Shown: in pieces, positions 1 to 55,154 of the stretch | How positions within the stretch are numbered: the first letter of the stretch is position 1 | How the letters are laid out: each line of letters starts with the position of its first letter | Assembly (NCBI GenBank): GCA_043719825.1 | Contig: JAYSTK010000171.1 | Location: 1-55,154 of the forward strand | Length of the DNA: 55,154 nt | DNA from: Candidatus Kaiserbacteria bacterium | Lineage (GTDB): Bacteria; Patescibacteriota; Minisyncoccia; Phycocordibacterales; UBA918 | Direction: 5' to 3' | Made by a program: the position numbers and the translations under genes | The notes under the pieces: model-generated | What the model saw: only the letters and a program-made list of their open reading frames with translations | Told to the model about the DNA's origin: nothing | Databases searched by the model: none

Positions 1-1205
1 ACAGAAACTCCAGCTTTTGCGTAGACGGTAAAATGAAGATGCGGACCTGTTGAATATCCTGTATTACCTGTGTACCCAATTATGTCACCTGTTTGTACAG
101 CTTGACCTGGAGTTACACTTACAACGCTTTGATGTGCGTAGAGCGTAGATAGACCGTTCGCGTGATCTACAAGTGTCCATTTACCCCATGAATAGCATCC
201 AGGAACAACGTCGGTATCACCAGTTGCTCGTACAGTTCCTCCAAGCGGAGCAAAAATCGAAGTCCCACGTGGAGCACCAAAATCGATGCCAGGATGGTAC
301 GCTCTTCCTCCATACACGCTTGCATTTTGTTTTGCAAACTCTGTACCACCAAATAATTGTGTAATTATGACACTTTCAAGCGGCCAGTTGAAAACTGGTG
401 TGCCCTTCGGAGGTATGGTATTTGGATCAAGAATGAATTGAAGTTTAGATTCAAAATCCCGAAGTTCTTTGAGTATTAATTCGCGAGCAGTCACTCTTTC
501 ACGTAATTGTCTTTGATACTCAGTCTCTTGGTTTTTAGTAGTTTTCAATAATTTGTCCTTTTCACTTTTGTTACTTGTAAGTACAGTATTTTGATCTGAG
601 TATTGCTTTCTTAGATCCACAAGTTCACTTCTCCGATCTAATGTTTCGCCATGCTTTTCTTCAAGTAATTTTTTTTGTGATACAAGACTACTCACGTGGT
701 CGTTCATTACTGCGCGAATTTCTTCAAGTTCATCAATTTGCTTCCAAAATTCTGAAAGATTGGGATGTCGCAAAAGTGCCTCAATAAGAGAATCGTTATC
801 AATCACATTAAGTACTCGAAGAGTTTCTCCAATGGCGCTTTCGTTTTCATCAATGCTTGTTTCTGCCCCCTCTATTTCAATTGAAAGTTTATCAATCACT
901 AAATCTGTCGCACCTATTTTATTTTGAGTATAAGCAATATCAGCATTTACTTTTTTGCGTTCAAGTTCGAGTTGATTAATTGCTTTTTGAAGGGTATTTT
1001 TTTCTGCTCCTACTTTTTGAAGATCCTGTTTATAGGCAGCTATTTCCTTCTCAATATCAATTAGTCGAGAGCTACGTTCAGTAATTTCATTTTTCAATTT
1101 TTCAATTTCAGTCTGCTGCGCAGTCACAAATGCAGGCCCATTTATAAAAATAAGTGTAATAATAAAAATGAATACAGCAGTTGCTGGTTTAAAAAATTTT
1201 TTCAT
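1..1205 (-). CDS. M23 family metallopeptidase with N-terminal membrane anchor and long coiled coil (EnvC-like); C-terminus runs off the left edge
   Basis: Absent from the ORF track because it is open at the window edge. Minus-strand translation from the ATG at 1203-1205 gives MKKFFKPATAVFIFIITLIF. The middle is heptad-rich (EIEKLKNEITERSSRLIDIEKEIAAYKQDL...). M23 signatures follow: YHPGIDFGAPRGTSIFAP, DHANGLSTLYAHQ, GNTGYSTGPHLHF. Confidence 0.85.
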   Translation of the reverse strand, partial: MKKFFKPATAVFIFIITLIFINGPAFVTAQQTEIEKLKNEITERSSRLIDIEKEIAAYKQDLQKVGAEKNTLQKAINQLELERKKVNADIAYTQNKIGATDLVIDKLSIEIEGAETSIDENESAIGETLRVLNVIDNDSLIEALLRHPNLSEFWKQIDELEEIRAVMNDHVSSLVSQKKLLEEKHGETLDRRSELVDLRKQYSDQNTVLTSNKSEKDKLLKTTKNQETEYQRQLRERVTARELILKELRDFESKLQFILDPNTIPPKGTPVFNWPLESVIITQLFGGTEFAKQNASVYGGRAYHPGIDFGAPRGTSIFAPLGGTVRATGDTDVVPGCYSWGKWTLVDHANGLSTLYAHQSVVSVTPGQAVQTGDIIGYTGNTGYSTGPHLHFTVYAKAGVS

Positions 1206-1218
1206 GGAATACACGGGT

Positions 1219-2586
1219 TTAACTCCGTGTATTTAAAATTGTATCACATGCGGTCCGCACCCTCCGATAGGCTTCAGCTGAGCCAATAATGCTCACTACA
1301 GTAAATGGATCAGGAGATCGCTCCTTTCCTGTAAGGGCGACACGAAGTGGCCACAATACCTCCCCTTTCCCTACTTCTACTGCATAATCCCATAAGTAGA
1401 ATTTGACCGTATCACTATCTACGTTTTCGGGAATTGTAGAGAGAATTTCAGCAAGTTTCTGCAGCCGTGGAAGAGTAACTTTAGGTTCAGCATCGTTTTT
1501 CCATTTGATGAGCTCTGGATCATGCGTAGGTTGCGCAAATGCAAAATCGTACTCACCTGCTTCTCCAAAATCAGTTATTTCATAACCTACGGATATACGC
1601 TCGTAAATTATAGGAATAAGTTTTATTAATCGTTCATCACTGAATTGCTCTAATGCACGTACTCGTTCTGGAATTCTTTCTGTTACCATTTCAATATATT
1701 TCTCAGTGTCGAGTTGCTTTAAATGTTCTTTGTTAAACCACTTTAATTTTTCAACATCGAAAATTGCTCCGCCTTTCTGTACTCCCCCAAGATCAAAAAT
1801 CTTCTCCAATTCAGGTAAAGTAAATAGTTCTTTGTCGGTTCCAGGATTCCAACCCAAAAATGCTAAATAATTAATGAGCGCTTCTTTAAGATATCCTTCT
1901 GCTCTATAACTTGCGAGTTGTGTTGGGCCATGTCGCTTGGAGAGTTTTGAACGATCAGCACCCAAAAGTAGTGGAAGATGCGCGTATATAGGACGCTCGG
2001 CACCAATTGCTTCCTGAATCAGGATTTGGCGAGGCGTATTTGAAATATGATCTTCACCTCTAATAACATGAGTTACTCCCATTTCGTGATCGTCTACGAC
2101 AACCGTAAAATGATACAGTGCATCATCAAGTGAACGTGCAATAACAAAGTCACCCAATTCAGTAGTATCAAAAGTGATTTCTCCTCGAATTTCGTCATCA
2201 AAGGTTATTTGGATGTTGGGATTTCTGAGTCGAACAACTTGCACATTTTTCCCTTCCTCCTTTTTGCTTGCCTCTTGGCTTACATACGCGCTCCCCTTTT
2301 CGATAGCTCGCTCAAGGTATTTTCTATACAAATCCGTACGTTCAGATTGACGGTAAAAATCATCCCAGGTAATTCCAAGCCATGTGAGTCCTTCAATTAT
2401 TTCATCTTCATAAATTTTCTCGCTGCGCTCTTTGTCGGTATCTTCAATACGCATAATAAAAGTACCTCCGTATCTTTTTGCATAGAGGAAGTTGTACAAC
2501 GCAGTGCGTGCAGTGCCTACATGAAGATGCCCTGTAGGACTGGGGGCCATGCGCGTTACAATTTTTTTTAAGGGAAAATGCGACAT
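1219..2586 (-). CDS. gltX: glutamyl-tRNA synthetase
   Basis: Class I motifs: PSPTGHLHVGTARTALYNF (HIGH-type) and KLSKR (KMSKS-type). 455 aa. Confidence 0.95.
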   Translation of the reverse strand: MSHFPLKKIVTRMAPSPTGHLHVGTARTALYNFLYAKRYGGTFIMRIEDTDKERSEKIYEDEIIEGLTWLGITWDDFYRQSERTDLYRKYLERAIEKGSAYVSQEASKKEEGKNVQVVRLRNPNIQITFDDEIRGEITFDTTELGDFVIARSLDDALYHFTVVVDDHEMGVTHVIRGEDHISNTPRQILIQEAIGAERPIYAHLPLLLGADRSKLSKRHGPTQLASYRAEGYLKEALINYLAFLGWNPGTDKELFTLPELEKIFDLGGVQKGGAIFDVEKLKWFNKEHLKQLDTEKYIEMVTERIPERVRALEQFSDERLIKLIPIIYERISVGYEITDFGEAGEYDFAFAQPTHDPELIKWKNDAEPKVTLPRLQKLAEILSTIPENVDSDTVKFYLWDYAVEVGKGEVLWPLRVALTGKERSPDPFTVVSIIGSAEAYRRVRTACDTILNTRS

Positions 2587-2591
2587 TACAA

Positions 2592-3716
2592 TCAGTGAGT
2601 ATTTGAAACTTCTAAAACTACTTGGGCAACTTTTTCGGCTGCATTTTTATTGGCAAAATGAGAAGAAGCTTCTTTCATAGCACTATATTTTGCTTCATTT
2701 TTCATAATACGGTCAATTTCAGCGGTAAGCAAGCTATCCTGTAAATTCGATTCTTCAAGCACGATTGCAGCTCCTGTTCTAGCGTATGCATATGCATTTG
2801 TTCTTTGGTCGTGACTCACTGACTCAGGTATGGGAATAATAATTGAAGGTTTTTCATGGATAGCGATTTCATAGATCGTGCCGGTTCCCGCTCGAGAAAT
2901 AACAAGCGATGCAACGTGATAGACATCATTAAGTAAGAGCACATCTGAAAAAAATGGAACAGGCCGATATCGTTCAAGAAGCTCATTGCTTCGAACCAAT
3001 TCTCGCGCAGAAAGCACCGTGACGTCAAAATTATTTTTTCCTGTTTGATGAATTATATTATATTGAGGCAAAAGTTCATCGAGTGAATCAATAATAAGCT
3101 GGTTTATTCGTTCAGCGCCTAGTGAGCCACCGAGCACAAGCACTATGGGTAAATCATTATTAATTCCCAGTGATTCACGAGTGCTTGGTCGTGGGGGCTG
3201 TAGGAGTTCGTCTCGCACAGGGATTCCTGTCATAGTGACTTGCTTCCCCTCTAAAAATGGAAGAATTTCTTCAAACGAAACAGCGATGTGACGAGCAAAA
3301 CGAGCGGCAAGTTTATTTGCAGCTCCTAATCTCGTATCAGATTCGTGCACTACAATTGGAATATTTAAAAATGCCGCTCCGAGCACTACGGGAACACTCG
3401 TGAATCCCCCTTTACTTACGACAACATCAGGATAGAGACAATACAGTGTATATATTGCCACAATGATCCCCCACAAAGTTTTAAATGTATCGAGAAGATT
3501 TAAAATAGAAGAATATTTTCGACGTTTCCCTGCAGGGCAGTACACAAATGTCGCTCCAACAGAATTGAGAGCATCCTCGTCGTATTTTTCTGGACCCATA
3601 TAGTACAACCCAGGCGCATTTGCCTGGGTATATAATTTTTGAGCGATGCTCATGAGAGGATAAAAATGTCCCCCTGACCCACCCCCTACGAGTACTATTC
3701 GCTTTACTGTGTCCAT
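2592..3716 (-). CDS. murG: UDP-GlcNAc:lipid I GlcNAc transferase MurG
   Basis: N-terminal G-loop VGGGSGGHFYP. GT28-like length. Lies directly downstream of ftsW, as in dcw clusters. Confidence 0.9.
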   Translation of the reverse strand: MDTVKRIVLVGGGSGGHFYPLMSIAQKLYTQANAPGLYYMGPEKYDEDALNSVGATFVYCPAGKRRKYSSILNLLDTFKTLWGIIVAIYTLYCLYPDVVVSKGGFTSVPVVLGAAFLNIPIVVHESDTRLGAANKLAARFARHIAVSFEEILPFLEGKQVTMTGIPVRDELLQPPRPSTRESLGINNDLPIVLVLGGSLGAERINQLIIDSLDELLPQYNIIHQTGKNNFDVTVLSARELVRSNELLERYRPVPFFSDVLLLNDVYHVASLVISRAGTGTIYEIAIHEKPSIIIPIPESVSHDQRTNAYAYARTGAAIVLEESNLQDSLLTAEIDRIMKNEAKYSAMKEASSHFANKNAAEKVAQVVLEVSNTH

Positions 3717-3735
3717 TCTAATATTTTATCATGAG

Positions 3736-4839
3736 TTACTTTGGAATTGGTTTTTGATATTTAGAAACATTGAGCATAATTCCGACTGACGCAAGTGTGA
3801 CAAGCAGTGCTGTTCCTCCGTGACTTATAAAAGGAAGCGGAAGTCCTGAAAGAGGTGCGAGTCCAATCATTGCACCCATATTTAAAAAAGTTTGAGAAAT
3901 AATGAGTGTAGCAAGTCCCATCACGAGTAGCATACCAAAAAGATCGGGAGCTCTTGTCGCTATTCTAAAAGAACGAAATGTAAAAAAAGTAAAAATGATT
4001 ACAAGAAGTGTTGATCCAAAAAAGCCAAATTCTTCACTATATACAGCAAATATAGAGTCACCAATTGGTTCGGGTAAATATTCAAACTTTTGTATGCTTT
4101 GCCCATACCCTCTTCCAAATACACTCCCTGACCCAACCGCAATGAGTGACTGTTTAATCTGATAGCCGGCACCTTGCGGATCTCGTGAGGGGTCAATGAA
4201 CGTCATGATTCGGTCTTTAACGTAGGGTCTCGTCAACGCGAGAATAGTGATAAGAACTACACCTGCAATTACCATTAATGCTACATCGCGCAATTTTCCT
4301 CCGGCAGTAATAAATACTGCAATTGATGCTGCGGCAATAATAAGAAATGTATCAGTGTCGGGTTGAAAGAGTAACAGCGCCCCTACTCCACTTAAAAAAC
4401 CAATAAACGGTAGGGTACCATGAACAAAACTTTGCACGGCACTCTTCATACCTGAGAGCCATGTGGCCATATAAATAATGAACGCAACCTTTAAAAATTC
4501 GGATGGCTGAAATGAAAAAGATCCAAACTGAACCCATCTCCGTGCGCCCCCGTGCTCTAAACTAAAAGCGGGTATAAATACGAGTAAGGTCAAAAGTATT
4601 GCTGCGATAAATATATAGAACGCATATTGACGCCATACGCGATAATGAATCGTACTTGTAATAAAAAGCGCCACGCTTCCCCCAAGAACTCCAAAAATTA
4701 ATTGATTCATAGCCACTCCAGAGAAGCGAGCTCCATCACGAGCTAAGAGACCGATTGACGCGGAGGAAAAAATAAAAAAACCAATAATAACCAGTATGCT
4801 CGCGAGTATGAGGAGCGTACGATCAAAGGAAGTATTCAT
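3736..4839 (-). CDS. ftsW: SEDS family peptidoglycan polymerase (FtsW/RodA)
   Basis: Polytopic membrane protein with C-terminal signature GLPLPFISHGGTALL. I moved the start to MNTSFDR (ATG 4837-4839) to remove a 29-nt overlap with mraY. Confidence 0.85.
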   Translation of the reverse strand: MNTSFDRTLLILASILVIIGFFIFSSASIGLLARDGARFSGVAMNQLIFGVLGGSVALFITSTIHYRVWRQYAFYIFIAAILLTLLVFIPAFSLEHGGARRWVQFGSFSFQPSEFLKVAFIIYMATWLSGMKSAVQSFVHGTLPFIGFLSGVGALLLFQPDTDTFLIIAAASIAVFITAGGKLRDVALMVIAGVVLITILALTRPYVKDRIMTFIDPSRDPQGAGYQIKQSLIAVGSGSVFGRGYGQSIQKFEYLPEPIGDSIFAVYSEEFGFFGSTLLVIIFTFFTFRSFRIATRAPDLFGMLLVMGLATLIISQTFLNMGAMIGLAPLSGLPLPFISHGGTALLVTLASVGIMLNVSKYQKPIPK

Positions 4840-4840
4840 A

Positions 4841-5914
4841 CTAAAAAGCAATTGCAAGGAGTACGCCAATGACCGCTGTCACGAATCCTAGTATCCAATA
4901 ACGCATGGTTACTTTGTGTGAAGGCCATCCAAGTGCTTCAAAATGATGATGAATTGGCGCTATAAGAAAAACTTTTTTCTTACGAATACGTTTTGAAAGT
5001 ACTTGCACAATATCCGAAAAAACAGTTGCTACGAGAAGAAAACCAATAATAGGAAGGACTGAAACTCCTTCCCCACCACCAAGTGTATCAGTCATAAATG
5101 CGACGATGGTGAGAGCCATAGTGAGGGCCATAATACCCGTCTCCGTCATATAAAAACGTGCGGGTGGAACATTAAACCAAAGAAATGCCAAGATTCCGCC
5201 AACGATTGTTGTGCAGAATGCGGCGAGATCAATTTGATTTTGGTATAAGGCTATTCCTGCATATGCAGAAAAAATAAACATAAAAGTTCCACCGGAGAGT
5301 CCATCAATGCCATCTATAACACTACTTGCATAGATAGAAAGTGCGACAAGAACAAAAAACGGAATAAAGAAAATTCCAAGATCAATAGGCCCGTATCCAA
5401 TAAGCGTTACTTCATGCACGGATAGTTTTTCATAAAACCACCAGCCACTAAATAATGCTGTTGCGCCAACGACGAGGAGTCTCTCTGAAAGCGGAAGTCC
5501 ACCAGCAAAATGGGTACCCGTCCCACGCACGACTAAATAATCATCAATAAAACCAACAAAAGCACCAATAGCGAGCGCAGCAAGTGGTAGCCATGTCTGA
5601 GAGCGACTCAAGAAATTTAAATCTCCGAAGAAAGTATTGGGTGAAAATATTTGTAACATCCATATACAGAAGACCGTAATAAAAACACTTGCCCAAATCA
5701 CTATTCCACCCATTCGAGGAGTGTTAGTATCTTTTTCCTTATGGAGAGTGTCAAAATACGGTGTTTCTCCTCCCCCGTACCCCAAACCCTTACCCGATTT
5801 TTTCTTCCATACTTTGTATGCATACAGATAATGAGTGACGAGGGGCGTAATAAGCATTCCCACGAAGAAAGCTATGGCTGTTGGTATGAGTACTTTAAGA
5901 ATGACAGTTTCCAT
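4841..5914 (-). CDS. mraY: phospho-N-acetylmuramoyl-pentapeptide transferase MraY
   Basis: MraY signatures GFIDDYLVV, IDGIDGLSGG and APIHHHFE. 10-TM-like hydrophobicity. Confidence 0.93.
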   Translation of the reverse strand: METVILKVLIPTAIAFFVGMLITPLVTHYLYAYKVWKKKSGKGLGYGGGETPYFDTLHKEKDTNTPRMGGIVIWASVFITVFCIWMLQIFSPNTFFGDLNFLSRSQTWLPLAALAIGAFVGFIDDYLVVRGTGTHFAGGLPLSERLLVVGATALFSGWWFYEKLSVHEVTLIGYGPIDLGIFFIPFFVLVALSIYASSVIDGIDGLSGGTFMFIFSAYAGIALYQNQIDLAAFCTTIVGGILAFLWFNVPPARFYMTETGIMALTMALTIVAFMTDTLGGGEGVSVLPIIGFLLVATVFSDIVQVLSKRIRKKKVFLIAPIHHHFEALGWPSHKVTMRYWILGFVTAVIGVLLAIAF

Positions 5915-5924
5915 ACACTAACGA

Positions 5925-6977
5925 TTATTCAGGTTGCGTTGCTATAAATTTACGCGCCGTATTGGAGAGAAGAAGGACATCTTTGAATCGTTCATCAAAA
6001 GTAGATCCGAGTACCGAAACGATGATTGGACGATTAAGACCAACGTTAAAAGCCACGACAAGATTACCTCCTGCAAGTTCTGTATAGCCAGTTTTCGAGG
6101 CAAGAAGACCATCAATTTTGGTCACAATCTCGTTTGTATTTTCCACTTCATGATATGCGCCCGATTCATTGTACACATACGTGTTGTCCACTTTTGTGAG
6201 TGCCGTAACTTCAGGGTAATTTGAAATAATATATTCCATTAGAAACGCAACATCTCGTGCAGTGCTATATGCTCCGGCTTTATTTTGAGAAATATCCAAA
6301 CCTGTTGCATTATGAAAACGTGTATTCGTGAGCCCGAGTTCTTCCGCTCGTACATTCATTGCGTGTACAAATAGTTCCTTTGGCGGTGCATCAGCTTTGA
6401 CCGATTCTGCTGCGGCAATACCGAGTGCTTCAGCCCCATCATTAGATGATGCTACAAGAACTATGTCGGTTAAATCTTTAAGACTAAATGTCTCACCATT
6501 CAGCAAGCCACTATCTCCATCAGTACGGATCGCATCAATTGAAATGTTTACTTTTGAGGTATCATCAAGAAGCTCGTATGCAACGAGTGCTGTCATAAGT
6601 TTGGTGACTGACGCTAGTGGGAGCACTTCGTCAGCATTCTTATTAAATAGCACTTTTCCTCCTCGGACATCCCAGACAAAAGCCGACTTCCCTGCTATTT
6701 CTATATCGGTAAAGGGATTATCTCCGTGTATATTTTCATCACTTTCCGCAAGTCGTGCACTCACGACAAAATCATCGGGTAGTTCCTTTTGATCCATCAT
6801 GGCAATAATTGTGCCAATGTATGTTGTGCTAAAAACAACGATAAGGAGTCCAAGGGCCACTCCAAGTTGTCTTAATACGGGAATGTGTGCAGATTCATGA
6901 AATGAACTTTCAGAGTCTGAATTGAGCAATTCTTCATTCGCAGAAAATTCAGCATCTAGGTCAGTATCGTTTTTCAT
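5925..6977 (-). CDS. serine-type D-Ala-D-Ala carboxypeptidase (S11, PBP5-like), membrane anchored
   Basis: SxxK = SVTKLMT, SxN = SSND, KTG = KTGYT. Has an N-terminal TM segment. Its start overlaps the scpB stop (ATGA). Confidence 0.85.
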   Translation of the reverse strand: MKNDTDLDAEFSANEELLNSDSESSFHESAHIPVLRQLGVALGLLIVVFSTTYIGTIIAMMDQKELPDDFVVSARLAESDENIHGDNPFTDIEIAGKSAFVWDVRGGKVLFNKNADEVLPLASVTKLMTALVAYELLDDTSKVNISIDAIRTDGDSGLLNGETFSLKDLTDIVLVASSNDGAEALGIAAAESVKADAPPKELFVHAMNVRAEELGLTNTRFHNATGLDISQNKAGAYSTARDVAFLMEYIISNYPEVTALTKVDNTYVYNESGAYHEVENTNEIVTKIDGLLASKTGYTELAGGNLVVAFNVGLNRPIIVSVLGSTFDERFKDVLLLSNTARKFIATQPE

Positions 6978-7531
6978 AGTGTGGAAGTCGTAAGAGACAA
7001 AGGTTGATCTTCTTCCATAAAGGCATCAATTGAATTCATAATACTGCCAAATTCAGGAAGTTCTTCACGCGAACTTACACCGAGTTGCGCGAGTAACGCT
7101 GGTGTGACAGCATAAAAAAATGAACGTGAGTCAGTTGGATGGTCTCTCCGTTCTATAAGTCCACGGACTAGAAGATTACGTATGATAAACGTTGAATTTA
7201 CCCCTCGAATTCGATCTACCTCTGCTCGAGAAAGTGGACCTCGATAGAGAATAATAGCAAGTGTTTCTGCCCCGGCTTTTCCAATATCAGCACTAAGTTC
7301 TTCTTTTTTTATGGCATCAATTAACTCACTCAATTCTGGAGCGGTAACCAATTGAACCTTTGTATCCGTGATTATTAGTCTTGTACCACTACTTAAAAGT
7401 CTCGCTTGAAGCGTTTGAAGTGCACCATCGAAATCTTCAATAGATACTTTTAAAAATGATGAAAGCTCACTTTTTTCACACGGCTCAGTCTTGTAAAACA
7501 ATACTGCCTCTATTTGAGAGTCAAGGCTCAT
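6974..7531 (-). CDS. scpB: segregation and condensation protein B
   Basis: ScpB-type winged-helix repeats (EAVLFYKTEPC, LAIILYRGPLSRAEVDRIRGVNS, IRNLLVRGLI). scpA lies upstream. Confidence 0.88.
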   Translation of the reverse strand: MSLDSQIEAVLFYKTEPCEKSELSSFLKVSIEDFDGALQTLQARLLSSGTRLIITDTKVQLVTAPELSELIDAIKKEELSADIGKAGAETLAIILYRGPLSRAEVDRIRGVNSTFIIRNLLVRGLIERRDHPTDSRSFFYAVTPALLAQLGVSSREELPEFGSIMNSIDAFMEEDQPLSLTTSTL

Positions 7532-7625
7532 ATCGGCATTATAGCACTATATTGAGCCATTATTCATGTGTTGATTTGGGACAAGAATAATTTGACACAA
7601 CAATAAATTATGCTATAGTTTATAA

Positions 7626-7808
7626 GCCAAGACACGTCCCACGGTGTGGCAACTGTACAGTGGCAATCGGAGCACGTTCCGCGGTGCAAAGATTGAAGTT
7701 CGACAGCGGCTTAGAGAGTGGGCTCAGACGGTCAGTTGGATTGTGTTGATCCAGCAAAAGTTTTGACCAAAGGAACACCGCCCAGGACTTGGTTTCTGGG
7801 CGTTTTTT
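7626..7808 (+). ncRNA. orphan structured small RNA candidate (family not recognised)
   Basis: Promoter: TTGACA (7592-7597), 16-nt spacer, TATAGT (7614-7619). Terminator: hairpin CGCCCAGGA/TCTGGGCG (7779-7802) followed by TTTTTT. The segment is visibly GC-richer than its flanks and lies antisense-oriented between scpB and scpA. No ORF of 60 aa or more. Several nested stems, e.g. GGTCAG...TTGACC enclosing TGGAT...ATCCA. Confidence 0.45.
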
Positions 7809-8565
7809 ATTGATACTTGGGTACCGATGATCCCTTTCGTTCTATTTCAATATCCGTAAAGCGTGACGATTGTGTTACCAATATCATTCCCTGCTTGACC
7901 ATCTCAAGAACTGCAAGGAAACTCACGATAACGGTAGAACGCTCTGCTGCACTTCCTGCAAAGTCTTTAAATTTGAACGCGAATTGCTCTTCAATTCGCG
8001 TTTGAAGACTCAGCATCATATCTTCAAGCGACACAATTTTTCGTACCTGCACTTTTGGTTTCTCTACTTTCTTGGGGAGATTTTGAATGACTGCTGATAT
8101 TGCCAGTTGTAGAGGCTCGAGTGCAGTAAATCTATCAGGTAGAAAAATTGGTGTTCGATCAGGAATATAAGGACGCTCAAACAAAATATTTTTTCCGAAT
8201 ATTGATTCAACAATTCTTCCAGCATTTCGAAATATTTGATAAAACTTGAGTCGCGTTTCAAGTTCCTCCACACTCCCCTCTTCTTCATCAGTTAGTTCAA
8301 GAATTGGTAAAAGAGATTTAGATTTGAGGAGAAGCAGCGTAGCGGCGAGTACTATGAAGTCAGCAAAGTCTCGAAGCGAGCGTTCATCAAGTGTGCTCAC
8401 ATACTTCATATAATCATCAGTCACCGAAGCGAGAGAGATATCATTAATGAGAAGTTTACGCTTTTCAATGAGATCAATTAAAAGATCCAATGGTCCTGCA
8501 TAGACCTCGGTATTAATATGAAATTGACTGCCTATTACATTTCCTTGAAGATTGTCTTCATTCAC
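7807..8565 (-). CDS. scpA: segregation and condensation protein A
   Basis: ScpA-type N-terminus (YAGPLDLLIDLIEKRKLLINDISLASVTDDY). 252 aa. Paired with scpB. Confidence 0.88.
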   Translation of the reverse strand: MNEDNLQGNVIGSQFHINTEVYAGPLDLLIDLIEKRKLLINDISLASVTDDYMKYVSTLDERSLRDFADFIVLAATLLLLKSKSLLPILELTDEEEGSVEELETRLKFYQIFRNAGRIVESIFGKNILFERPYIPDRTPIFLPDRFTALEPLQLAISAVIQNLPKKVEKPKVQVRKIVSLEDMMLSLQTRIEEQFAFKFKDFAGSAAERSTVIVSFLAVLEMVKQGMILVTQSSRFTDIEIERKGSSVPKYQ

Positions 8566-8812
8566 ACATGCATTTTAACACTTAAAAAGCATTAATTTTT
8601 AACTATCCCCTATACAACTAAGTCCACTCTAAGTACTTAGATATGCGAAAGACGAAGAATTTGGAATGAGGCGTACTTATTGTACGGCGAATTTCAAATT
8701 ACTGAAGTCCTGACAACCGAGTGAATGAGTGGAATGAAAAGACTTTTTTACACTCCCGAGTGAACGTTGGTTGTATCATTTGATACAAAATAGATGAGTA
8801 CTCAGTGTGAGC

Positions 8813-10210
8813 TTAGAGCTTTTCGGCTATTTTAACAAGCAGTCTAACGGGTTCACCTGCAGCTCCCTTTGCGAGCTTATCTGAATTTACTGAGGTCATT
8901 CTTGCTGCCATATCTATGTGAGCCCACTTGAGGCCTTTCGTAAAGTGCGAGAGGAACATTCCTCCATTAATACTTCCTCCTGAACGTGAATCACCGGAGG
9001 GAATATTCGAAATATCGGCATTTACTCCTTTCGTATATTGCTTATATTCATCCCAAAGAGGAAGGGGAAATGTGTAATCTCCACTTTCTTCTCCTAGGTC
9101 ACGGAGCGTGTCTTCGAGTTCACGATCCTTTGTCATGATTATATGTGCATGTTGCCCGACAGCAACGAGAGCAGCCCCGGTGAGTGTTGCTACATCTATG
9201 ACGAGTCGTGGTTTGTATTGCTTTGCAAAGTGGAGCGCGTCTGCGAGTACAAGTCGTCCTTCAGCGTCGGTATGGAGAATATCTACAGTGGTTCCAGACA
9301 TCATGGTGAGTACATCTCCGGGACGCATTGAACGGTCAGAGATTGCATTTTCAGCAGCCGGAATAAGTCCAATAACATGTTGGGGAAGCCTCAACTTTGC
9401 GATTGCGCCAATGGCTCCGATAACGGCTGCTCCCCCCGACATATCCATGTGCATTTCATACATCGACATCCCGGGCTTAACTTGGAGTCCCCCGGTATCA
9501 AACGTAATTCCCTTCCCCACAAACACTAAAGGTCCTTTTTTATCCTTTGTATTTTTTGCACCCTTATATTCAATAATAATGAAACGAGGTGAGTGGTGTG
9601 CTCCCTGTCCAACGCCCAAAAGACCTCCCATTTTAAGCTTTTTTATTGCAACTTCATTGAGAATTTTCACTGTCGCCTTTGTACCTTTAAGAACCTGTTT
9701 AGCCGTTTCCCCGAGGAGCGCTGGTGTCATATCGCCACCAGGAGTGTTTGCTATGTCCCGACATTGATTTGCAAAATGCGCGATCGTTTCTCCATAGAGA
9801 AGACACTTTGGAACATTTTTATCAGTTGCTTCAGTTAAAATAATTTCTAGTAGAGTAGCTTTAGGAGGAGTGCTTTTATATCGTGTAAATTCATAGTGTG
9901 CGAGATGAACATTCTCAGCGAAGGTTTGCCACATCCACATTTCCCCAAATTTCTGAAGTTTAGGAAAGCTATCAAAAGTAAATGAGAGTGCAACTTTTGA
10001 AATTTTGTGTCGCTTTGCGGATTGCACAATTTCACGCACGAGAATACGAAACATTCTTGGAGTAATATTTTTTTGCTTTCCCGAAACTATATGGAGCTCA
10101 GACTTATCAATATGTTCTACAAAACGCTCGTTGCCCTTTTCAATGAGTACAATACGCACATATTCCTTTGGAAGAAGTGTGATTGGTTTTGGAGTGAATT
10201 TAATCAGCAT
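8813..10210 (-). CDS. pepA: leucyl aminopeptidase (M17)
   Basis: M17 signatures VGKGITFDTGG and HTDAEGRLVLADAL. Lies 5 nt downstream of the amidohydrolase gene. Confidence 0.9.
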   Translation of the reverse strand: MLIKFTPKPITLLPKEYVRIVLIEKGNERFVEHIDKSELHIVSGKQKNITPRMFRILVREIVQSAKRHKISKVALSFTFDSFPKLQKFGEMWMWQTFAENVHLAHYEFTRYKSTPPKATLLEIILTEATDKNVPKCLLYGETIAHFANQCRDIANTPGGDMTPALLGETAKQVLKGTKATVKILNEVAIKKLKMGGLLGVGQGAHHSPRFIIIEYKGAKNTKDKKGPLVFVGKGITFDTGGLQVKPGMSMYEMHMDMSGGAAVIGAIGAIAKLRLPQHVIGLIPAAENAISDRSMRPGDVLTMMSGTTVDILHTDAEGRLVLADALHFAKQYKPRLVIDVATLTGAALVAVGQHAHIIMTKDRELEDTLRDLGEESGDYTFPLPLWDEYKQYTKGVNADISNIPSGDSRSGGSINGGMFLSHFTKGLKWAHIDMAARMTSVNSDKLAKGAAGEPVRLLVKIAEKL

Positions 10211-10215
10211 TTTTT

Positions 10216-11250
10216 CTATGTGAAATTATAAAATTGGTGCGCGTTTTTATAGAAAATCATTTCTTTGATTTTCTCTTGCATGCTATTTGGGAATTCATCA
10301 ATTACTGATTTTAAAGCAAAAATAGATGACCAGTGTGTATGTACTAAATTCTTTGCTAAATGTCTAAAGTGCGTATGTTCATTATTATCCACCCAATGAT
10401 ATTTATATTCCGTTATAAGTCGTTGACCTTTAATTGGGTTAACATATGACCTTGCGCGTACAAGATTAAGTGGCTGGTCACTCCCAAACATAATTCTCTC
10501 TGGTCCAAAATATTTGAATGCTAATTTCAGTACTTCTCTTGAAGGGTTTAGTGACGTATCAAGAAAAATATTTGTACTTTGAGCAAGTTCTCTGTAAACC
10601 TCTTCAAGTTCTGGGATCAAAAATTTAGTTGAACCCAAATGTGGTACACAAATTTTCAGTTTTGGATATTTTTTCAATACATTTAGCAAGTCATTCTTGC
10701 ATTCTGTTATAACTTTCGGAAGGTGAACAATTGAAGGTATCCCCAGATCTTCAGCTACTTTTAATATTTCCTCAGGAAAAGTTTCATATATTGTTCTTGC
10801 AGTTTGCTCAGGGTAAAAATAATACATTTTTAGAGCATTTGGTTTGTAATATTTTAAAATTGAAATTGTATATTCAACGTCTTCTGGTAATCCAAAAATG
10901 GCAACACCGTCCTTACCACGACTTGTTTCAAGTAAGTATGCATTTGCAGATTTGTGATCAATACCATTAAAAACATTAGGAAATCTAAGCGCGGACACTT
11001 CACTTTTTGGATAGAGAAGTTGATTTATTTTTCGCGAGTCATCCACGGAATGATAAAAAAATGTCGAAATCATACTATTAAGTGATTTTTGCGAAACCTT
11101 ACCCACGTGACATAATAAATTACAATGTGCATGACAATCTATGATTTTTTCTGGAAACCAATCAGCGAGAGTTTTAATATTGGTTTTCTCTTCATTGTTA
11201 AACGTAAGAGCATACTCCAGGTATTTTTCGGTAATGTCTTTATAATCCAT
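10216..11250 (-). CDS. amidohydrolase_2-type metal-dependent hydrolase (TIM barrel)
   Basis: IDCHAHC near the N-terminus, then internal VHLP and PHLG, then FLDTS and FGSDQP near the C-terminus. This is the layout of the amidohydrolase_2 family (decarboxylase/lactonase type). Confidence 0.65.
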   Translation of the reverse strand: MDYKDITEKYLEYALTFNNEEKTNIKTLADWFPEKIIDCHAHCNLLCHVGKVSQKSLNSMISTFFYHSVDDSRKINQLLYPKSEVSALRFPNVFNGIDHKSANAYLLETSRGKDGVAIFGLPEDVEYTISILKYYKPNALKMYYFYPEQTARTIYETFPEEILKVAEDLGIPSIVHLPKVITECKNDLLNVLKKYPKLKICVPHLGSTKFLIPELEEVYRELAQSTNIFLDTSLNPSREVLKLAFKYFGPERIMFGSDQPLNLVRARSYVNPIKGQRLITEYKYHWVDNNEHTHFRHLAKNLVHTHWSSIFALKSVIDEFPNSMQEKIKEMIFYKNAHQFYNFT

Positions 11251-11252
11251 AT

Positions 11253-13247
11253 TTAAGGAATTAATCTCCTATATGTTCTTGGAAATGGGACTGCATCCTG
11301 AACCATTTCTTTATTTAGAATTTTTGCAATAAGCCGATCAATGCCAATACAAAAACCTCCATGTTGCACAGCCTTATCAACTATGGAAATATAAAATTCA
11401 TAGTCACTAATATTAATTCCTGATAGTGACATTGATTTCTGAATCTTTTGCCCATCAGTTTGTCGTATCGCACCACTTACCAATTCCCATCCACCGACAA
11501 TAACATCAAATGTTTCAGTTAATCCCCCAGGTTTATCCTTAGTGTAAAACTTCTTAATAGTGTCTGGGTAATCCTTAATGACAAAAATATCACTATCGTA
11601 TTCATTTTTAATAAGTTGTCCGAGTTTTGCTTCACTCACCAAGCCGAGATCATCACCTAATGTAACTGGGTTTCCATTTTTTCGAAGAAGCTCGATCGCT
11701 TCATGATACGTTAATACTGGAAGACTATCGATGTTCGGAAATGATAAACTATTTGAAAGTTTGAATGTCTGAACAATTTCAGTATTAGACATCATTATTA
11801 TAGTGCACGCTAAACGATAGAGCTCTTCTAGATTCTTTGGATTACTTAGTTCTATGTCTAATCCGAGAGACTCTTGTAAATGTCTGTATGATTCATTCTC
11901 TTCCTTCCTCCAAAATGGACCAATTTCGTATATTTTGTGCAATCCTGAAGCTACAAGTATTTGTTTATACATTTGATTTGATTGACGCAAGAATGCGGTC
12001 GTTCCATTTATCCAATCAACATTAATTGTCCCACCCTTATCAATCTTGGGAGGATCAGTAGATATGCCAACAATATAGGGTGTGGTGACCTCAATAAACT
12101 CTTTTTCTGATAAATAATTTCTTACATTACTTATCAGAAGTGCTCGTTGTCTTACAAGGTCCAGCTTTTGTTTATCGAGTTTTAATCCATGAGTTTTTTG
12201 TCGATGAATGTATAATTTCCCAACACTAGTATTAATGTTGTCAATGATTACATTAAGCTTTTTCTGTATTACTGTACGAACTTTATTAATTTCAACTCTA
12301 CGAATTCCCGTATTACTTTCTGCAATTTTTGATAGTTCTTTAATATCTACGAAGGTACCAAATTTTCTATCCAATAATGGCTGTGAAGCAAGATCAATCT
12401 TGTAGATATTTTCAGTGCTAGGTATTGAGCTAACTAAATCATTAATTAGTTTGTTAGTATCGTCATTGCTATCTACTGCAACAATAATACAGCCAACATT
12501 AGCTGGAATCATACTACTATCAAAAGGAAGATAGTGAGCGGTTTCGACATCAAGTTTTTCATTTTTAATAATGATCGGAGTACGGTTTACAATATATAAA
12601 GGAAGTGATAGTTCTTGATTTAATATCTTTGCAATAAGTTTGCCAGACTTCCCATAGCCAATCAAAAGAATGTTCTTGTTTTGTATAATATTTTGTGAAA
12701 CAAGTCCACATGCAATTCTTTCAAGTGAAATATTACCTTCAAAAATATGAGTCCTCAACTTACATTCACTCACCACACCTTTAATCCATTCTGCTAAAAG
12801 TCTAAAGAGTTCATTTGCATCTGTGGTATGAATTCCAGATAATAAAGCATCATTTATCTGACCAGCAACCTGAGAATCTCCAATTGTCACACTATGTAGC
12901 CCAACTGCACATTCGGCTAAAAAGTTTATTGCATCAACTCCATGAAAAATTCTTATGTCTCTGATTGTATTCAATATGCTTACTTCAACGCATTGATCCC
13001 ATGTTGAAAGTAATCTACCACGTAAATGGTCTAAAGAAATATCATCCTGATACGAAATAAGCACCATGATTGCATTGCATTTTTTTACAATTGCGAGTGA
13101 ATCGATTTCTATTCCAAGATTACTTCTAAATCTGGTTAAAGTTACAACGTCGTTTTTTAAGTCTGCATTTTTTAAATTGGTCAAAGCTCGATCATCGAGT
13201 CTCTGATAGTTTAATACAGCACAGACTATTTTGTGGTTTAGTTGCAT
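11253..13247 (-). CDS. fusion protein: glutamyl-tRNA reductase (HemA)-like N-terminal half plus class IIb aaRS (archaeal-type AspRS/AsnRS) catalytic core lacking an anticodon-binding domain
   Basis: N-terminal half: KKCNAIMVL (compare HemA STCNRTELY), FLAECAVGLHSVTIGDSQVAGQI (compare [23 protein letters not shown]), Rossmann LLIGYGKSGKLIAKIL, IVNRT. C-terminal half: FIEVTTPYIV, FLRQSNQMYKQ, FWRKEENESYRHLQESLGLDIEL (motif 2), GGWELVSGAIRQ, HGGFCIGIDRLIAKIL (motif 3), terminal FPRTYRRLIP. Confidence 0.75.
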   Translation of the reverse strand: MQLNHKIVCAVLNYQRLDDRALTNLKNADLKNDVVTLTRFRSNLGIEIDSLAIVKKCNAIMVLISYQDDISLDHLRGRLLSTWDQCVEVSILNTIRDIRIFHGVDAINFLAECAVGLHSVTIGDSQVAGQINDALLSGIHTTDANELFRLLAEWIKGVVSECKLRTHIFEGNISLERIACGLVSQNIIQNKNILLIGYGKSGKLIAKILNQELSLPLYIVNRTPIIIKNEKLDVETAHYLPFDSSMIPANVGCIIVAVDSNDDTNKLINDLVSSIPSTENIYKIDLASQPLLDRKFGTFVDIKELSKIAESNTGIRRVEINKVRTVIQKKLNVIIDNINTSVGKLYIHRQKTHGLKLDKQKLDLVRQRALLISNVRNYLSEKEFIEVTTPYIVGISTDPPKIDKGGTINVDWINGTTAFLRQSNQMYKQILVASGLHKIYEIGPFWRKEENESYRHLQESLGLDIELSNPKNLEELYRLACTIIMMSNTEIVQTFKLSNSLSFPNIDSLPVLTYHEAIELLRKNGNPVTLGDDLGLVSEAKLGQLIKNEYDSDIFVIKDYPDTIKKFYTKDKPGGLTETFDVIVGGWELVSGAIRQTDGQKIQKSMSLSGINISDYEFYISIVDKAVQHGGFCIGIDRLIAKILNKEMVQDAVPFPRTYRRLIP

Positions 13248-13256
13248 ACACTATAT

Positions 13257-14006
13257 TTATTTGTTTCTATAAATATGTTCAACTGTTGCTTGATGCAATG
13301 GTGTAACAGTAACTTCATTTATTTGCACATGTTCAGGTAGTTCTATTGTAAACTTTATGATATTAGCAATATCATTTGCAGATAAGGGCTTAATATCAGA
13401 GTATACAGAATTTGCTTTTTCTTTATTTCCAGCAAAGCGAATGTTGCTAAAGTTTGTCTCGACTAATCCTGGTTGAATATTTGTTATTTTAATTTTATTT
13501 TGTATGACCTCCTTTCGAAGCCCATCTGAAATAGACTTTACCGCCGCTTTTGTTGCTGAGTATACAATTCCTTTTGCGTATGTTGTAATCCCTGCAATTG
13601 AGCCAATATTGATAATATGGCCATCATTATTTTCTTTCATTTGCTTGAGGGCAAACTGAGTAACGCATAGCAATCCTTTAATGTTTGTATCAAGCATTCT
13701 TTCCCAGTCTGATATATGGCTATTTTCAAAATAATCAAGTCCGAGCGCAAGACCTGCTGAGTTTATTAGTACATTAGGGTAAATTCCTTGTGATGCAAGT
13801 GAATCAAACATTTGTTCAACTTGCGACACCTTTGTCACATCAACCTCAAATATTTGTATACTATCAACTTTATCAAGTTTATTTTTAATGTCTCTCAAGT
13901 CAGTTAGATTTCTCGAACAAAGTACTAATTTGTGTTCATCATATAATTTATGAGCACACGCAAGTCCAATTCCGCTACTAGCTCCTGTTATAAGTATCGT
14001 CTTCAT
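13257..14006 (-). CDS. short-chain dehydrogenase/reductase, YdfG / serine 3-dehydrogenase-like
   Basis: TGASSGIG, NSAG, GHIINIGSIAG, YSATKAA (YxxxK), QPGLVETNFSNIRF. Closely resembles E. coli YdfG from memory. Confidence 0.85.
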   Translation of the reverse strand: MKTILITGASSGIGLACAHKLYDEHKLVLCSRNLTDLRDIKNKLDKVDSIQIFEVDVTKVSQVEQMFDSLASQGIYPNVLINSAGLALGLDYFENSHISDWERMLDTNIKGLLCVTQFALKQMKENNDGHIINIGSIAGITTYAKGIVYSATKAAVKSISDGLRKEVIQNKIKITNIQPGLVETNFSNIRFAGNKEKANSVYSDIKPLSANDIANIIKFTIELPEHVQINEVTVTPLHQATVEHIYRNK

Positions 14007-14009
14007 ATG

Positions 14010-15398
14010 TTATTTTATACTAATTTTGAGTTCATTAAGTTGTTGAATAGTCACCTCAGATGGCGAATCCATCATTACGTCTCTTCCTTCACCTGTCTTA
14101 GCAAATGCAATTATTTCGCGAATATTTGGTTCATTTTGAAGAAGCATGACAAGACGATCAAACCCAAAGGCAAGTCCCCCATGTGGCGGTGTACCTGATG
14201 CAAGTGCCTTGAGCATGTGACCAAAATTATTCTCAATTCTTTCTGCAGAATATCCCATAACCTCAAACACTTTTTTAAGTGCCTCGGGATCATGATTACG
14301 AATCCCACCCCCACCAATTTCATAGCCGTTTAGAACTATGTCGTATTGGGATGCGATAATTTCATCAATATTCTCTTTTGCCATCAAGTCTTTGATGTAC
14401 TCAGGCTTCGGTGAAGAGAATGGATTGTGAGTAAATGTCCAGCCATCCTCATCAGTTCTTTCAAAGAAAGGAAAGTCGATAACCCAACAGAATGCTAGAA
14501 GATTTTTATTCTCCTTATCTTTACGTAGATCAGGCTTGTCGCTACCGTACGTTTCCATAGCATCTTCGTATGAGAGTCGGGGAAAAGGCACCTCCTGGAT
14601 TTCTTTTTCAGGATATAACGTTTCAACTAAATTAAGAATAAGTTTCTCATTGATGGACATGACATCTTCCTGTTCAACAAAGCTCATTTCCATGTCGATT
14701 TGTGTAAATTCAGGTTGACGATCTCCCCGCGTATCTTCATCTCTGAAGCATCTAGCAATTTGAAAATACTTTTCAAAACCTGCAGCCATAAGAAGCTGTT
14801 TATACTGCTGTGGTGACTGTGGAAGTGCATAAAATTTCCCCGTGAATACACGTGAAGGAATGATGTAGTCGCGGGAACCTTCAGGAGTAGACTTAGTCAT
14901 ATTTGGTGTTTCGATTTCAGTAAAACCTTCATGTGAATAGAATTCGCGGACTTTTTGTAATAACATGTGTCGACTATAAATATTTTTCTGCATTCGTTCA
15001 CGACGAAGATCTATGTATCGATAACGAAGACGAACCTCTTCATTTATCTCTTTTCCATCACCAGTAATATCAAAGGGTGGTGTATCAGCTTTGTTAAGAA
15101 CGTCTATTATTAAAATCTCCAATTCGATATCGCCATTTTGTTTATCCATTTGTATGGCTCGATCGGGCCGTTTATTCACCTTACCTGTTACCGCCACCAC
15201 CCACTCAGGTCGAAGTGTTGAACCGATTTCGTGCGCCTTTAATGCATTTGGTAATATCACTCCTTGAATTTTTCCTGACATATCTCGAAAATCTAAGAAT
15301 ATAAGTTTCCCTTGATCTCGACGTATATCAACCCAACCTTTAATGAGGACGGTTTCTTCGATGTGTTCTGAAAGTTTGTTTATAAGGATTCTTTCCAT
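14010..15398 (-). CDS. aspS: aspartyl-tRNA synthetase, bacterial type but without the GAD insertion domain
   Basis: QSPQQYKQLLM, motif 2 FRDEDTRGDRQPEFTQIDMEMSF, motif 3 GGLAFGFDRLVMLL. YGSDKPDLRKDKENKNLLAFCWVIDFPFFE shows the insertion is absent. The track ORF starts at a TTG (15419). I prefer the first ATG (MERILINKL, 15398). The start is uncertain. Confidence 0.9.
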   Translation of the reverse strand: MERILINKLSEHIEETVLIKGWVDIRRDQGKLIFLDFRDMSGKIQGVILPNALKAHEIGSTLRPEWVVAVTGKVNKRPDRAIQMDKQNGDIELEILIIDVLNKADTPPFDITGDGKEINEEVRLRYRYIDLRRERMQKNIYSRHMLLQKVREFYSHEGFTEIETPNMTKSTPEGSRDYIIPSRVFTGKFYALPQSPQQYKQLLMAAGFEKYFQIARCFRDEDTRGDRQPEFTQIDMEMSFVEQEDVMSINEKLILNLVETLYPEKEIQEVPFPRLSYEDAMETYGSDKPDLRKDKENKNLLAFCWVIDFPFFERTDEDGWTFTHNPFSSPKPEYIKDLMAKENIDEIIASQYDIVLNGYEIGGGGIRNHDPEALKKVFEVMGYSAERIENNFGHMLKALASGTPPHGGLAFGFDRLVMLLQNEPNIREIIAFAKTGEGRDVMMDSPSEVTIQQLNELKISIK

Positions 15399-15424
15399 AT
15401 GTATATATTGTATATGCAAGTAAA

Positions 15425-15610
15425 TGTAGAAACGAAAGTCGCCCCTACAGATACAGTAAGTGAATAAAAGTATCTGTAGGGGCGACTGTGTCGCGGTGCC
15501 ACCCTACTTCCCTGCCGTATTCGGCGCGGGCGCTTTAGTTCGCTCAGCTACGAGAACCGATCACAAAATGGTTTCGGTGGTTGTCAGCCACAGGAGCGAT
15601 ATACAAAGAT
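15425..15610 (-). promoter_or_regulatory. T-box riboswitch leader of the aspS operon (terminator/antiterminator type)
   Basis: The minus strand reads GUAGGGUGGCACCGCGAC (plus 15490-15507), matching the T-box core AGGGUGGNACCGCG. It is followed by an 18-bp terminator (plus 15437-15454 / 15470-15487) and UUUCGUUUC. A Stem III-like hairpin GCCG-AAUA-CGGC lies upstream. GAC followed by A sits in the loop GUGG-CUGACAA-CCAC (GAC = plus 15583-15585). Confidence 0.8.
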
Positions 15611-15683
15611 TCTATAAGGATTGTGAGGTTTGGTCAAATTGAAATACTTGACAGACCAATATTATTTGTATATAGTATCATCA

Positions 15684-15848
15684 CTTGACTGGATAGCTTT
15701 GATGTTCTCAACATCACTGCAAAGCCACAGGTTAGCATCAGGCACTGTACCCAAAGTTTGGTGCGAAATGGGTAGGCTTAGGAAGTGGTCGTCCGAAAGC
15801 TGACATAGACCAAGGTCCCATGCATGAGCATTGGGACCTTTCTTTTAC
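15684..15848 (+). ncRNA. orphan structured small RNA candidate (family not recognised)
   Basis: Promoter: TTGACA (15648-15653), 17-nt spacer, TATAGT (15671-15676). Terminator: 9-bp hairpin AAGGTCCCA/TGGGACCTT (15812-15840) followed by TCTTTT. Nested stems: GCTTTG...CAAAGC around GATGTT..AACATC, GTTAGC...GCTGAC, TACCCA...TGGGTA. Lies between aspS and trpS, on the opposite strand to both. Confidence 0.4.
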
Positions 15849-15849
15849 T

Positions 15850-16794
15850 TTAGAGTGAAATACCAACTTTTTGTCTAACTTCCTGCATCTTCTTTGAAGC
15901 GCGTTCGCGGGCGCGGGCGGCGCCATCCTGAAGAATAGCTTTCACGTCGTTGTCTGTGATCGCCGCGCGTGCTTCACGCATTGGACTCACGTATACATTA
16001 ATGTCCTCAATAAGAGCTTCTTTTAGATTCTTATATTTCCCTTTATTGGATTCATAAAGAAGTGAAAGTTCTGACTCAGATTTGAGGAGTTTGTGAATGG
16101 CGTACACATTTTCAGGTACGTCACTTCCTGAATTGGTCACAATACCCATAACCGCCTTTTGTATCTCCTCATGTGTTCCAAAAAGTGGAATGGTGTTCTT
16201 GTAGCTCTTCGACATTTTCTGTCCATCGGTGCCCGGAACTATACCTACCGCTGTAAGAATTTTTTCTTGAGGGGGTACAAATGTTTCACCAAAGGCATTA
16301 TTAAATTTTGTGGCAGCTTCGCGTGCATATTCGATGTGCTGACGTTGGTCCTCCCCCACCGGGACGACCTCCGTATCATAGAGTAAAATATCTGCTGCCA
16401 TGAGCATTGGGTAATTAAAAAGTCCTGCACTCGCTTCGACACCCTTTGCCGTTTTATCTTTGTACGCGTGTGCTTGCATAAGAAATGGAACAGTAACGAG
16501 ACATTCAAATATCCAGGCAAGTTCAGTATGTTCAGGCACATCTGATTGCTTGAAAATGATTGCTTCTTTTGGATCAACACCAACGGCAATGTAGTCTTTC
16601 ACGACATCTAGAATGTTTTGACGAAGAGCACTTGCATCACGAACCGTGGTGAGTGAGTGAAGGTCTGCAACCATAAGGTGGCTTTCGTAATCACGATAGA
16701 CATCAGTAAAAGGTTTTAGCACACCAAAATAGTTTCCGATATGGAGCACACCGGAGGATTGTAGACCAGTGAGAAGTCGTTTTTTATTACTCAT
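15850..16794 (-). CDS. trpS: tryptophanyl-tRNA synthetase
   Basis: GVLHIGNYFG (HIGH-type) and KMSKS. I set the start at MSNKKRLLTG (ATG 16792-16794) rather than the upstream in-frame codon of the track ORF. Confidence 0.93.
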   Translation of the reverse strand: MSNKKRLLTGLQSSGVLHIGNYFGVLKPFTDVYRDYESHLMVADLHSLTTVRDASALRQNILDVVKDYIAVGVDPKEAIIFKQSDVPEHTELAWIFECLVTVPFLMQAHAYKDKTAKGVEASAGLFNYPMLMAADILLYDTEVVPVGEDQRQHIEYAREAATKFNNAFGETFVPPQEKILTAVGIVPGTDGQKMSKSYKNTIPLFGTHEEIQKAVMGIVTNSGSDVPENVYAIHKLLKSESELSLLYESNKGKYKNLKEALIEDINVYVSPMREARAAITDNDVKAILQDGAARARERASKKMQEVRQKVGISL

Positions 16795-16926
16795 ACTATG
16801 AATACTAACAAAATCAGTAGTGTTTAGAAAGCACATTTTATAAATGGGTCAGACAACATAAATCACCTGACTTAATTGACAAAATGAATTATAAATGCAT
16901 AGTATATATCGGAACTGAACCTTGAA

Positions 16927-17505
16927 ATGGAGCACATAATGATCATTACTCTCACTGGACCTTCTGGTGTTGGTAAGGGTCACCTCACCGCACAGCTGCA
17001 ATCTGAGCTCGGAGCAAAGATTGTCCCCTGGACTACGACACGGCCAGCTCGCTCTGATGATGTTACGACCAACAACCGTCGTTTTGTCACCCGGGAGGAG
17101 TTTGATCTGATGCAGTCTGAGGGATTGCTTATCGGCGTCCAAAACCTGCATGGACACAAATACGGTCTGGAGCAAACGCTTCTCGGGATGACCGACAGAG
17201 AAGGAACATACATTTGCGAAATCAACAGCGCTAATGTCCTGACCCTCTTCCCTGTTATTTATCGACGTTTCAGCGTTGCTCTCGTCACCGATGATTTTCA
17301 ACTGTTGAAAGAGCGTATTCAGAAACGCGAACCCAATGTTGGGAATGTGGAACTGAGAGACCGTCTGGAAACAGCGGTCAAGGAGGTGGGACTTGTTCGC
17401 ACCAACGCATCATTGTTCCATCTACAAATCAACGTCGATATCTGCCACGCATCAGCAGTCGCGTCCATCGCGATTGAAGCCATCAGAAAAGGAGTAGGCT
17501 CATGA
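16927..17505 (+). CDS. guanylate kinase-like P-loop kinase
   Basis: P-loop GPSGVGKG, then TTTRPARSDD, FVTREEFDLM and HGHKYGL, in guanylate-kinase order. Visibly GC-richer than the surroundings. Its stop overlaps the next start (ATGA). Confidence 0.75.
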   Translation: MEHIMIITLTGPSGVGKGHLTAQLQSELGAKIVPWTTTRPARSDDVTTNNRRFVTREEFDLMQSEGLLIGVQNLHGHKYGLEQTLLGMTDREGTYICEINSANVLTLFPVIYRRFSVALVTDDFQLLKERIQKREPNVGNVELRDRLETAVKEVGLVRTNASLFHLQINVDICHASAVASIAIEAIRKGVGS

Positions 17506-18654
17506 ATATTCGGACAAAAGTCGGCTTGGTTGAACTGAACAGCCCGCTCCTTATCGGTTCAGGCTACATCACGGAGGATACTTCGTTCTATGCTCGCTCG
17601 GTCACTCGTGGCTGTGCTGGCATGGTTTCGAGGTCGCTCAAGCTGAACGTTCCCAAAGAACGTCAGCGCGTACCTGCACCTCGCTACGTCGTCACCAATG
17701 ACGGATCGATGCTCAACTGTGAGTGGGGCAATGAAAAACCGTGGACGGATTGGCGAGAAAAAGAGTTTCGTCTGGCCAAAGAGATTCGGGGTGCCATCAT
17801 CATCTCCATCAGTGGGCGTGATGTGGAAAGTTGCAAACAGCTAATCCACGAACTCGACCCGTTCGAACCAGATGCATACGAGGTGAACATCTCGTATGCA
17901 CACTCAGGTGAGCTTCACGGCAACCTGAATCTGGACATCGAACATCTCAGGTACGTCCTTCGCACCATTCGACCCCTGACAAAGAGGCCGATCTGGGTAA
18001 AGCTGTCCTACTCGTCAATCCTTCTGGACATGGCGGTGGCGGCTGAGCAAAATGGAGCTGACGCAATCGTGTGCACCAACTCGATCGGACCGGGACTATA
18101 TCTCGATCCAAAGACTGGTCGCCCGCTACTCGGAATCATGGGTGGAGCTGGTGGACTCACAGGTAGTGCGATCTTTCCGATTGCCCTCCAGTGTGTGTAC
18201 AAGCTATATACACCTGAGCATTCCCATCGTGGGTGTCGGCGGAATAAGCACTGCCGAACATGTGGTTCAGATGATGCTCGCTGGTGCAAGTGCGGTTCAA
18301 CTATACACCGCTCCTGCACTGCACGGTCCCCGTGTCTTTGAGGACATCACCAATGGCCTCGAAAGTTACCTTGCGGACCATGAAGTGTTCTCGAACTGCG
18401 CCGAGCTGGTCGGGTATTCACATACCCTGACCGAACAGCATGTGTTCGATGCGCCTCCCCCACTGGTGATTGCTGACAAATGCACAGGATGTCTCGAGTG
18501 TGCATCATCATGCGCATTTGAAGCCCTCAAGTTTGTCAGTCGAGGAGCAGACCAGCCGAAGCTCGTAGTCATCAAAGACAACTGCATCGGTTGCAACGCG
18601 TGCGTCGGCGTCTGTCCCCCAGAATTCGATGCATTTAAGATCCAAATGAGGTAA
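17502..18654 (+). pseudogene. PreA / dihydroorotate-dihydropyrimidine dehydrogenase-like flavoprotein with C-terminal 2x[4Fe-4S] domain, interrupted by a frameshift
   Basis: The frame-0 ORF (17502..18341) carries the TIM-barrel N-terminal part up to GGLTGSAIFPIALQCVYKLY. The frame+1 ORF (18052..18654) continues with IHLSIPIVGVGGISTAEHVVQMMLAGASAVQLYTA, then CTGCLECASSC and CIGCNACVGVCP. The frames join at the TATATA tract near 18207-18215. Confidence 0.75.
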
Positions 18655-18656
18655 CT

Positions 18657-18917
18657 ATGAAAAAAACCAAACGCCTCTTTGGCATTAAAATCCATTGTGC
18701 TCAGTGTCTCGCTTTTTTGTTCAAGTACGAAAAGGAGGGCCCTGGCTCATTGGTAAAATGCTTCACGAGCAATATCAGCGAGGATGCCACAAAAGGCGAC
18801 GGGGTTTGTGCCTCATGTGTTACGCAGTTTGCTCGTGACGGGAAGATTGGCAATCGTCCCATCCTCAAGATAATCCAAGGTCGTGTAAACGTGAAGGGTA
18901 ACACCGGAAAGAAATAG
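18657..18917 (+). CDS. small Zn-ribbon-like protein, unknown function
   Basis: CAQC ... CASC cysteine pairs. Starts 2 nt after the preceding stop. Same GC-rich composition as the two upstream genes. Confidence 0.5.
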   Translation: MKKTKRLFGIKIHCAQCLAFLFKYEKEGPGSLVKCFTSNISEDATKGDGVCASCVTQFARDGKIGNRPILKIIQGRVNVKGNTGKK

Positions 18918-18957
18918 CAACATTGGAATTAGCCATCCCTTGCAACAGGGGTGGTTT

Positions 18958-19572
18958 TTATATACCAAACGCATTTTTAAAATATGTCTCTGACTCCACA
19001 TTGGCATCAAAAATGATGTTCGCTTCTTTATTCAACAACTCTATATACGCAAAGTATTCTGCGTCGGAATATGTAGTCAGATTTAATTCGTCTAGAACCT
19101 CTTTGAGTGAAGACTGTGCTTTTTCAGTTCCTTCTGTTTCAGATAATTCGATTTCCGCTTCAAAAAAATATGAATGCCCCGGCACTTCTACCATCGCAAT
19201 TTCTACACCATGATATGTGTACACATTTATATTGCGTACACATAACACTCCCTTACTAAGACCAAGTAATTTATATACCTGCACTAACGTATCAAACGGA
19301 TCGTTTGTCTTGAGGCTGTATTCACGACGAACATCACTACCGCCCCACGCACCAGTCTTTAAAATAATTTCAGAAAGTTTATTCGTATTTCGTAAACGAA
19401 TATCTAGTTTACGACCTTCAATCCCCTGCTCTGGTAAACATGTACTGTAATCAATCAATATTCGCTCTTTTCTTTGAATAAACTCCCCATTTTTAAGTAT
19501 TTTTTCTATTAGAGCAGGAATATATAACTTATCCAGTAATCCTCTCATCTCGATTTCAATAGTTTTTGACAT
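18958..19572 (-). CDS. CYTH domain protein (CyaB/triphosphate tunnel metalloenzyme-like)
   Basis: N-terminal IEIEMRG (ExExK-like), central DIRLR and LKTG, C-terminal GHSYFFEAEIEL, typical of CYTH. Composition is AT-rich, like the host backbone. Confidence 0.65.
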   Translation of the reverse strand: MSKTIEIEMRGLLDKLYIPALIEKILKNGEFIQRKERILIDYSTCLPEQGIEGRKLDIRLRNTNKLSEIILKTGAWGGSDVRREYSLKTNDPFDTLVQVYKLLGLSKGVLCVRNINVYTYHGVEIAMVEVPGHSYFFEAEIELSETEGTEKAQSSLKEVLDELNLTTYSDAEYFAYIELLNKEANIIFDANVESETYFKNAFGI

Positions 19573-19605
19573 ACAGGTATTCTTAACGTCCCTAAGGGAT
19601 CTTTT

Positions 19606-19728
19606 TTAAAGATGACTCGCATACTCTTTATATGAATCGACAAAGGGTTTTAATGCTCCAAAATAATTGCCAATATGGAGCGTTCCTGAAGGTTGTAGGC
19701 CGGTAAGGAGGCGTTTTTTATTACTCAT
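19606..19728 (-). pseudogene. truncated diverged duplicate of the trpS 5' end (first 40 codons, then a stop)
   Basis: Encodes MSNKKRLLTGLQPSGTLHIGNYFGALKPFVDSYKEYASHL*. By hand count, 32 of 40 residues match the trpS N-terminus. A 30-nt run spanning the start codon (19712-19741) is identical to 16788-16817. Confidence 0.85.
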
Positions 19729-19765
19729 ACTATGAATACTAGCAAACATCAGTGAATCAAGAAAG

Positions 19766-20011
19766 TTATTTTGGATGTTTGATGATAGAAATAATAATGT
19801 AATGAGGTTCAACAATATAGAAGTAGAAACGCCAATTTCTATCAATGCGTGCCTGCCATAGATCGTCGTCACCTTTGTACTTTTTTGCGTGAAGTGATGG
19901 ATGACGAACATCATTCATAAGGTACTCAAATTGCTTGTCAGCTTGTTTTTGAAGTGTTGAGGTAAGTTTTTGGTATTGTCGTATTGCTACTTCTGTCAAC
20001 TTAACTCGCAT
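19766..20011 (-). CDS. RelE/ParE-family type II toxin
   Basis: 81 aa, with the pattern HPSLHAKKYKGDDDLWQARIDRNWRFYFYIV...IISIIKHPK typical of the RelE/ParE fold. Overlaps the upstream antitoxin gene by 11 nt. Confidence 0.7.
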   Translation of the reverse strand: MRVKLTEVAIRQYQKLTSTLQKQADKQFEYLMNDVRHPSLHAKKYKGDDDLWQARIDRNWRFYFYIVEPHYIIISIIKHPK

Positions 20012-20261
20012 CGTATTCTTTTATCTTTTTCTTGAATTCATTGGTAGAGCCAAATTCTATGTATCTTCCCGCTTTAATATCCTCAAGTGACTTCTTTATG
20101 TCGCGCATAAGAGGAGCGTCTCTTTCTACTCCACGTTCAAGAATAATTTGATTATCTTTTTGTGAGACAAAAAGAACCTCGCCTTCTTTAAGGTCGAGAG
20201 ATTCACGTATTTTCTTCGGAAGTGTCAGTGTGCCTCGTTGTTGAATGCGTATAGTGTTCAT
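20001..20261 (-). CDS. AbrB/SpoVT/MazE-type antitoxin
   Basis: N-terminal looped-hinge-helix pattern IRIQQRGTLTLPKKIRESLDLKEGEVLFV. 86 aa. Lies upstream of and overlaps the toxin gene. Confidence 0.7.
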   Translation of the reverse strand: MNTIRIQQRGTLTLPKKIRESLDLKEGEVLFVSQKDNQIILERGVERDAPLMRDIKKSLEDIKAGRYIEFGSTNEFKKKIKEYDAS

Positions 20262-20318
20262 GTGCTATATAATATCATAATACTGAAAATCTGCAAATCT
20301 GTATTTCAGGAAATAACG

Positions 20319-20510
20319 TTATCGATTTCGTATTAGAAAGAGTGTGGTTGCAGCAATTGCACCCAGAGTGTCGGCGAGCATGTCTTTCTGAGCATCCTAT
20401 ATGTCACCCTGGCTTCCAAGATACGATGCTCCAGCTTCTGGTGCAGCACTTGCAATGTATACCCATTCAATGAGTTCGTAGCTCATAGCGATTGTTGTAA
20501 TAGCAAATAC
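20319..20510 (-). pseudogene. remnant of a DUF2238 (YjdF-like) membrane protein gene with an in-frame stop
   Basis: Minus-strand translation gives ...AITTIAMSYELIEWVYIASAAPEAGASYLGSQGDI*DAQKDMLADTLGAIAATTLFLIRNR*. The ELIEW...GxQGDxWDxQxDM pattern matches DUF2238 as I recall it. TAG sits where the conserved Trp (TGG) is expected. No N-terminal part is present. Confidence 0.45.
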
Positions 20511-20529
20511 GGGATATTAAAAGAGAAGC

Positions 20530-20889
20530 TCACTCAATAACAAGTTTTGATTGAGTACGGTCAAGAACACTATTTATCTGTTCATTCGTAAGATCTGCAA
20601 ACGATAGTTTTGGATCGCAGTAGTGTCTTCCAGTTCGAATTTTTCCATTTTGGAGTTCAAGTACTATGACTTGTGGAGTTCGGTACACTTTTCCCGTATC
20701 AGGATCTGGATAACTTTCAATCATTTCTACCATTACCACGTCTTCACTTTCAATTATATTTCGAATGTCGTACCGACGACCACGGATTACGTACACCTCT
20801 TCAAGTTCAGATTCAAGATGTGGTGTTGTCTTTGGAAAGAATTCGTCACCTTTCTGGTACATCCAGGTCATAGTGTAATCCTCAGACAT
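20530..20889 (-). CDS. SnoaL/NTF2-like fold protein (hypothetical)
   Basis: 119 aa. C-terminal VIVLELQNGKIRTGRHYCDP resembles the dGKI...y.D end of SnoaL-like proteins. This is a weak call. Confidence 0.45.
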   Translation of the reverse strand: MSEDYTMTWMYQKGDEFFPKTTPHLESELEEVYVIRGRRYDIRNIIESEDVVMVEMIESYPDPDTGKVYRTPQVIVLELQNGKIRTGRHYCDPKLSFADLTNEQINSVLDRTQSKLVIE

Positions 20890-20993
20890 CTTTTCAAGTG
20901 CAGATGCGACATCACCGTCAACCTCATTTTTAGAATACCTAGAACTATTTCAACATTTTTACTTTGAGCCATATGATCGAATTATTTGGCTTT

Positions 20994-21065
20994 TCAACTT
21001 AGGAGTGAAAATTCAATATTGAAGGTAGAGCCTAGACCTTCTGATTTTGGAATGACTTTTCCTTT
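20994..21065 (-). pseudogene. remnant of a histidine kinase 3' end
   Basis: Minus strand encodes KGKVIPKSEGLGSTFNIEFSLLS*. Compare the end of the intact kinase at 22807: GGRVWAESEGEGQGSTFNIEFPLI*. The nucleotide match GAAAATTCAATATTGAAGGTAGAGCC...GACCTTCT is clear by eye. Confidence 0.55.
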
Positions 21066-21096
21066 AATTTAATCCACCATTTATCATTTTATAACT

Positions 21097-21567
21097 TTAA
21101 TTTTTGCAATATTTAGTAACAAAGTCCTGTGCTCCTTTAATATTAGCAGTTGTACCATTCCGAACAGGAAGAGAACTTTTACCATTTAAAATATTTTGAA
21201 AATCCATACAGGACTCGTCAATGTATTCTCGGTATACTTCATAGGCACTATGCATAAGAGTAATTGCATCGTTTGAACAGCCAGAATTTGCAATATCACT
21301 TTTTTCACTTTTAAATGGTATAAGTACGCTTAAATAATCATCATTAATGTCACTTACTGATACAGTATTTTCATCTATATCAATGACTATGCGCTTTTCC
21401 TCAGCTTTAGGATTGCTATAGTTTTTGCAATTACTTTTTAATTCTTGGTCAATCTGGAAGCCTAATACCCATGGACCCATTGCGAATGCTAGCAAAATAG
21501 CTGTCGCAAGACCAAGGAAACAGGCTATCAGCTTTTGGAGAGTAACGTGTGAAATAAATTTTCTCAT
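21097..21567 (-). CDS. membrane-anchored hypothetical protein, paralog of 22249..22668
   Basis: I set the start at MRKFISH to avoid overlap with the upstream gene. N-terminal TM. Shares the SGCS...EVY.EY motif with the 22249 protein (IANSGCSNDAITLMHSAYEVYREY vs FSGCSPEIQEKMLEINEIAKEVYGEEY). Confidence 0.55.
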   Translation of the reverse strand: MRKFISHVTLQKLIACFLGLATAILLAFAMGPWVLGFQIDQELKSNCKNYSNPKAEEKRIVIDIDENTVSVSDINDDYLSVLIPFKSEKSDIANSGCSNDAITLMHSAYEVYREYIDESCMDFQNILNGKSSLPVRNGTTANIKGAQDFVTKYCKN

Positions 21568-21586
21568 GTAAATATTAATCAAAGAA

Positions 21587-22231
21587 TTAGTAAACGGCAT
21601 TGATACCATTTCTGTCAGTTGACTGATAGCCAGTAATTTGTGTCCATCTCCCACTATTGCACCCAAGAGTCCCATCATTCATTATTGAATCAGCAGAGCA
21701 GTGATGAGCAAGTCCAAGTGAGTGCCCAGTTTCATGCATAATAAGTCTCTGTCGACTTAAAGAAGAAGCATTGTTCCACCATGCCAAGCTAATCTTAATC
21801 TGTGACCGAACTCCGCATGGGTATGTCTGCTGCCAAAAAGTGCAGTACGAAGAAGTATTTTTAATATCAAAGTTTTCTCCTGGTGTTGGGTGTGTGCTTA
21901 CATAGCTTAATTTAATATCAGTGTTGTAACTCCATGTGCCAGAACAATTGTACTGTGACATTTTTATGCCATTTTTCCAGTCAGACATTTCGGTCGTACC
22001 TGTAGTTGAAGTTTTAATTTTTGAAAACGCACTCGTTTCTGCTGAGTTACAATTTGTAGAAGACACATAAAGCAACCCTGAATACCCGGATTTGACACTC
22101 ATCCATAAATGACCAACCGATGGGAAAGTTCCCTTTGTGTGTGATGCGTTTGCGAAATATGTCGAAGTTACCAAAAGAATAGTAAACGTCCCTGTAAACA
22201 CTATATACTGTCCAATAAAATTATTTGTCAT
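21587..22231 (-). CDS. secreted zinc metalloprotease, metzincin-type (snapalysin/matrixin-like)
   Basis: HETGHSLGLAHH (HExxHxxGxxH) followed by SIMND (Met-turn candidate). Hydrophobic N-terminal signal-like segment. Confidence 0.8.
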   Translation of the reverse strand: MTNNFIGQYIVFTGTFTILLVTSTYFANASHTKGTFPSVGHLWMSVKSGYSGLLYVSSTNCNSAETSAFSKIKTSTTGTTEMSDWKNGIKMSQYNCSGTWSYNTDIKLSYVSTHPTPGENFDIKNTSSYCTFWQQTYPCGVRSQIKISLAWWNNASSLSRQRLIMHETGHSLGLAHHCSADSIMNDGTLGCNSGRWTQITGYQSTDRNGINAVY

Positions 22232-22248
22232 GTTTATTTTTAATATTC

Positions 22249-22668
22249 CTATCTATTAAATAACAAATCATATTCTTCACCGTATACTTCTTTTGCTATC
22301 TCATTAATTTCTAGCATTTTTTCCTGTATTTCCGGTGAACACCCAGAAAAACCTGACTTGGGTTCAAAGGGTAAAGTGGCAGAGGCATTTTCACCACTTG
22401 TGTCAGACCAAAAAAAGGTTACTGTTCCATCTAAATTGAATGTTGAATCATCTATCTGTGAGACCGAGACTGGCAAGGTACAAGTAAAAGATGCCGTATT
22501 TTTCTCGGGTATGCCGACGTGTATAGGTGTAACATTAACAGAATTTTCATTCTGCACATCACTTACTTGCTTGACCAAGACTTGATAACCAAGGGTAATA
22601 AAAATAGCAACCAAAAAGAGTAAAACGAGGATGACAAAACTTTGTTTTTTCATACCAATCAACTTCAT
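22249..22668 (-). CDS. membrane-anchored hypothetical protein, paralog of 21097..21567
   Basis: N-terminal TM (FVILVLLFLVAIFITLGY). Carries the shared SGCS/EVY motif. Confidence 0.55.
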   Translation of the reverse strand: MKLIGMKKQSFVILVLLFLVAIFITLGYQVLVKQVSDVQNENSVNVTPIHVGIPEKNTASFTCTLPVSVSQIDDSTFNLDGTVTFFWSDTSGENASATLPFEPKSGFSGCSPEIQEKMLEINEIAKEVYGEEYDLLFNR

Positions 22669-22806
22669 TATGCAGAATACATTGAAAAATGCAATTACAA
22701 TGTTTAACTCTTATGTTTACTATTCAAGAAAACTACTAATTTACATGAACAAAAAAACTAGATATCAGTAATAATTCAATACCTTGCGAACACCTTTGCC
22801 TCATTT

Positions 22807-24471
22807 TTAAATAAGTGGAAATTCAATATTGAATGTAGAGCCCTGACCTTCTCCTTCTGACTCTGCCCACACTCGACCACCCATATCGGTGACCATTTTC
22901 TTCGCGACGAAAAGACCAAGACCAGTACCCGTGACATTCACGTTGTTCGCGTTCTTTGCACGAACAAATTTTTCAAATACTTCACCTTGCGTGTCCTTGC
23001 TCATGCCCACGCCCGTATCTTGGATCGTAATATACATTTTCTTCTTTTTTATATCGTCATGCGCGACTACCGTAATAGTTCCCTTCGGAGTGTATTTCAT
23101 TGAGTTATCAATGAGATTCATAATAACTTGACGTACTTTCCCGATATCAGCATGCACAAGGCATCCAGCGTCACAATCTGAGCGGAATACCATAACGAGA
23201 CCCTTTTTTAAAGCAACAGAACGAAGTTCGTCTGTAATTTTTTCTGCAACCTCCTTTAAACTAAAATCACTCATCTCATATTTCATGTTCCCTGCTTCGA
23301 TTCGTGACACATTGAGATAATCTTCAACTGAGAGCGCCATGTATTTTGATGATTCTGCAATGCGTTCAGCCACTTCCTGTGCCTTTGCAGTCAATTTCCC
23401 ATATGAACCCTCAGCAAGCATTGATGCATATCCGCGGATTGAGGTAAGTGGACTTCGAAGCTGGTGTGACGCGATAGATACAAACTCAGACTTCATTTTA
23501 TCAAGCACTTTAAGTTTTTCGTTTGCCTTCTGCAGACTCTCTACGAGATGTTCAATTTGCTCTCGTTGTTTTACTTCCTTGTTTACACTTCGTACAAGGA
23601 AATAACCACCGATACATGCAAGGAAAAATGTTATTCCAACCAATATTTGGTTAGTCGTTGACTCGACAAAGAAAAACTCTGAACCAATGAGAAGAATTAG
23701 TGAAGCAACAAGTGCTTGAGCAGCAAGTAGTTTTATATTGAATGCTTTAAATTTCACAATTGAGTATGACAAAAGTGCTAAAAATAGAAGCATTCCGACA
23801 GGACCTACTAGGTTAATTTCGTATTCGCCTGAATGTAGAGCAAGATATTCTGAAAAAGAAAGGAAAATAAGAAAACAAGAACATGCCGCTAGTAAAAATA
23901 GATGTGCTAGTTTCTCCGCTCTTACATTAGGTTTTAATGTAACCCGAACAGCTTTGTATACACACCAAAGTATGGAAAGACCAGCAAGAAAATAAACGTA
24001 CGTTATAAGAGGTCCACTGATAGCTTCGCAATAATCTAGATCGAAAGATTGAATATTTAAAGATGTGGGTAAAAGTAAAATCACCGGTAAAGACAAAAGA
24101 AACGTAAAAAAATTATATTTAAAAGGAACTGATTTTTTTTCAATATATAAATAAGCAAAGTAAACAATAGCTATTATGATTAATAATCGTAGAAGTGGAA
24201 CGAGTGCCCAACCAAATGTAACAACCGCAGCTGGTATTGCAATCCAAAGTATAATTTCATTAATAATTGAGACTGCAAATAAAACAGTTATTAAAAAAAG
24301 TGCCCGTGAGCGTGATGAATATTTATCTTGAAATAGAATAAAAATACCAATGATTAATGCTGTAATTGCAATAGGGATATACGAGTAGAATAGAAGTGGC
24401 GGAGCTACACCGATATCAAATATCCCCAAGAGTGTTGGGTAGGTGTCAGTACACATGAGTAAATCAGACAT
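22807..24471 (-). CDS. sensor histidine kinase with large polytopic N-terminal domain (no adjacent response regulator)
   Basis: H-box SHQLRSPLTSIRGY, N-box NLIDNSMKYT, G-boxes QDTGVGM and GTGLGL. The first ~290 aa are hydrophobic. Confidence 0.9.
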   Translation of the reverse strand: MSDLLMCTDTYPTLLGIFDIGVAPPLLFYSYIPIAITALIIGIFILFQDKYSSRSRALFLITVLFAVSIINEIILWIAIPAAVVTFGWALVPLLRLLIIIAIVYFAYLYIEKKSVPFKYNFFTFLLSLPVILLLPTSLNIQSFDLDYCEAISGPLITYVYFLAGLSILWCVYKAVRVTLKPNVRAEKLAHLFLLAACSCFLIFLSFSEYLALHSGEYEINLVGPVGMLLFLALLSYSIVKFKAFNIKLLAAQALVASLILLIGSEFFFVESTTNQILVGITFFLACIGGYFLVRSVNKEVKQREQIEHLVESLQKANEKLKVLDKMKSEFVSIASHQLRSPLTSIRGYASMLAEGSYGKLTAKAQEVAERIAESSKYMALSVEDYLNVSRIEAGNMKYEMSDFSLKEVAEKITDELRSVALKKGLVMVFRSDCDAGCLVHADIGKVRQVIMNLIDNSMKYTPKGTITVVAHDDIKKKKMYITIQDTGVGMSKDTQGEVFEKFVRAKNANNVNVTGTGLGLFVAKKMVTDMGGRVWAESEGEGQGSTFNIEFPLI

Positions 24472-24473
24472 AT

Positions 24474-24608
24474 CTATTCTTCAAAAATTGGCTCGGGTTC
24501 AATAATTTCCAAATCTTCTAATACCATTGTCTTATAATATAACGAACATACAGAAAGTAGGATCATTACAAATGAAAGTATGAAAAGAATTTGAGTTCTT
24601 TTATCCAT
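24474..24608 (-). CDS. possible 44-aa single-TM peptide upstream of the kinase
   Basis: Not in the track (below 60 aa). Encodes MDKRTQILFILSFVMILLSVCSLYYKTMVLEDLEIIEPEPIFEE*. Its stop is 2 nt before the kinase ATG. No homology evidence. Confidence 0.3.
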   Translation of the reverse strand: MDKRTQILFILSFVMILLSVCSLYYKTMVLEDLEIIEPEPIFEE

Positions 24609-24665
24609 GTAAACAATTATATCATCCAAGGTCGTTACTTTTTGTATTGTGAACAGTTATTTAAA

Positions 24666-25958
24666 TTAAACTATCCATCCCCATTTTTTTAGAAGAGGGA
24701 TATCATGCTTATGAACTCGAGTTCCGATATCAGTGCGGTAGATCATTTTTGGGACTTTTAATAACGAAAGAAGTTTATGAATTTTTCTTTGTGCCACAGG
24801 GATGGTTTTTGCTGTAGTGACTACATATCCAAGATAGCCAAATTCACCCGCCCAATAAAGTTGCTCACCTTTTTTCCCTATTTCTTTTGAGACTTCTTCT
24901 AAATAGATCGAGTTACTTTCTTCCTCCGTTAGAGAATGTGTGAAGGACACTATTGTTTTTTTTGAACTTCTTTTTCGAAGGGGTGGATATGGAAAGGGTG
25001 GAACAGCAACTGAAGCTACAATGCCATATGCATTTTTAAATTTCATTTGCGCATTTTTTCCAGTTGCAACCTTGTATAGAAAATCTCCAAATGATGATTC
25101 ATATAGTTCACACTGTAATTGAATGGCCGGGGTACCTAACCTTGGTGTAAGCTCAAGTGGCCAAATATCATTTTGTGTAACAATGCAATTCACATCTATA
25201 TCTCCTTGAAATTGGATTTTTTGCAGAAATGGTGTGATTCGCTTAAGGGTTTTTTCATATAGTGGCAATGTTTCGTCTGTTGAATGCCACATCACAGTCC
25301 CCATTTCAGCAGTTAGTGGACCTTTGTCATCATTTAGCAGTCTTTTATGCTCATGATTAATTTCGATAGGTCCAACCCATTCGCGACCGTTGAAGTAGCG
25401 GGCAATACCTACTTCAATGCCATCCACTTTCTTTTGGAGATGCGCATGAGGAATTTTCAATTTTTTATAGAGTTGTAGCCGTTCAATAACATCGCTTCCA
25501 TCAGTTTTTTCCCCAACAAAATTTAGACTGCTAATATGACTTGTTTGTTTTACTGCCCATTTTCCCTTATTTTCACGAACAAAGTCTATGGCAGCATTGA
25601 TATCTTTAAAATTAAATGAAGGCAAAATCTTTATTCCATAAGTATGAAGAATACGCTGACCATATGCACGATCAAGTTCTAAACGATCTGCTTCCATATT
25701 GCCTCCGAAGACTATATACCCCCTTTTCCGAAGACTTTCTTGAATTTCACCAAAACCTACATCATCAAAAATGATAAGTCCTTCTTTACCAACCCACTTT
25801 AACTCCTTTTTCCAATCAGGTGTTTTATTAATAAAACCAGCAAGGCACTCTTTACGAGCAGGATCATGAATATACAATTTTACATCGTGACCCTCCTTAA
25901 CTAATCTGTGGCATAGACCTGAACCAATAAGTTCATTAGAAATAAACAATACCCTCAT
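24666..25958 (-). CDS. PurD-like ATP-grasp ligase (orphan; no other pur genes nearby)
   Basis: Follows the PurD layout: EHKRLLNDDKGPLTAEMGT (compare DHKR..D.GPNTGGMG), ELTPRLGTPA (compare EFNCRFGDPE), C-terminal RTDIG. Confidence 0.65.
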   Translation of the reverse strand: MRVLFISNELIGSGLCHRLVKEGHDVKLYIHDPARKECLAGFINKTPDWKKELKWVGKEGLIIFDDVGFGEIQESLRKRGYIVFGGNMEADRLELDRAYGQRILHTYGIKILPSFNFKDINAAIDFVRENKGKWAVKQTSHISSLNFVGEKTDGSDVIERLQLYKKLKIPHAHLQKKVDGIEVGIARYFNGREWVGPIEINHEHKRLLNDDKGPLTAEMGTVMWHSTDETLPLYEKTLKRITPFLQKIQFQGDIDVNCIVTQNDIWPLELTPRLGTPAIQLQCELYESSFGDFLYKVATGKNAQMKFKNAYGIVASVAVPPFPYPPLRKRSSKKTIVSFTHSLTEEESNSIYLEEVSKEIGKKGEQLYWAGEFGYLGYVVTTAKTIPVAQRKIHKLLSLLKVPKMIYRTDIGTRVHKHDIPLLKKWGWIV

Positions 25959-25966
25959 AACAAGAA

Positions 25967-26368
25967 TTAATGAATGCTGATACTCGGATAATGAAGCCCT
26001 CTCGGTTGAATATATACTTCAGAGCTTTGAAGCTTAAATTTGTCTTTTAAAAGTGTGACAAATTTTTCAGTGTCAAGATCATTTTGGCAGGTATAAACGT
26101 CGATGGTAATAAAACCACGATCTGGAAATGTATGAAAACTTATATGGCTTTCAGCAATCAGAATAAAACCACTCAGTCCACCTGGGTCTTTACGGTTAAG
26201 TGGGCCTACTTCAATTACTAGTGGCTCACTGATCGTATTCATATTCATCTTAGCGGGAAGTTCTACAAGTAAGTTAGTAAGTACTTCCTTATTTGCGAGA
26301 ATCTCCTTCGGTGAGCCATATCCATCCACCATAAGGTGTACTCCAAATTGTTCTGTCGGTGTTTCCAT
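25967..26368 (-). CDS. class 1b S-adenosylmethionine decarboxylase-fold pyruvoyl enzyme
   Basis: Self-processing motif LIAESHISFHTFPD and downstream DVYTC. 133 aa. Confidence 0.85.
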   Translation of the reverse strand: METPTEQFGVHLMVDGYGSPKEILANKEVLTNLLVELPAKMNMNTISEPLVIEVGPLNRKDPGGLSGFILIAESHISFHTFPDRGFITIDVYTCQNDLDTEKFVTLLKDKFKLQSSEVYIQPRGLHYPSISIH

Positions 26369-26462
26369 AACGAAATGATACCTTATTTTATTATTATAAA
26401 AAGTTTAACAAGTATATAAAAATGGCGCACTGCTGAACAATGCGCCATTTTGGTTACACGCT

Positions 26463-27044
26463 TTATCCCGTAATGTACTTGGAGAAGTCGACTATTGAGT
26501 CGAATCCAAGTATGTAGAGAGGTGTCCAGATCGCTGCCTGAACTGCTGTAAGCGCGAGTAGCGTCAGGAGTATGAGAGTGTCTCGCCCAAGCTCCTTGCT
26601 GAAGAAGATAACAATGTGTTCCGGGCCGTCCCAGAACGTTGCTTTTAAACATACGAGTCCAATTGCAACGCGAGCCGCCGCAATCGATTTTGTACGCACA
26701 GCATCGACAGCGTGTCGGAAGCTTTCTCCGAGCGTAACGTCTTCCCCAGTGCGTTTCCATGTCAGCACAAATAGATATGCGACTGCGAGGTCGAACACCC
26801 ACATGGAAATGAAAAGAAGGAACCAGTCACGTCCCACAAGCTTATCCACGGCGATGATGAACACCGCTGAAAGAGCCATGAGCCAGTAGTCAGCGACTGC
26901 GTAGATTGTCCGCATTGCTGCGGTCTTAGCAATCTTAGTGCCAGCTGTAGCACTTGTATCTTCTTCGTTGATGCTAAAGAACGCCTTTGTGCCAAGCACA
27001 AAGATGGCTGCCCAATGAGCAGCCCAAGTTTTGGTGCTGCTCAT
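26463..27044 (-). CDS. polytopic membrane protein, unknown function, GC-richer than flanks
   Basis: 193 aa with 4-5 hydrophobic segments. The overlapping ORF 26383..26802 is in another frame and Cys/Arg-rich, so I rejected it. Confidence 0.55.
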   Translation of the reverse strand: MSSTKTWAAHWAAIFVLGTKAFFSINEEDTSATAGTKIAKTAAMRTIYAVADYWLMALSAVFIIAVDKLVGRDWFLLFISMWVFDLAVAYLFVLTWKRTGEDVTLGESFRHAVDAVRTKSIAAARVAIGLVCLKATFWDGPEHIVIFFSKELGRDTLILLTLLALTAVQAAIWTPLYILGFDSIVDFSKYITG

Positions 27045-27223
27045 AGAGCCTCCTGTGTTTAACAGCCTATATTATAACAATAATAATAGAATATGTCAAT
27101 ACTCTTCAATAGACAATGTGTTTTATTTAAAAATCCCTATCTATTGAGTTCTAAAAAATGACACATGAGCAATTACTGGGTGTATTATTGAGCACCGACT
27201 GCAAACACTTTTTATCAAACAAT

Positions 27224-27255
27224 AAAAAAGACCCTGTTGTAGCAGGGACTTTTTG
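27224..27255. terminator. bidirectional hairpin terminator
   Basis: AAAAAAG-ACCCTG-TTGTAG-CAGGGA-CTTTTT. On the minus strand it ends the three-gene ATP-grasp operon. Confidence 0.6.
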
Positions 27256-27273
27256 AGAGAATACTCGAAAGTA

Positions 27274-27447
27274 TTAATCGTCACGACTTCGGGGATGGCC
27301 AGAACGCGTGTGAAACCATTCTGGATTGACTTGGAACTGAGCAGTAGATTCCTCGGTTGTGTCTCCTACCACTGCTTTTTGGTGCTGATCTGCTTGTTGT
27401 ACTAGAAAAGGAACATCGTCATTCGGTACTTCATTATGAAGTTTCAT
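27274..27447 (-). CDS. 57-aa candidate graspetide precursor peptide
   Basis: GGAG lies 6 nt upstream of the ATG (27445-27447). Sequence: MKLHNEVPNDDVPFLVQQADQHQKAVVGDTTEESTAQFQVNPEWFHTRSGHPRSRDD. It has a PFLVQQ leader-like motif and a Thr/Ser/Glu/Asp-rich segment. It is the last gene of the ATP-grasp operon and is followed by a terminator. Confidence 0.4.
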   Translation of the reverse strand: MKLHNEVPNDDVPFLVQQADQHQKAVVGDTTEESTAQFQVNPEWFHTRSGHPRSRDD

Positions 27448-27475
27448 TTGCAACTCCGAGAGAGTTAAGGACAAC

Positions 27476-28195
27476 TTATTTAAGCAGATCAACAATTTCT
27501 GTCAAGTTTTTTGGCGATAAAGCCATATCTGACTTTTGGATTTCCAAAGTATAGTCAAAAAAAATTGAGGGCCCTTCGTGCTGGGTATAGGCTTCTTTAA
27601 CATTGTATTCATGACCTTCAACACAAATTTTTCCACGAATATAATGCAAAAATACTGCGCATGTTTTAAATTTAGAACTTAGTTGTGCTCCCATTGGGTT
27701 TACCACGTTTGAATCAAATAGATACTCTTTTTTGCGAGCATGAAGTGTTCCTGTTTCTACAATAATTGGGTGAGAAAAATGCTTCTTATATGAAATGAGT
27801 TTTTCTGTCATATGTCTCTCGCGATCAATTTTCTCCGTGTCTATAGAATCAAACGTTGTTATAAAAATACTGTGCTTCTTTTTTATATTAGACTTTCTAA
27901 TCCACTTTAACAATGTAATATGCTCATATGTAAATCTTCCGTCAGAATCAATGAAACTATCACTGAGAGTTTCTGGCAACTCTCCTCCGTATGTGTAGGT
28001 TTGTAGGTCAATCAACTCTTTACTTGATAAAGGCCATTCAAAAGCAATGCTAAATGATTTGTTGTTCTCAACTAGAGGTTTTGCAATTTGTCCTATCAAC
28101 TGAGCATTCTGGGATGAACCATGCAACTCGCCAATGAGCATAAAATCATAGCTGCATGCAATTTTCGCCAAATCAGTTGAATTAATGACATCCAT
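27476..28195 (-). CDS. hypothetical protein, possibly erythromycin-esterase/Tiki/ChaN superfamily
   Basis: I set the start at MDVINST. The N-terminal MLIGELHGSSQNAQLIGQIAKPLVENNKSFSIAFEWP resembles the GE.HG....E pattern of that superfamily. This is a weak, memory-based call. Confidence 0.4.
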   Translation of the reverse strand: MDVINSTDLAKIACSYDFMLIGELHGSSQNAQLIGQIAKPLVENNKSFSIAFEWPLSSKELIDLQTYTYGGELPETLSDSFIDSDGRFTYEHITLLKWIRKSNIKKKHSIFITTFDSIDTEKIDRERHMTEKLISYKKHFSHPIIVETGTLHARKKEYLFDSNVVNPMGAQLSSKFKTCAVFLHYIRGKICVEGHEYNVKEAYTQHEGPSIFFDYTLEIQKSDMALSPKNLTEIVDLLK

Positions 28196-28255
28196 ATTTT
28201 GAGTATAGTATAAAAAGACCCATTGCCACAAGGCAATGGGTCGGTTCAGGATATT

Positions 28256-29191
28256 TCACAAACAAAGGAAGTCAATGAAAGGGTTGGTGAGATCAAAATT
28301 TGTCATGTATTGAAGCCACAACCATTGGCCGTTTGGATTAAGTTCCAGGAACACGAGAGTATCATTTTTTGTTACTGCAAAGTCGACTGCTGAGAACTCC
28401 AATCTAAAATGTTTCATCAAAGCAATTAATGCAGCTGTTGTTTTTTTATCAATTGAGCAGACTTCATGCTTAATCTTATCCAACGTAAGCTGTTTAAGAT
28501 CGTCGACTTGAGATTGAGGAATCAGCCTGAATGCGTAAGCCTTTGAACCGAACATTACAACTCGCACTTCGTATTTAATTTCAAGTTTTTCCTGTGCAAA
28601 ACAAGGGGTAAATTTGGTTGCTTGACCAAAATTTAATGATTTGAGGGTGCGAGTCCCGAGAACACGTGAACTTTTTTCAGAATTCAGGACCTGAGTTTGG
28701 ATTGGTTTAGCTACAATTCCATTTGCACATTCACTTGCAAAAGATTTAAGCACATCTAAATCCTTTGTGATGAGAGTCCTGGGTATATCTAGGCCGTACC
28801 TGGCTGCTGTGATCAGCTGATTAGGTTTTGAGCGTGCTGAAACAATGCTTTCAGGTCTACTTACCCAGCGACAGGAGGTATATTGATGCAGTAATGATTC
28901 GATCAAGCCTTCAGTTTCTTGAAAACAAAAGGACCGGATGTGGTCGAACTTCTCAGGAATGTGTAATCGTCTCCGATACCAAATAACTGAAACATCATCC
29001 GTATGCCATGAGTTATTCTTAGTTCGCTGTTTGTCGTTGGGGCAAAGTCGCCATGTGGCATTAGGTATTTGGGTAACAGTATCTGTATTGAGTCTATTAA
29101 ATAAAATAGAGCGTCTTTTGCACGCATCTTCAATGATATTTACATGGCGGTCGTCTGACTCACTAACTGCAAGAATTTTTATCAGTGACAT
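28256..29191 (-). CDS. ATP-grasp ribosomal peptide maturase (MdnB/MdnC, microviridin-type)
   Basis: 311 aa. DDRHVNIIEDA..RLNTD, VIWYRRR, SKPNQLITAARYGLDIPRTLITKD, QEKLEIKYEVRVVMFG, FLELNPNGQWLWLQ. These match the family pattern as I recall it. Confidence 0.72.
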   Translation of the reverse strand: MSLIKILAVSESDDRHVNIIEDACKRRSILFNRLNTDTVTQIPNATWRLCPNDKQRTKNNSWHTDDVSVIWYRRRLHIPEKFDHIRSFCFQETEGLIESLLHQYTSCRWVSRPESIVSARSKPNQLITAARYGLDIPRTLITKDLDVLKSFASECANGIVAKPIQTQVLNSEKSSRVLGTRTLKSLNFGQATKFTPCFAQEKLEIKYEVRVVMFGSKAYAFRLIPQSQVDDLKQLTLDKIKHEVCSIDKKTTAALIALMKHFRLEFSAVDFAVTKNDTLVFLELNPNGQWLWLQYMTNFDLTNPFIDFLCL

Positions 29192-29389
29192 TTGAAACCC
29201 CTTATGTCAAGTTACAACTAGTTAGAGCGTAACATTCTGTGGACTATTGTCAATTATACTTGTGATTGCTAACTCGCACTTATATTGTAGTTCCTTAGCG
29301 TGCTTTCAGGAATAATTTTTTTTAAAATCCTTTTATTTTAAGGAAATATGATTCATACTGTATCTTTCGAGCAAGCATAATCTATACAA

Positions 29390-30301
29390 ATGCATCCTAT
29401 TGAAAAAGACACACGTATTTTATCAATTCGGGAAATTGTCTTTGTTGATATAGCAGCTGCACTTAAGGAAAAATTTACAGAGGATAAATTTGAAAATGCG
29501 CTCTGCAATTCGAATAAGGTCCGCGTTTTCGCTATTACATATGAGTCTAATGGACATGCAGTAGTGGGCTATATTGTAGAGCCGCGAGAATTAAATAGTA
29601 AGACACCGGGCATCATTTATAATCGTGGTGGAACACGAGACTTTGGTGCTATAAAGATGGGAACTCTTTTCTATTTCTTAGCTGAGATTGCTTCGTGGGG
29701 GTACATTATCTTTGCGTCACAATACTCAGGTGGACCAGGTAGTGAGGGTGAAGATGAATGGGGTGGGGCTGATCTCGATGACGTAATTGTTCTTCATGAA
29801 ATAGCTAAGAGTCATCCATACGTGGATTCAGAACGAATTGGAATGATGGGAGTAAGTCGCGGTGGCATGATGACATACCTTGCTCTTAAAAAACTGTCTG
29901 GAATAAAAGCTGCAGTAATACGCTCTGGTGCAACTAACTTAATTCGTTCTAAAGAATTCCGCTCAAAAATGTGGACTATGTACCAAGAACTTTTTGGGGA
30001 GAATGTTGAAGAGGAATGTAGAAAACGGTCAATTGTTTATTCAGCTAATGAGCTACCAGATACCACTCCCCTCCTCATTATGCATGGTACAGCTGATTGG
30101 CGTGTATCTCCGGAAGATGCTTTAGAAATATCAAGTGAGCTTTTACGTCACAAGAAACCTCACAGACTAATAATGTATGAAGGTGCAGACCATGGACTTA
30201 TCGAGGTTCATGATGAGGTAATGCATGAAACTAGGAATTGGCTAGATAAATTTGTTAAAAATAGTACTACACTTCCAAATCTCTTGCCGCATGGTGATTA
30301 A
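29390..30301 (+). CDS. S9-type serine peptidase / alpha-beta hydrolase (catalytic domain only)
   Basis: Nucleophile elbow GVSRGG, HGTADWRV (Asp), GADHG (His). Confidence 0.78.
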   Translation: MHPIEKDTRILSIREIVFVDIAAALKEKFTEDKFENALCNSNKVRVFAITYESNGHAVVGYIVEPRELNSKTPGIIYNRGGTRDFGAIKMGTLFYFLAEIASWGYIIFASQYSGGPGSEGEDEWGGADLDDVIVLHEIAKSHPYVDSERIGMMGVSRGGMMTYLALKKLSGIKAAVIRSGATNLIRSKEFRSKMWTMYQELFGENVEEECRKRSIVYSANELPDTTPLLIMHGTADWRVSPEDALEISSELLRHKKPHRLIMYEGADHGLIEVHDEVMHETRNWLDKFVKNSTTLPNLLPHGD

Positions 30302-30419
30302 TGAATTTTCCATTTTCTTCCTTTGAAATAACTAATATAATTGTAACAGATAAAATGGATTGTCAAACTGGTTTGAATGTAAATTACATTCCAAAAAAGA
30401 CCATGAACGGAGATGTATT

Positions 30420-31673
30420 TTAGGTTTTGGGAAGCCCAATGAATTCACCACTTGCCTCAGGACTAAAATGCTTATGATAGATTGCATTGAGTGAGTGCGT
30501 GTTTACTTCTTTTAGAATCCAATCAACAAGCATCGTTTCTGTAAAGTTGGCCTCATATGTAATGATGCTATCTTGCGCTGCATCGATTCTTTCCCCAATT
30601 GTTTGGAATGCAAAACACTTTGATTTGATGAGTCTATCTTTAGCTACACTGATTGCCGTTTCGTCGTTAATCGCTTTCACTACGATGTCGTGGATCGATT
30701 CCTTCACTTTCATCGCGTTCGCCTCGTCATTCACGGGGACATCAATGTTCCAACCCATACGCTCTCGTTCTGACCAACTCGCACCTCCTACTCCATATGA
30801 AATGCCCATTTCTTTTCGGTATACATCATTAAGGACCCCGTACTCACTATCTGTAAGGTAATCACATAGGAAAGCAATTGTTCTAGCTTCATTAAGGTTT
30901 GCATATGGAATAAAATTTCCCCACATGTATACCGGGGCATCTATATCGAGCGATTGCATGGTGTGGAATGCCTGACGATTCCATTCATATGGAATGAACC
31001 GAGAAGAAGGCAAATGTTCTTCCTTGAAGGTGATTGATTCAAGTTCACTGCTAAGTTTTTCGTGATCGAAATTACCTGCGATGATGACGGTAAACGGTCG
31101 TGAAAGATAATTACTATGGAATCGAAGTAGTAGATCATGGGACATGGATCCAATTGTTTCATCAGTTCCAAACACTTGATCTTTCAATACAAAATGAGCT
31201 TTTGCCCATTCAGTAAATTTATAGTGCCCAAAATGATCGTTCGCAGGAAAATATTTACTTAATGACCGTTCGCTCATAATGATGCCTTTATGGAGTTCTA
31301 TATCATCATGATAAAGAGAAGGATGCACAATGTGCTTAATCAATTTTGAGGCAAGGTCATTGAAGTCACTGCTGGGCGCTTGCATGAAAAATGTAGTTTC
31401 AAACGGTGTAGTCCATGCGTTTGAGTTTCCCCCTGCATCTGCAACCTGTTTCTCAAAACTATTTCGTACAAGTTCACCTTCGGAACGATCAAGGCATACA
31501 TGTTCCAAAAAATGAGCGATTCCATATGCGCCACCATAGTTTCCTTCGTGGGAATGACTTGTTCCGATCGGTACAATAACCCGTATCTGCGCAAAAGGCA
31601 TTTGTACTTTTTGTGACCATACCGGTATTTTATTCTTGAGAATGGTTTTATTGAAAGCAAGTCGATCATCCAT
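30420..31673 (-). CDS. M16 (pitrilysin) family zinc peptidase
   Basis: HFLEHV (HxxEH). I set the start at MDDRLAFNK because the longer track ORF would run through the upstream terminator hairpins. Confidence 0.8.
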   Translation of the reverse strand: MDDRLAFNKTILKNKIPVWSQKVQMPFAQIRVIVPIGTSHSHEGNYGGAYGIAHFLEHVCLDRSEGELVRNSFEKQVADAGGNSNAWTTPFETTFFMQAPSSDFNDLASKLIKHIVHPSLYHDDIELHKGIIMSERSLSKYFPANDHFGHYKFTEWAKAHFVLKDQVFGTDETIGSMSHDLLLRFHSNYLSRPFTVIIAGNFDHEKLSSELESITFKEEHLPSSRFIPYEWNRQAFHTMQSLDIDAPVYMWGNFIPYANLNEARTIAFLCDYLTDSEYGVLNDVYRKEMGISYGVGGASWSERERMGWNIDVPVNDEANAMKVKESIHDIVVKAINDETAISVAKDRLIKSKCFAFQTIGERIDAAQDSIITYEANFTETMLVDWILKEVNTHSLNAIYHKHFSPEASGEFIGLPKT

Positions 31674-31690
31674 AATATAAAATAGTATAA

Positions 31691-31752
31691 TGCAAAAAAT
31701 AATGAACGGACAAAGGATGTGTCCGTTCATCCGTCTCCGTCAATGGAGACGG
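31691..31752 (-). terminator. tandem hairpins ending the small-protein gene
   Basis: CCGTCTCC-N6-GGAGACGG (31731-31752) and GAACGGAC-N9-GTCCGTTC (31704-31728), followed on the minus strand by ATTATTTTTT. Confidence 0.6.
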
Positions 31753-31753
31753 G

Positions 31754-31930
31754 TCACTTTCCAGATTTGGATCCTGGTCCCTTCCCCGGTCTTGCAGACC
31801 AGGGACTCCCCTTGCTGGAAGTGGATTTTGGCGTGAGACTTCGAGCAACGTTTGCCATACGCTGTACTCCTGGGCTCGGGGAGCTGCTTTTGGATCCCCC
31901 ACCACCCTTGTTTGAACCAAACAATCCCAT
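31754..31930 (-). CDS. 58-aa basic Gly/Ser/Pro/Lys-rich protein, unknown
   Basis: MGLFGSNKGGGGSKSSSPSPGVQRMANVARSLTPKSTSSKGSPWSARPGKGPGSKSGK. GAAGGA lies 7 nt upstream of the ATG. Promoter TTGACA-16-TATAGT on the minus strand (plus 31970-31997). Terminators downstream. Four overlapping ORFs exist here, and I chose this frame from those signals. Confidence 0.4.
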   Translation of the reverse strand: MGLFGSNKGGGGSKSSSPSPGVQRMANVARSLTPKSTSSKGSPWSARPGKGPGSKSGK

Positions 31931-32179
31931 GATCAGTTCCTTCAACGGAAAATGGCGATACTGCCATTTTTACTATAGTCTTGCTATAGCAACTGTCAAT
32001 AGCTAAGTGCAGTCAAATTATGATTCAGACAAAAAATTAGGACCGGCCGAACTTACCAAAAGATTCTTAAATACCAAGTAAGTATAGTTATTAATAAGCA
32101 TTGCAGTAACAGTGGGCATCATGTATTCTAAAAATGTAGCGCTTTTGCTACTAGCTTTAATAAGCTGAAGGAGTCGATG

Positions 32180-32380
32180 ATGGGATGGCTCGGATGGATT
32201 ACAGGAATCGATGGATCGAGGTCAAATACCAAAGTTGAAAAGAGTGGCGGAACTACTCGCACCCACCACCTTTCAACTGCTGGTAAGGGCTCGAAAAGCA
32301 ACCACAGTCATGTCATTGTGCGCGAAAAAGGTGTTCGAAAGACCGCTCATTGCGTTCCGCACAAAAAAAATCGAAAGTAA
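32180..32380 (+). CDS. 66-aa basic protein, unknown
   Basis: MGWLGWITGIDGSRSNTKVEKSGG...HKKNRK. GAAGGAG upstream. A terminator hairpin follows. Its N-terminus loosely resembles the divergent 31754 protein (MG[LW][FL]G). Confidence 0.4.
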   Translation: MGWLGWITGIDGSRSNTKVEKSGGTTRTHHLSTAGKGSKSNHSHVIVREKGVRKTAHCVPHKKNRK

Positions 32381-32399
32381 TTGCAAATTCTCCTCACTA

Positions 32400-32440
32400 C
32401 GACCACAGCATGCTTACTCTGCTGTGGTCGATTTAATTTT
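32400..32440 (+). terminator. hairpin terminator
   Basis: CGACCACAGC-N11-GCTGTGGTCG followed by ATTTAATTTT. Confidence 0.55.
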
Positions 32441-32776
32441 ATAAAATAGGATTTCTGGATCAAAATTTATATCCGTCCTAGACTCCGCATCCTCACTAAG
32501 AAGAATTGATGTATCAAGAGTAAGATCGCGATATTCCTTACTTAGATTTAAAAGTTCAGATAGTACAAAGAAAACATCAGATAGTCTTTTATCAACTTGG
32601 TACCCATCGAGTTTTGCTTGCTGTATTAAATTCTCTATAATTTCATGCAGTGGCGTGCCGTTCGAGATTTTTTCAACAACCTCAAAAAGTATTTCATTAT
32701 TCCCTGTTTCAAGTATTTCTTCGAATTCGGCCAAAAACATTGGGTCCTCAAATTGAATATTACTGTATTTTTGCAT
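32414..32776 (-). CDS. acidic hypothetical protein
   Basis: 120-aa ORF with backbone-like AT-rich composition. No recognisable motif. Confidence 0.45.
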   Translation of the reverse strand: MQKYSNIQFEDPMFLAEFEEILETGNNEILFEVVEKISNGTPLHEIIENLIQQAKLDGYQVDKRLSDVFFVLSELLNLSKEYRDLTLDTSILLSEDAESRTDINFDPEILFYKIKSTTAE

Positions 32777-32848
32777 AAAGATTTATTATAAAGAAAAAGC
32801 GCATTTATGTGCACTGCTATGATGTAATCCTCATATTATACCTATTAA

Positions 32849-33334
32849 TCAAACTATAAAAAGTAATGCAATGAGGGGGAGGATAAGCCACCAGAAGAAG
32901 TTTTCAGATGGCCCGAAAAGAGATTGTATAGGTGAGCCAGGAGTGATGAGTTCCGTTACCGGAAGCGCTTGGTAGCTATACGCCATAACAAGAACTGTTG
33001 CCATAGTGGCGAGAAGAAGCTTTTTTCCAAAGTGTTGAAACGCACTTTCATAATCATCTCCTGGTATATGCTTTCTAAATAAAAAAATACCAAATAATGT
33101 AAAGATACTAAATATAACAATCATCACAACGGCTTTACTTGAAGGGCTACCCGCATTAAGAAAATAATCGTAGTAAGGAAATTTAAGTGAAATAACGAGT
33201 GCGAGATATAGTGAAAAAATAATATTGATAATTGCGTACCTCCCTTTCATGAGTGCAATCGATAGAAAAATTGAAAATACCAAAATGAGGTATAGAGATT
33301 CTTGAAGTATTGAAACAAGTGATGCTGTATCCAT
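32849..33334 (-). CDS. small polytopic membrane protein, unknown
   Basis: 161 aa with 4-5 hydrophobic segments. Confidence 0.55.
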   Translation of the reverse strand: MDTASLVSILQESLYLILVFSIFLSIALMKGRYAIINIIFSLYLALVISLKFPYYDYFLNAGSPSSKAVVMIVIFSIFTLFGIFLFRKHIPGDDYESAFQHFGKKLLLATMATVLVMAYSYQALPVTELITPGSPIQSLFGPSENFFWWLILPLIALLFIV

Positions 33335-33390
33335 TAATGAATATTATATCCTGATATGTGTGTCCCATACTATTAAAGTGTGTTGAACGC

Positions 33391-33421
33391 AAAACCCCGC
33401 GGCCTTTGGCCGCGGGGTTTT
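33391..33421. terminator. perfect bidirectional terminator (ends the grpE-dnaK-dnaJ transcript on the minus strand)
   Basis: AAAACCCCGCGGCC-TTT-GGCCGCGGGGTTTT. Confidence 0.8.
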
Positions 33422-33444
33422 GCTAATCTTTTATAGGGTCAAGT

Positions 33445-33525
33445 TTCTAAGTCGCTGCGCTCCTAAGAACTCTCTCCCCGACCTCGCGGTTCCGACATTA
33501 TGTGTAGCCGGAACATCGCTCCGGT
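33445..33525. repeat. recurrent structured intergenic element, copy A
   Basis: On the plus strand: box1 TCGCTGCGCTC inside a short stem, box2 CGACCTCGC, variable hairpin GTTCCG...CGGAAC, box3 ATCGCTCCGGT. The same architecture occurs at 38040-38131, 38204-38300 and partly at 45040-45120. Confidence 0.5.
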
Positions 33526-33570
33526 TTATTTAGTCAAGAGGACATCAGCAGTGATGCCCTCTTGATTCGA

Positions 33571-34650
33571 CTAAATACCTTCCTTCTTTAATTCTTCGAT
33601 AAGCTTCTTTGCATTCTTTGATAGCTTCTGTGGAAGGTCAATGTGTATTTTTACAATGAAATCACCTCGAGGAGTTCCTGCACCATCGCTCGGAACACCT
33701 TTGTTCTTTATACGAAGCATTTCACCATGCTTTACACCTTCAGGAATTTTTATTTTTACATCTCCATCGAGTGTTGGTACGGTGTAATCCGAACCGAGAA
33801 GTGCATCACTCAATTTTATGCGCACGTTCATAGTGAGTGTGTCACCGTCACGTTTAATATTGGGATGACTTTGCACGTGAATCTTTACGTAGAGGTCGCC
33901 TGAGATGCCACCTTGTACCGCTTCCCCTCTGCCGGTCATACGAATCATTTCACCATGTTCAATTCCAGCGGGAATCTTAATATCAACAATATCTTCTGTT
34001 CGACGGACACCGAACCCTGCACAATCAGGACATTTCTCTTTTGGAATTTTTCCAGTGCCACGACATTCCGTACACTCTCGTACAGTAGCAAATTGACCAA
34101 GAACACTCTGTCGAGTTTCTCGAATTCGTCCATTTCCGTTACAGGTGCTACAAGTAGTCAGATCGGTACCGGTTCGTGCACCACTTCCTTTACACGATGA
34201 ACATGACCCATTTTTCATGAGCTTTAAAGATCGCTGGGTCCCAAACACCGCTTCCTTAAATGATAGTTCAATATCTACAGAAATATCATTTCCTCGTGAT
34301 GATCGGCGAGCACCTTTACCCTGTCCCCCGAACATATCACCAAAACTCTCAAATATATCATTTATATCAAATTCGAAGCCCTGGCCGTTTGCCCCCTGGA
34401 ATCCCCCAAACCCTCCTCCGTACTGTGGACCTCCCTGTCCGCTTGCATAGGAATGACCGTACGTGTCATATTCAGCCCGCTTTTTGTCGTCACTGAGAGT
34501 CGAATATGCCTCACTAATTTCCTTAAATTTGGCCTCATCGCCTGTTTTTTTGTCAGGGTGGTACTTTCCCGCAAGCGTACGAAAAGCCTTCTTTATTTCA
34601 TCTTTCGAGGCTCCTTTTTGGATCCCGAGTGTTTCGTAGTAGTCTTTCAT
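33571..34650 (-). CDS. dnaJ: chaperone DnaJ
   Basis: J-domain KYHPDKK, G/F-rich region, four CxxCxGxG repeats ([32 protein letters not shown]). Confidence 0.95.
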
Positions 34651-34703
34651 AATTGCGAAAAGTGTGGGCTAATAATGGCCGTGAGTGACCTAGTAGACTG
34701 AGC

Positions 34704-36596
34704 TTATACGTTCTTGCCCTCGTCGTCAATTTCCGCGTCTCGGACGTTTTCTTCGGGTTTTTCAGTAGTATTCTCAGCTTGCTCAGGTGCCTTTTCTGAC
34801 TTTTGCATCGCCTCACCAATTTTTTGCATCTCCGTACTGAGTGCGTCAGTTGCAGATTTGATAGCAGCGATATCGTCACCTTCTTTAACTGATTTGAGTG
34901 CGCTAATTTTTTCTTCAACAGAAGTTTTGAGTTCACTCGCTATAGAATCTTTATGATCTGTCAGTGCTTTTTCTGCTGTGTATACCATTTGATCTGAAAG
35001 GTTACGTACTTCAATCAATTCTTTTTTTCTAGCATCTTCAGACGCATGCATCTCAGCGTCGCGTTTCATTCTTTCAATATCTTCTGGAGTAAGTCCCGAA
35101 TTTGCCTCAATGCGAATTGATTGTTCCTTATTTGTTGATTTATCTTTTGCGGTTACTTTGAGAATACCATTTGAGTCAATGTCGAATGCTACTTCTACTT
35201 GTGGCATGCCACGCGGAGCTGGAGGGATACCATCGAGGATAAAGCGCCCCAGTGATTTATTGTCACCAGCCATCGGTCGTTCTCCCTGTGTTATATGAAT
35301 TTCAACTGATGTCTGATTGTCCGCTGCAGTGGAGAAAATCTGCTCGCGTTTTGTAGGAATGTGCGTGTTTTTCTCGATAATTTTTGTTGCCACTCCACCC
35401 ATTGTTTCAATGCCAAGAGAAAGAGGAATAACGTCAACGAGCGTAATATCGCGAACATCTCCTTGAAGAATACCTGCTTGAATTGCAGCTCCGAGCGCCA
35501 CCACTTCGTCAGGGTTTATAGATTTATTTGGTTCTTTACCAAACAGTTGTTTTACGCGCTCTACAATAATCGGCATTCGCGTTTGACCACCTACGAGAAT
35601 AATTTCATCGATATCTGATGTTTTCAGTGATGCAGCCTCGAGTGCCCGTTTTGTGATTTCTATCGAACGGTCAACGTGTTCCATTGCAAGCTCCTCGAGT
35701 TTTGATCGAGAAAGTTTAATGAGAAGATGTTTAGGACCATTCGCATCCGAAGTTATAAATGGAATATTTATCTCACTTTCTCCAGTTGAAGAAAGTTCAT
35801 GCTTAGCTTTCTCTGCGGATTCATCGAGTCTTTGAAGTGCGAGCGGATCCTTTCCAATATCAATACCTTCAGATTTCTTAAATTCGTCAATTAGAAAGCG
35901 AACAATTTTTTGATCAATGTCGCGGCCCCCCATGTGTGCATCTCCATCTGTAGACTGTACTTCAACAACATCATCTCCAACTTCAAGAACGGTTACGTCA
36001 AACGTCCCTCCTCCGAAGTCGAATACAACGATTGTTTCTTCTTTCTTTTTATTAAATCCATATGCGAGCGCAGCTGCTGTTGGTTCGTTGATGATGCGCT
36101 TAACATCAAGTCCGGCAATCTTTCCTGCGTCCTGGGTTGCTTTTCGCTGAGCATCATTAAAATATGCAGGTACCGTGATGACCGCTTCTGTAATTTTCTC
36201 ACCGAGTTTTGCCTCTGCGTCAGCCTTGAGCTTCGCGAGAATCATTGCTGAGACTTCTTCGGGACGATGATCCTTTCCCCCCATATGCACAAGGACACCT
36301 CCATCAACGCCTTTCTTTACCTCGTACGGCACAATTGATTTGTCGCTTTGTACGGCTTCTTCTTCAAAACTATGGCCCATAAAGCGTTTGATACCGTATA
36401 CCGTGTTCCTGGGGTTCGTTACACCTTGTCGCTTGGCAATTTGCCCTACGAGCCGCTCACCCGTCTTTGAAATAGCAACAACAGAAGGGGTTGTGCGATT
36501 ACCCTCACTATTTTCAATAATTACGGGTTCGCCACCTTCTATAATAGCGATTGCTGAGTTAGTTGTTCCGAGATCAATACCAAGAATTTTTGCCAT
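34704..36596 (-). CDS. dnaK: chaperone DnaK (Hsp70)
   Basis: [27 protein letters not shown]. 630 aa. Confidence 0.97.
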
Positions 36597-36631
36597 AGTG
36601 TATGTAATTATTTAATTAATGGTGTTAATGA

Positions 36632-37207
36632 CTATGCTCCTATAAGTACTTTTGCGGGGCGTAATACAGTATTTCTTCGTTTATATCCTTTCTGGAGTAC
36701 TTGTTGGATGATGTCTATTTCGTCTGATGAATTCGCCTTCAGATTTCCTACTGCTTCATGTTCGTGAGGATTAAAATGCTTTCCTTCAGTTTCTATTTCC
36801 TCAATATCATACGATTTTAATATTCCGTGAAATAGTGATTGCATTGCTATAACACCTTTCCTCCATTCACTATCATGTTCTTCTTCCTTTTGTGAGAGCG
36901 CTGAATCGAATGTATCAAGGAGTGGGAGAAAATTTAAAAGTGTTTTCTCTAATACTCGCTCCTTATCAAGCGAAGATTGCTCTTCAATTCGTCGTTTACT
37001 GTTAAGAAAGTCTGCGCGCACCCTTTCTTTTTCTTCAAGTGCAAGCATTTTTTCTGCTTCACATTTTCTCAATTTTTCACGAAGCGTACTTAATTTCTCT
37101 TCCTTAAGTATTTCGTCTTCCTCAAGCTCGATATCCTGGGGAGAGGCTTCCTCGAGCTCATCTTCGAGCATAATATCGTCTTCAGATGATGCTTTTTTAT
37201 CTACCAT
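36632..37207 (-). CDS. grpE: nucleotide exchange factor GrpE
   Basis: Acidic N-terminus, coiled coil and GrpE-type C-terminus (FNPHEHEAV...VLQKGYK..VLRPAKV). Lies upstream of dnaK. Confidence 0.9.
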   Translation of the reverse strand: MVDKKASSEDDIMLEDELEEASPQDIELEEDEILKEEKLSTLREKLRKCEAEKMLALEEKERVRADFLNSKRRIEEQSSLDKERVLEKTLLNFLPLLDTFDSALSQKEEEHDSEWRKGVIAMQSLFHGILKSYDIEEIETEGKHFNPHEHEAVGNLKANSSDEIDIIQQVLQKGYKRRNTVLRPAKVLIGA

Positions 37208-37216
37208 AGCGGGGGC

Positions 37217-37283
37217 ATTATACAGATGGTTTTTATCTCTGTCAAAATTAATATTTTGACAAGCTAGAAATCAGTGGTATGAT
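37217..37283. promoter_or_regulatory. divergent consensus promoters whose -35 boxes form one 22-nt palindrome
   Basis: Minus strand: TTGACA (plus 37240-37245), 17-nt spacer, TATAAT (37217-22), only 9 nt from the grpE ATG. Plus strand: TTGACA (37256-61), 16-nt spacer, TATGAT (37278-83). Palindrome TGTCAAAAT-TAAT-ATTTTGACA at 37240-37261. Confidence 0.6.
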
Positions 37284-37360
37284 TGCTGTTAGATGTGTAA
37301 GCGCCCAACGAACATCCGGTTGGGTGTACGTTATGGTTGTTTTACATGAAAGGTTCAGTG

Positions 37361-37948
37361 ATGAACAGCAGCACCATTAAACGACTTCGGTCGTATTACC
37401 GGGAAATCCCGTGGCTAAAGCAAGTACTTCAACACTGTGAGCATTGGGTAGATGAGGTATCGCGCCAAAACGCAGACTTCAGTCATCTCGACTTAAAGAT
37501 TGGTAAGCAAATATCACGAGGTAAGTCTACCTTCATGAGTGCGTTACTTGTCAGTGCGTCAGGCAGTCGATTCGTTGAATTAACTCCTCGCAGTACGCGT
37601 AACCCACTCATATGGCTGCTTTCGCTCTTTGGACTCGTAGAAAGAGCTCACTTTTGGACTCTCTACGGATCACTTAAACGACTTCAAGAAGGTAAGCTCA
37701 AAAATCCTCACGCCATGCTCATCGAAGAAGGCAAATGGATTGTGATCCTACGCGAGCGTGAAGTGAAACGCATGTTCAGAGTTTTTGCTCAAGCAGAGCT
37801 TGCGGTCACTATTCTTAAAGTGAGAAGAGATACGAATCTATTGTCGCTCATGTTTGAGTACGACAGAAACTCGTGGCAGCAAACGCAAGTTCTTGAGCGA
37901 AAATATTCCAGAACAAAAATTCGGAAGAAACAGGAGGTTCTCGCATGA
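37361..37948 (+). CDS. hypothetical protein, GC-richer than backbone
   Basis: ORF with no recognisable motif. Start uncertain: TTG 37337, ATG 37346 or ATG 37361. The last has GAAAGG upstream. Followed by a terminator. Confidence 0.5.
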   Translation: MNSSTIKRLRSYYREIPWLKQVLQHCEHWVDEVSRQNADFSHLDLKIGKQISRGKSTFMSALLVSASGSRFVELTPRSTRNPLIWLLSLFGLVERAHFWTLYGSLKRLQEGKLKNPHAMLIEEGKWIVILREREVKRMFRVFAQAELAVTILKVRRDTNLLSLMFEYDRNSWQQTQVLERKYSRTKIRKKQEVLA

Positions 37949-37963
37949 TCGCGAGCAGAATAT

Positions 37964-37989
37964 TAAAACCCGCACTTCAGCGGGTTTTT
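37964..37989 (+). terminator. rho-independent terminator
   Basis: AAAACCCGC-ACTTCA-GCGGGTTTTT. Confidence 0.75.
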
Positions 37990-38039
37990 CTCTGTCTGAA
38001 TTTTTTTTAACGCTTTGTCACGAGTTGTTAGCTATAATG

Positions 38040-38131
38040 TTTCGCCATGCTCACATTCTAGACAAGCACTCTCGACCCCGCCTCGCTTTTTCGCCTCATT
38101 AGGAAAGAGGCTCACACCGCTCAGGCTTCGG
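38040..38131. repeat. recurrent structured intergenic element, copy B2
   Basis: CGCCATGCTC (box1-like), CGACCCCGCCTCGC (box2), hairpin GCCTC-ATTAGGAAA-GAGGC, CCGCTCAGGC (box3-like). Confidence 0.45.
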
Positions 38132-38135
38132 AACG

Positions 38136-38186
38136 ATAAGACCTAAGAAAATACCACCCGAAGGTGGTAGATTTTCTCGGTCTTAT
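38136..38186. other. long near-perfect hairpin
   Basis: ATAAGACC/GGTCTTAT + AGAAAAT/ATTTTCT + CCACC-CGAA-GGTGG. About 20 bp in total. Confidence 0.6.
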
Positions 38187-38203
38187 AGTTTTGGTCCAGG
38201 TTA

Positions 38204-38300
38204 CTCAGTAAATTTTCACTACGCTAAAATTTACTAAGTACCTGCGACCCCACCTCGCAATTTCTCTGTCTCTGAAGACTGAGAAATATCGCTCCGGTCG
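38204..38300. repeat. recurrent structured intergenic element, copy B
   Basis: AGTAAATTTT-CACTACGCT-AAAATTTACT (box1 in a hairpin loop), CGACCCCACCTCGC (box2), hairpin ATTTCTC...GAGAAAT, ATCGCTCCGGTCG (box3). Confidence 0.5.
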
Positions 38301-38310
38301 TCAAAACGAT

Positions 38311-38337
38311 AAATCCCGGCGCAGGCCGGGATTTTGA
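38311..38337. terminator. terminator after rpsI (T-run on the minus strand)
   Basis: AAATCCCGGC-GCA-GGCCGGGATTT. On the minus strand it is followed by ATCGTTTT. Confidence 0.7.
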
Positions 38338-38739
38338 TTATCGTTTTGACCACTGTGGAGCACGTCGTGCTTTGAGTAGACCGAATTTCTTACGCTCAAC
38401 TGCACGTGCATCTCGTTTGAGAAACCCTGCCTTTTTGAGAACTGTTCGACGATCTGCTTTTTCCTTTACGAGTGCGCGCGCAATACCAAGTTTGATTGCG
38501 TCTGCTTGTGAAGAAAGACCACCTCCGAATACCTTTACCGATACTTCGTATGTTTCAATTCCTGCATCTTTAGTCTCAAGTACCATGAGAACACTTTTTC
38601 GTTGCATCGCTCCCTTGAAGTATTCTTCAAATGCACGCTCATTTACAATTATTTTTTGCTCTTTAGCGGGAGTCAGACGAACACGCGCTGAAGCTGTCTT
38701 ACGTCGTCCTATGCCTTCAATGTATTGTTTAGTTGCCAT
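38338..38739 (-). CDS. rpsI: 30S ribosomal protein S9
   Basis: GRRKTASARV ... GGGLSSQADAIKLGIARAL ... C-terminal RAPQWSKR. Confidence 0.95.
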   Translation of the reverse strand: MATKQYIEGIGRRKTASARVRLTPAKEQKIIVNERAFEEYFKGAMQRKSVLMVLETKDAGIETYEVSVKVFGGGLSSQADAIKLGIARALVKEKADRRTVLKKAGFLKRDARAVERKKFGLLKARRAPQWSKR

Positions 38740-38751
38740 ATATAAAATTCA

Positions 38752-39102
38752 CTACTCAGTTACTACAAGATTTTTCATGCGTGGGGTATGCAATTTGTTT
38801 TTTGGTATCATCCCGCTTACCACTCGACGAACTACTTCACCGTACCCTCTTCGAGTGGCGAGATGAATCATTGTTTCTACTTTGCGACCGCCGGGATGAC
38901 CAGAGTATGTCTGGAATTCATCTTTACCACGTCGATCACTGATGTCGAGTTTGCTTGCATTCTCTATAGTGACTGAAATTTCAGCGGGAGTATTTTTAAC
39001 AAACGTTGGTGAGTTCTTTCCTAGAAGAACAGAAGCAGCTTCAGTAGCTACACGCCCTAGTCGCTTTCCTGTTGCATCAATGATGTATTGTTTCTTTTCC
39101 AT
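38752..39102 (-). CDS. rplM: 50S ribosomal protein L13 (short form)
   Basis: IIDATGKRLGRVATEAASVLLGK ... YSGHPGG ... GMIPKNKL. 116 aa. Confidence 0.9.
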   Translation of the reverse strand: MEKKQYIIDATGKRLGRVATEAASVLLGKNSPTFVKNTPAEISVTIENASKLDISDRRGKDEFQTYSGHPGGRKVETMIHLATRRGYGEVVRRVVSGMIPKNKLHTPRMKNLVVTE

Positions 39103-39111
39103 ACAATTTAG

Positions 39112-39465
39112 TTATACAAGTTCAATGAAAGCATCTCTGCGACCATGCGTTACTTCACCAATTTTAATAATGCGTGTGTACCCACCGACTCGATCAGTAT
39201 ATTTCTTTGCTATTTCGTTGAAGAGTTTTTGTACTACTCCAATTTCCGGCTCTCCAAGAGTTGATGAAGCAAGACGACGAGAAAACACCGTGTCATTTTT
39301 CCCTCGAGTAATCAGTTTCTCCACAAATGGACGAAGCTCCTTAGCCTTTGCTTCAGTCGTTTTTATTTTCCCATGCTCTAAAAGTGAAATAGCAAGACCA
39401 CGCATCAAAGCGGTACGCTGACTGCGGCTTCTTCCAAATGTTCTGTTTTTGTTGCGTTTTTGCAT
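39112..39465 (-). CDS. rplQ: 50S ribosomal protein L17
   Basis: FGRSRSQRTALMRGLAISLLEHGKIKTTEAKAKELRPFVEKLIT. Lies downstream of rpoA. Confidence 0.93.
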   Translation of the reverse strand: MQKRNKNRTFGRSRSQRTALMRGLAISLLEHGKIKTTEAKAKELRPFVEKLITRGKNDTVFSRRLASSTLGEPEIGVVQKLFNEIAKKYTDRVGGYTRIIKIGEVTHGRRDAFIELV

Positions 39466-39483
39466 AATTCAGTTCGTACTTAT

Positions 39484-40455
39484 TTACTCCTTAAGAGTTG
39501 TTCCCATAGAAGTAAGCATTGTTTCGATTTCATCGAGGCCTTTTGGACCAATGCCATCGAGCGCTAGAATATCATCTTTTTTCTTTCTCACAAGCCCTCC
39601 TACAGTCCGGATGTTGGCGCTTTCAAGTGCTGCGAGTGTTCGAGCAGAAAGATCGAGAGTTTCAATACGTGTTTTAAGGATGTCTGCATCGATATCAGCA
39701 ACAGGCGCTCCCTTCGCTTCTGAGACTTCCTCTACTGGAGCCTCTCGAGATTCTGAGGTGCTTTCTTGAAATCCAATCACTGCTTTAAGCTGATGAATCA
39801 TGATTTCAATTGAACTTTCGAGTGCTTCACGAGGCGTGAGTGTACCGTCTGTTTCAAGAAAAATACGGAGTCGATTGTAATCAGTTCGGTCTCCGACACG
39901 CATATTCTCTACTTCATAATTTACGCGTCGTATAGGTGTAAAGACTGCATCAAGCGCTATTGTCCCGATATCAACTTTATCTTTTTGGTGAACTTCTCGT
40001 GCGACGTACCCAAGTCCATGCTCTACCGTAATGTCCATGTTGAGCTTAGAAGCCTTATCAGTGATTTCACAAATTTTCTGGTCTGGGTTGAGGATGGTGA
40101 TTTGTGAAGGTGCAGTAAGATCTGCAGCAGTTATTACTTTTGCGCCGTTAGCTTTTAGCGAAATAGTAAGTGGCCCTTCACCATGCATTCCAAGTCGAAT
40201 GCGCTTAAGATTGAGAAGAATAGTTACCACATCTTCCTTTATTCCAGCAATGGTTGAAAACTCATGTTCAACACCATCGATTTTAACCTGCGTAATCGCC
40301 GCTCCTGGAAGTGAAGAGAGAATAATCCTACGTAGTGAATTACCAAGCGTATGACCGTAGCCAGGGTAAAGACCATCGATCTCAAAAACTCCAGAGAATT
40401 CCTCTTCGCGAACAACGCGTGGCTTTGATGGAAGGGCTACATTAGTTTCAAGCAT
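39484..40455 (-). CDS. rpoA: DNA-directed RNA polymerase alpha subunit
   Basis: N-terminal domain GHTLGNSLRRILLSSLPGAA-like (GHTLGNSLRRIILSSLPGAAI) and C-terminal domain LDLSARTLAALESANIRTVGGL. Confidence 0.95.
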   Translation of the reverse strand: MLETNVALPSKPRVVREEEFSGVFEIDGLYPGYGHTLGNSLRRIILSSLPGAAITQVKIDGVEHEFSTIAGIKEDVVTILLNLKRIRLGMHGEGPLTISLKANGAKVITAADLTAPSQITILNPDQKICEITDKASKLNMDITVEHGLGYVAREVHQKDKVDIGTIALDAVFTPIRRVNYEVENMRVGDRTDYNRLRIFLETDGTLTPREALESSIEIMIHQLKAVIGFQESTSESREAPVEEVSEAKGAPVADIDADILKTRIETLDLSARTLAALESANIRTVGGLVRKKKDDILALDGIGPKGLDEIETMLTSMGTTLKE

Positions 40456-40481
40456 AGGATTCTATTTATGAACATTAATAA

Positions 40482-41090
40482 CTATCGACTGTAAAACTCT
40501 AGAACTTGCTGCGGGTCAAACAGTACTTCTGCAGGCTCAAAGGTCGGAGTGGATTTCATGGAACCTTCAAGTTTCTTTGAGTCGAGTACAAGCCAATTCT
40601 TTGGAGTGTGTGTAGCGAGCGTTTCTGTAATATTGGTGAAAAGTGGAGATTGTTTACTTCCCTCTCGCACTGAAATAACATCACCAATTTTTACTTTGTA
40701 AGATGGAATATTAATACGACGTCCATTCACAATAATGTGGCCATGGGCGACTATTTGTCGCGCAAGACGACGTGTTTTTGCGAACCCTAGACGGTGAACC
40801 ACGTTATCGAGGCGAGACTCAAGTCGTCCAACAAGATCTTGAATTGGCTGCGTGTTGCGTTCAAGTGCCTCATCAATGTACCGGCGAAGTTGCTTTTCAG
40901 TCACTCCATATACAAAACGCATCTTCTGTTTCTCGATGTGTTGACGCTTGTAGTCACTCATCATGCCAGGACGACCAGTTTTCTTTCGTGCAGTTCGAGC
41001 TTCTGACACAGCAAATTTTTGCGTTTGAGTTTTCTCAAATACTGGTGCCCCAAGGCGTTTTGCTATTTTATATTTTGGACCAATGATCAT
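40482..41090 (-). CDS. rpsD: 30S ribosomal protein S4
   Basis: S4 N-terminal region plus S4 RNA-binding domain (LDNVVHRLGFAKTRRLARQIVAHGHIIVNGRRINIPSY). Confidence 0.95.
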   Translation of the reverse strand: MIIGPKYKIAKRLGAPVFEKTQTQKFAVSEARTARKKTGRPGMMSDYKRQHIEKQKMRFVYGVTEKQLRRYIDEALERNTQPIQDLVGRLESRLDNVVHRLGFAKTRRLARQIVAHGHIIVNGRRINIPSYKVKIGDVISVREGSKQSPLFTNITETLATHTPKNWLVLDSKKLEGSMKSTPTFEPAEVLFDPQQVLEFYSR

Positions 41091-41102
41091 ATTATAAATT
41101 GA

Positions 41103-41534
41103 CTATACTCGTCGCTCTTTAGGTGGACGCGGGCCGTTATGTGGCACAGGCGTTTGATCAGCAATTTTAGTAATGTTGATACCCTTCCCTGCAAATGCAC
41201 GGAGAGCAGATTCTCGACCTGCACCAATTCCTCTAATAACCACGTTTGCATCCTTCATACCCATTTGGAGTGCTTTGTCCCCAATGATTTCACCAACTTT
41301 TGCTGCTGCAAAAGGAGTACTTTTTCGAGAACCTTTAAAACCAAGTGTTCCGCTTGAGGCAGAAATAAGTGAATTCCCCTTACTATCGCACAATGTGAGA
41401 ATAGTATTGTTGAACGTTGCGAGTACATTAAGTGTACCGAGTGCAACTTTCTTCTTTGGAATGCGCTGTAAAGCACGCGAAGTGCCACCTGCGTCACCGC
41501 CTCCTCCCTTCTTAATGATTCGTTTCTTACCCAT
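41103..41534 (-). CDS. rpsK: 30S ribosomal protein S11
   Basis: FNNTILTLCD..GN, GFKGSRKSTPFAA, C-terminal TPVPHNGPRPPKERRV. Confidence 0.95.
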   Translation of the reverse strand: MGKKRIIKKGGGGDAGGTSRALQRIPKKKVALGTLNVLATFNNTILTLCDSKGNSLISASSGTLGFKGSRKSTPFAAAKVGEIIGDKALQMGMKDANVVIRGIGAGRESALRAFAGKGINITKIADQTPVPHNGPRPPKERRV

Positions 41535-41563
41535 AGGAAAATGAAAATACTAACAGCTAAGAA

Positions 41564-41941
41564 TTACGTCTTCTCAAGCTTACGACGACCAGAACCCATA
41601 GTCTTTTTAGCTCCCTTAAGTGTACGAGAGTTAGTTTTAGTGCGCTGACCTCTCGCAGGGAGACGCTTCTGATGGCGTGATCCGCGATACGATTGAATAT
41701 CTTTTAGACGCTTAATATTACTTGTGACAAGTCGTCTAAGCTCACCTTCGATTGTAAATGATTCAATTTTCACTCGAATTGCATTCTCCTCTTCTGTATT
41801 TAGCTCGTTAGCTTTTCGAAGAGGGTCAATTTTTAGTTCTGCAAGAATAGACTCTGCACGTGAACGACCAATCCCATGGATTGCAGTAAGTCCAAACTGG
41901 AGATGTTTTTCGTCAGGGATAGTGATACCGGAGATTCTCAT
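41564..41941 (-). CDS. rpsM: 30S ribosomal protein S13
   Basis: MRISGITIP...LTAIHGIGRSRA...IQSYRGSRHQKRLPARGQRTKTN. Confidence 0.95.
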   Translation of the reverse strand: MRISGITIPDEKHLQFGLTAIHGIGRSRAESILAELKIDPLRKANELNTEEENAIRVKIESFTIEGELRRLVTSNIKRLKDIQSYRGSRHQKRLPARGQRTKTNSRTLKGAKKTMGSGRRKLEKT

Positions 41942-41949
41942 AGTAGTAG

Positions 41950-42066
41950 TTAACCTTGTCGTTGCTTATTGCGCGGTTTCTTCTTGTTAATAATATACAC
42001 TCGGCCTCGTCGGCGTACGATTATGTCGTCAGGACTTCTTTTCTTTACTGATGATTTTACCTTCAT
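41950..42066 (-). CDS. rpmJ: 50S ribosomal protein L36, Cys-less form
   Basis: Not in the track (38 aa). Encodes [38 protein letters not shown]. Sits between infA and rpsM, as expected. Confidence 0.85.
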
Positions 42067-42068
42067 GA

Positions 42069-42296
42069 TCAAAGACGTTTAGCAATTCGAGCTTTTCCGC
42101 CATAGGGTTCAGGGACTACTCCCACTCGATCCCCTACAAGCACTCGAATTTTAAATTTTCGCATTTTGCCAGCAAGGTATGTTATGACAGGTTTTTCATC
42201 ACCGTCCAGCAAAACTCGAAAAAGCGCATTTGGGAGCGCCTCCTCGACTGTTCCATAGACGAGATTATCTTTATCTTTAACTTCCTTATCTTGCAT
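42069..42296 (-). CDS. infA: translation initiation factor IF-1
   Basis: [45 protein letters not shown] set the start at MQDKEVK. Confidence 0.9.
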
Positions 42297-42378
42297 CAAA
42301 CGGGGAGAGTTTAACAAAGTCTGATAAAAACGTCAAGCATTTTATCCACTGTAAAGATGAAATTTGCATTAAAATTCA

Positions 42379-43737
42379 CTATTGAGCATCTTTTTCAGCA
42401 CGAGAATCACTTTCTATAAGAGGTGTTATTGTCATTTCTTCAATATTATTAGGGAAGCTCTGGCTCCAGAACGGACGCACTGTTGCTTCAGCTCTATCAA
42501 TTGAGGGATAGCTTCCAAGTACTGTGGGAAGCGCAGTCTTAGAAAGTCCGAGTAAATCAGTTTTTAGTTTATCTACATCGAACTGCCACACGATGCGCGT
42601 TCCACCCTTAAGCATAAATTCAAGTGCCGTAAGATTGCTTATGTCACTCGTTGTCGTCGTAGAATTGGCATACGAAAATTCTAACGCATACGGGTTGGTA
42701 GTGAGTACTGGTTCATCGTCATAACCAGCGATTGTGCTTTCTGCTATGTATTTAGAAAACTCTGCTTCCTTGAAGAGAGGTACATTGAGTACTGCCTTTT
42801 CTTTAATTGTTGCAAGCTGCTCTCCATACGCAGTAGAAGGGAGTGACTCAAAATTAAAAGTAACTGCGTTATCATACAAAACAAATCCAGCCGGACGTTC
42901 AGTTTTGAGTCGTTCTAAAAGGCTGTTTCGAAGCTCAAGGTGTAATTCTTGCTTTTTTGTTTCGAGCTCAGCCTCATCAATCATGTATCGTTCGCCATCG
43001 AATCCTCCATTAAAGGAAACATTCGATTCTCCATATATAGCTTCATATTGTGGGCTTCCTTTGAGCCCAGGTACTGTAAATCGTCCAGGGGAAACGTTGT
43101 ATTGCTCACCTGTGCCGTCTGCAAACACTTCTGTCGTTACGACACCAGGCACAATAATTCCTTTTGAATCTTTTGTTGCCGCAGGGACTTCAACAGATTC
43201 CTTCATACGGAACACGAGTCCGTCGGGATTTTCAAAGCGAGTATTCTTTATGAGTCGCTGTGAAGTGCCTTGTTGTGTGTTGTACACAAAAACATTTCCC
43301 ACTGAGCGTTCAGAAACTTTTTCAGTTCCCGCTGCTTTAACTTGGCGCTCACCTGTCGCTTCGAGGGTTAAAAGTTCATATCCAAGTTCTCCAGTCGCAG
43401 GGCTCTTTTGCGCCATAAACGTAGCCTGTACAGATACATCTTTATACTTGGGGTACACCGTAATTTCAGCACCGCCCATAAGAACATTTACCGCATATGC
43501 GCTTCCGAGGATAAGTAATGCTATAGAAACTGAAAGTATTGTTCGTTTTCTTCGTGATGCATTTCCGTCTGTTATATCAATACTCCCTAAGTCTGGATCA
43601 TATTGTCGTGGTTCAGTGCGAGGCTCGGAATGCCTTGGTGCAATGTCTTGCGCAGGTTTGCGTGGCGGCACCAATGCGTCACGTCTTTCTTGAGGACGTG
43701 CTGGCCGTATGTCTTGAAGATTCCATTTTTGTGGCAT
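42379..43737 (-). CDS. single-pass membrane protein with basic Pro/Arg-rich cytoplasmic N-terminus and large extracytoplasmic domain, unknown
   Basis: 452-aa ORF with a TM at ILSVSIALLILGSAYAVNVLM. The 319-aa antisense ORF 42734..43693 is Ser-rich and low-complexity, so I rejected it. Confidence 0.6.
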   Translation of the reverse strand: MPQKWNLQDIRPARPQERRDALVPPRKPAQDIAPRHSEPRTEPRQYDPDLGSIDITDGNASRRKRTILSVSIALLILGSAYAVNVLMGGAEITVYPKYKDVSVQATFMAQKSPATGELGYELLTLEATGERQVKAAGTEKVSERSVGNVFVYNTQQGTSQRLIKNTRFENPDGLVFRMKESVEVPAATKDSKGIIVPGVVTTEVFADGTGEQYNVSPGRFTVPGLKGSPQYEAIYGESNVSFNGGFDGERYMIDEAELETKKQELHLELRNSLLERLKTERPAGFVLYDNAVTFNFESLPSTAYGEQLATIKEKAVLNVPLFKEAEFSKYIAESTIAGYDDEPVLTTNPYALEFSYANSTTTTSDISNLTALEFMLKGGTRIVWQFDVDKLKTDLLGLSKTALPTVLGSYPSIDRAEATVRPFWSQSFPNNIEEMTITPLIESDSRAEKDAQ

Positions 43738-43753
43738 AGATATAGTATACCTG

Positions 43754-44953
43754 TTAGTTATTTTCTATTTCACCGCACCCATGAAGTTTGTGGAAAAAAC
43801 GGGCAACAATGGAAAGGTACGGATCCGGTACATCATGATAACTTATTTCTTTGAGAAGATCTGCATTAAGAGTTAATAGCGCCTGATCTTGATGTATCAC
43901 TTTTTGAATAAATGGAGTCATTTCCTTCAATAATAAACGTGTGAGCGCATTTGGAGCCAAAATAAAAGCAGTTCGAGGGAATCTCCGTGTTGTAAAATTA
44001 ACGCGCATACTCTCTTCCAAAATTCGCGCAAAGGAACTTACACTTTTTTGCACTTCTTCCTCGGCTGTTTTAGAGAGGTTGCCGGATTCGAGCATTTCAA
44101 AAAGTGATGCGATCTCTACGGCTGTACGATCTTGTGTTTCCATCATACTCCTCATTAATGTATTCGTACCACTTTGAACCGTTAGACTTTCTACTAGAGT
44201 TCCACCCTCTACGAGGCCAAATTCAGTTGTTTCACCGGTGATATTGATAATGCACAGAGAGTCAGTCTTTGGGAAAAGATCACGAAGCACACAGTATAAA
44301 ACAAGTAGAAAAGTATGCGCGCGCACTTCAATATCGGGGAATATTTTTTCTTGTACTTCATACACCGCTTTAATAATGTCAGTCGGTACTAATCCTGTTA
44401 TATGCGCAAGTGAAATTGTTTTCCCTTTTAAACCAATAGGATTCTGTATCGGATAATCATTAATACGCACATCAATGGTTGCGCGCTCAACAATTTGAAA
44501 GTCTTGAACATTTTTTTCATCATCCGCTTGAATTTGATGCGTTATTTCAGATTCCGCACTTTTTACTAAATCCTCAATGAGTCCACGAGTAACACGCATA
44601 TCATCTTCGCCTTCATATTGAACATTTCTTGAGACGGTATATGACCAAGGAGAAGAACACGTAACAAAAATCTTTTGAACACGAGCATGCTTGTTATGAA
44701 GTGCGAGTGATTCAAGTCCATCTCTCGAAACAATTAAGCTTGCAGAAAATAGCGCTTCTCGCATCTGGCGCGTGTATTCAATGGTGCTTTGTGCCTTTTT
44801 TGTTATTCGTATGTGTACTCTGTGAGAAAAGATAACTCGTGGCAATTTCTCACTCTGCATTGATTCAATTATAGAAACACCGATACTCTCAGAGCTAATA
44901 TCAAAAATGACACCATAGACAACACCGTCTGTGTGCGATTTGAGACCAAACAT
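43754..44953 (-). CDS. hypothetical protein, possibly actin-like (ASKHA; FtsA/PilM-like) ATPase
   Basis: The N-terminal VYGVIFDISSESIGVSII resembles the phosphate-1 motif (hDIGsxxI) of FtsA/PilM-type proteins. Otherwise unrecognised. Confidence 0.45.
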   Translation of the reverse strand: MFGLKSHTDGVVYGVIFDISSESIGVSIIESMQSEKLPRVIFSHRVHIRITKKAQSTIEYTRQMREALFSASLIVSRDGLESLALHNKHARVQKIFVTCSSPWSYTVSRNVQYEGEDDMRVTRGLIEDLVKSAESEITHQIQADDEKNVQDFQIVERATIDVRINDYPIQNPIGLKGKTISLAHITGLVPTDIIKAVYEVQEKIFPDIEVRAHTFLLVLYCVLRDLFPKTDSLCIINITGETTEFGLVEGGTLVESLTVQSGTNTLMRSMMETQDRTAVEIASLFEMLESGNLSKTAEEEVQKSVSSFARILEESMRVNFTTRRFPRTAFILAPNALTRLLLKEMTPFIQKVIHQDQALLTLNADLLKEISYHDVPDPYLSIVARFFHKLHGCGEIENN

Positions 44954-45039
44954 TACACTAGTATACCCTGGAGCAGCTATAAAATAGTGCGTAATCTACA
45001 GTATGTAAAATATTAAGTTCCTTTTATCAAATCACACTT

Positions 45040-45120
45040 TAAAAACCACGCATAAAAATCTCAGGATTTTTTGCTACGCTCGGCAGCGGCCTCCGCGATG
45101 CTTTTTAACGTGTGATTTTA
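45040..45120. repeat. recurrent structured intergenic element, partial copy C
   Basis: AAAATC-TCAG-GATTTT hairpin, GCTACGCTC (box1), CGGCCTCCGC (box2-like). Flanked by the inverted repeat AAATCACAC (45029-37) / GTGTGATTT (45111-19). Confidence 0.35.
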
Positions 45121-45154
45121 CAAACGTATTCATAAATGTTGCTTAGATCAAAAT

Positions 45155-45206
45155 ATAAAAACAGAAAACCCCGCACCGAAGCGCGAAGCTTTCATTGTGC
45201 GGGGTT
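45155..45206 (-). terminator. terminator of the 45212..45589 gene
   Basis: Stem AACCCCGCAC (45167-76) / GTGCGGGGTT (45197-206). On the minus strand it is followed by TTCTGTTTTTATATTTT. Confidence 0.65.
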
Positions 45207-45211
45207 GGCAG

Positions 45212-45589
45212 CTAGTGCCTGATAGAAACGGCACGCTTCGTGGAGATGCCGTAACCATCGAATGCGTTGCTCACTTCTCCAGCGAAGACTTTCCACTTCT
45301 GAGTGGATCTATCCCAATAGAACATGTCGATGATGTATTCAGTCTGATGAGTTCGCATCGTACTGAACGGCAACGGACAGACGAGTCGCCTCGTGTGCTC
45401 CAGAACAATCAGCGGCGAATTTCGGTTGCTCACGTCCTTGGTCTCCCATCCAAGGCCCTTCCATTCCACGGGAATGTTTTCGCCACCAGTGTTCACGTCG
45501 TTGAGGACCTGTTGCTCGAGAGCGGAATCAATTGCATCGACCGAGTAACGGGCCCAAGCAGGTAGCCTTTTCAATTGGAAATTGAACAT
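45212..45589 (-). CDS. hypothetical protein, GC-richer than backbone
   Basis: 125 aa. GGAGG lies 6 nt upstream of the ATG. Has a consensus promoter and its own terminator, so I chose the minus frame over the overlapping plus ORF 45197..45565. Confidence 0.55.
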   Translation of the reverse strand: MFNFQLKRLPAWARYSVDAIDSALEQQVLNDVNTGGENIPVEWKGLGWETKDVSNRNSPLIVLEHTRRLVCPLPFSTMRTHQTEYIIDMFYWDRSTQKWKVFAGEVSNAFDGYGISTKRAVSIRH

Positions 45590-45613
45590 TGAATGCCTCC
45601 AGGCATGTGGTTG

Positions 45614-45653
45614 TACTGTATTTAATAATACAGTATATTATTTATATTGTCAA
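45614..45653 (-). promoter_or_regulatory. consensus promoter with a palindrome over the -10/TSS
   Basis: Minus strand: TTGACA (plus 45648-53), 17-nt spacer, TATTAT (45625-30). Palindrome TACTGTA-N8-TACAGTA at 45614-45635. Confidence 0.55.
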
Positions 45654-45679
45654 TAGCTATAAAATAGCTCTAATTAAGC

Positions 45680-47653
45680 TTATTCCAATACTGCTTTTAT
45701 ACGTCTGATTCCTTGTGACGAGGATTCCTCTTTTATGATTTTAAAAGTTCCTACAATGATACTCGTGTCCTCTACATGTGGGCCACCGCAAAGTTCACGC
45801 GAATACACCACATCATTGTTGCCAGTGATTGTGTATACCTTAACCTCATCAGGATAACGTTCCCAGAAGCTTCCTTCAATGGAGGTGTCAGCCTGTGCCG
45901 CTTCTTTCGATATGGTCTCAATGCTTACGCGTGCTTTCGCGCGAATTGCGTCATTAACAAACGCTTCTACGCGCCTTAGTAACTCGTCAGACACACGCTC
46001 AGGATGCGTAAAATCAAATCTAAGACGTTCGCCAGTGATATTCGAACCTGCTTGATGTACACCTTCTCCAAGTTCCTTACGGAGCCCTGCAAGAAGAAGA
46101 TGTGTTGCGGTGTGATACATGAGCACTTTGTCTGAATGATCGGCAAGGCCACCCTTAAATTTCTGTTCAGCACCTTTTCGAGAAAGTTCGCGATGTTCAT
46201 CCATCAAAGTATCAAATGTTTTTCTATCAACAGTGAGATTTTGCTCATGAGCAATTTCTTCAGTTAGTTCAATCGGGAAGCCGTATGTAGTAAAAAGCTC
46301 AAATGCATTTCTTCCACTTATGTGTTTTTCCCCGGTTGCTTTAGATTTTTGCTCAACGTAGACGATTCTGTCCTTAAGTTTAAGAGGAACGGTGAAGCGA
46401 TCATCCGGATGATTTTGTGATTCAACATTGACCCTGAGTGAAATTTTACTAAATTCTTTCAGTCCCTGTGCAAGCGTCTTACGAAATTGAGCTTCTTCCG
46501 CTCGAATAGTATTTTCAATCATTTCCTGCTTTTCCTCCAAGTTTTTGTAGTGGTCTTTGTATGTTTCTATAACGGTATGTGCTAAGTGTGCTAGTTCGCC
46601 TGGAGAAATTTTTAAAATATCTGCATACCGTACCGCGCGTCGAATAAGACGACGTACAAAATACCCTTGTTCAGTATTTGACGGGAGTACATTGTCACCA
46701 ATCATGAATACTGTTCCGCGAATATGATCTGTTATTACCCTGAAAGCAATTGTGTTGGATTCGTAGCTTGTCCCTGAGAGCATCTCAATATGCTGTACAA
46801 CGTTTTTAAGCAGATCAACAGTAAACACATCAGCATCATTGTTAGCTGCAGCTGCAATTCGTTCTAATCCCCCACCGAAATCAACATTTTGTTGCGGAAG
46901 TTTTTCAAATCCAGTTTCAGATTTAATATATTCAATAAATACTGAGTTTCCAATTTCAAGAAATCGACCGCAATCGCAGTTTGGGTGGCAGTGTGCACCG
47001 AATTTTGTATCGTGCGTTGTACCAAAATCATAAAAAACTTCACTGTCAGGTCCCCCGATTTCTCCTATGGGCATTTTCTCCGGCTTCCCTGCTCTTGACC
47101 ACCAATTCTTCCCAGCATCATAAAGAAAAATTCGCTCTCCCTCAGGCATCCCCTTTTCTCCGCCGTCTGCCTCGCTTCCCATAAATGCGACACCGTTTGA
47201 AACTTTTTGTTCATCAAAAAGCGATTTCCAGATTTCTATTGATTCTTCATCACGAGGTACACCATTTTCTTCGCTTCCTGAAAACACGGAAACATATATG
47301 CGTTTAGGGTCAAGTTTAACCTCTTCAATCAGGAATTTGTATAGCCAAGGCAATTGTTCTTCTTTAAAGTAATCTCCCAATGACCAATTTCCCAGCATTT
47401 CGAAAAATGTGGTATGACGATTATCCCCTACTTCCTCAATATCTTCTGCACGAAAGCATTTTTGTGAATCTGTGAGACGCTTTCCCATCGGATGCTTTTC
47501 ACCCATAAGATATGGCACAAGCGGTTGCATTCCACTTCCTGTAAAAAGCGTTGTTGGATCGTTTTCAGGTACGAGTGCTGAGGAGGGAATTACCATATGG
47601 CCGTTTTTAGCCATATACGCAAGATATTTAGTACGAATTTCGTTACCTGACAT
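45680..47653 (-). CDS. alaS: alanyl-tRNA synthetase lacking the C-Ala domain
   Basis: N-terminal IPSSALVPENDPTTLFTGSGMQP. Editing-domain HTATHLL and CGGPHV. The ORF ends about 40 aa after CGGPHV (657 aa). Confidence 0.93.
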   Translation of the reverse strand: MSGNEIRTKYLAYMAKNGHMVIPSSALVPENDPTTLFTGSGMQPLVPYLMGEKHPMGKRLTDSQKCFRAEDIEEVGDNRHTTFFEMLGNWSLGDYFKEEQLPWLYKFLIEEVKLDPKRIYVSVFSGSEENGVPRDEESIEIWKSLFDEQKVSNGVAFMGSEADGGEKGMPEGERIFLYDAGKNWWSRAGKPEKMPIGEIGGPDSEVFYDFGTTHDTKFGAHCHPNCDCGRFLEIGNSVFIEYIKSETGFEKLPQQNVDFGGGLERIAAAANNDADVFTVDLLKNVVQHIEMLSGTSYESNTIAFRVITDHIRGTVFMIGDNVLPSNTEQGYFVRRLIRRAVRYADILKISPGELAHLAHTVIETYKDHYKNLEEKQEMIENTIRAEEAQFRKTLAQGLKEFSKISLRVNVESQNHPDDRFTVPLKLKDRIVYVEQKSKATGEKHISGRNAFELFTTYGFPIELTEEIAHEQNLTVDRKTFDTLMDEHRELSRKGAEQKFKGGLADHSDKVLMYHTATHLLLAGLRKELGEGVHQAGSNITGERLRFDFTHPERVSDELLRRVEAFVNDAIRAKARVSIETISKEAAQADTSIEGSFWERYPDEVKVYTITGNNDVVYSRELCGGPHVEDTSIIVGTFKIIKEESSSQGIRRIKAVLE

Positions 47654-47818
47654 ATATATTATGAAGATTGTGTTCGAAACTATACTAAAAAAAGACTAAC
47701 TATTCCAGAACTAACAAAGTGAATGCAATTCGAGGCAAAACAAAATTTTTTACTTAAACATACACATCGTATGGTGGAGGAAAAAATTGAAGTTTTAACA
47801 AAGAAGTGCGTCAGCTTG

Positions 47819-48100
47819 TTAGTTCTGGTTGAATGCAGCGTCGATGGCACTGGTACATTCAGCTCCTAGACAATCAAAAAGTTGCGTCGAACCATTATAA
47901 AAGAGTACCTCAAGAAGATAACCGATCACAATAAGTGCTAATCCAATTATCGTGACATAGTGTTCACGTTTGATTGCTTTGAGCACTAATCCATCAATTG
48001 AATGTTCGTGAAATATACGTATGTGCACTCTAAGTACTGCAATACCTAAAATTAACTTACCCAGTGTGCCAAGCGTTATTCCCCATAAAAGTAAATTCAT
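47819..48100 (-). CDS. small 2-3 TM membrane protein, unknown
   Basis: 93-aa hydrophobic ORF. Confidence 0.45.
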   Translation of the reverse strand: MNLLLWGITLGTLGKLILGIAVLRVHIRIFHEHSIDGLVLKAIKREHYVTIIGLALIVIGYLLEVLFYNGSTQLFDCLGAECTSAIDAAFNQN

Positions 48101-48130
48101 ATATATATTGTGTCACACTGAACGTTGAAT

Positions 48131-49411
48131 TCAATGTGTAGCTGGGGTAATCGGAATACCTTCTTTGGAAATTGGCCCCGCTGCTGAAAGGGTAAGGTCT
48201 CGTGGATCAATGTGTTTTTTGACGGCGGTATTTACTTCTTCACACGAAAGTAGCTCCCGTTTTGATTCGAGGATAAGAAGATCTGACTCGGTATAGCCCA
48301 TAATTCGCGCATTGTGATACAACGCGAGGCGATGTGCATTCGAATCATGGGCAAGTGCAAATCTGTTTTTTTTGATTTCTTTAAAAATAGAAAGTTCTTC
48401 AATCGATATTCCATTCTTTACTATTGTGACAATTTCTTTGTTTGTTTCAATAATTCCCTTATTAAAATCTTTTGCGCTAAAAAAAGTATATACATTCCAA
48501 TGTGCTTGCGTACGCTCATCACGAATAACGGGAGTAGCATAAATACCATACGTAAGGCCATGTTTTTCTCGCACCGTACTCATCAGTCTTCCTGAAAAAC
48601 CTCCTAGAAGCCCGAGGACATCAATCCCAAAAGAGAGTGGGAGAAAATCCGAATCTTCAGGTGTAAGAGCAAGAAGTGCACCCATACGCACTTCGACATT
48701 AGTTTTTCCCTTGACGACTTCAAAATGGCTTGAACGATGTGGAGGAGTAATGGGTACTTCTGATCTATCAACTTGAGTTGTGAGTGAACCAAGAGTTACC
48801 ATTTTCTCAGTCACAAGTGAAGCCGATTCCTTGTCTCCTACCACCGTCACATACCATTCTCCTTTTAAAACATTCTGTGCAAGAAGTGAATATTTATTGG
48901 TATTTAATTGTTGAATATCATTTTTATCCTCTTTGAGCGTGCGACTTCGAAGAGAACTCCCCGGTGGAAAAAGTAAATTTAGAAAATTGATGTGCGCAAT
49001 TTTTTTTGCATTGTCATGATCTTCACGATTTTCTTCCAAAAATAGAATTTGCTTTCGCGTAAATTCTTTTGTATCAAGTTTTGGATTTAGAAGCAGTTCT
49101 TTAAGAATGAGAAGTGCCCGGGGTAGATTCTGTTTGCGAACGACAATCGAGATAGTAATTATGTCATTATGTACTGAAATTTTAAGCGAGATTCCATGCT
49201 GTTTGAGGTAGTAATCAAGTGCCTCTTTTGAATACTTTTGTGTACCGCTTAAAAAGAGCGCTGCGTACATATGTAGTGAAACATCTGTATATACCTTCCT
49301 ATACTGAGGAATGACCATGCTCAGTTTCATTTGTACGAGAGAAGGATCAAGTGATGTGACACTCGTAATGTGAATAGATTCGTAATCAGTATGTGCAGTA
49401 TAGTGCTTCAT
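48131..49411 (-). CDS. M16 family peptidase, non-catalytic-type subunit (no HxxEH)
   Basis: M16-like length. Translationally coupled (ATGA at 49411) to the HxxEH-bearing upstream gene. No HxxEH motif seen. Confidence 0.7.
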   Translation of the reverse strand: MKHYTAHTDYESIHITSVTSLDPSLVQMKLSMVIPQYRKVYTDVSLHMYAALFLSGTQKYSKEALDYYLKQHGISLKISVHNDIITISIVVRKQNLPRALLILKELLLNPKLDTKEFTRKQILFLEENREDHDNAKKIAHINFLNLLFPPGSSLRSRTLKEDKNDIQQLNTNKYSLLAQNVLKGEWYVTVVGDKESASLVTEKMVTLGSLTTQVDRSEVPITPPHRSSHFEVVKGKTNVEVRMGALLALTPEDSDFLPLSFGIDVLGLLGGFSGRLMSTVREKHGLTYGIYATPVIRDERTQAHWNVYTFFSAKDFNKGIIETNKEIVTIVKNGISIEELSIFKEIKKNRFALAHDSNAHRLALYHNARIMGYTESDLLILESKRELLSCEEVNTAVKKHIDPRDLTLSAAGPISKEGIPITPATH

Positions 49412-50760
49412 TATATAGTTGTTGATTCTTTTTCTAGTGTCCCAATTGTTGCATTTCTGAGAGTTAAATATTCTGCAGCAGCATTTTTTACTTCCTCACG
49501 TGTTATCGATTCAATTTCCGGGAGTGTATTGAGATATTGTTTCCAATTCCCTGTCGCAACATATTCCGCAAGCTCCGTTCCTATGTTATGACTCCCGTCT
49601 CTTCCTTTAATTGTTTCAATGAGAATATATTCTTTAATTAATTTAAGTTTTTTTTCAGAAATACCCTTTTTTATAAGTATGGTTATTTCTCGCATAACAA
49701 TTTCTTCAATAGCGGCATAGTTACCTTCTTTTGTCGCATATATACTGAAAAATGCCAAAAACGGATCCTTTGTAGGATACAGATGTGCACCTATTTCTGT
49801 AGCGTGACCTCCCTCTACAAGCTCCTTATAAAGCGGGCTTGTCTCCCCGTGGGAAAGGTAAAGAAGAGCTATCGTAAGCGCATTCCATGATCGAGACTGT
49901 AATGGAGGCGCCTTAAAAGCGATAGCTGTGTACCGTAATGGGGTTTCCCTAATAAGTGACACACGCCTTACTCCAGCTTGAATGGGTTCTTTTCGTAAAG
50001 GCTTTGTATGAATGACTGGTATATTCGAAATAGAAGAGAAATGTTTTTCAACACGAGGGAGAACTTCCTTTGCATTTAGGTCTCCGACAAGAATAAGTGT
50101 GGCATTATTGGGCCAATAATGCTTATTATAAAATGATGTGAGCGACTTAAGTGAGTACTGCTCTATGTCGCTTTTAAATCCAATTGTATCGTGATGATAC
50201 CCATGGAGCGTAAATGCAGCTTGGACCATTTCCCATTCGAGGACGGAATCAGGTTTACTGTTTTGGATTTCGTATTCACTGAGCACATTCGCGCGCTCAG
50301 GATTAAATTCTTCTTGAGTGAGCACTACATTTCGCATCCGATCTGCTTCAACTTCGAGCATTCCGTCAAGATATTCTTTAGGAAGAGTGAAATAGTATAA
50401 TGTACGATCAAGCCACGTTGTAGCATTTAAATGTGCACCCTTGTTTTCTAGGTCTTTCCACTTCGTACCTGTTCCTGTCGTGGGCTTAAAGAGCATATGT
50501 TCAAGCATATGTGCAAGACCTGTCTCTCCCGTTCGCTCATCTTGTGATCCAACTTTATATAAAATTGTAGAAGTTACAGTAGGGCTCTGTGGTAGTTGAA
50601 CAATAAGTACAGTGAGTCCATTTGTATCAGAATGATACTCAGTAATATTACTTTTCTTCGTTATGAGAGAAAAAGAACCAATTTTAGTATTAGCCTTGGT
50701 ACCGCGCTTCGCGGGAACGTTCAACTTCACCAATGAATGATTTGAATTCTTCGAAGACAT
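49411..50760 (-). CDS. M16 family zinc peptidase, catalytic subunit
   Basis: HMLEHMLF (HxxEH). Either in-frame ATG (50784 or 50760) overlaps the HD gene end (50690) by 70 nt or more, so the true start may be a non-ATG codon further downstream. Confidence 0.78.
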   Translation of the reverse strand: MSSKNSNHSLVKLNVPAKRGTKANTKIGSFSLITKKSNITEYHSDTNGLTVLIVQLPQSPTVTSTILYKVGSQDERTGETGLAHMLEHMLFKPTTGTGTKWKDLENKGAHLNATTWLDRTLYYFTLPKEYLDGMLEVEADRMRNVVLTQEEFNPERANVLSEYEIQNSKPDSVLEWEMVQAAFTLHGYHHDTIGFKSDIEQYSLKSLTSFYNKHYWPNNATLILVGDLNAKEVLPRVEKHFSSISNIPVIHTKPLRKEPIQAGVRRVSLIRETPLRYTAIAFKAPPLQSRSWNALTIALLYLSHGETSPLYKELVEGGHATEIGAHLYPTKDPFLAFFSIYATKEGNYAAIEEIVMREITILIKKGISEKKLKLIKEYILIETIKGRDGSHNIGTELAEYVATGNWKQYLNTLPEIESITREEVKNAAAEYLTLRNATIGTLEKESTTI

Positions 50761-51289
50761 GATTGAATTCAGAGAGTATAGCATTATCGAGGCTCCTATT
50801 GAAAATATTGCTTATTTCTTGGTACATAAAGATTCGATCATTCATAGAATCTCCAAAATCAGCGATGAGTCGCCCATGATCCTCATAATATGCCTCAACC
50901 ATTGAACGCATGTTATGAATCTTATCAGCAGCAGCTACGAGAAGAGATTCTTGTGACGCTTCTTTAAGTTGTTTTACATATTTTTTCTTCTGCTCCACCC
51001 AAGAATCAGAAGCATCAGTGTCCTTTCGTGTTATAGACATCACTATTTCTAAAACCGTATGCCCAAAGTCTTCATTCAGCTCTTCACTCGTATAATCCGT
51101 ATCTTCAATTGTGTCATGAAGGAGCGCCGCAATGATGACGTCTTCATTGTTAGTGTAATCGGCGACAATCATCGCCACTGCAAATACATGAGTGACATAG
51201 GGATAAGGAACTTCTCCTTTCCGAATTTGATCTTTATGCAAAATTGCAGCTGCACGTATTGCTTGTTCGATACGGAATGAGTAGTGCAT
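50690..51289 (-). CDS. HD-domain (p)ppGpp hydrolase-like protein (small alarmone hydrolase type)
   Basis: AAILHKDQIRKG..PYVTHVFAVA...AALLHDTIEDT, as in the RelA/SpoT hydrolase domain. 199 aa, no synthetase domain. Confidence 0.78.
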   Translation of the reverse strand: MHYSFRIEQAIRAAAILHKDQIRKGEVPYPYVTHVFAVAMIVADYTNNEDVIIAALLHDTIEDTDYTSEELNEDFGHTVLEIVMSITRKDTDASDSWVEQKKKYVKQLKEASQESLLVAAADKIHNMRSMVEAYYEDHGRLIADFGDSMNDRIFMYQEISNIFNRSLDNAILSEFNHVFEEFKSFIGEVERSREARYQG

Positions 51290-51291
51290 AA

Positions 51292-51624
51292 TTATTTCTT
51301 TGCTGCAGCTCGTTCAGACTCTTTTTGAGCATCAATTCTTAACTTTGCTATTTCAGCATTTTTTGCAGTAAGTGTCGAAGTAAAGCCAAGTTTTTTTCTC
51401 GCTATATCCTCTTGTTTTCTATTAATTTTATGCACCTCCTCTTCTGCTGAATTTAGTTTTCGTTGTAATTCCGATAAATCTCGCTTAACATCGTCAACTA
51501 TTCTGTTGGCACGATCCAGATTCTGCCGTTCCTGTTGCTCATCTTTTTCAAATAAAGTAATTTCTCTCTGAGCATTCAAAATTTCTCGTTCGATTCTATT
51601 AATTTCAGAATCTAAATTTCCCAT
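51292..51624 (-). CDS. coiled-coil protein, unknown
   Basis: 110 aa, heptad-rich and charged. Confidence 0.45.
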   Translation of the reverse strand: MGNLDSEINRIEREILNAQREITLFEKDEQQERQNLDRANRIVDDVKRDLSELQRKLNSAEEEVHKINRKQEDIARKKLGFTSTLTAKNAEIAKLRIDAQKESERAAAKK

Positions 51625-51626
51625 GT

Positions 51627-51902
51627 TTATTTCAAATTAGCGCCTTCACGTAATAAAAGTTTTCTTTTAACCCGTATTCCTCCCCTATTGTATCCTCCGA
51701 GAGTTCCATCACTCCTGATAACTCTGTGACATGGGATTGCTTCATCATAATTCCCTGCCATGATCCGTGCAACAGCACGTGCTGCATTTGGATTCCCGGC
51801 TTGTATAGCCACTTCTTTATACGAAAGTGTTTTTCCTTTAGAAATTTTACGCACCGTGTCTCGTACTTTCTCATTGAATGTTAAAATGCTTTTATTTTCC
51901 AT
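51627..51902 (-). CDS. single-domain methylated-DNA-protein-cysteine methyltransferase (MGMT/Ogt C-domain)
   Basis: IPCHRVI active-site motif, NPNAARAVARIM, KRKLLLREG. I set the start at MENKSIL. Overlaps the upstream nuclease gene by 11 nt. Confidence 0.8.
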   Translation of the reverse strand: MENKSILTFNEKVRDTVRKISKGKTLSYKEVAIQAGNPNAARAVARIMAGNYDEAIPCHRVIRSDGTLGGYNRGGIRVKRKLLLREGANLK

Positions 51903-52668
51903 GATGAATTGCTTGAAGCTTTTTCCCACACGCTTCTCTGTACGGGCAGTACTCGCACGAATTGCCAATTTGAGGAAATACGTCACTTTGTAGACACGTT
52001 TTAATTTCGCCTAGAACTTTTGGTATCCAGCTTTTATTTCCGCTTGTAGGAATTACTGTTGTGTCAAAATGGAGAGCATTTTCAAATGATTCACGAGATG
52101 CATCGCCATTGGTATACACAAAGTATCCTACTTCTTCAACGTTAAAACCATTTTGCTCTAGAAGCCATTGATATACACCAATCTGCCTTGCATACTGTTC
52201 AGCCCAACTAGAATCTTCAAGAGAAAGAATTTTCTCGGGTTTTGACGTTGCTTTATAATCTACAACAATGAGCGAATTTTCTGGAGTAACCCAAAGATCA
52301 TCAACGGCTCCCGACACGAGTAAACCAGTCTCTTGATGCACATGGGTTATGCCTTGAAAAGGATCGCGCCATGTTTCGAGAGAAGCGTGGAGAAAAGGAA
52401 TCGCATTAATTTTATATTTTTCCATCAATGGATGCGAAGTTTGTGTTTTTCTATACGCATCAAATTCCTTTTTAAAAAGTGTGTCTACGGCAACATTGAG
52501 AGTGAACGTTGGGATACTTGGACGCTTCGTCCCTAATTTATTATCCAAATAGAAGCATCGTGGACATTCAATAAAAAGATCAATTTTTGATCGAGAAAGT
52601 TTCCATTTTTCACCTCCATAATTCCACTCGCTACTTCGGTTTGGATTATATTTTTTTATGTATGCCAT
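51892..52668 (-). CDS. Cas4-like PD-(D/E)XK nuclease with Fe-S cysteines
   Basis: N-terminal CPRC, core GAVDDLWV...IVVDYKAT (D...DxK), C-terminal CEYCPYREAC. Confidence 0.72.
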   Translation of the reverse strand: MAYIKKYNPNRSSEWNYGGEKWKLSRSKIDLFIECPRCFYLDNKLGTKRPSIPTFTLNVAVDTLFKKEFDAYRKTQTSHPLMEKYKINAIPFLHASLETWRDPFQGITHVHQETGLLVSGAVDDLWVTPENSLIVVDYKATSKPEKILSLEDSSWAEQYARQIGVYQWLLEQNGFNVEEVGYFVYTNGDASRESFENALHFDTTVIPTSGNKSWIPKVLGEIKTCLQSDVFPQIGNSCEYCPYREACGKKLQAIHHGK

Positions 52669-52703
52669 GTAGAGTACAAGTATAGCAAAGTATTACCGTC
52701 AAC

Positions 52704-52730
52704 AAAAAAGCCCCGAATGGGGCTTTTTTG
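52704..52730. terminator. bidirectional terminator
   Basis: AAAAAAGCCCC-GAAT-GGGGCTTTTTT. Confidence 0.8.
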
Positions 52731-52745
52731 TTGATTCAGCAAATA

Positions 52746-53291
52746 TTAGTTTGCTTTGAATGTCTCACTGAGACCATCAATGAGTACATCATCCTTCATT
52801 GAGAATGATGTGTTTGTCTTTTCTTCAAAAAATACTACTTGATATGTGCTACCAACGCTTGTATTTCGTAGTAATTCTACTGATGTTGGAATAAGTCCTT
52901 CATCAAGATTGTATCGTGAAGCTCCAAGTGCATTACCACCCACACCTCCAATATAATCACGAACAACTACCCACCCGCTATTTGTTGGAAATTCAACATC
53001 TCCGAGAATAACTGTATTACCTGCTTTTTGATCAGCAACATTTATTTCTCCATCACCTGCAGTTACTACGGGCTTTGAAATATCTTCTTCATCATCAGCA
53101 TTAGTATTTGTATCGACGTTGTCTGTATCATTATTCCGATTCTCTTCTTCTACTTGAACGGTGTTGTCATTATCTGTAGGAATATCTTCCGGTGATGAAG
53201 AAAATACCCACACAAGGAGACCGCCTATAAGAAGTCCCGTAATAAAAGCTACCACTGTTTTCTGTCCTTCCTGTTTTTCTGCTTCTGACAT
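52746..53291 (-). CDS. membrane-anchored protein with acidic linker, unknown
   Basis: 181 aa with a TM (VVAFITGLLIGGLLVWVF), then an Asp/Asn-rich stretch and a beta-rich domain. Confidence 0.5.
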   Translation of the reverse strand: MSEAEKQEGQKTVVAFITGLLIGGLLVWVFSSSPEDIPTDNDNTVQVEEENRNNDTDNVDTNTNADDEEDISKPVVTAGDGEINVADQKAGNTVILGDVEFPTNSGWVVVRDYIGGVGGNALGASRYNLDEGLIPTSVELLRNTSVGSTYQVVFFEEKTNTSFSMKDDVLIDGLSETFKAN

Positions 53292-53397
53292 AGCGTATCT
53301 ACTACTTTATTAATGAATAACCCATTATAGCATGATTTTGAGCCGTTCTAGTATTTTTTATATTACGTCACTCTGATAATATGGCTGTCAAAAAATC

Positions 53398-54231
53398 CTA
53401 TTTTAAGCCACAAAGCAGGCTTGCTTCTGTAAGAATTGCCTCAGTTTTAAGTGTGTTAAGCCCGAGAGGAAGAAGAGCGTGCACATTTTTGAGTAGATCA
53501 GAACATGTAATTATTCCTGCCAAAAGCAACATTTGCTTCTGTCCTGTCGATATTTTAGTGAGAACAGTGATTGGGTACACACCGAATTTTTCTATCATGT
53601 CATGCAGTGAGTTTTGTTTTGGATAATCCCAACTGAGGAGATTAATTCCCGTGCATGCAGCATACTTTATCGCAGCATCTGTGAATTTTGTATTTGTTAT
53701 TACAGAAAGAGAAATGATACCGCACTGATCTCCTTTGCAAATGCGCTCATCTTTTAAGTCGAGGAAGCGAGCGTATGAATACATCGCTACTTGGAGATCT
53801 GATTTTATTCCCGGTTGCGCATGAAATTTAGCTTCTGCTACAAAGCTGTGCGTTGGTGAATACGCAGCAAGATCTATTTCGTGTGTAACACATTTACCTT
53901 TAATAAATAATCTGCGTTTTGTGATATATCCTTGCGCTTCAAATAGTTTCCCAAGATAATCCTCAAATGGAAATCCAGTAGGTCCTAAGTTAAAAACGGC
54001 ACGTCGGAGTGAGTATTTTGCCGCGACGGGATCATTTTGGTTAGTGCGGAGTAGTTCAAAAGCCTTTTTATAAATTTCTTGAGTACGTGCACCGTTAATG
54101 AGTGTTGCTTCAACCTCACGTACAATGTCACTAATCTGACTTTTTTCTGCACCTGCACGCTTAAGAGAAGTTTCTAGTTTACGGACATTAAACTCCTCAA
54201 TCGTTCCATCAGCTTTTGTAATTTGCATCAC
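53398..54231 (-). CDS. ATP-cone domain fused to a Mrr-like PD-(D/E)XK restriction endonuclease domain
   Basis: N-terminal ATP-cone pattern (ITKADGTIEEFNVRKLETSLKRAGA...EIYKKAFELL). C-terminal LGKLFEAQGY...HEIDLAAY...VAEAKFH (D...EAK). Confidence 0.68.
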   Translation of the reverse strand: MMQITKADGTIEEFNVRKLETSLKRAGAEKSQISDIVREVEATLINGARTQEIYKKAFELLRTNQNDPVAAKYSLRRAVFNLGPTGFPFEDYLGKLFEAQGYITKRRLFIKGKCVTHEIDLAAYSPTHSFVAEAKFHAQPGIKSDLQVAMYSYARFLDLKDERICKGDQCGIISLSVITNTKFTDAAIKYAACTGINLLSWDYPKQNSLHDMIEKFGVYPITVLTKISTGQKQMLLLAGIITCSDLLKNVHALLPLGLNTLKTEAILTEASLLCGLK

Positions 54232-54312
54232 GTAGAGATTATTGATTCGTAAGCGCCATATTTATATGATATCAGATTTCATTTTAGTTTAAATATAACT
54301 TTGAACATTTTG

Positions 54313-55154
54313 TTAAGAAATAATTCCGCCGCCGCAGCATTCATTTCCATTGTAGAGTACACACGATTGGCCTCGCATGGGTGCAGTTACTCTGTCTTTA
54401 AGAATTATATTTGCTTCACTATTTTCTTCTTTCGTAATTTCTATAGCTACCGGTGTTTGACGATACCTAAATTGTGCTGTCTTACTCCCACGTAAGGTGC
54501 CTACAAATTTGTTCACGGAAGTGAGTGCTACAGTCTCTTCTAATTCATAAAAAGGTGTTTGGCTAGATACGGTAATAGTGTTTTTTTCAATATTTCTCCC
54601 TATTACATAATGCGCAGTGTTCAGCGTTGATTCAGTACTAATAGAATATCCATGACGTTCTCCAAGAGTATAAAGCAGCGCTCCTTCGTGAGTCCCTATA
54701 CAATTGCCGTCTTCGTCAAGAACCTCACCTTTTTCAAGAGAAATATAGTGTGAAAGAAATTCTTTCATATTGATGTCTCCCAAGAAGCAGACACCTTGGC
54801 TGTCAGCTTTATCGAAGGTCGGAATATGAGCTTCTTCTGCTTCTTTACGTATGACTGATTTCTCTGAATCACCGATTGGAAAAAGAATGACGGGAAGTAA
54901 TTCTGGTTTGATGCGCCATAGAAAGTAGCTCTGGTCCTTAGTAGTATCAACGCCCCTGTGGAGATGGTAGGTACCATCATTTGAAGTAATTATTTGAGCA
55001 TAATGACCTGTGGCAATTTTGTCTGCACCATTTTGAAGAGCCCATTGTAAAAAGGCACCAAATTTTACATGTTCATTACACATAACGTCCGGATTAGGGG
55101 TGATACCTGCTTTATATGAATTAATCATATAATCCGCAACTTCTTTTTTGTACG
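54313..55154 (-). CDS. mnmA: tRNA-specific 2-thiouridylase MnmA, N-terminus beyond the window
   Basis: GITPNPDVMCN, KIATGHYAQI, KDQSYFLW. The reading frame stays open to the right edge (…RTKKEVADYMINSYKAG…). Confidence 0.9.
   Translation of the reverse strand, partial: YKKEVADYMINSYKAGITPNPDVMCNEHVKFGAFLQWALQNGADKIATGHYAQIITSNDGTYHLHRGVDTTKDQSYFLWRIKPELLPVILFPIGDSEKSVIRKEAEEAHIPTFDKADSQGVCFLGDINMKEFLSHYISLEKGEVLDEDGNCIGTHEGALLYTLGERHGYSISTESTLNTAHYVIGRNIEKNTITVSSQTPFYELEETVALTSVNKFVGTLRGSKTAQFRYRQTPVAIEITKEENSEANIILKDRVTAPMRGQSCVLYNGNECCGGGIIS

Follow-up and report, generated by a model that had tools for sequence, protein, structure and literature searches.

Glutamyl-tRNA reductase (GluTR or HemA, EC 1.2.1.70) belongs to haem synthesis and is, to our knowledge, unique among known enzymes in reducing an aminoacyl-tRNA. 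The Arg of its T-C-N-R motif was reportedly found by Moser et al. in 2001 to bind the glutamate gamma-carboxylate. The chemistry of GluTR is an attack on the aminoacyl-tRNA ester (PMC6399207), and the spinal helix separates its catalytic domain, at one end, from the dimerisation end at the other (PMC6399207; PMC4726326). Class IIb synthetase cores without an anticodon-binding domain have also been characterised. AS-A, archaeal AS-AR and bacterial AsnA, which derive from AspRS/AsnRS, activate Asp with ATP, in AS-A for attack by a small nucleophile, and none of the characterised cores of this kind (AS-A/AS-AR, EpmA) charges a tRNA (PMC9437257). In ErdS (AspRS-DUF2156) and LysX (LysRS-MprF), a synthetase module is joined to a module whose relatives use aminoacyl-tRNA, and ErdS combines AspRS and DUF2156 activities (PMC9437257). 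Aldehydes are also made by the A-T-R modules of nonribosomal peptide synthetases (NRPS), by carboxylic acid reductases (CAR) and by alpha-aminoadipate reductase (Lys2), which proceed from adenylation through a thioester to NADPH reduction, the aldehyde often being reduced separately to an alcohol.

The window, a contig of 55,154 nucleotides from a Candidatus Kaiserbacteria bacterium, encodes a protein that combines elements of the first two of these systems (Table 1). The original prediction described it as one 664-codon ORF joining a GluTR-like reductase to an AspRS/AsnRS-type core. The ORF is indeed uninterrupted in the ORF listing, begins with ATG and lies on the minus strand, which had not been stated. 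Residues 1-352 have the GluTR fold (catalytic domain, NADPH-binding Rossmann domain and spinal helix), and residues 353-664 form an AspRS catalytic core of archaeal type that has no anticodon-binding domain. All of the peptides that had been quoted were found in the translation: KKCNAIMVL, GLHSVTIGDSQVAGQI, LLIGYGKSGKLIAKIL and IVNRT, and FIEVTTPYIV, QSNQMYKQ, FWRKEENESYRHLQESLGLDIEL, GAIRQ, GGFCIGIDRL and FPRTYRRLIP. The KKCNA codons are at 13071-13085 and the FWRKE codons at 11901-11915. Profile, fold and conservation tests confirmed both domain assignments. The three Pfam families expected (GlutR_N, Shikimate_DH and tRNA-synt_2) were all matched, Shikimate_DH just below its cut-off. By AF2 secondary structure, the spinal helix continues without a break into the helix of motif 1, so that the synthetase core occupies the place of the GluTR dimerisation domain.

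Table 1. Positions in the window of the fusion ORF, its functional segments and the adjoining genes.
Feature	Positions	Strand	Basis
Whole fusion ORF: GluTR-like reductase and AspRS-type core without anticodon-binding domain	11253..13247	-	ORF list, Pfam, NCBIfam, homologues
GluTR-like catalytic domain, residues 1-165	12753..13247	-	GlutR_N; hemA TIGR01035; fold match to 1gpj, 4n7r
Cys57 codon, predicted thioester nucleophile, in invariant K56-C57-N58-(A59)	13077..13079	-	alignments
G116-L-H-S119-...-G123-D124-S-Q126-V127-..-Q130, counterpart of GluTR GLDS..GExQI..Q	12858..12902	-	alignments
Arg177 codon (S174-x-E176-R177), family-specific	12717..12719	-	alignments
NADPH-binding Rossmann domain, residues 186-300	12348..12692	-	profile, conservation, fold
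Long 'spinal' helix, residues 302-352	12192..12344	-	AF2 secondary structure; no PF00745 match
Class IIb archaeal-type AspRS catalytic core without OB-fold anticodon-binding domain, residues 353-664	11256..12191	-	Pfam, NCBIfam, fold
R421-Q-S-N-Q-x-Y-K428-Q429, counterpart of AspRS QSPQxxKQ; invariant in family	11961..11987	-	alignments
Class II motif 2 and loop: G443-P-F-W-R447 ... R455-H456-L ... D464-x-E466	11850..11921	-	alignments
G586-W-E588-L-V-S591-G-A-I-R595, counterpart of AspRS GxEixsGgqR	11463..11492	-	alignments
Class II motif 3: H629-G-G-F-C-I-G-I-D-R638	11334..11363	-	alignments
Upstream SDR, predicted aldehyde reductase; YdfG / YMR226C / sulfoacetaldehyde-reductase (IsfD) / clavaldehyde-dehydrogenase group	13257..14006	-	Pfam, NCBIfam, relatives
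Downstream Amidohydro_2 (PF04909) metal-dependent hydrolase, lactonase or decarboxylase-type	10216..11250	-	Pfam, loci
Full AspRS of bacterial type (469 aa); OB domain present, GAD insertion absent	14010..15419	-	Pfam, NCBIfam, loci

The reductase half is recognisable as GluTR-like by profile and by fold. GlutR_N matched residues 46-140 (E 3e-7, 30.7 bits against a gathering score of 27) and Shikimate_DH residues 188-259 (21.5 bits). The hemA model TIGR01035 covered residues 47-338 (E 8e-17) with 61 bits, below its curated cut-off of 209.6, and the other hemA equivalog models in NCBIfam gave 15-44 bits, below cut-offs of 289-478. For an AF2 model of residues 1-352 (pLDDT 91), GluTR 1gpj was the top match by TM-score (TMq 0.71, E 3e-15) and GluTR 4n7r the top match by E-value. 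The fusion shares with GluTR the three-part fold of catalytic domain, Rossmann domain and spinal helix, the GLxS..G(D/E)xQ(V/I)..Q motif and a nucleophilic Cys in a C-N context; Cys57 aligns with the Cys of Arabidopsis GluTR. The conservation of this nucleophile, on which the original prediction depended, was complete in a set of 98 full-length homologues (33-68% identity), where K56, N58, G116, S119, G123, D124, Q126, V127, Q130, G197 and G199 were also invariant. The Rossmann motif G197-x-G199-x-x-G202 (12642-12659) is followed, as in GluTR, by N-R-T after the strand (N221-R222-T).

The fusion also differs from GluTR. In one alignment of 151 K-C-N-x proteins and 57 canonical GluTRs, the residue after K-C-N was A, G, S or C in all 151 (A59 here), whereas the canonical enzymes carried C-N-R (54 of 57) or C-H-R (the remaining three). 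Arg177 was present in 147 of the 151 and in none of the 57. Because the Arg of the haem enzyme's T-C-N-R is never present, Glu is an unlikely substrate, as had been proposed from the Ala found at this position. The change from T-C-N-R to K-C-N-[A/G/S/C] together with the new Arg177 looks like a coupled re-tooling and agrees with a charged substrate that is not Glu. In addition, D124 stands where most canonical GluTRs carry Glu, and in this subfamily Tyr or Phe occupies the position of His99 of Methanopyrus kandleri GluTR. The dimerisation domain of GluTR (GlutR_dimer, PF00745), which canonical fusions such as P0211 do show, had no Pfam match in the fusion ORF and is replaced by the 310-residue class II synthetase core.

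This core is, as judged from its profile scores and retained residues, AspRS-like rather than AsnRS-, AsnA- or LysRS-like. Pfam tRNA-synt_2 matched residues 363-658 (E 2e-47), and the NCBIfam model for archaeal-type non-discriminating AspRS (NF003483) matched residues 364-664 (E 4e-65) with 220.5 bits, below its cut-off of 353. Archaeal AspRS thus scored 220 bits, against 130 for AsnRS, 104 for AS-A (best model NF005052, cut-off 368, under both AspRS and AsnRS) and 62 for LysRS; these scores, and the retention of K428 and D464, are the grounds for the assignment. The full-length AF2 model (pLDDT 86.7) matched AspRS cores such as 1b8a (E 2e-23). Archaeal/eukaryotic-type AspRSs (Pyrococcus kodakarensis 1b8a/3nel and Thermus thermophilus AspRS2 1n9w) share with it class II motifs 1-3, QSxQxxKQ, D-x-E and the G..R arginine, with ~27-29% identity over 314-316 fold-aligned core columns (gaps included) and an rmsd of 2.3-2.5 A.

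The AspRS residues that bind Asp have invariant counterparts in the family (S423, Q425, K428, D464, E466 and R595), aligned with 3nel, 1n9w and 1wyd, and so are the class II residue P390 and the ATP-binding arginines R447 and R638. By comparison with AspRS, K428 in the QSNQ segment is the Lys for the Asp side chain, and the G586-R595 segment provides the Mg/ATP Glu and the Arg for the same side chain. The Asp-binding roles of QSxQxxK, of the D of D-x-E and of the R of GxxR are presumably those seen in yeast, E. coli and archaeal AspRS structures. Across the 98 homologues, R421-QSNQ-Y-KQ, GPFWR447, H456, E459, D464, E466, W587, R595, H629, R638 and FPR657 do not vary; the Lys and Arg that had been singled out as kept, and the motif 2 and 3 residues, are among them. 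Both halves of the protein therefore look catalytic by their conserved residues.

The core also departs from AspRS. No OB-fold (PF01336) was matched by Pfam in the fusion ORF, as had been predicted, whereas the neighbouring AspRS does match it; alignments to AspRS structures begin at their residue ~120-136, the hinge is missing, and the OB domain is absent from every family member. The archaeal AspRS EGG stretch, which lies near the tRNA 3' end in AspRS structures, reads S/T-D-P-P/V in the fusion family. R421, N424, W446 and W587 are family-specific, and, unlike AspRS, the core is fused to, or encoded beside, a reductase. AS-A, which it resembles in lacking the anticodon domain, is a stand-alone amidating enzyme, whereas the fusion core is always partnered with a thiol/NADPH reductase.

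The fusion is not peculiar to this genome. About 110 full-length homologues (clusters) with identical architecture were found in independent assemblies, nearly all of Patescibacteria, and GTDB species genomes yielded 20 loci. The two halves also occur apart: locus L030 encodes AspRS, a reductase (354 aa) and a core (294 aa), L031 a core (320 aa), a reductase (418 aa) and AspRS, and in L024 reductase and core are two ORFs. This pattern of fusion and fission links the reductase half to the synthetase half. An extra free-standing core of the same subfamily lies beside or near the fusion in L003, L009 and the P0101 contig.

A reading under which nothing here is new can be set against these data: the ORF would be a divergent haem-pathway GluTR, a decayed pseudogene or a mis-assembled hemA/aspS chimera. 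The GlutR_N score is modest, and relatives are called 'glutamyl-tRNA reductase' or 'aspartyl-tRNA synthetase' in some database sources. However, an assembly artefact, one of the doubts raised about the original prediction, is excluded by the independent homologues that share the junction and by the split versions, and the catalytic residues are invariant in both halves. The Glu-binding Arg of canonical T-C-N-R is lost in all 151 K-C-N-x proteins, and the GluTR dimerisation domain is missing. Haem synthesis had been called unexpected in such a genome, and no hemL, hemB or hemC was found among the 42 predicted window proteins scanned (most ORFs of at least ~185 aa) or in the gene tables of the related loci fetched, so that the fusion, unlike GluTR, has no tetrapyrrole context there. 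This reading is effectively refuted and is considered very improbable. The fusion is, on comparative evidence, a real, conserved enzyme family of CPR bacteria. It is so far undescribed: as had been supposed, a literature search found no publication on the GluTR-AspRS-core architecture.

The genes around the fusion bear on its chemistry. The SDR gene ends 9 nt from the fusion start, and the Amidohydro_2 gene begins 2 nt past its stop. Separated by gaps of 2-9 nt, these three genes form one compositional cassette whose GC content (0.33-0.35) is lower than that of the flanks (0.39-0.43). The Amidohydro_2 gene, whose protein has a weak fuconolactonase match in NCBIfam, accompanies the fusion on further contigs as well. 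The SDR has its nearest relatives in YMR226C, YdfG, sulfoacetaldehyde reductase and clavaldehyde dehydrogenase. At the distant locus L034 its slot is occupied by a non-homologous Fe-ADH, whose nearest relatives are sulfoacetaldehyde and lactaldehyde reductases and 4-hydroxybutyrate dehydrogenase. A small-aldehyde reductase as neighbour, be it an SDR or an unrelated Fe-ADH, gives independent support to a predicted reductive chemistry, and an aldehyde product is indicated by the relatives of these enzymes.

The best reading, which we hold tentatively and at somewhat less than an even chance, is that Asp is activated, bound to Cys57 as a thioester and reduced with NADPH to an aldehyde and then an alcohol, probably with tRNA as the carrier. 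The C-terminal core would bind ATP and L-aspartate (or a very close analogue) and form the aminoacyl-adenylate. The activated acyl group would then be carried to the GluTR-like module, most likely attached to the 3' terminus of a tRNA that the module holds, in the role of the NRPS/CAR carrier domain. Cys57 would attack the ester, and the resulting thioester would be reduced by NADPH on the Rossmann domain to give an amino-aldehyde, which in the case of the alpha-carboxyl is aspartate 1-semialdehyde. The SDR would turn this into an amino-alcohol acid, which the Amidohydro_2 partner would process further. The synthetase core would take over from the GluTR dimerisation domain at the base of the V-shaped dimer; its class II relatives are obligate dimers. 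Since the catalytic and dimerisation ends of GluTR lie at opposite ends of the spinal helix, a mobile carrier is easier to picture than direct attack on the bound adenylate. A tRNA acting as a covalent swinging arm, loaded with Asp at its 3' end by the core and stripped as a thioester by the GluTR-like module before reduction, is possible, at somewhat less than an even chance. Domain identities, fold, invariant catalytic residues, the fusion and fission pattern and the gene neighbourhood are established; substrate, carrier, product and order of steps we infer from them. The likeness to NRPS, CAR and Lys2 is a functional analogy only: their ANL adenylation, phosphopantetheinyl carrier and SDR-type R domains have no homology to the fusion and no Pfam match in it, and a class II synthetase core, possibly a tRNA, and a GluTR fold would stand in their place.

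The involvement of tRNA can be weighed against the position of the full AspRS gene, whose recurrent linkage was not part of the original prediction. In the window it lies directly upstream of the SDR, fusion and amidohydrolase genes, and a full AspRS adjoins the system in three different arrangements: AspRS-X-fusion (clade A, L030 and L034), core-reductase-AspRS (L031), and divergent AspRS and fusion (L009). This points to tRNA(Asp) biology. It could also mean that the neighbouring AspRS supplies Asp-tRNA(Asp) for reduction to the amino-aldehyde by the GluTR-like module. The core would then have another job, either as a second-step ATP-dependent ligase of AsnA/EpmA type that couples Asp to an amine (the pathway product, for example) or as an acceptor-stem clamp and dimerisation module. 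The extra free-standing cores suggest a job other than simple supply. Moreover, ErdS and LysX, which supply their own aminoacyl-tRNA, retain a full synthetase with its anticodon domain. A second activating site seems redundant if the neighbour already makes Asp-tRNA, which counts against the best reading. A purely structural core, however, leaves the invariant ATP-, Mg- and Asp-binding residues unexplained. The window AspRS has the composition of the housekeeping flank, unlike the cassette, and belongs to a conserved TrpRS-AspRS...ScpAB-MraY-FtsW-MurG-GluRS synteny block, so that the adjacency is partly inherited synteny. In clade B (~42% identity) neither AspRS nor a reductase is next door, which weighs against AspRS as supplier and against the best reading alike. 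Supply by the neighbouring AspRS is, overall, unlikely.

The missing anticodon-binding domain, which is dominant in tRNA(Asp) recognition by AspRS, and the replaced EGG stretch both count against the best reading. The characterised cores of this build charge no tRNA, which argues against a tRNA carrier. They suggest a tRNA-independent route in which the core, like AsnA/AS-AR, adenylates the beta-carboxyl of free Asp and L-aspartate 4-semialdehyde is formed. Beta-aspartyl-AMP, similar to an aminoacyl-A76 end, would pass its acyl group to Cys57, giving the same thioester as in aspartate-semialdehyde dehydrogenase before NADPH reduction. With the SDR or Fe-ADH as homoserine dehydrogenase, the cassette would stand in for LysC, Asd and Hom without being homologous to them and would supply homoserine or DAP/Lys. 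The uniform lack of the OB domain fits this route, as do partners that reduce small anionic aldehydes, relatives of 4-hydroxybutyrate dehydrogenase included, and an Amidohydro_2 family that includes lactonases, which suits a pair of 4-hydroxy acid and lactone. L-Aspartate 4-semialdehyde and homoserine are central metabolites, whereas we know of no metabolic role for aspartate 1-semialdehyde or its alcohol, a point against the best reading. On the other hand, the core scores far better as AspRS than as AS-A and keeps the complete alpha-activating AspRS residue set. Because a buried protein Cys is hard to bring to an adenylate in a class II site, this labile intermediate would need release. The repeated AspRS linkage is left unexplained, and neither the window nor the loci showed downstream genes for Thr, Met or DAP. 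We regard the beta-carboxyl route, too, as improbable.

Under either chemistry, an unannotated pathway of four to five genes is defined, in which a GluTR fold appears adapted to a different substrate and joined to an amino-acid-activating module of its own, in organisms without haem synthesis and most other biosynthesis. In databases the protein at present goes under the names 'aspartyl-tRNA synthetase', 'glutamyl-tRNA reductase' or 'hypothetical'. Retention of the pathway in genome-reduced symbionts implies that the product matters to them. If tRNA is unused and the beta-carboxyl is reduced, the pathway would be a new non-homologous route to aspartate semialdehyde and homoserine. If the tRNA swinging arm is true, the fusion would be only the second aminoacyl-tRNA reductase known in nature, with an RNA doing the work of the NRPS carrier domain, and would yield a hitherto unknown amino-aldehyde/amino-alcohol metabolite in CPR bacteria that are almost without biosynthesis. 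The K-C-N-x and Arg177 superfamily (~150 sequences, fused or adjacent to such cores) would in that case form a whole class of aminoacyl-tRNA reductases outside haem synthesis. With tRNA as carrier, small-molecule metabolism would be using tRNA in a new way, and the fusion would be an analogue of NRPS/CAR reductive chemistry that derives from translation. It would also parallel ErdS and LysX in giving a private aminoacyl-tRNA supply for a non-translational product (PMC9437257). Those enzymes transfer the aminoacyl group to lipid, whereas the consuming module here is a reductase and the anticodon domain is gone; the likeness is architectural only, neither PF01336 nor PF09924 being matched by Pfam in the fusion ORF. 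No dedicated tRNA gene was linked to the fusion loci, which counts against the best reading.

As a separate, single observation, a tRNA-Glu gene with its own terminator lies upstream in L015 and L017.

The window encodes a single ORF of 664 codons, here called the fusion, in which a glutamyl-tRNA reductase (GluTR)-like reductase is joined to an AspRS-type class IIb catalytic core. All motifs cited for it in the original prediction were found in the translation, with a direct check at codon level for KKCNA and FWRKE. Profile searches backed each half. In Pfam, GlutR_N matched residues 46-140 (30.7 bits against a gathering score of 27), Shikimate_DH matched residues 188-259 slightly under threshold, and tRNA-synt_2 matched residues 363-658 (E 2e-47); the predicted lack of an OB-fold anticodon-binding domain was borne out, with no Pfam match to one in the ORF. 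The NCBIfam model for hemA (TIGR01035) spans residues 47-338 (E 8e-17). The top NCBIfam synthetase model for the core is the archaeal-type non-discriminating AspRS (NF003483, 220 bits), followed by AsnRS (130), archaeal asparagine synthetase A (104), bacterial AspRS (77) and LysRS (62). All NCBIfam scores fall under the curated full-length cut-offs, as expected when each part is half a protein.

The architecture, conservation and context of the fusion family are solid. Among 5.8 billion proteins searched, about 110 clusters share this full-length arrangement (33-68% identity), and 20 loci were found in GTDB species genomes. The majority of these loci are labelled as Patescibacteria-type lineages (Parcubacteria, Kaiserbacteria, Azambacteria, Falkowbacteria, Saccharibacteria). 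Roughly one in three is binned under another label, in several cases on a short contig, which may reflect mis-binning. Near-complete CPR genomes with the system include the 953-kb contig k141_2336031 of ERZ27236897 and LSNL01000001. Across 98 full-length homologues, the invariant residues are K56-C57-N58, G116, S119, G123-D124, Q126-V127, Q130, S174, E176-R177, G197 and G199 in the N-terminal half, and R421-QSNQ-x-Y-KQ, GPFWR447, H456-L, E459, D464, E466, W587, R595, H629, R638 and FPR657 in the core. Conservation thus extends to the Cys proposed as nucleophile (Cys57, aligned with the Arabidopsis GluTR Cys), to the motif 2 and 3 residues, and to the Lys of QSxQxxK and the Arg of GxIR, both said to be retained. 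We take the invariant residues of the core to be the ATP-, Mg- and aspartate-binding set of yeast, E. coli and archaeal AspRS structures. Since catalytic residues are invariant in the GluTR-like part and in the core, each half is, judging from the alignment, under selection as a catalyst. An assembly chimera or pseudogene is rejected by the roughly 110 full-length homologues, the split variants and the invariant catalytic residues.

Structure prediction agrees with both assignments. For the full-length fusion, the alignment-based AF2 model (pLDDT 86.7, pTM 0.72) has AspRS and AsnRS cores as its solved-structure neighbours (1b8a, E 2e-23). When residues 1-352 were modelled alone (pLDDT 91), the best solved matches were GluTR structures (1gpj, TMq 0.71; 4n7r), with generic Rossmann proteins far behind, so that the proposed overlay on GluTR and AspRS held for each half. 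GluTR is built around a long spinal helix and a three-helix dimerisation domain (PMC6399207; PMC4726326). In the AF2 secondary structure of the fusion, the spinal helix (about residues 302-352) continues without a break into the motif-1 helix of the core. Because of this continuity, and because the AspRS relatives of the core are obligate dimers, the core is predicted to occupy the exact place of the GluTR dimerisation domain.

The active site sets the family apart from ordinary GluTRs. When a profile of the N-terminal half was run against 1.84 billion cluster representatives, 77 proteins scored under E 1e-30, and ordinary GluTRs appeared only after them. The profile-aligned reductase sequences split into two clean classes. 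Canonical GluTRs have x-C-N-R (T-C-H-R in three) and lack Arg177, and at position 124 most of them (48 of 57) have Glu. In the new class, K-C-N-(A/G/S/C) is combined with Arg177 and Asp124 (147 of 151); the Ala noted in place of the HemA C-N-R Arg in the fusion is therefore one instance of a position that is A, G, S or C throughout the class. We take this Arg to be the binder of the glutamate gamma-carboxylate in the M. kandleri GluTR structure, and its absence fits the earlier view that Glu is an unlikely substrate. Because the C-N-R Arg is lost, a Lys is gained at C-1 and a new Arg appears elsewhere in the pocket, we infer that the pocket has been re-tooled for another, still charged substrate. 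A true haem GluTR is rejected, as the Arg and the dimerisation domain are absent and, in line with the expectation that haem synthesis would be out of place here, no haem genes were found among the window proteins scanned.

A class IIb core is present in almost all long members of the new class. Reductases fused to other synthetase types were not seen, since tRNA-synt_2 is found in every fused relative whose C-terminal domain is recognisable; the C-terminus of one fused relative (P0136) is unassignable. The short members examined are split versions in which the core is encoded in a neighbouring gene. That the two parts are fused in some lineages and encoded side by side in others is strong evidence that the reductase and core activities work together. 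Free-standing AspRS-like cores of the same subfamily (T-D-P-V loop, GWE..SGAQRET), 265-324 aa long and without an anticodon-binding domain, are also found beside or near the reductase. They are rare, with about 12 clusters, several of them on reductase-bearing contigs. This argues that they belong to the reductase system, and against their being widespread asparagine synthetases older than the fusion.

Coordinates of the fusion, its partners and related features in the window and at loci of relatives (L numbers)
Feature	Locus	Coordinates	Strand	Remark
Fusion	window	11253-13247	-	
SDR	window	13257-14006	-	
Amidohydro_2	window	10216-11250	-	
Full AspRS	window	14010-15419	-	housekeeping-looking; NF001750 622 bits, model matched in two stretches
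Guanylate-kinase-like and DHO_dh-like genes	window	16927-18341	+	GC 0.50-0.54, GC3 0.52-0.57
ATP-grasp-like genes	window	24666-25958; 28256-29191	-	weak GARS_A and microviridin MvdD pre-ATP-grasp matches
M16 (insulinase-type) peptidases	window	30420-31730; 48131-49411; 49411-50784	-	
Free-standing core	L003	2527-3501	-	extra to fused copy
Free-standing core	L009	9237-10034	+	extra to fused copy
Free-standing core	L031	5036-5998	+	beside or near reductase
Split version	L030			AspRS, reductase (354 aa), core (294 aa), TrpRS
Split version	L024			two ORFs
Split version	L031			core (320 aa), reductase (418 aa), AspRS
LPG_synthase_C gene	L008	4108-5007	+	2 kb upstream of fusion
Metallo-beta-lactamase-fold gene	L015	12066-12869	-	267 aa; also at six other loci
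tRNA-Glu	L015	9670-9742		same strand as fusion
tRNA-Glu	L017	9682-9754		same strand as fusion
NRPS condensation domain	L035	7946-8806	-	free-standing

The gene neighbourhood points to the fate of the product. In the window, the minus-strand order is AspRS, SDR, fusion, Amidohydro_2 and M17 peptidase, and operon structure was based on the gaps of 2-9 nt alone; in a promoter and terminator scan of 8.5-17.2 kb, sites were no commoner than in shuffled sequence. The SDR, fusion and amidohydrolase genes have a GC content of 0.33-0.35 (GC3 0.22-0.26), against 0.39-0.43 in flanking housekeeping genes, and look like one cassette inserted in a conserved synteny block (TrpRS-AspRS ... ScpA-ScpB-S11-MraY-FtsW-MurG-GluRS). 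An anti-phage defence system was rejected, as PADLOC had no match for the fusion, SDR or amidohydrolase. The AspRS-SDR-fusion order is repeated in relatives of at least 45% identity. Small polar aldehydes are the substrates of each of the nearest solved relatives of the SDR, namely yeast YMR226C, E. coli YdfG, sulfoacetaldehyde reductase IsfD and clavaldehyde dehydrogenase. In a distant K-C-N-C relative (L034), the slot between AspRS and fusion is filled by an unrelated iron-type alcohol dehydrogenase, with sulfoacetaldehyde reductase SarD, lactaldehyde reductase and 4-hydroxybutyrate dehydrogenase as its top matches. This swap of one aldehyde reductase for a non-homologous one is good independent evidence that the fusion would release an aldehyde, small and probably anionic, for further reduction to an alcohol. 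The Amidohydro_2 gene also recurs, in varying position and orientation, and, going by contigs of matching length, it accompanies the fusion on at least nine more contigs. Its nearest solved relative is the uncharacterised hydrolase 3ij6 (E 8e-5), and none of the sources searched assigns it a specific functional name. Other loci show a GNAT acetyltransferase in the SDR slot (L007) or an additional aspartoacylase-like gene (L006).

A full AspRS adjoins the system in three arrangements: upstream on the same strand, after core and reductase (L031) and divergently (L009). This linkage is hard to ascribe to chance; within clade A, the closer relatives, it is in part inherited synteny. The window AspRS (469 aa) is of bacterial type without the GAD insertion, and those of L009 and L031 have GAD. 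In clade B (about 42% identity), neither AspRS nor reductase was found nearby at the loci examined, and the one shared neighbour is a convergent metallo-beta-lactamase-fold gene downstream of the fusion, with weak RNase Z and PhnP-like matches. One clade B locus (L008) has a gene for LPG_synthase_C (DUF2156), an aminoacyl-tRNA-dependent transferase. Two others (L015 and L017) carry a tRNA-Glu gene about 230-250 nt upstream of the fusion, with anticodon TTC in one and CTC in the other. The two regions share 86% identity and the tRNA has a terminator-like hairpin of its own after it, so they count as one weak observation, probably a single inherited arrangement with no bearing on the substrate tRNA. 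A dedicated tRNA gene was rejected as a hint to the substrate, and no tRNA genes were found in the whole 55-kb window.

These observations suggest a scheme that we consider probable, in which an Asp-like substrate is taken from carboxyl to aldehyde to alcohol. The core would form aspartyl-adenylate, the acyl group would arrive at Cys57 as a thioester, and NADPH would reduce the thioester to an amino-aldehyde. The partner reductase would then make the alcohol, and the amidohydrolase-fold enzyme would work later or on a cyclised form. A serious rival is a tRNA-free, AsnA-like activation of the beta-carboxyl, leading to aspartate 4-semialdehyde and homoserine; it is attractive metabolically but leaves unexplained both the AspRS linkage and the AspRS-like residue set.

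How would the acyl group reach Cys57? That a tRNA carries it, in a new use of tRNA, is a tentative proposal, held with rather less than even confidence. It is favoured by what the reductase fold did ancestrally, namely attack aminoacyl-tRNA at its ester, by the tie to AspRS genes and by the geometry of GluTR, in which the spinal helix has the catalytic pocket at one end and the dimerisation domain at the other; a mobile carrier is thus easier to picture than direct attack on an adenylate that stays bound. The GluTR-derived half could make up for the tRNA affinity that went with the anticodon domain; work from 2004 attributed to Randau and colleagues reportedly found that GluTR recognises tRNA shape and not the anticodon. 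Against a tRNA carrier, the EGG stretch of archaeal AspRS, which presumably sits near the tRNA 3' end, aligns with S/T-D-P-P/V in the family core, and characterised class IIb cores without an anticodon domain are all tRNA-independent (PMC9437257). The neighbouring AspRS would also make a second charging site look redundant. Division of labour is the other serious rival: the neighbouring AspRS would feed the reductase and the core would perform a second ligation.

In its working, the fusion would be a GluTR joined to an AspRS core. Unlike GluTR proper, it has no Glu-binding Arg, dimerisation domain or haem context and scores under threshold; unlike AspRS proper, it has no anticodon domain; and AS-A is excluded by the model scores. 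It resembles ErdS and LysX only in logic, as a synthetase fused to a module whose relatives consume aminoacyl-tRNA, and NRPS A-T-R or CAR enzymes only in overall predicted chemistry. The claim that no enzyme of this architecture had been described stood, as none was found in the full-text literature or aaRS reviews searched; the AspRS entries of a 2022 review of aaRS paralogues are AS-A/AS-AR and ErdS only. Databases name the family 'aspartyl-tRNA synthetase', 'glutamyl-tRNA reductase', 'amino acid--tRNA ligase-related' or 'hypothetical'. The fusion would extend aminoacyl-tRNA reduction past haem synthesis, in organisms thought nearly devoid of biosynthesis.

Several minor observations were made along the way. 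At L035, a free NRPS condensation domain adjoins the system of a distant member (P0143, 646 aa), and a class IV aminotransferase and a GFO/IDH/MocA oxidoreductase are further neighbours; this setting resembles that of natural-product biosynthesis and differs from the housekeeping surroundings seen in CPR. In the window (mean GC 0.40), nearly all genes besides the guanylate-kinase-like and DHO_dh-like pair are on the minus strand, and this pair may be a foreign insertion. The two ATP-grasp-like genes are set in a low-GC stretch (0.35) amid unannotated small ORFs and could form a small peptide-modification (graspetide-like) cluster. Besides the three M16 genes, the window encodes M17, S9 and M10-like peptidases.

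Follow-up and report, generated by a model that had tools for sequence, protein, structure and literature searches.

In the 55,154-nt stretch of DNA that was analysed (the window), the 5' end of trpS is present twice, with a four-gene module lying between the intact gene and the displaced copy of its start. On balance, the locus is probably a scar left by one recombination event with related Paceibacteria DNA, in which a homologous crossover in trpS was combined with an illegitimate join in the manner of homology-facilitated illegitimate recombination (HFIR). The scar is ordinary genome evolution and leaves current understanding unchanged.

The duplicated trpS start and the empty site

The trpS sequences and the genes next to them are the following (window coordinates):

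15850..16794 (-): intact trpS, 314 aa, ATG at 16792-16794 (Pfam tRNA-synt_1b, E 1.8e-55)
16535..16560 (-): tentative homologous crossover zone in trpS, gene nt ~233-257 (maximum chi-square)
16675..16812 (-): copy B of repeat family D1, comprising the extended -10 promoter TGTTAGTAT, the leaderless start and the first 40 codons of the functional trpS
19606..19746 (-): copy A, displaced 5' end of trpS with promoter, start and 40 codons, closed by TAA (colinear with L001)
19766..20011 (-): toxin, 81 aa, ParE/RelE-like (ParE-like/RelE_StbE, E 6e-3 to 1e-2, below cut-off)
20001..20261 (-): antitoxin, 86 aa, AbrB/MazE-like (MazE/AbrB, E 3e-8, above cut-off)

A repeat search returned direct repeat D1, in which 16675-16812 and 19609-19746 (138 nt, spacing 2,934) are 75% identical; by blastn copy A matches copy B with 81% over 112 nt (E 3.7e-19). 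The first-pass annotation had recognised a TrpRS fragment here, correctly: 19609-19728 (-) encodes 40 residues, of which 32 are identical to TrpRS 1-40, and TAA follows at 19606-19608. Past codon 40 the similarity ends abruptly, CTT being followed by TAA in copy A and by ATG in copy B. The identical run of 30 nt that had been described is real as well, although its proximal member, given as 16788-16817, was off by 10; the correct positions are 16778-16807 and 19712-19741. This run is the longest exact repeat, and the repeat sequence surrounding it is 68% identical. Of the roughly 50 nt of upstream similarity claimed, the part to about -18/-23 is solid and includes the extended -10 motif, whereas beyond it none rises above shuffled sequences (from -19 to -75, score 9 versus 8.3 +/- 1.7). 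The promoter motif, TGnTAnnAT about 7 nt 5' of the trpS ATG, is kept in many of 80 relatives.

An insertion at this place had been proposed from the repeat, and comparison with an empty site bears it out. In L001, the closest relative with this neighbourhood, SnoaL, antitoxin, toxin and trpS are contiguous; the toxin gene is followed by a 38-nt spacer and trpS with nothing between, and the TrpRS is 85% identical (among 5.8 billion proteins, the nearest TrpRS to the product of the intact gene are 84-86% identical). L001 is colinear with both flanks, 7319-8235 with window 20528-19609 and 8124-9060 with window 16786-15850, so that 2,934 bp are extra here. Copy A, which adjoins the toxin gene and aligns with L001 across the toxin-trpS spacer as well, occupies the ancestral position. 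Neither the cargo genes nor a second trpS start were found at any of 85 trpS loci.

The toxin-antitoxin pair had been placed just beyond the fragment and is indeed directly next to it. The two genes overlap by 11 nt, the pair is kept in L001 and L017 and can be assigned to type II, and with 80% (toxin) and 87% (antitoxin) identity to L001 it represents native flank. In L017 a 258-aa ORF is situated between the same pair and trpS. The equally close relatives L081 and L083-85 have neither SnoaL nor the pair and carry DUF2238 upstream of trpS, accompanied by MgtC in L081, L084 and L085. Since the interval from the histidine-kinase gene (22807-24471) to trpS has a different content in every relative, the region upstream of trpS is flagged as an accessory-gene hotspot in this clade.

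The contig is metagenomic and related strains commonly co-occur, and we considered whether two such strains had been joined into a chimera during assembly. This is highly improbable. An independent Logan contig, L134, reported from 2 samples, matches 7,119 bp with 100% identity, and the match takes in both junctions as well as the frameshift described below. Furthermore, the right junction has no shared sequence able to mislead an assembler, and an exact repeat of only 30 nt is available.

The module between the copies and its junctions

The features between the two copies are:

16813..16875 (no strand): left junction spacer, from the trpS promoter copy to the kinase promoter, no detectable homologue
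16876..16905 (+): predicted kinase-operon promoter, TTGACA, 18 nt, TAGTAT, conserved in relatives of the module (promoter scan; alignment with the corresponding regions in L086-L093 and L123)
16927..17505 (+): guanylate-kinase-like P-loop kinase, 192 aa (Pfam Guanylate_kin, E 2e-7; PDB guanylate kinases)
17502..18654 (+): DHOD/PreA-like flavoenzyme with C-terminal 2x[4Fe-4S], 2-bp deletion near 18209 (Pfam DHO_dh, Fer4)
18657..18917 (+): third module gene, 86-aa protein with two CxxC pairs, Zn-ribbon by eye
18931..18956 (no strand): predicted hairpin terminator, separating the 86-aa gene from the convergent CYTH gene (terminator scan: 10-bp stem, then T-run)
18958..19572 (-): CYTH-like protein (class IV adenylate cyclase/triphosphatase fold), 204 aa (TIGR00318; PDB 2EEN, 1YEM)
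19573..19605 (no strand): right junction spacer, 33 nt, CYTH start to fragment stop, with a small hairpin GTCCCTAAGGGAT (homology end)

The kinase, DHOD-ferredoxin and Zn-ribbon genes together with the convergent CYTH gene form a module that was found at 48 other Patescibacteria loci in unrelated contexts, adjoining trpS at none of the 48. Over window 16891-19573 its DNA is 85% identical to L086-88. The kinase (TIGR03263, E 1.3e-18, below cut-off) is 91% identical to those of L086-88; the start used in relatives corresponds to 16939 and would give 188 aa. The DHOD-ferredoxin gene is read as two overlapping ORFs, the first covering DHO_dh positions 4-235 and the second positions 230-291 plus Fer4. 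With the frameshift repaired, the product is 95% identical to the intact 384-aa protein P0121; the 2-nt gap is visible against L086, and L134 has the same frameshift. The 86-aa protein matched no family in Pfam or NCBIfam, and its gene is found at the same position in nearly all module loci that extend far enough. The CYTH call is a weak one (TIGR00318 cyaB, E 4.7e-7, below cut-off; PDB 2EEN, E 1e-3); the gene is 84% identical to its counterpart in L086-88, and in all module loci it is convergent with the other three. The first-pass description of the cargo as a CYTH gene and GC-richer plus-strand genes thus stands, with the qualification of the CYTH call; its three plus-strand genes, however, are four ORFs owing to the 2-bp deletion.

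The plus-strand cargo genes have 51.5% GC compared with 40.1% for the whole window, which had been taken as support for an insertion. This argument does not hold, as these genes are GC-rich in all their carrier genomes: a GC-rich trio with a low-GC CYTH gene was seen alike in 13 of 13 module loci measured. Because the pattern is constant across genomes, it is no evidence of recent transfer.

At the left junction the homology to L086-88 begins at 16891, with the conserved kinase -35 box at 16876, and the spacer 16813..16875 matched no locus by blastn-short. At the right junction this homology ends at 19573, and the sequence past the CYTH ATG differs in every lineage. The illegitimate join would be located at or near 19605/19606.

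Could the module have been integrated by a site-specific recombinase? Such a 2.9-kb cassette would carry an att site mimicking the trpS promoter and start, its core being the 30-nt run (16778-16807 = 19712-19741), and the recombinase would have been lost or have acted in trans. A perfect 30-nt direct repeat amid 68% identity and a compact cargo module known from many genomic contexts are in keeping with this. The first-pass annotation had, however, seen no integrase or transposase, and the searches agree: integrase, transposase and relaxase genes were absent from the insert ORFs (Pfam, NCBIfam, PADLOC) and from the flanking ORFs about 10 kb on each side (Pfam), and no integrase was found in the scanned parts of the window. 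No tRNA lies nearby, and viral contigs yielded no relative of the DHOD-ferredoxin gene. Neither the second trpS start (0 of 85 trpS loci) nor a trpS-adjoining module (0 of 48) recurs, and comparable end repeats were found at no other module locus. In addition, the homology with modules of other genomes stops at 16891 and 19573, well away from the 30-nt run, and similarity between the copies continues on both sides of the run. Since 17 of its 30 nt are identical in the distant L014 and the remainder covers the -10 box, functional constraint can explain the run. We therefore consider site-specific integration improbable. Even less probability is given to the idea that the block is a mobile cassette of Patescibacteria, self-contained and lacking an integrase, that homes to leaderless housekeeping promoters through a mimic of the target promoter and first codons, with the 30-nt run as exchange site; if it were true, the constant GC offset from every host would mean continual horizontal movement.

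Origin of the two copies and direction of transfer

Between copies A and B, 34 of 120 sites differ, with 6, 6 and 22 of them at first, second and third codon positions (chi-square p 5e-4), with pN 0.14 and pS 0.79 (pN/pS ~0.17). The coding part of copy A is free of indels and stops and keeps consensus TrpRS residues including HIGN; at positions 16, 25 and 30 it has the consensus T, A and V, where the intact copy has the unusual V, V and T. The copies share 69 of 102 sites with each other and 73-82 of 102 with orthologues, so they are no closer mutually than to orthologues, and their distance is comparable to that of orthologues from different genera. As the differences fall mostly on third codon positions, the two copies were functional genes, each in its own lineage, while they diverged. 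The first-pass annotation had suggested that a donor contributed a trpS homologue rather than that a fresh target-site duplication took place, and these values agree with it.

They leave very little room for a local duplication, by which ~140-175 nt of the resident trpS 5' region would have been duplicated when the module was inserted and then diverged in place. Direct repeats do flank the insert, and both copies have the same -10 box, spacer and start. A truncated copy should nevertheless evolve neutrally, in conflict with the low pN/pS, the intact frame and the consensus residues of copy A, and the between-genus distance of 69/102 would need a pseudogene that stayed intact through synonymous saturation.

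The similarities among the copies do not name the foreign one. Copy B shares 77 of 102 sites with L001 and copy A 75 of 102; with L081 the values are 94 and 84 of 117. As all relatives have about 75% DNA identity, synonymous sites are saturated and similarity cannot tell which 5' copy is foreign. Tentatively, we assign the foreign start to the intact gene (copy B). Maximum chi-square analysis placed breakpoints in trpS at nt 233 (L081 versus L085, permutation p 0.0055), nt 248 (L081 versus L083, p 0.004) and nt 257 (L081 versus L001, p 0.07), and third-position identity between the intact trpS and L081 falls from 0.59 before the breakpoint to 0.44 after it. A crossover at the trpS anchor would fit this signal, but the signal is moderate (p 0.004-0.07) with relatives ~76% identical, and the mosaicism could be that of L081 instead.

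With the opposite polarity, the module and the intact trpS would be native, and the segment with SnoaL and the toxin-antitoxin pair would have come from an L001-like donor; it would end at codon 40 of the donor trpS, with an illegitimate join to the sequence upstream of CYTH. Mobility is common among toxin-antitoxin pairs, the equally close L081 and L083-85 have neither SnoaL nor the pair, and copy B is slightly closer to L081 than copy A is. Against this, the toxin-antitoxin segment, SnoaL, the histidine-kinase C-terminus and trpS are all 76-78% identical in DNA to L001, uniformly as under vertical descent. A breakpoint signal within the intact trpS is unexpected for a wholly native gene, and the module is upstream of trpS in no relative. 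We regard this reading as unlikely, though it is the strongest competitor.

Under the preferred reading, a recombination with related DNA bringing in the module, the recipient would have had the order SnoaL-antitoxin-toxin-trpS that L001 still shows, and the donor DNA would have contained the four-gene module followed by the donor trpS promoter and 5' coding region, an arrangement absent from the 48 module loci and the 85 trpS loci. One end would have been joined by homologous crossover in trpS, tentatively at gene nt 233-257, the other by an HFIR-type illegitimate join right past codon 40 of the resident trpS. In this way trpS would have remained whole, with the leaderless promoter and the first ~80 codons from the donor, while the resident promoter and 40 codons were stranded 33 nt upstream of CYTH. 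Elsewhere CYTH is the last gene of an operon; here the stranded trpS promoter probably transcribes it now, a concrete case of probable promoter capture. The 2 bp of the DHOD-ferredoxin gene would have been lost afterwards.

The locus may serve as a clean example from nature of the ways in which CPR bacteria (candidate phyla radiation), streamlined and poor in mobile elements, can gain or reshuffle gene clusters: with an essential gene as anchor, plain recombination with DNA of relatives would suffice, and a datable gene fragment is left. It is chiefly of use as an annotated case, and it cautions that the local GC rise is a gene-family property and not a transfer signal.

Comparison with known systems

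Integrase islands (with tRNA/tmRNA-type att sites) insert into a gene end and bring a replacement end. As at the trpS locus, target-derived direct repeats flank the insert, element sequence keeps the target functional and the displaced copy is left beyond the insert. The trpS locus differs in that it has neither an integrase nor a tRNA and that the site is not used repeatedly; its repeats are 25% diverged, without a conserved core bounded by element ends, and the genes it carries form a widely conserved cluster of metabolic appearance.

HFIR accompanies natural transformation in Acinetobacter, Streptococcus pneumoniae and Pseudomonas stutzeri (defined and summarised in PMC3240628); its non-homologous join typically falls at a few bases of microhomology. 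The proposed history resembles it in combining one homologous anchor, here trpS, with one non-homologous join, in needing no mobile-element genes and in replacing the short recipient stretch between the joins. In contrast to HFIR, the trpS case is read from a natural genome and not from an experiment, and the illegitimate join lies inside the anchor gene itself, so that a gene fragment remains. The mechanism presupposes a host able to take up DNA, and natural competence has been demonstrated in Saccharibacteria, which like this lineage belong to the Patescibacteria, but not in this lineage (PMC10633639).

HFIR has also been proposed for comparable arrays of displaced genes, the T6SS effector-immunity and Rhs loci (PMC5361080). 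Those loci have constant 5' and displaced 3' ends together with selected immunity genes, often in arrays, whereas at trpS a single housekeeping 5' end was displaced and no conflict system is involved. In both cases, however, an incoming module with a conserved end would recombine into a resident gene, the old piece of which persists as a remnant.

The second trpS start and its counterpart in relatives

The window has a GC content of 40%, as a low-GC Patescibacteria genome, and almost every gene lies on its minus strand. All nearest relatives of its TrpRS bear Paceibacteria- or Kaiserbacteria-type names. An exact-protein look-up of the 314-aa enzyme gave no match, and because the protein collection held no TrpRS relative above 86% identity, neither a same-species empty site nor a donor was obtained.

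Features of the trpS region
15850-16794, minus: intact trpS, 314-aa TrpRS
16927-17505, plus: guanylate-kinase-like gene
17502-18654, plus: DHOD/PreA-like flavoenzyme with two [4Fe-4S] motifs
18657-18917, plus: 86-aa CxxC protein
18958-19572, minus: CYTH-like gene, convergent with the three plus-strand genes, beyond a hairpin terminator that separates it from the 86-aa gene
19609-19728, minus: trpS fragment, MSNKKRLLTGLQPSGTLHIGNYFGALKPFVDSYKEYASHL then TAA, about 2.9 kb upstream of trpS

The first-pass annotation had described a duplicated trpS 5' end, and this was confirmed: the fragment matches TrpRS residues 1-40 at 32 of 40 positions and then stops. Repeat detection paired 16675-16812 with 19609-19746 (138 nt, 75% identity; blastn E 3.7e-19). 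The perfect 30-nt match over the start codon lies at 16778-16807 and 19712-19741; the first pair had been placed 10 nt too high, at 16788-16817. Beyond this run, upstream sharing is clear only for the extended -10 region. The similarity of about 50 nt claimed there was thus overstated, since farther out the two copies are no more alike than shuffled sequence. A TGnTAnnAT motif is found about 7 nt 5' of the trpS ATG in many of 80 relatives, from which trpS is evidently leaderless, and both copies retain a complete promoter.

In the related locus L001 (JANOXF010000026; TrpRS 85% identical) the order SnoaL-antitoxin-toxin-trpS is unbroken, with a toxin-trpS spacer of 38 nt. Window 20528-19609 is colinear with L001 7319-8235 without interruption (77.8% identity); this block covers the toxin-antitoxin pair and the spacer and ends at the last codon of the fragment. 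Window 16786-15850 aligns with L001 8124-9060 (76.4%). Compared with L001 the window contains 2,934 bp extra, which bears out the proposed insertion between the toxin-antitoxin module and trpS. Neither the cargo genes nor a second trpS start occurred in any of 85 trpS loci. Assembly is well supported at this place: a Logan contig (L134, from SRR23617209), recorded for two samples, matches 15529-22647 at 100% identity and spans both junctions and the frameshift described below, and no repeat at the right junction is of a length that could mislead an assembler.

Still farther from the insert, the histidine-kinase gene diverges from L001 to the same degree as the flanks, and therefore both flanks of the insert look vertically inherited. 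We consider it unlikely that the polarity was reversed and the toxin-antitoxin segment was the incoming DNA; this reading is retained because no donor-like arrangement was found. The stretch from the histidine-kinase gene to trpS is a hotspot, because its content varies in every relative: DUF2238 in L081 and L083-85, AF_1845 in L081-84, MgtC in L081, L084, and L085, and in L017 a 258-aa ORF separating the same toxin-antitoxin pair from trpS. The AF_1845-family genes were considered as CYTH homologues and rejected as not homologous. A distant CYTH paralogue (L050 5638-6123, minus strand; pairwise E 2e-8) is found some 800 nt upstream of the trpS of another Patescibacteria genome; at 26% identity and on the opposite strand, this arrangement is held to be coincidental.

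In the trpS-aspS gap (15420-15850), aspS is preceded by a T-box-like leader (15475-15615, minus). Its score against Rfam RF00230 (26.3 bits, E 3e-4) falls well short of the gathering score; the leader does contain the hallmark AGGGUGGCACCGCG box, and Stem I is apparently very short. It has a promoter-like site (15637-15609), a terminator hairpin (15449-15425), and a 40-nt patch 87.5% identical to L001 9806-9844. The aspS itself (14010-15419, minus, 469 aa) is 77-79% identical to L002, L005, and L011, 42% to a partial copy in L084, and 33-34% to L081, L083, and L085, whose aspS is of another type. Near the place of that 444-450-aa aspS the window encodes a 664-aa protein (11253-13247, minus; 25-28% identical) whose N-terminus is GlutR_N/Shikimate_DH-like and is fused to a class II (D/K/N) aminoacyl-tRNA synthetase core.

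Origin of the two trpS starts

We considered two alternatives for the origin of the second start. First, it could be a local duplication that subsequently drifted; second, the two starts could have diverged in separate lineages. Of the 120 coding sites, 34 differ between the copies, and these split 6/6/22 by codon position (chi-square p 5e-4), with pN 0.14 and a saturated pS of 0.79, and no indels or internal stops separate them. Local duplication is ruled out, because a 40-codon stub could not have stayed gene-like through silent-site saturation. At conserved differing positions the fragment has the consensus residues T16, A25, and V30 and the intact gene rare ones. Over codons 7-40 the copies share 69 of 102 nucleotides, no closer than either is to orthologues of other genera. 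Judged from these patterns, the two starts diverged within working trpS genes of separate lineages and were united recently, in agreement with the earlier suggestion of a donor carrying its own trpS.

Neither copy could be assigned to a lineage by protein N-termini, codon-aligned DNA identity, or blastn-short, because the sites are saturated. Rare residues were not concentrated at the N-terminus of TrpRS (8 sites along the protein, 2 within the first 40 residues), and a search for TrpRS carrying V16/V25/T30, made with residues 1-81, gave only 12 matches, all short partial proteins. The 30-nt identical run does not coincide with the module ends. As 17 of its bases also match the distant L014 and the others belong to the -10 box and its spacer, constraint acting on a start without a leader would be enough to explain it.

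The four-gene module

The same four-gene arrangement was found in 48 other Patescibacteria loci, with protein identity down to about 46-57%. None of the 48 adjoins trpS, all lie in neighbourhoods other than that of the window, and none is flanked by direct repeats of the trpS-start kind. The nearest copies (L086-88) share 85% DNA identity with the window across 16891-19573, a span that begins just 5' of the kinase gene and ends at the CYTH start codon. Compared with L086, 2 bp are missing from the flavoenzyme gene near 18209, which splits it into two ORFs (intact homologues have 382-387 aa), and this frameshift suggests that the module is decaying or non-essential in this genome. Phage carriage was rejected, as viral contigs contained no relative of the DHOD-ferredoxin protein. 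The module gave no credible PADLOC match for anti-phage defence.

The plus-strand genes are indeed GC-richer, as had been noticed, but this is no sign of recent arrival. In 13/13 loci measured the trio has 42-51% GC and CYTH 28-38%, regardless of flank GC; the contrast inside the conserved module is stable and the GC step is a property of the genes, so GC was rejected as a transfer marker. Relative to the host flanks, the trio is higher in all 13 loci (by 1 to 16 points, median about 10) and CYTH lower in all 13.

In the closest relatives the kinase promoter is immediately preceded by a non-coding element that is conserved and contains GAGAC/GTCTC-type repeats, e.g. CACCCGTCTCAGTCTCTGTCTCATTTAC (L086 about 1700-1860; L087 1-240; L090 about 243-300; in L091-L093, 5' of the kinase gene). 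It has no Rfam match, and the window lacks it and has the trpS promoter copy in its place. In distant loci (L101, L104, L105, L107, L108, L112, L114/115, L121) a second copy of the kinase-operon promoter region (TTTACAAAAAGCGGAATTGGTGGTA..., together with as much as 450 nt of the GC-rich sequence upstream), mostly inverted, lies about 1.06 kb past CYTH, before the gene, TruD-like by eye, that precedes CYTH. This shared region suggests that the two convergent operons are co-regulated. The flanking repeats (L101, L107, L121, and others) were rejected as att-like direct repeats, being mostly inverted promoter-region copies.

A possible route of insertion and its consequences

Integrase, transposase, and relaxase genes and tRNAs are absent from the insert and from about 10 kb on either side, extending the earlier remark on integrases and transposases, and the junctions contain no tRNA or Rfam family. 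The simplest path would be homology-facilitated illegitimate recombination (HFIR; PMC3240628): one end would have entered by homologous exchange inside trpS, and the other would have been joined illegitimately to the resident trpS, just behind its codon 40. A maximum chi-square scan of the intact trpS pointed to a change of affinity near nt 233-257 (permutation p 0.004-0.07). The first roughly 250 nt are nearest to L081 (third-position identity 0.59 versus 0.39-0.46 for others) and the remainder is equidistant from all relatives, which is suggestive, not decisive, of a crossover there. A terminator-like hairpin (GTCCCTAAGGGAT then CTTTTTT; 19588-19610, plus) overlaps the fragment's stop codon in the 33-nt junction spacer; as a terminator facing this way would serve none of the present genes, it may be a leftover of the donor context.

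Following such an event, trpS would depend on the imported promoter for its transcription. The 40-codon stub, with the resident promoter, now stands 33 nt upstream of CYTH, and the stub's promoter probably drives this gene. Elsewhere CYTH follows another operon gene, NUDIX in L086-88 and the TruD-like gene in distant loci.

The feature is a recombination scar of a known kind that has been well preserved. The proposed displacement of the trpS start is comparable to the displacement model of PMC5361080, and the scar provides a modest example of how gene clusters are relocated in CPR bacteria.

Follow-up and report, generated by a model that had tools for sequence, protein, structure and literature searches.

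A laterally acquired four-gene module in a Patescibacterial genome, with a DPD-like flavoprotein gene that appears recently inactivated

PydAc of Clostridium chromiireducens is a ferredoxin-dependent dihydropyrimidine dehydrogenase (DPD) and provides an FAD-less precedent for enzymes of this kind (PMC7332683). TruD-like proteins are known from the synthesis of C-nucleoside antibiotics, where MalF acts in the malayamycin and PumJ in the pseudouridimycin pathway; the combination of a TruD-like enzyme with an enolpyruvyl transferase and a radical SAM enzyme is known from malayamycin biosynthesis, which starts from free pseudouridine 5'-phosphate (reviewed in PMC8724604). Here we compare these systems with a locus in a stretch of 55,154 nucleotides from a Candidatus Kaiserbacteria bacterium (the whole stretch is called the window in the following). 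The locus encodes, in this order and on the + strand, a GK-like kinase, a DPD/PreA-like flavoprotein and a Cys4 zinc protein, and faces the gene of a CYTH protein (Table 1).

The original prediction described three coupled plus-strand genes in a GC-rich patch, preceded by a promoter, and this layout held: the end of the kinase ORF and the start of the flavoprotein gene share an ATGA (17502-17505), the flavoprotein stop codon (18652-18654) is separated by 2 nt from the ATG of the zinc-protein gene at 18657, and the GC content of the trio is 51.5% versus 39.7% in the remainder of the window. The TTGACA at 16876, combined with CATAGT or TAGTAT, is the best promoter-like match of the region (10/12), a candidate that was scored by consensus alone. 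In the relatives the kinase starts at the codon that matches 16939, and a GGAG is found 6 nt upstream of it.

Table 1. Positions of the module genes, the two lesions and the flanking features in the window
Feature	Position	Strand	Remark
trpS 5' end, duplicate copy A	16708..16818	-	within functional trpS (15850-16836)
Promoter-like site	16876..16905	+	TTGACA, 16-18 nt spacer, CATAGT/TAGTAT; 5' of kinase gene; consensus scan
GK-fold P-loop kinase, 188 aa from conserved start, intact	16939..17505	+	ORF opens at 16927
DPD/PreA-like FMN TIM-barrel flavoprotein with C-terminal 2x[4Fe-4S]	17502..18654	+	apparent pseudogene, two frames
TAT (Tyr) codon at catalytic Cys position (pig DPD Cys671)	17895..17897	+	TGT in relatives
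Frameshift site	18207..18213	+	TAT-A-CAC in the window, TAT-AAA-CAC (Tyr-Lys-His) in relatives; 2 nt lost
Basic Cys4(+1) zinc-ribbon-like protein, 86 aa, all beta-strand (predicted), intact	18657..18917	+
GC-rich hairpin, terminator-like	18931..18956	.	between convergent zinc-protein and CYTH genes
CYTH/triphosphate-tunnel-type protein, 204 aa, intact	18958..19572	-	convergent with trio; 35% GC
trpS 5' remnant	19606..19755	-	about 48 codons and promoter region; copy B 19642-19753; PF00579 22.7 bits

A module copy inserted in the 5' end of trpS

The segment 16891-19573 is a copy of a four-gene module that was acquired laterally by the genus and inserted in the 5' end of trpS. Orthologs of the cassette were found in none of 40 relatives, which included 20 species of the same genus (36 of the 40 genomes are at least 90% complete), and in one of these same-genus relatives the site is empty, with the RelE gene abutting an intact trpS (G022). 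An 85% nucleotide identity to three module loci (L001-L003) is limited to this segment, which includes the CYTH gene, and the flanks are unrelated. A duplication of the trpS 5' end flanks the insert on both sides: copy A and the stretch 19642-19753 are 81% identical over 112 nt, and the functional gene (likely start MSNKK at 16794) matches PF00579 with 188.7 bits over its full length. The native copy could not be told from the other by comparison with the relatives, as the identities were too alike. The insertion left a diverged duplicate of the trpS end, and recombination probably took place at a trpS 5' end that came with the donor DNA. The cassette had looked foreign from the outset, and its absence in the relatives, the empty site and the trpS duplication bear this out. 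Transfer of the complete 2.7-kb block is independent support for the view that the genes of the kinase, the reductase, the zinc protein and CYTH move as a single unit.

A high GC content was dropped as an argument for a foreign origin. In 25 of 26 loci the flanks are lower in GC than the trio, and the CYTH gene is always GC-poorer; because the contrast is a family trait, foreignness rests on the phyletic absence and the empty site. A phage origin was also considered and rejected: IMG/VR held no relative, and the phages in GenBank offered just DHOD barrels of ~30% identity that lack the Fe-S domain.

The module is poorly known and sporadic in Patescibacteria/CPR, with one carrier among 200 genomes sampled across the phylum (~0.5% of species). 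Its gene order (kinase, flavoprotein, zinc protein and, convergent with these, CYTH and TruD) is conserved while the flanks differ, and in one locus all five genes are co-directional (L013). Co-occurrence of the trio in other genomes had been proposed as a check, and was found: there, a convergent CYTH gene accompanies the trio in every case, and a special type of TruD-like pseudouridine synthase does so in most. The zinc-protein gene lies 3' of the flavoprotein gene in 36 loci and the CYTH gene is adjacent to the trio in 32, so that the CYTH neighbour pointed out in the original prediction is part of the unit. The first four module genes occur in order in the window with no TruD gene adjacent, and none was found in the genome to which the window belongs (79% complete). 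As the nearest clade (L001-L003, L073 and L074) is likewise without an adjacent TruD gene, the TruD step is not obligatory. TruD genes of any type were recovered in 11 of 201 sampled genomes, and the module type occurs solely beside the module.

The flavoprotein and its two lesions

The domain architecture of the flavoprotein is as originally predicted, a DHOD/DPD barrel (PF01180, DHO_dh) followed at the C-terminus by a di-cluster ferredoxin domain with 8 Cys (matched by Fer4_21, Fer4_7 and similar models). An AlphaFold model of an intact homolog (P0002, 384 aa, 95% identical to the window protein) has pig DPD as its best predicted fold match (E 2e-22) and DHOD B as the next. The DPD uracil-binding positions (Asn609, Glu611, Asn668, Ser670, Asn736 and Thr737) are identical or conservatively replaced, and NCEWGNE and SC[SA]HSGxLHGNLN are signatures specific to the family. 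The further claim, that the protein departs from standard DPD and DHOD, was supported by the scores: the top-scoring NCBIfam family, PyrD class 1, gave 169 bits versus cut-offs of 270 (TIGR01037) and 269 (NF005574), and the PreA equivalog NF006183 gave 138.5 bits for the frame-merged protein versus a cut-off of 335. The rank of PyrD class 1 in this list might suggest that the flavoprotein is the organism's PyrD for de novo pyrimidine synthesis, equipped with a fused electron-transfer domain, but this is hardly credible with a score under the cut-off, a DPD-like motif SC[SAP]H where DHOD has SCPN, OMP decarboxylase found above cut-off in none of five module-bearing genomes, and a module that was not found in nearly all relatives.

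In a phmmer alignment, ELNLSCPHG of pig DPD (Cys671) is paired with EVNISYAHSG of the window, and the Tyr falls exactly on the catalytic Cys, in agreement with the original reading of Tyr-Ala-His at the place of Cys-Pro. That the altered active site is a trait of the enzyme, as was then assumed, did not survive: Cys occupies this position in 119 of 120 homologous proteins and in all 44 related loci (motif N-[IV]-S-C-x-H-S-G, the residue after the Cys being mostly Ser, with Pro in 9 and Ala in 6), and Tyr is found in the window only. Comparison of the DNA with four relatives (L001, L002, L073 and L074) gave TAT versus TGT at 17895-17897, and the same four reveal the loss of 2 nt in the window, which splits the gene into a first frame (17502-18209) and a second (18211-18654), as the broken frame implied by the original prediction had suggested. 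Both lesions were read from assemblies, beside which a minority intact allele may exist, and are also present in an independently assembled, 100% identical Logan contig that was seen in 2 samples (L085), although this contig could share a sample with the MAG.

The dN/dS of the window flavoprotein with respect to its nearest relative is 0.03-0.05, and the two branches carry similar changes (34 synonymous and 7 nonsynonymous in the window, 30 and 7 in L001). With so little other change the inactivation is therefore recent. Relaxed selection on the window branch was undetectable for the flavoprotein, with 7 nonsynonymous changes on each branch, and the corresponding counts for CYTH (13 vs 6) did not differ significantly. 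We read the Tyr as a knockout of the catalytic Cys, one of a pair of inactivating lesions in a gene that became a pseudogene recently, and the Tyr-Ala-His motif as decay and not as new chemistry; being one of two such lesions, the Tyr gives no evidence of unusual chemistry. After the transfer, the reductase gene has been knocked out by the 2-nt deletion and the change from Cys to Tyr. A functional window gene, rescued by programmed +1 readthrough or broken by assembly error only, with the Tyr as proton donor of a variant enzyme, could be argued from the strong purifying selection in the pairwise comparison and from the intact state of the remaining three genes. We hold this to be very improbable, as one gene carries two independent lesions that recur in a second assembly, neither the Tyr nor the shift occurs in any other family member, at the shift site there is neither a slippery sequence nor a stop-codon context in common with the relatives, and a low dN/dS is expected under recent inactivation.

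The result for the window is mainly corrective: an attractive motif turns out to be a probable knockout mutation and gives no basis for new catalysis. It also offers a clean natural case of lateral gain and quick inactivation in a streamlined CPR genome, in which both lesions could be identified along with the empty site and the duplication at the junction.

Proposed function of the intact module

The explanation that best joins these results, and that we consider rather probable, is that of a laterally acquired module copy with a recently broken reductase, the intact module serving the reduction of uracil-ring nucleotides. The probable reaction of the intact module is reduction of C5=C6 in a nucleotide of the uridine or pseudouridine type, driven by low-potential electrons; the genetic context suggests this substrate. 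Ferredoxin as the low-potential donor, perhaps assisted by the small Cys4 protein, would send electrons via the two [4Fe-4S] clusters to FMN, which would deliver a hydride to C6 of the uracil ring while the conserved Cys would protonate C5, as in the DPD/PydAc mechanism. The ring would probably belong to a phosphorylated nucleotide of one of these two types, whose phosphorylation state would be under the control of the GK-like kinase and the CYTH phosphohydrolase, and in most lineages, with the gene absent in the window, the TruD-like enzyme would interconvert the N- and the C-glycoside. We note that a DPD-type pocket hydrogen-bonds all ring heteroatoms of free uracil and may not fit an N1-ribosylated nucleotide; pseudouridine, with its free N1 and substituted C5, would suit such a pocket better.

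The partner kinase was predicted to be NMP-kinase-like, and it does appear to be a true partner: it adjoins the flavoprotein in nearly all of 43 loci and is fused to it in L012, L037 and P0030. It shares with guanylate kinase (Gmk, TIGR03263/PF00625) the full GK fold, the P-loop (GPSGVGKG) and the TTRxxR clamp for the NMP phosphate (here TTRPxR), but scores 67.3 bits with TIGR03263 versus a cut-off of 160.45 (31 bits with PF00625), and the module kinases of 30 genomes reach 42-79 bits with the former model. When aligned to GK structures, it keeps Arg38, Arg41 and Tyr78, and has Gly, Leu and Asn at the positions of the guanine-contact residues Glu69, Ser80 and Asp100 (yeast numbering, yeast Guk1-GMP structure); the arginines that bind the NMP phosphate are retained and the guanine-specific residues are replaced. 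A P-loop that ends in GKG is a likeness to adenylate kinases. We also considered whether the module kinase replaces a housekeeping enzyme. There was no signal for UMP kinase (PyrH in 2 of 30 carriers and 1 of 41 non-carriers) and no clear complementarity for Gmk, the module kinase being the sole GK-type gene in 20 of the 30 carriers and a GK-family gene being absent in 28 of 40 non-carrier relatives.

That the intact flavoprotein is a plain ferredoxin-dependent DPD (PydAc, or PreA without PreT), acting on free uracil or thymine in catabolism or as an electron sink with kinase, zinc protein, CYTH and TruD as mere neighbours, agrees with its domain architecture, its DPD-like binding residues, the catalytic Cys of the family, DPD as top predicted fold match and the fact that PydAc works with ferredoxin (PMC7332683). 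We nevertheless regard it as unlikely. The score lies far under the PreA cut-off, neither a D-hydantoinase/dihydropyrimidinase nor a PreT-type Fer4_20 domain was found in any of the five module-bearing genomes, and no PreT-type partner or Pyd pathway gene is adjacent in the 43 loci. Moreover, the kinase-flavoprotein fusions occur in several lineages and the five-gene order is kept where the flanks are not, which in such tiny genomes makes unrelated neighbours hard to sustain.

The module might, alternatively, act on RNA, with the TruD-like enzyme and a Dus-like flavoprotein modifying uridines in tRNA or rRNA, the zinc protein binding RNA, and kinase and CYTH acting on RNA ends. The module TruD does belong to the TruD family (144 bits) with the catalytic GLKDExA kept, and both this TruD type (pI about 9.5) and the zinc protein (median pI 9.5) are basic. 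The zinc protein has no Pfam or NCBIfam match, and its C14, C17, C35, C51 and C54 are conserved without exception across 23 homologs. A Foldseek search of the PDB with its AF2 model (pLDDT 82, 7 predicted strands) gave no significant match; the best hits were C-terminal domains of the RIG-I type, which bind RNA 5' ends (top RIG-I/DRH-3, E 0.55, TM 0.45). An RNA substrate is distinctly unlikely all the same. Canonical Dus is present in all five carriers examined, by which we also rejected the flavoprotein as an alternative dihydrouridine synthase, and the pocket is of the closed DPD type with an architecture that is not that of Dus. The module TruD is closer to a TruD-like protein from a Legionella MAG (32% identity, E 1e-43) than to the solved tRNA TruD/Pus7 structures (46-50 bits). 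Finally, an occurrence in ~0.5% of the sampled species implies that the module is not a core RNA-modification function.

Within the nucleotide-reduction reading, the Legionella locus (L051) allows one further step, which we offer as a tentative possibility: the module and its distant Legionella relative, which lies in a malayamycin-like cluster, may represent an undescribed free-nucleotide pathway, in which a TruD-type enzyme would form a pseudouridine nucleotide and a DPD-like enzyme would then reduce the ring with ferredoxin. This would yield a 5,6-dihydro-(pseudo)uridine nucleotide that ultra-small symbionts use as a metabolite or as a bioactive C-nucleoside, and the window would then be the trace of a new host lineage that gained this pathway and rapidly lost it. 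Three observations tie an uncharacterised reductase family to free-nucleotide TruD-like enzymes: TruD is rare in the phylum, a TruD type is specific to the module, and Legionella has a nucleoside-antibiotic-like cluster. The study of an intact homolog could uncover a new branch of pyrimidine or C-nucleoside metabolism among organisms that scavenge nucleotides.

Comparison with known systems

The CYTH protein appears to share the N-terminal ExExR/K and C-terminal ExE strands of CYTH/TTM proteins such as CyaB, ThTPase and the archaeal PH1819 (EIEMR and FEAEIE in the window), and an ortholog passes the threshold of PF01928 (25.6 vs 23.2), whereas the window protein stays under the cut-off of the CyaB equivalog TIGR00318 (29.8 bits) and has no Pfam match at E 0.01. 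Its top relatives in the PDB are the archaeal CYTH proteins 2een and 1yem (weak matches), and we know of no fixed convergent pairing of a CYTH protein with such a trio. With mammalian DPD (domains IV-V) and the bacterial PreA of PreT-PreA the flavoprotein has in common the aligned N-x-E, N-x-S-C-x-H and T-N-S/T motifs and the 8-Cys domain; it differs by its 21% identity, its family-specific signatures and the lack of a PreT-like partner. The class 1B DHOD of Lactococcus lactis (PyrD) resembles it in the TIM barrel, the FMN site and the catalytic Cys, but the flavoprotein has no PyrK partner and SCxH in place of SCPN, and the carriers are without the remainder of the pyr pathway.

PydAc (PMC7332683) is similar in its FMN TIM-barrel with fused [4Fe-4S] ferredoxin domains, the absence of an FAD/NAD(P)H module, the presumed low-potential donor and the Cys-dependent reduction of uracil C5=C6. 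There are two ferredoxin domains in PydAc, and its gene lies with that of dihydropyrimidinase in a Pyd catabolic cluster, while the family described here has one di-cluster domain, no Pyd partners and fixed nucleotide-handling neighbours, and the window copy is broken. Compared with the C-nucleoside antibiotic clusters (PMC8724604), the Patescibacterial module is without enolpyruvyl transferase and radical SAM enzyme, and the window copy without TruD. The likeness, drawn to MalF and PumJ by description, lies in a TruD-family enzyme beside nucleotide-tailoring enzymes and a kinase, and it extends to the Legionella locus, where a flavoprotein homolog of 35% identity is joined with a TruD-like gene, a MurA/NikO-type enolpyruvyl transferase and a radical SAM enzyme.

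Layout and origin of the block

The original prediction described a trio of closely packed, GC-rich plus-strand genes behind a promoter-like TTGACA site, and this description held: the first two genes overlap in ATGA, a gap of 2 nt precedes the third, a TTGACA/TAGTAT promoter-like site (consensus match) lies upstream of the kinase gene, and the GC content of the trio is 51.5% (CYTH gene 35%; remainder of the window 39.7%).

Features of the kinase, flavoprotein, zinc-protein and CYTH block
Feature	Position	Strand	Remarks
GK-fold kinase	ORF from 16927 (192 aa); conserved start 16939 (188 aa), GGAG ahead	+	intact
DHO_dh-fold flavoprotein	ATG overlapping kinase stop (ATGA, 17502-17505)	+	split gene
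86-aa cysteine-rich (zinc) protein	18657-18917; ATG 2 nt past flavoprotein stop	+	intact
GC-rich hairpin	18931-18956		between zinc-protein and CYTH genes
CYTH-like gene (204 aa)	18958-19572	-	convergent with trio; intact

The cassette is truly foreign in this genome (a Patescibacteria assembly of 0.94 Mb, 79% complete), because: i) an ortholog of the flavoprotein was found in 0/40 relatives (20 same-genus species, 4 same-family and 16 same-order; 36 at least 90% complete); ii) the flavoprotein is present in only 1 of 200 genomes sampled evenly over the phylum; iii) the nearest DNA, on three metagenome contigs (L001-L003), matches at 85% identity from 16891 to 19573 exactly, a span that takes in the kinase to the CYTH gene, and its flanks are unrelated; and iv) the site is empty in the closest same-genus genome (G022, locus L062). 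In the latter, p119 and the AbrB/MazE-like, RelE and trpS genes are contiguous and the RelE-trpS junction is uninterrupted; in the window a 2.8-kb block (insert about 16875-19610) separates RelE from trpS. The block is flanked by the trpS 5' end in direct repeat (16708-16818 and 19642-19753; 81% identical), the promoter-proximal 40 nt included in both copies, and no integrase was found at it. Entry by recombination of donor DNA bearing its own trpS 5' end would be the simplest reading; three other genomes also have trpS a few kb or less from the module. No phage copies turned up in IMG/VR or among GenBank phages. The cassette had been called foreign-looking, which the 40 relatives and the empty site uphold; GC-richness in itself was rejected as proof, as 25 of 26 loci have a trio richer in GC than its surroundings (mean difference +6.3 points), the CYTH gene always being GC-poorer. 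Vertical inheritance of the module disagrees with its absence from these relatives, with an occurrence in about 0.5% of species sampled and with the insertion seen here.

At 19766-20261 on the minus strand, genes for an 81-aa RelE/ParE-like toxin and an 86-aa AbrB/MazE-like antitoxin overlap by 11 nt; the pair is conserved in G022, where it keeps its neighbours.

The flavoprotein and its lesions

The flavoprotein scored below the NCBIfam cut-offs for class 1 DHOD (PyrD; 169 bits, cut-off ~270) and PreA (138 bits, cut-off 335), in line with the proposal of a non-standard enzyme, neither a typical DPD nor a typical DHOD, and its C-terminus is an eight-Cys di-cluster ferredoxin domain (Pfam). A phmmer search against the PDB aligned ELNLSCPHG of pig DPD (catalytic Cys671) with EVNISYAHSG of the window: Tyr-Ala-His had been read correctly where DPD has Cys-Pro, and the Tyr sits at the position of the catalytic Cys. 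As a property of the enzyme, the altered active site has to be abandoned in favour of a pseudogene lesion, since P0002, an intact 384-aa homolog (95% identical), reads EVNISCAHSG, and the Cys is kept in 29/29 aligned homologs and, by motif count, in 119 of the 120 best homologs and 44/44 related loci, Tyr occurring in the window alone. The residue after the Cys varies (mostly Ser, Pro in 9, Ala in 6), and Cys-Ala is therefore ordinary variation within the family. In the alignment the uracil-binding residues of DPD (Asn609, Glu611, Asn668, Ser670, Asn736 and Thr737) correspond to N-C-E, N-I-S and T-N-S, and by fold, the AlphaFold model of P0002 (pLDDT 78) is most similar to pig DPD (E 2e-22) and next to DHOD B. 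The intact flavoprotein has a DPD-type pocket and Cys with a single di-cluster domain. Its motifs and the missing pathway contradict a role as de novo DHOD; OMP decarboxylase was not found over the cut-off in five carriers of the module.

Two lesions set the window's gene apart from its four nearest relatives: the catalytic codon is TAT where they have TGT, and their TAT-AAA-CAC is TAT-A-CAC, a 2-nt loss that shifts the frame, homology running in frame 1 up to 18209 and in frame 2 from 18211 onward. A functional Tyr variant or a programmed frameshift is contradicted, the two lesions being unique among >160 sequences. A MAG-specific assembly error is unlikely, because an independently assembled Logan contig, present in two samples, shares the lesions and predicts the identical 279-aa truncated product; this contig, possibly from the same community as the MAG, is 100% identical to window positions 15529-22341, both lesions and both junctions included. 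Between the window and L001, dN/dS was 0.03-0.05 and the changes split evenly over the branches (34 synonymous/7 nonsynonymous on the window's, 30/7 on that of L001); strong constraint acted on the gene until very recently. The kinase, zinc-protein and CYTH genes are without disruption. The window's four-gene copy of this uncharacterised module was acquired laterally and is decaying.

The module in other genomes and its partner proteins

More than 1,100 flavoprotein homologs were recovered at ~55% identity, mostly labelled Patescibacteria (Paceibacterota, Uhrbacteria, Saccharibacteria). One gene order recurs across 43 genome loci, in varying surroundings: kinase, then flavoprotein, then zinc protein, followed by convergent CYTH and TruD-family genes. 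The zinc protein is present in 36, CYTH in 32 and TruD in 27, gaps resulting mainly from contig ends. In L013 the five genes all point the same way, and kinase and flavoprotein are fused in L012, L037 and P0030. The suspected partnership of kinase and CYTH with the flavoprotein is real, given the fixed order, the three fusions and the frequency of CYTH, and the trio is linked well beyond this genome. In a Roizmanbacteria locus (L046, 695-5807), a divergent subfamily pair consists of a GK-like kinase and a flavoprotein whose NAEWTG and SCAHSN motifs are those of a Legionella homolog. Near it lies a 524-aa protein that contains an EIEAK motif and weakly matches VTC/triphosphate-tunnel-like proteins; the kinase-reductase-tunnel enzyme association may be older than the main family.

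The kinase matches the guanylate kinase/PhnN family at a score far under the cut-off (67 bits, cut-off 160; Pfam/NCBIfam). It keeps the NMP phosphate clamp TTRxxR, but the residues aligned with the guanine contacts of the yeast Guk1-GMP structure are Gly, Leu and Asn. A second, different GK-like gene (L075, contig C36:1552-2175; GKST P-loop) lies on a 2.2-kb contig of the window's genome and scores 62.5 bits against TIGR03263; comparable weak GK-like genes are found in two genomes of the same genus. PyrH, the bacterial UMP kinase, was found in only 3/71 Patescibacteria genomes searched, and a search for GK-family genes gave none in 28/40 relatives from the order of the window, of which many reach 97-100% completeness; presence or absence of PyrH and Gmk did not separate carriers from non-carriers.

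The zinc protein had no Pfam or NCBIfam match and no significant fold match. It is basic (pI ~9.5) and all beta-strand, with CxxC...CxxC and a fifth invariant Cys; candidate roles are redox partner, RNA/nucleotide binder or scaffold. The only matches that recurred for its model (m04d76373ab1f; TM ~0.45, E >=0.55), none of them significant, were the zinc-binding domains that RIG-I, LGP2 and DRH-3 carry at the C-terminus for recognition of RNA 5' phosphates.

TruD of any type was found in 11/201 sampled Patescibacteria and in 0/41 genomes of the window's order. In the sole module carrier of the phylum sample TruD adjoins the module, the other TruD genes being of a longer type (24-29% identical). 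Module-type TruD retains the catalytic GLKDExA motif and matches solved TruD/Pus7 structures weakly (46-50 bits). No TruD adjoins the cassette in the window or its nearest clade (L001-3, L073, L074), and a search of the window's genome (79% complete) gave none either. Two types occur in Patescibacteria (L076-L081, L082-L083 vs L084): a long one (~470-540-aa frames, 166-204 bits), unlinked to the module, and a short one (~350 aa) beside it, which two genomes (G088 and G140) have without the module.

Proposed function and comparison with known systems

The intact module probably reduces the uracil ring of a uridine- or pseudouridine-type nucleotide. In the intact flavoprotein, the two clusters would relay low-potential electrons to FMN, the nucleotide-borne uracil ring would be reduced at its C5=C6 bond with the Cys as proton donor, and kinase and CYTH would govern the phosphates of the ring-bearing nucleotide. 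Pseudouridine would be an attractive substrate: it has a free N1 and, like the DPD substrate thymine, a substituent at C5. A plain free-base ferredoxin-dependent DPD agrees with the features of the enzyme but fits the enzyme only, leaving the kinase fusions and fixed neighbours unexplained; a PreT-type partner and dihydropyrimidinase were not found in five carriers. An RNA-modification system fits in part, as TruD and the basic proteins agree with it, whereas the DPD-type pocket, the rarity of the module and the canonical Dus already present in carriers (5/5 tested) do not.

For the nucleotide reductase that we favour, the closest characterised enzyme is PydAc, which has no FAD domain and uses reduced ferredoxin to reduce uracil (PMC7332683). 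A distant homolog in a Legionella sp. MAG (L051, CAMCUM010000026.1, 446-7191; L049 likewise) is 35% identical with the same motifs and adjoins tailoring genes, which encode an enolpyruvyl transferase of the EPSP-synthase/MurA family, a CmlA-like (diiron) hydroxylase, a radical SAM enzyme and a TruD-like protein that shares 32% identity with the module type (E 1e-43). An aromatic amino-acid hydroxylase, a GrpB protein, an aminotransferase and an MFS transporter are encoded nearby. This looks like a nucleoside natural-product cluster of the malayamycin or polyoxin type. Pseudouridimycin involves a TruD-like enzyme plus a kinase, and the malayamycin set a TruD-like enzyme, the enolpyruvyl transferase MalO, which acts on pseudo-UMP, and the radical SAM enzyme MalJ (PMC8724604); with the latter set the Legionella cluster shares all three enzyme types: TruD-like, enolpyruvyl transferase and radical SAM.

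Follow-up and report, generated by a model that had tools for sequence, protein, structure and literature searches.

The closest described systems to the locus analyzed here are the graspetides microviridin and plesiocin, and the graspetide loci of the candidate phyla radiation (CPR). Microviridin (MdnA; MdnB/MdnC; group 1) is made with two ligases, one for the ester and one for the amide, and its system also has an acetyltransferase and an ABC transporter. Plesiocin (PsnA2/PsnB; group 2) is a TTxxxxEE hairpin that is closed by two nested esters. Graspetide loci in the CPR, some of them with Tiki/TraB-family genes, have already been described (Makarova 2022, PMC8939145), so the view in the preliminary description of this DNA that a RiPP would be unexpected in such a reduced genome is outdated. 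In CPR 'branch 2' the Tiki/TraB-family genes are likely co-expressed and their products were predicted to cleave the leader; most of these loci have no confidently identified precursor, and gene callers were suspected of missing the precursors (PMC8939145). The core signature of branch 1 was given as TxxxTx(6-10)Dx(1-4)D and the leader signature as Phhx(1,2)h, and a 'cluster 23' lipoprotein-like protein is encoded in all branch 1 and branch 2 loci (PMC8939145). A divergent PpiC-type PPIase is a noted feature of rosaritide-group gene clusters (PMC13097080).

We analyzed a 55,154-nucleotide stretch of DNA from a Candidatus Kaiserbacteria contig (the window, meaning this whole stretch), which comes from the same host group, the CPR, as branches 1 and 2. 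The locus in it is, in our judgement, probably a minimal and self-contained graspetide-type RiPP system that is made of a divergent ligase, an EreA/Tiki-fold partner and a precursor with a C-terminal core. An operon of this type had been proposed from a first reading, and the MdnC-type ATP-grasp, the EreA/Tiki-like protein and the conserved precursor together support it. The enzyme class is known; the peptide family and the esterase- or protease-like partner that is always present with it are uncharacterised.

Organization of the locus

The locus consists of three minus-strand genes in the order ATP-grasp ligase, EreA/ChaN/Tiki-fold protein and 57 amino acid peptide, followed by a terminator; the parts and signals of these genes that are given below lie on the minus strand as well. 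The ligase gene (28256–29191) encodes 311 amino acids, and inspection of the sequence shows a Shine-Dalgarno-like AAGGGG (29198–29203) 6 nt upstream of its ATG. The longest ORF of the middle gene (27476–28231) begins with a TTG at 28231 and would encode 251 amino acids. Alignment of homologues and an independent gene call in another assembly place the start at the ATG at 28195, which gives a protein of 239 amino acids (27476–28195) and a 60 nt gap after the ligase gene. It had been stated that the genes are separated by 24 and 28 nt and end at a terminator; the 28 nt between the middle gene and the precursor gene and the terminator were found as described, whereas the 24 nt apply only to the ORF with the TTG start. 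The precursor gene lies in an ORF at 27274–27495, in which the internal ATG at 27447 gives the 57 amino acid peptide MKLHNEVPNDDVPFLVQQADQHQKAVVGDTTEESTAQFQVNPEWFHTRSGHPRSRDD (27274–27447), a start that was also called in an independent assembly. A GGAG ribosome-binding site (27454–27457) is located 6 nt ahead of this ATG, in agreement with the good site that had been noticed there.

Downstream of the precursor gene an intrinsic terminator, CCCTGCTACAACAGGG followed by TCTTTTTTAT, covers 27225–27247 with a hairpin at 27232–27247 and a T-run; folding of the 76 nt region that bears it gave -17 kcal/mol (z -3.1). The 60 nt spacer between the ligase gene and the middle gene folds into another terminator- or attenuator-like element, a hairpin followed by TTTTTAT (28210–28242). 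Its hairpin (28217–28242) has an 11 bp stem with seven GC pairs, at -22.2 kcal/mol and z -5.8. This terminator-like hairpin separates the ligase gene of the window from the middle and precursor genes, and we counted it against the favoured reading. It is not conserved, and in other loci the ATP-grasp and middle genes abut or overlap.

The sequence motifs that had been listed for the three translations (DDRH, WYRRR, NQL..A..GLDIPRTLIT, FLELNPNGQWLWLQ, GELHG, PFLVQQ and VVGDTTEESTAQFQVNPEWF) are all present in them. The motif E-x-NP-x-G-x-[WFY] occurs in no other ORF of the window, which points to a single ligase gene, and neither a second precursor nor a second ligase was found within the window. 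A search for Rfam families and tRNAs in the window gave none.

The ATP-grasp ligase

The ATP-grasp protein is a graspetide-synthetase homologue that groups with MdnC, MdnB, CdnC, PsnB and PruB, both in profile searches and by its predicted fold. Among the NCBIfam models the best is TIGR04187 (2e-49), followed by MvdC (1e-36) and MvdD (8e-32), while RimK (5e-9), LysX (0.03) and GshB (0.04) are far behind; in Pfam, PF21068 was matched at 5e-5. When a profile of the ATP-grasp was compared with PDB sequences, the matches were AMdnB (7e-45), MdnB (1e-43), CdnC (1e-40), MdnC (1e-38) and PsnB (1e-13), with PruB also matched, and the LysX/ArgX-type 3vpb reached only 2e-4. The AF2 model of the protein has a pLDDT of 91.5. 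In Foldseek the best 31 matches of this model are all graspetide macrocyclases (TMq 0.72–0.80); a truncated MdnB chain ranks 34th (TMq 0.63), and LysX, ArgX and RimK are found at 0.59–0.66. A RimK/LysX/GshB identity of the ligase was thus rejected by the HMM, PDB-profile and Foldseek rankings, and the MdnC-type ATP-grasp that had been proposed is borne out by the same comparisons.

The fold is that of the microviridin ligases, including an MvdD-type pre-ATP-grasp (leader-binding) domain at the N-terminus, with a TMq of about 0.8 to MdnC (5ig9). The plesiocin ligase PsnB is also a structural match, although it is the weakest sequence match among the solved graspetide ligases. Residues that are invariant in the family include K162, E208, R210, D270, E283 and N285. 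All HMM scores of the ATP-grasp stay below the curated cut-offs (for TIGR04187, 168 bits against 350), and we therefore regard it as a divergent clade or subclade of the graspetide synthetases.

Conservation of the three-gene module

The three-gene module was found at every related locus for which enough sequence was available, in some 20 contigs from Patescibacteria genomes and metagenomes. The close ATP-grasp clade shares 41–48% identity and comes mostly from Patescibacteria MAGs, while the next relatives have at most 31%. In every member of this clade the Tiki-like gene lies directly downstream of the ATP-grasp gene, which it often overlaps, and the short ORF comes next. The ORFs in this position are homologous across all close loci, and the precursor genes are mostly uncalled. 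A scan with a DNA pattern of the core gave 12 metagenome contigs, which show the same upstream genes wherever the flanks are present. The arrangement of the three genes is far beyond chance. Among 18 loci we found no fourth conserved gene (transporter, immunity or protease), and in this respect they may differ from CPR branches 1 and 2, whose 'cluster 23' gene was compared by its description. Other neighbours (an S9 peptidase, an M16 peptidase, a histidine kinase, a membrane protein at 26463–27044 and DnaJ) recur sporadically or through synteny.

The precursors of more distant Tiki-associated loci in CPR and DPANN are different ones; each has a pair or cluster of Asp at its C-terminal end, and several share the [T/S]-x-[C/S]...D-D logic. 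A role in anti-phage defence was considered and rejected, as neither the ligase nor the partner nor the membrane protein encoded downstream was matched by PADLOC. A phage origin was also rejected, with only one distant relative (28%) among 2.9 million viral contigs.

The precursor peptide

The precursor starts with a leader that carries the motif P13-FLVQQ-A19 (27391–27411), for which an alignment of 14 precursors gave the consensus PFL[VLM]xxA. The motif is kept in all 20 close-family precursors, so the segment PFLVQQ, which had been pointed out as leader-like, is a conserved element. It is similar to the leader helix motif of microviridin, with a Pro followed by two hydrophobic residues (PFLVQQA here against PFFARFL). 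The Phhx(1,2)h signature (PMC8939145) fits most family members, which have PFL[LV]QF, and fits the PFLVQQ of the window loosely. Residues 20–44 (27316–27390) form a linker that is conserved neither in length nor in sequence. The Thr/Ser/Asp/Glu-rich stretch VVGDTTEESTAQFQVNPEWF, which had been suggested as the source of cross-links, lies nearly completely in this variable linker and only its last residue is F45; we rejected it as the core for this reason.

The conserved core is at the extreme C-terminus, F45-H-T47-R-S49-G-H-P-R-S-R-D56-D57 (27277–27315). Its consensus is F-H-[T/S]-R-[C/S]-G-H-P-R-x-[R/I]-D-D followed by the stop codon, and the version in the window is FHTRSGHPRSRDD. Nine other distinct, undisrupted loci were recognised by their ATP-grasp only, and in all nine the 13-mer is near-identical, while every four-fold degenerate codon position varies among them. 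In a codon table of 20 distinct DNAs, nine of the 13 codons are invariant in amino acid with all synonymous codons in use, and 11 positions are either invariant or exchanged only between T and S or C and S, with much synonymous variation. Position 3 is T or S, position 5 is C or S, and D12-D13 and the position of the stop are invariant (20 distinct DNAs, of which 12 were retrieved by a DNA pattern requiring FHTRCGHPR, so that only about 10 are independent with regard to conservation). This codon pattern clearly points to peptide-level selection on the short ORF, which recurs at homologous ATP-grasp loci; the case in which it would not be conserved, raised in the preliminary description, does not apply. 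Two residues of the window peptide differ from those in its relatives. Residue 49 is Ser in the window and Cys in 19 of 20 relatives, for example in the Cys-type precursor of the Uhrbacteria locus L004, which contains ...FHTRCGHPRRRDD. Residue 54 is Ser in the window and His in 11 of 20. The Cys-to-Ser swap at residue 49 occurs naturally both in the window and in a Campbellbacteria relative.

From the sequence we predict T47 and S49 as the donors and D56 and D57 as the acceptors. The core thus has residues of both kinds that a graspetide core combines, Thr, Ser or Lys donors and Asp or Glu acceptors; the Cys donor would be atypical, and to our knowledge Cys has no natural precedent as a donor among graspetides. 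Thr/Ser donors and acidic acceptors are shared with the microviridin core. Since the window core has no Lys, a lactam is not expected, unlike in microviridin, and the module has one ligase where microviridin uses two and has neither the acetyltransferase nor the ABC transporter. The core does not follow the microviridin pattern TxKYPSDx[E/D][E/D], and FHTR[C/S]GHPRxxDD is unrelated to TxKYPSDWEE. Further differences from microviridin are that the predicted acceptors occupy the last two positions of the peptide, that the precursor gene comes last in the operon and that the EreA/Tiki-fold gene is obligatory. The predicted hydroxyl donors are close together and the two acidic acceptors are neighbours, which, as in plesiocin, would fit a small hairpin of two rings that a single ligase closes. 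In contrast to plesiocin, the donors of the window family are at i and i+2 with the second usually Cys, the acceptors are Asp-Asp and not Glu-Glu, and the precursor has a single core without repeats. The family core, [T/S]x[C/S]x6DD-COOH, also departs from the branch 1 signature. Candidate-phyla groups 27 and 42 (PMC13097080) have other cores and other co-occurring proteins than the window module. The core motif string was absent from the searchable main texts of the literature and from the supplements of PMC8939145 and PMC13097080; as far as this reaches, it agrees with the statement that the precursor belongs to no known core class.

The EreA/Tiki-fold partner

The erythromycin esterase/ChaN/Tiki/TraB-PrgY/RRSP/HopBA1 superfamily has some members that hydrolyse esters (EreA/B/C) and others that hydrolyse peptide bonds (Tiki, RRSP), and we know of no member with a demonstrated role in the maturation of a graspetide or any other RiPP. 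The middle protein is predicted to have the fold of this superfamily, with paired GxxH motifs and a conserved Glu, as judged from alignments and from a model structure. Alignments of homologues show that G22-E23-x-H25-G26, E53, G86, G149 and H152 are invariant, and GExHG, E53 and H152 remain so over 41 homologues with a mean identity of 25%. A profile of the partner matched the Ere-family protein BcR135 (2rad, 3.7e-10) among the PDB sequences, and RRSP and HopBA1 more weakly; its GExHG, E53 and GxxH align with GEaTHG, LEE and NGH of 2rad. The AF2 model (pLDDT 95.1) retrieved BcR135/BcR136, ChaN (2g5g), EreC (6xcq), RRSP and HopBA1 in Foldseek with a probability of at least 0.99. The EreA/Tiki-like character that had been noticed at the start of the protein is therefore confirmed by PDB profile and Foldseek, which both place it in the EreA/ChaN/Tiki fold. 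The protein stays below every curated family threshold, including that of erythromycin esterase proper: the Pfam model Cofac_haem_bdg (ChaN) reached 15.5 bits, with its cutoff at 27.7, and no NCBIfam family was matched up to an E of 1. It shares the predicted fold and motifs of the superfamily, yet it is much shorter than the Ere proteins (about 400 amino acids); with 239 residues against 392–408 in the matched Ere-family chains, it has roughly 160 fewer. It has no signal peptide. Three apparent ATP-grasp/Tiki-like fusions (P0167, P0183 and P0288) were rejected, as they have no ATP-grasp domain and two partner-profile stretches each, and P0114 appears to be two neighbouring genes wrongly called as one run-on.

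The invariant Glu and His residues in very divergent homologues point to an enzyme, which is most likely a putative leader peptidase. These residues cannot tell esterase from protease activity in the superfamily, and the proteases Tiki, RRSP and TraB/PrgY share the same type of catalytic constellation. One alternative, which we find unlikely, is that within the same RiPP module the protein is an esterase that acts on the (thio)ester rings and not a peptidase; it would then proofread mis-paired rings, open one ring during maturation, or linearise the product for self-protection. Its closest structural relatives are indeed of the Ere family, including the macrolactone esterase EreC, side-chain esters are predicted in the substrate, and the partner would be cytoplasmic like the ligase. 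Against this stand the constellation common to the superfamily proteases and the roughly 160 residues that are missing relative to the Ere chains. In addition, a strictly co-encoded enzyme that undoes the work of the ligase would be less parsimonious in a reduced genome, and the module would otherwise have no leader peptidase.

Another explanation gives the middle protein an indirect or non-catalytic role as a partner on which the ligase depends for its stability or for the presentation of its substrate, like MirC in the case of rosaritide; the leader would be cut by a housekeeping protease, for example one of the neighbouring S9 or M16 peptidases. Partner-dependent graspetide synthetases exist (PMC13097080), and in rosaritide/MirC, as here, an extra protein strictly co-occurs with the synthetase; the PpiC-type PPIase of the rosaritide-group clusters has a fold unrelated to that of the window partner. 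The strict co-occurrence and the frequent gene overlap would fit this explanation, and an S9 peptidase gene is located divergently beside the window operon, with a homologue about 3 kb from the module at one other locus. We consider it quite unlikely all the same, because the S9 and M16 peptidase genes do not stay next to the module from locus to locus and the catalytic-type Glu and His are invariant across very divergent homologues.

Proposed maturation pathway

In the graspetide-type pathway that we favour, the pre-ATP-grasp domain of the ligase would bind the leader motif, in the way MdnC binds PFFARFL, and the ligase would phosphorylate Asp56 and Asp57 at their side-chain carboxylates. The hydroxyl groups of Thr47 and Ser49 (the thiol of Cys in nearly all relatives) would then attack the activated Asp residues, so that two macrocycles closed by omega-(thio)esters arise and the mass drops by 36 Da. 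Thioesters, though non-native ones, are within the reach of graspetide synthetases (PMC13097080). A plesiocin-like nested pairing, T47-D57 and S49-D56, is one option for the rings. The cytoplasmic EreA/Tiki-fold enzyme, in which GExHG...E...GxxH is kept, would most likely cut off the leader just upstream of Phe45, and the product would be a bicyclic, cationic, His/Arg-rich 13-mer. No exporter or immunity gene would be part of the conserved module. By analogy with microviridin and marinostatin we can guess that the product is a protease inhibitor, with Arg53 of the Gly-His-Pro-Arg loop as P1.

A more speculative suggestion, possible but on the improbable side, is that, in nearly all family members, core position 5 supplies a real nucleophile for the ATP-grasp with its conserved Cys. 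A native Cys-S-CO-Asp macrothiolactone would then form beside a macrolactone and the EreA-fold hydrolase would act on the (thio)ester, where, beyond trimming the leader, it might for example edit rings or resolve a T-x-C acyl-shift. The natural Cys-to-Ser swap fits the role of a nucleophile better than that of a metal ligand or a disulfide. If true, a native thioester cross-link would be seen for the first time in a graspetide.

It may also be asked whether the main role of the peptide is that of a ligand, metal- or haem-related, acting through His46, Cys/Ser49, His51 and position 54, with the ChaN-like protein handling haem or iron and the ATP-grasp only capping or cyclising the Asp-Asp. The His-rich core with Cys in 19 of 20 sequences, the resemblance of the middle protein to ChaN (2g5g), and the source annotation of two partner homologues (P0133 and P0151) as 'iron-regulated protein' would agree with such a role. 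We regard it as very unlikely, since the window peptide has Ser at 49 and 54 instead of Cys and His, distant members lack these His residues and yet keep T-x-C/S...DD, and no metal transporter is associated with the module. That the locus is not a RiPP at all, the ligase being RimK/LysX/GshB-like with a small molecule or the C-terminus of a protein as its substrate and the short ORF being spurious or regulatory, is highly improbable and largely refuted here: the HMM scores below the curated graspetide cut-offs and the terminal Asp-Asp, which resembles the acidic-tail substrate of RimK, speak for it, but the RimK, LysX and GshB models are worse by at least 40 orders of magnitude with an agreeing fold ranking (the preliminary description would have given up its RiPP reading had the ligase grouped with RimK or glutathione synthetase, and RimK reached 5e-9 against 2e-49), and the short ORF, clearly under peptide-level selection, is always linked to the module and carries a microviridin-like leader motif.

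Significance

A concrete precursor family with a 13-residue C-terminal core can now be assigned to one CPR clade, in which its genes are mostly uncalled. As a minimal three-gene system the module offers a compact test bed for the EreA/Tiki-fold enzyme, which may be a RiPP leader peptidase of a new class or else a graspetide esterase, and it allows asking whether graspetide ligases natively use Cys. Even if it is ordinary, it extends the list of graspetide core topologies by a new one. The retention of a RiPP in the very small genomes of episymbionts, together with a related logic in DPANN archaea, suggests that it likely matters for host interaction or competition.

Operon organization and ligase identity

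The three minus-strand ORFs of the preliminary description, and all the motifs it quoted, are confirmed in the window sequence. The ATP-grasp ligase gene (28256-29191, minus strand) carries an AAGGGG ribosome-binding site 6 nt 5' of its ATG, and the 57-aa precursor ORF (ATG at 27447, minus strand) has GGAG 6 nt 5' of its own; a terminator hairpin with a T-run (27232-27247, minus strand) lies 3' of the precursor stop codon. The 24-nt gap described between the ligase and partner genes holds if the partner starts at TTG 28231. Homologue alignment and an independent gene call in another assembly of the organism put the start at ATG 28195 (239 aa), which gives a 60-nt spacer. Within this spacer lies a GC-rich hairpin with an 11-bp stem and then TTTTTAT (28210-28242, minus strand; -22.2 kcal/mol, z -5.8), a feature not present at other loci, where the ligase and partner genes abut or overlap. 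Such a terminator-like hairpin may act as an attenuator, or it may make expression of the partner and precursor genes independent of that of the ligase.

The ligase is of the graspetide-synthetase type. Among NCBIfam models it matches TIGR04187 'ATP-grasp ribosomal peptide maturase' (2e-49), MvdC (1e-36) and MvdD (8e-32), compared with 5e-9 for RimK and ~0.03 for LysX and GshB; since every one of these scores is under its curated cut-off, the enzyme belongs to a divergent clade. Pfam detects an MvdD pre-ATP-grasp domain. Against PDB sequences, a profile built from 24 members of the family picks out AMdnB (7e-45) as well as MdnB, CdnC, MdnC, PruB and PsnB, the best non-graspetide match being a LysX/ArgX-type enzyme (2e-4). 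With the AlphaFold2 model (pLDDT 91.5), the top 31 Foldseek matches are graspetide macrocyclases (TMq 0.72-0.80), followed by LysX, ArgX and RimK (TMq 0.59-0.66). As profile, PDB-sequence and fold matches all favour graspetide enzymes, the grouping with RimK or glutathione synthetase, named at the outset as a refuting outcome, was not found.

Conservation of the module

In a word-indexed protein search the ligase has about 45 relatives at 40-49% identity, after which identity falls to 31% or less. When one genome per species was scanned, ten loci in nine different genomes formed a close clade (41-48% identity), mostly Patescibacteria, including Uhrbacteria and Kaiserbacteria MAGs. These nearest relatives, together with the housekeeping genes present, are the basis for assigning the window to Patescibacteria. 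At each of these loci a partner homologue lies directly 3' of the ATP-grasp gene, followed by a short ORF that gene predictors mostly left uncalled. The short ORF is conserved, with PFL[VLM]xxA near the N-terminus and a C-terminus of FH[T/S]R[C/S]GHPRx[R/I]DD-stop. The sole apparent exception, locus L012, has transposase-containing sequence 3' of the ligase, and its partner and precursor genes were found on overlapping contigs of the same site. When 241 million metagenome records were searched with a back-translated FHTRCGHPR pattern, 12 contigs were found; all those with sufficient flank have the partner gene upstream, plus the ligase where the contig extends that far. An all-against-all comparison of 18 loci left only the ligase, the partner and the short ORF as shared; neither a transporter, an immunity gene nor an additional protease is part of the module. 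The three-gene linkage is strict.

In the Hainich groundwater Patescibacteria genome to which L012 belongs (L012 4968-6602; L094 1420-3052; L097), a 482-aa transposase gene stands between the ligase gene and the other two genes of the module, and an identical 80-nt segment flanks it on both sides across contigs. Either an IS insertion or a repeat effect of the assembly could account for this arrangement.

The precursor and its core

In an alignment of 14 precursors, conservation falls in two places, the leader motif and a 13-residue core at the C-terminus; the acidic linker between them differs in both length and sequence. The Thr/Ser/Asp/Glu-dense stretch earlier taken as the core, VVGDTTEESTAQFQVNPEWF (residues 26-45), falls within this linker except for its last residue. 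The core of the window is F45-H-T47-R-S49-G-H-P-R-S-R-D56-D57. Across 20 distinct DNA versions, core positions 1, 2, 4, 6, 7, 8, 9, 12 and 13 (F, H, R, G, H, P, R, D and D) are invariant with every synonymous codon used, position 3 is Thr in 19 and Ser in one, position 5 is Cys in all but the window, which has Ser, positions 10 and 11 vary, and a stop codon directly follows the second Asp every time. As 12 of the 20 came from a pattern search that itself demanded the core, the roughly ten recovered solely by way of the ligase count as independent evidence, and these give the same picture. The leader motif and the C-terminal core are under peptide-level selection.

At more distant Tiki-associated loci the precursors are unrelated, and their position relative to the two enzyme genes varies (upstream, between or after). 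Their core regions are FWTKCKDKKGKSTDD in Brennerbacteria, TETRSGSCGGSADDTD in Campbellbacteria, GDTTCDNPPRTDDAVAD in Taylorbacteria, TLTTWKGTDPDD in Paceibacterota and SPTACSIKGVPVIDDF in Woesearchaeota (DPANN); three follow a [T/S]-x-[C/S]...D-D logic and all have a C-terminal Asp pair or cluster. The ligase and Tiki-like pair is also present in DPANN-type archaeal MAGs of Woesearchaeota (L042 3687-5664; L048 175-2057), with precursors terminating in ...[ST]P[TS]AC[ST]IKG[VI]PVIDD[FW], which suggests module exchange between CPR bacteria and DPANN archaea.

The partner protein

Based on family-profile and Foldseek matches, the partner is a compact member of the EreA/ChaN/Tiki superfamily, scoring under every curated family threshold. 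The profile hits BcR135, a structural-genomics protein of the Ere family (2rad/3b55; 3.7e-10), and, more weakly, RRSP and HopBA1; the best Foldseek matches of the AlphaFold2 model (pLDDT 95.1) are BcR135/136, ChaN (2g5g), EreC (6xcq), RRSP and HopBA1. Among 41 homologues with 25% mean identity, G22-E23-x-H25-G26, E53, G86, G149 and H152 are invariant, and GExHG, E53 and H152 line up with the GEaTHG, LEE and NGH of BcR135; residues of catalytic type are kept. The partner is at least 150 residues shorter than the matched Ere-family chains, and no N-terminal signal-like segment was found in it.

The wider family counts 4594 representatives at E <=1e-3 and 805 at E <=1e-30. Among 80 graspetide-type loci fetched, those with a partner-family neighbour belong to CPR or DPANN lineages or to a few MAGs that carry no phylum-level name; none of the loci named as Acidobacteria, Actinobacteria or Proteobacteria has one, except L008, a contig labelled Gammaproteobacteria. 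In a Nanoarchaeia MAG (L101 459-4169) a Tiki-like gene lies within a radical-SAM/SPASM, FtsJ-methyltransferase and DUF2268 cluster, and the fetched stretch contains no ATP-grasp; the family may thus serve other RiPP-like pathways too. The homologue P0114 (354 aa; 18.6-kb contig) opens with a C-terminal ATP-grasp motif (FLELNPNGQWLWLE) and continues into a Tiki-like domain, probably as a gene-calling run-on over two adjacent genes and not as a true fusion.

Neighboring genes

An S9 (prolyl-oligopeptidase-family) peptidase gene, which shares a 198-nt intergenic region with the operon and reads away from it, is followed by an M16 peptidase gene (29390-31730). One other locus, L002, has a close S9 homologue (1.8e-67) ~3 kb away from the module, and L001 has an alpha/beta hydrolase gene close to the module. 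The S9/M16 association is not conserved overall; these peptidases are possible helper proteases. A histidine kinase gene occurs near the module in the window (22807-24471) and in L002 (3305-4903, directly upstream of the ligase), with homologues at further CPR graspetide loci (L019, L022, L034, L068), which may reflect synteny or a regulatory link.

Just past the operon terminator, a perfect sigma-70 consensus (27071-27099, minus strand; TTGACA, 17 nt, TG-TATAAT; 12/12) precedes the gene of a 193-aa membrane protein (26463-27044) that has no Pfam match and is not conserved at other loci. At 24666-26368 (minus strand) a 133-aa AdoMet-decarboxylase-like gene is directly followed by that of a 430-aa GARS-like ATP-grasp protein, an unusual pairing. 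A low-GC block (10216-14006, minus strand; 0.33 vs ~0.41) encodes an Amidohydro_2 protein, an SDR and a 664-aa protein in which a GlutR_N-like N-terminus is fused to a class II (Asp/Lys/Asn-type) aminoacyl-tRNA-synthetase catalytic domain. It adjoins a normal class II aaRS gene and could be an aaRS-paralogue biosynthetic island.

Discussion

Graspetides are an established RiPP class. In the mechanism we propose, the pre-ATP-grasp domain of the ligase would recognise PFLVQQA, and the enzyme would turn the Asp56 and Asp57 side chains into acyl phosphates that are joined to Thr47 and Ser49, giving a predicted bicyclic 13-mer. Core position 5 might instead be read as a metal ligand or disulfide partner. 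The sole substitutions at the two predicted donor positions, T to S and C to S, keep a nucleophile and thereby favour the donor role for position 5; a Cys donor is chemically plausible, since graspetide synthetases make non-native thioesters (PMC13097080).

Most simply, the partner would be the missing leader peptidase, the role that Makarova et al. predicted for Tiki/TraB genes of CPR loci (PMC8939145). Its fold resemblance is also to EreC, and it may be an EreC-like esterase, or it may act as a partner protein rather than a peptidase. By analogy only, the product could inhibit proteases, Arg53 serving as P1.

A 2022 study described CPR graspetide loci, loosely associated with genes for Tiki/TraB proteins and alpha/beta hydrolases, and noted that 'branch 2' precursors were mostly not findable (PMC8939145). 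The core described here differs from the branch 1 signature of that work, TxxxTx(6-10)Dx(1-4)D, and no conserved fourth gene was found among the 18 loci compared here, whereas that work describes a 'cluster 23' gene at every locus. Candidate-phyla groups 27 and 42 of a 2026 RODEO survey (PMC13097080) have other cores and co-occurring proteins, and the core string does not occur in the searchable literature. The system is not categorically new; it is real, well-defined and experimentally tractable.
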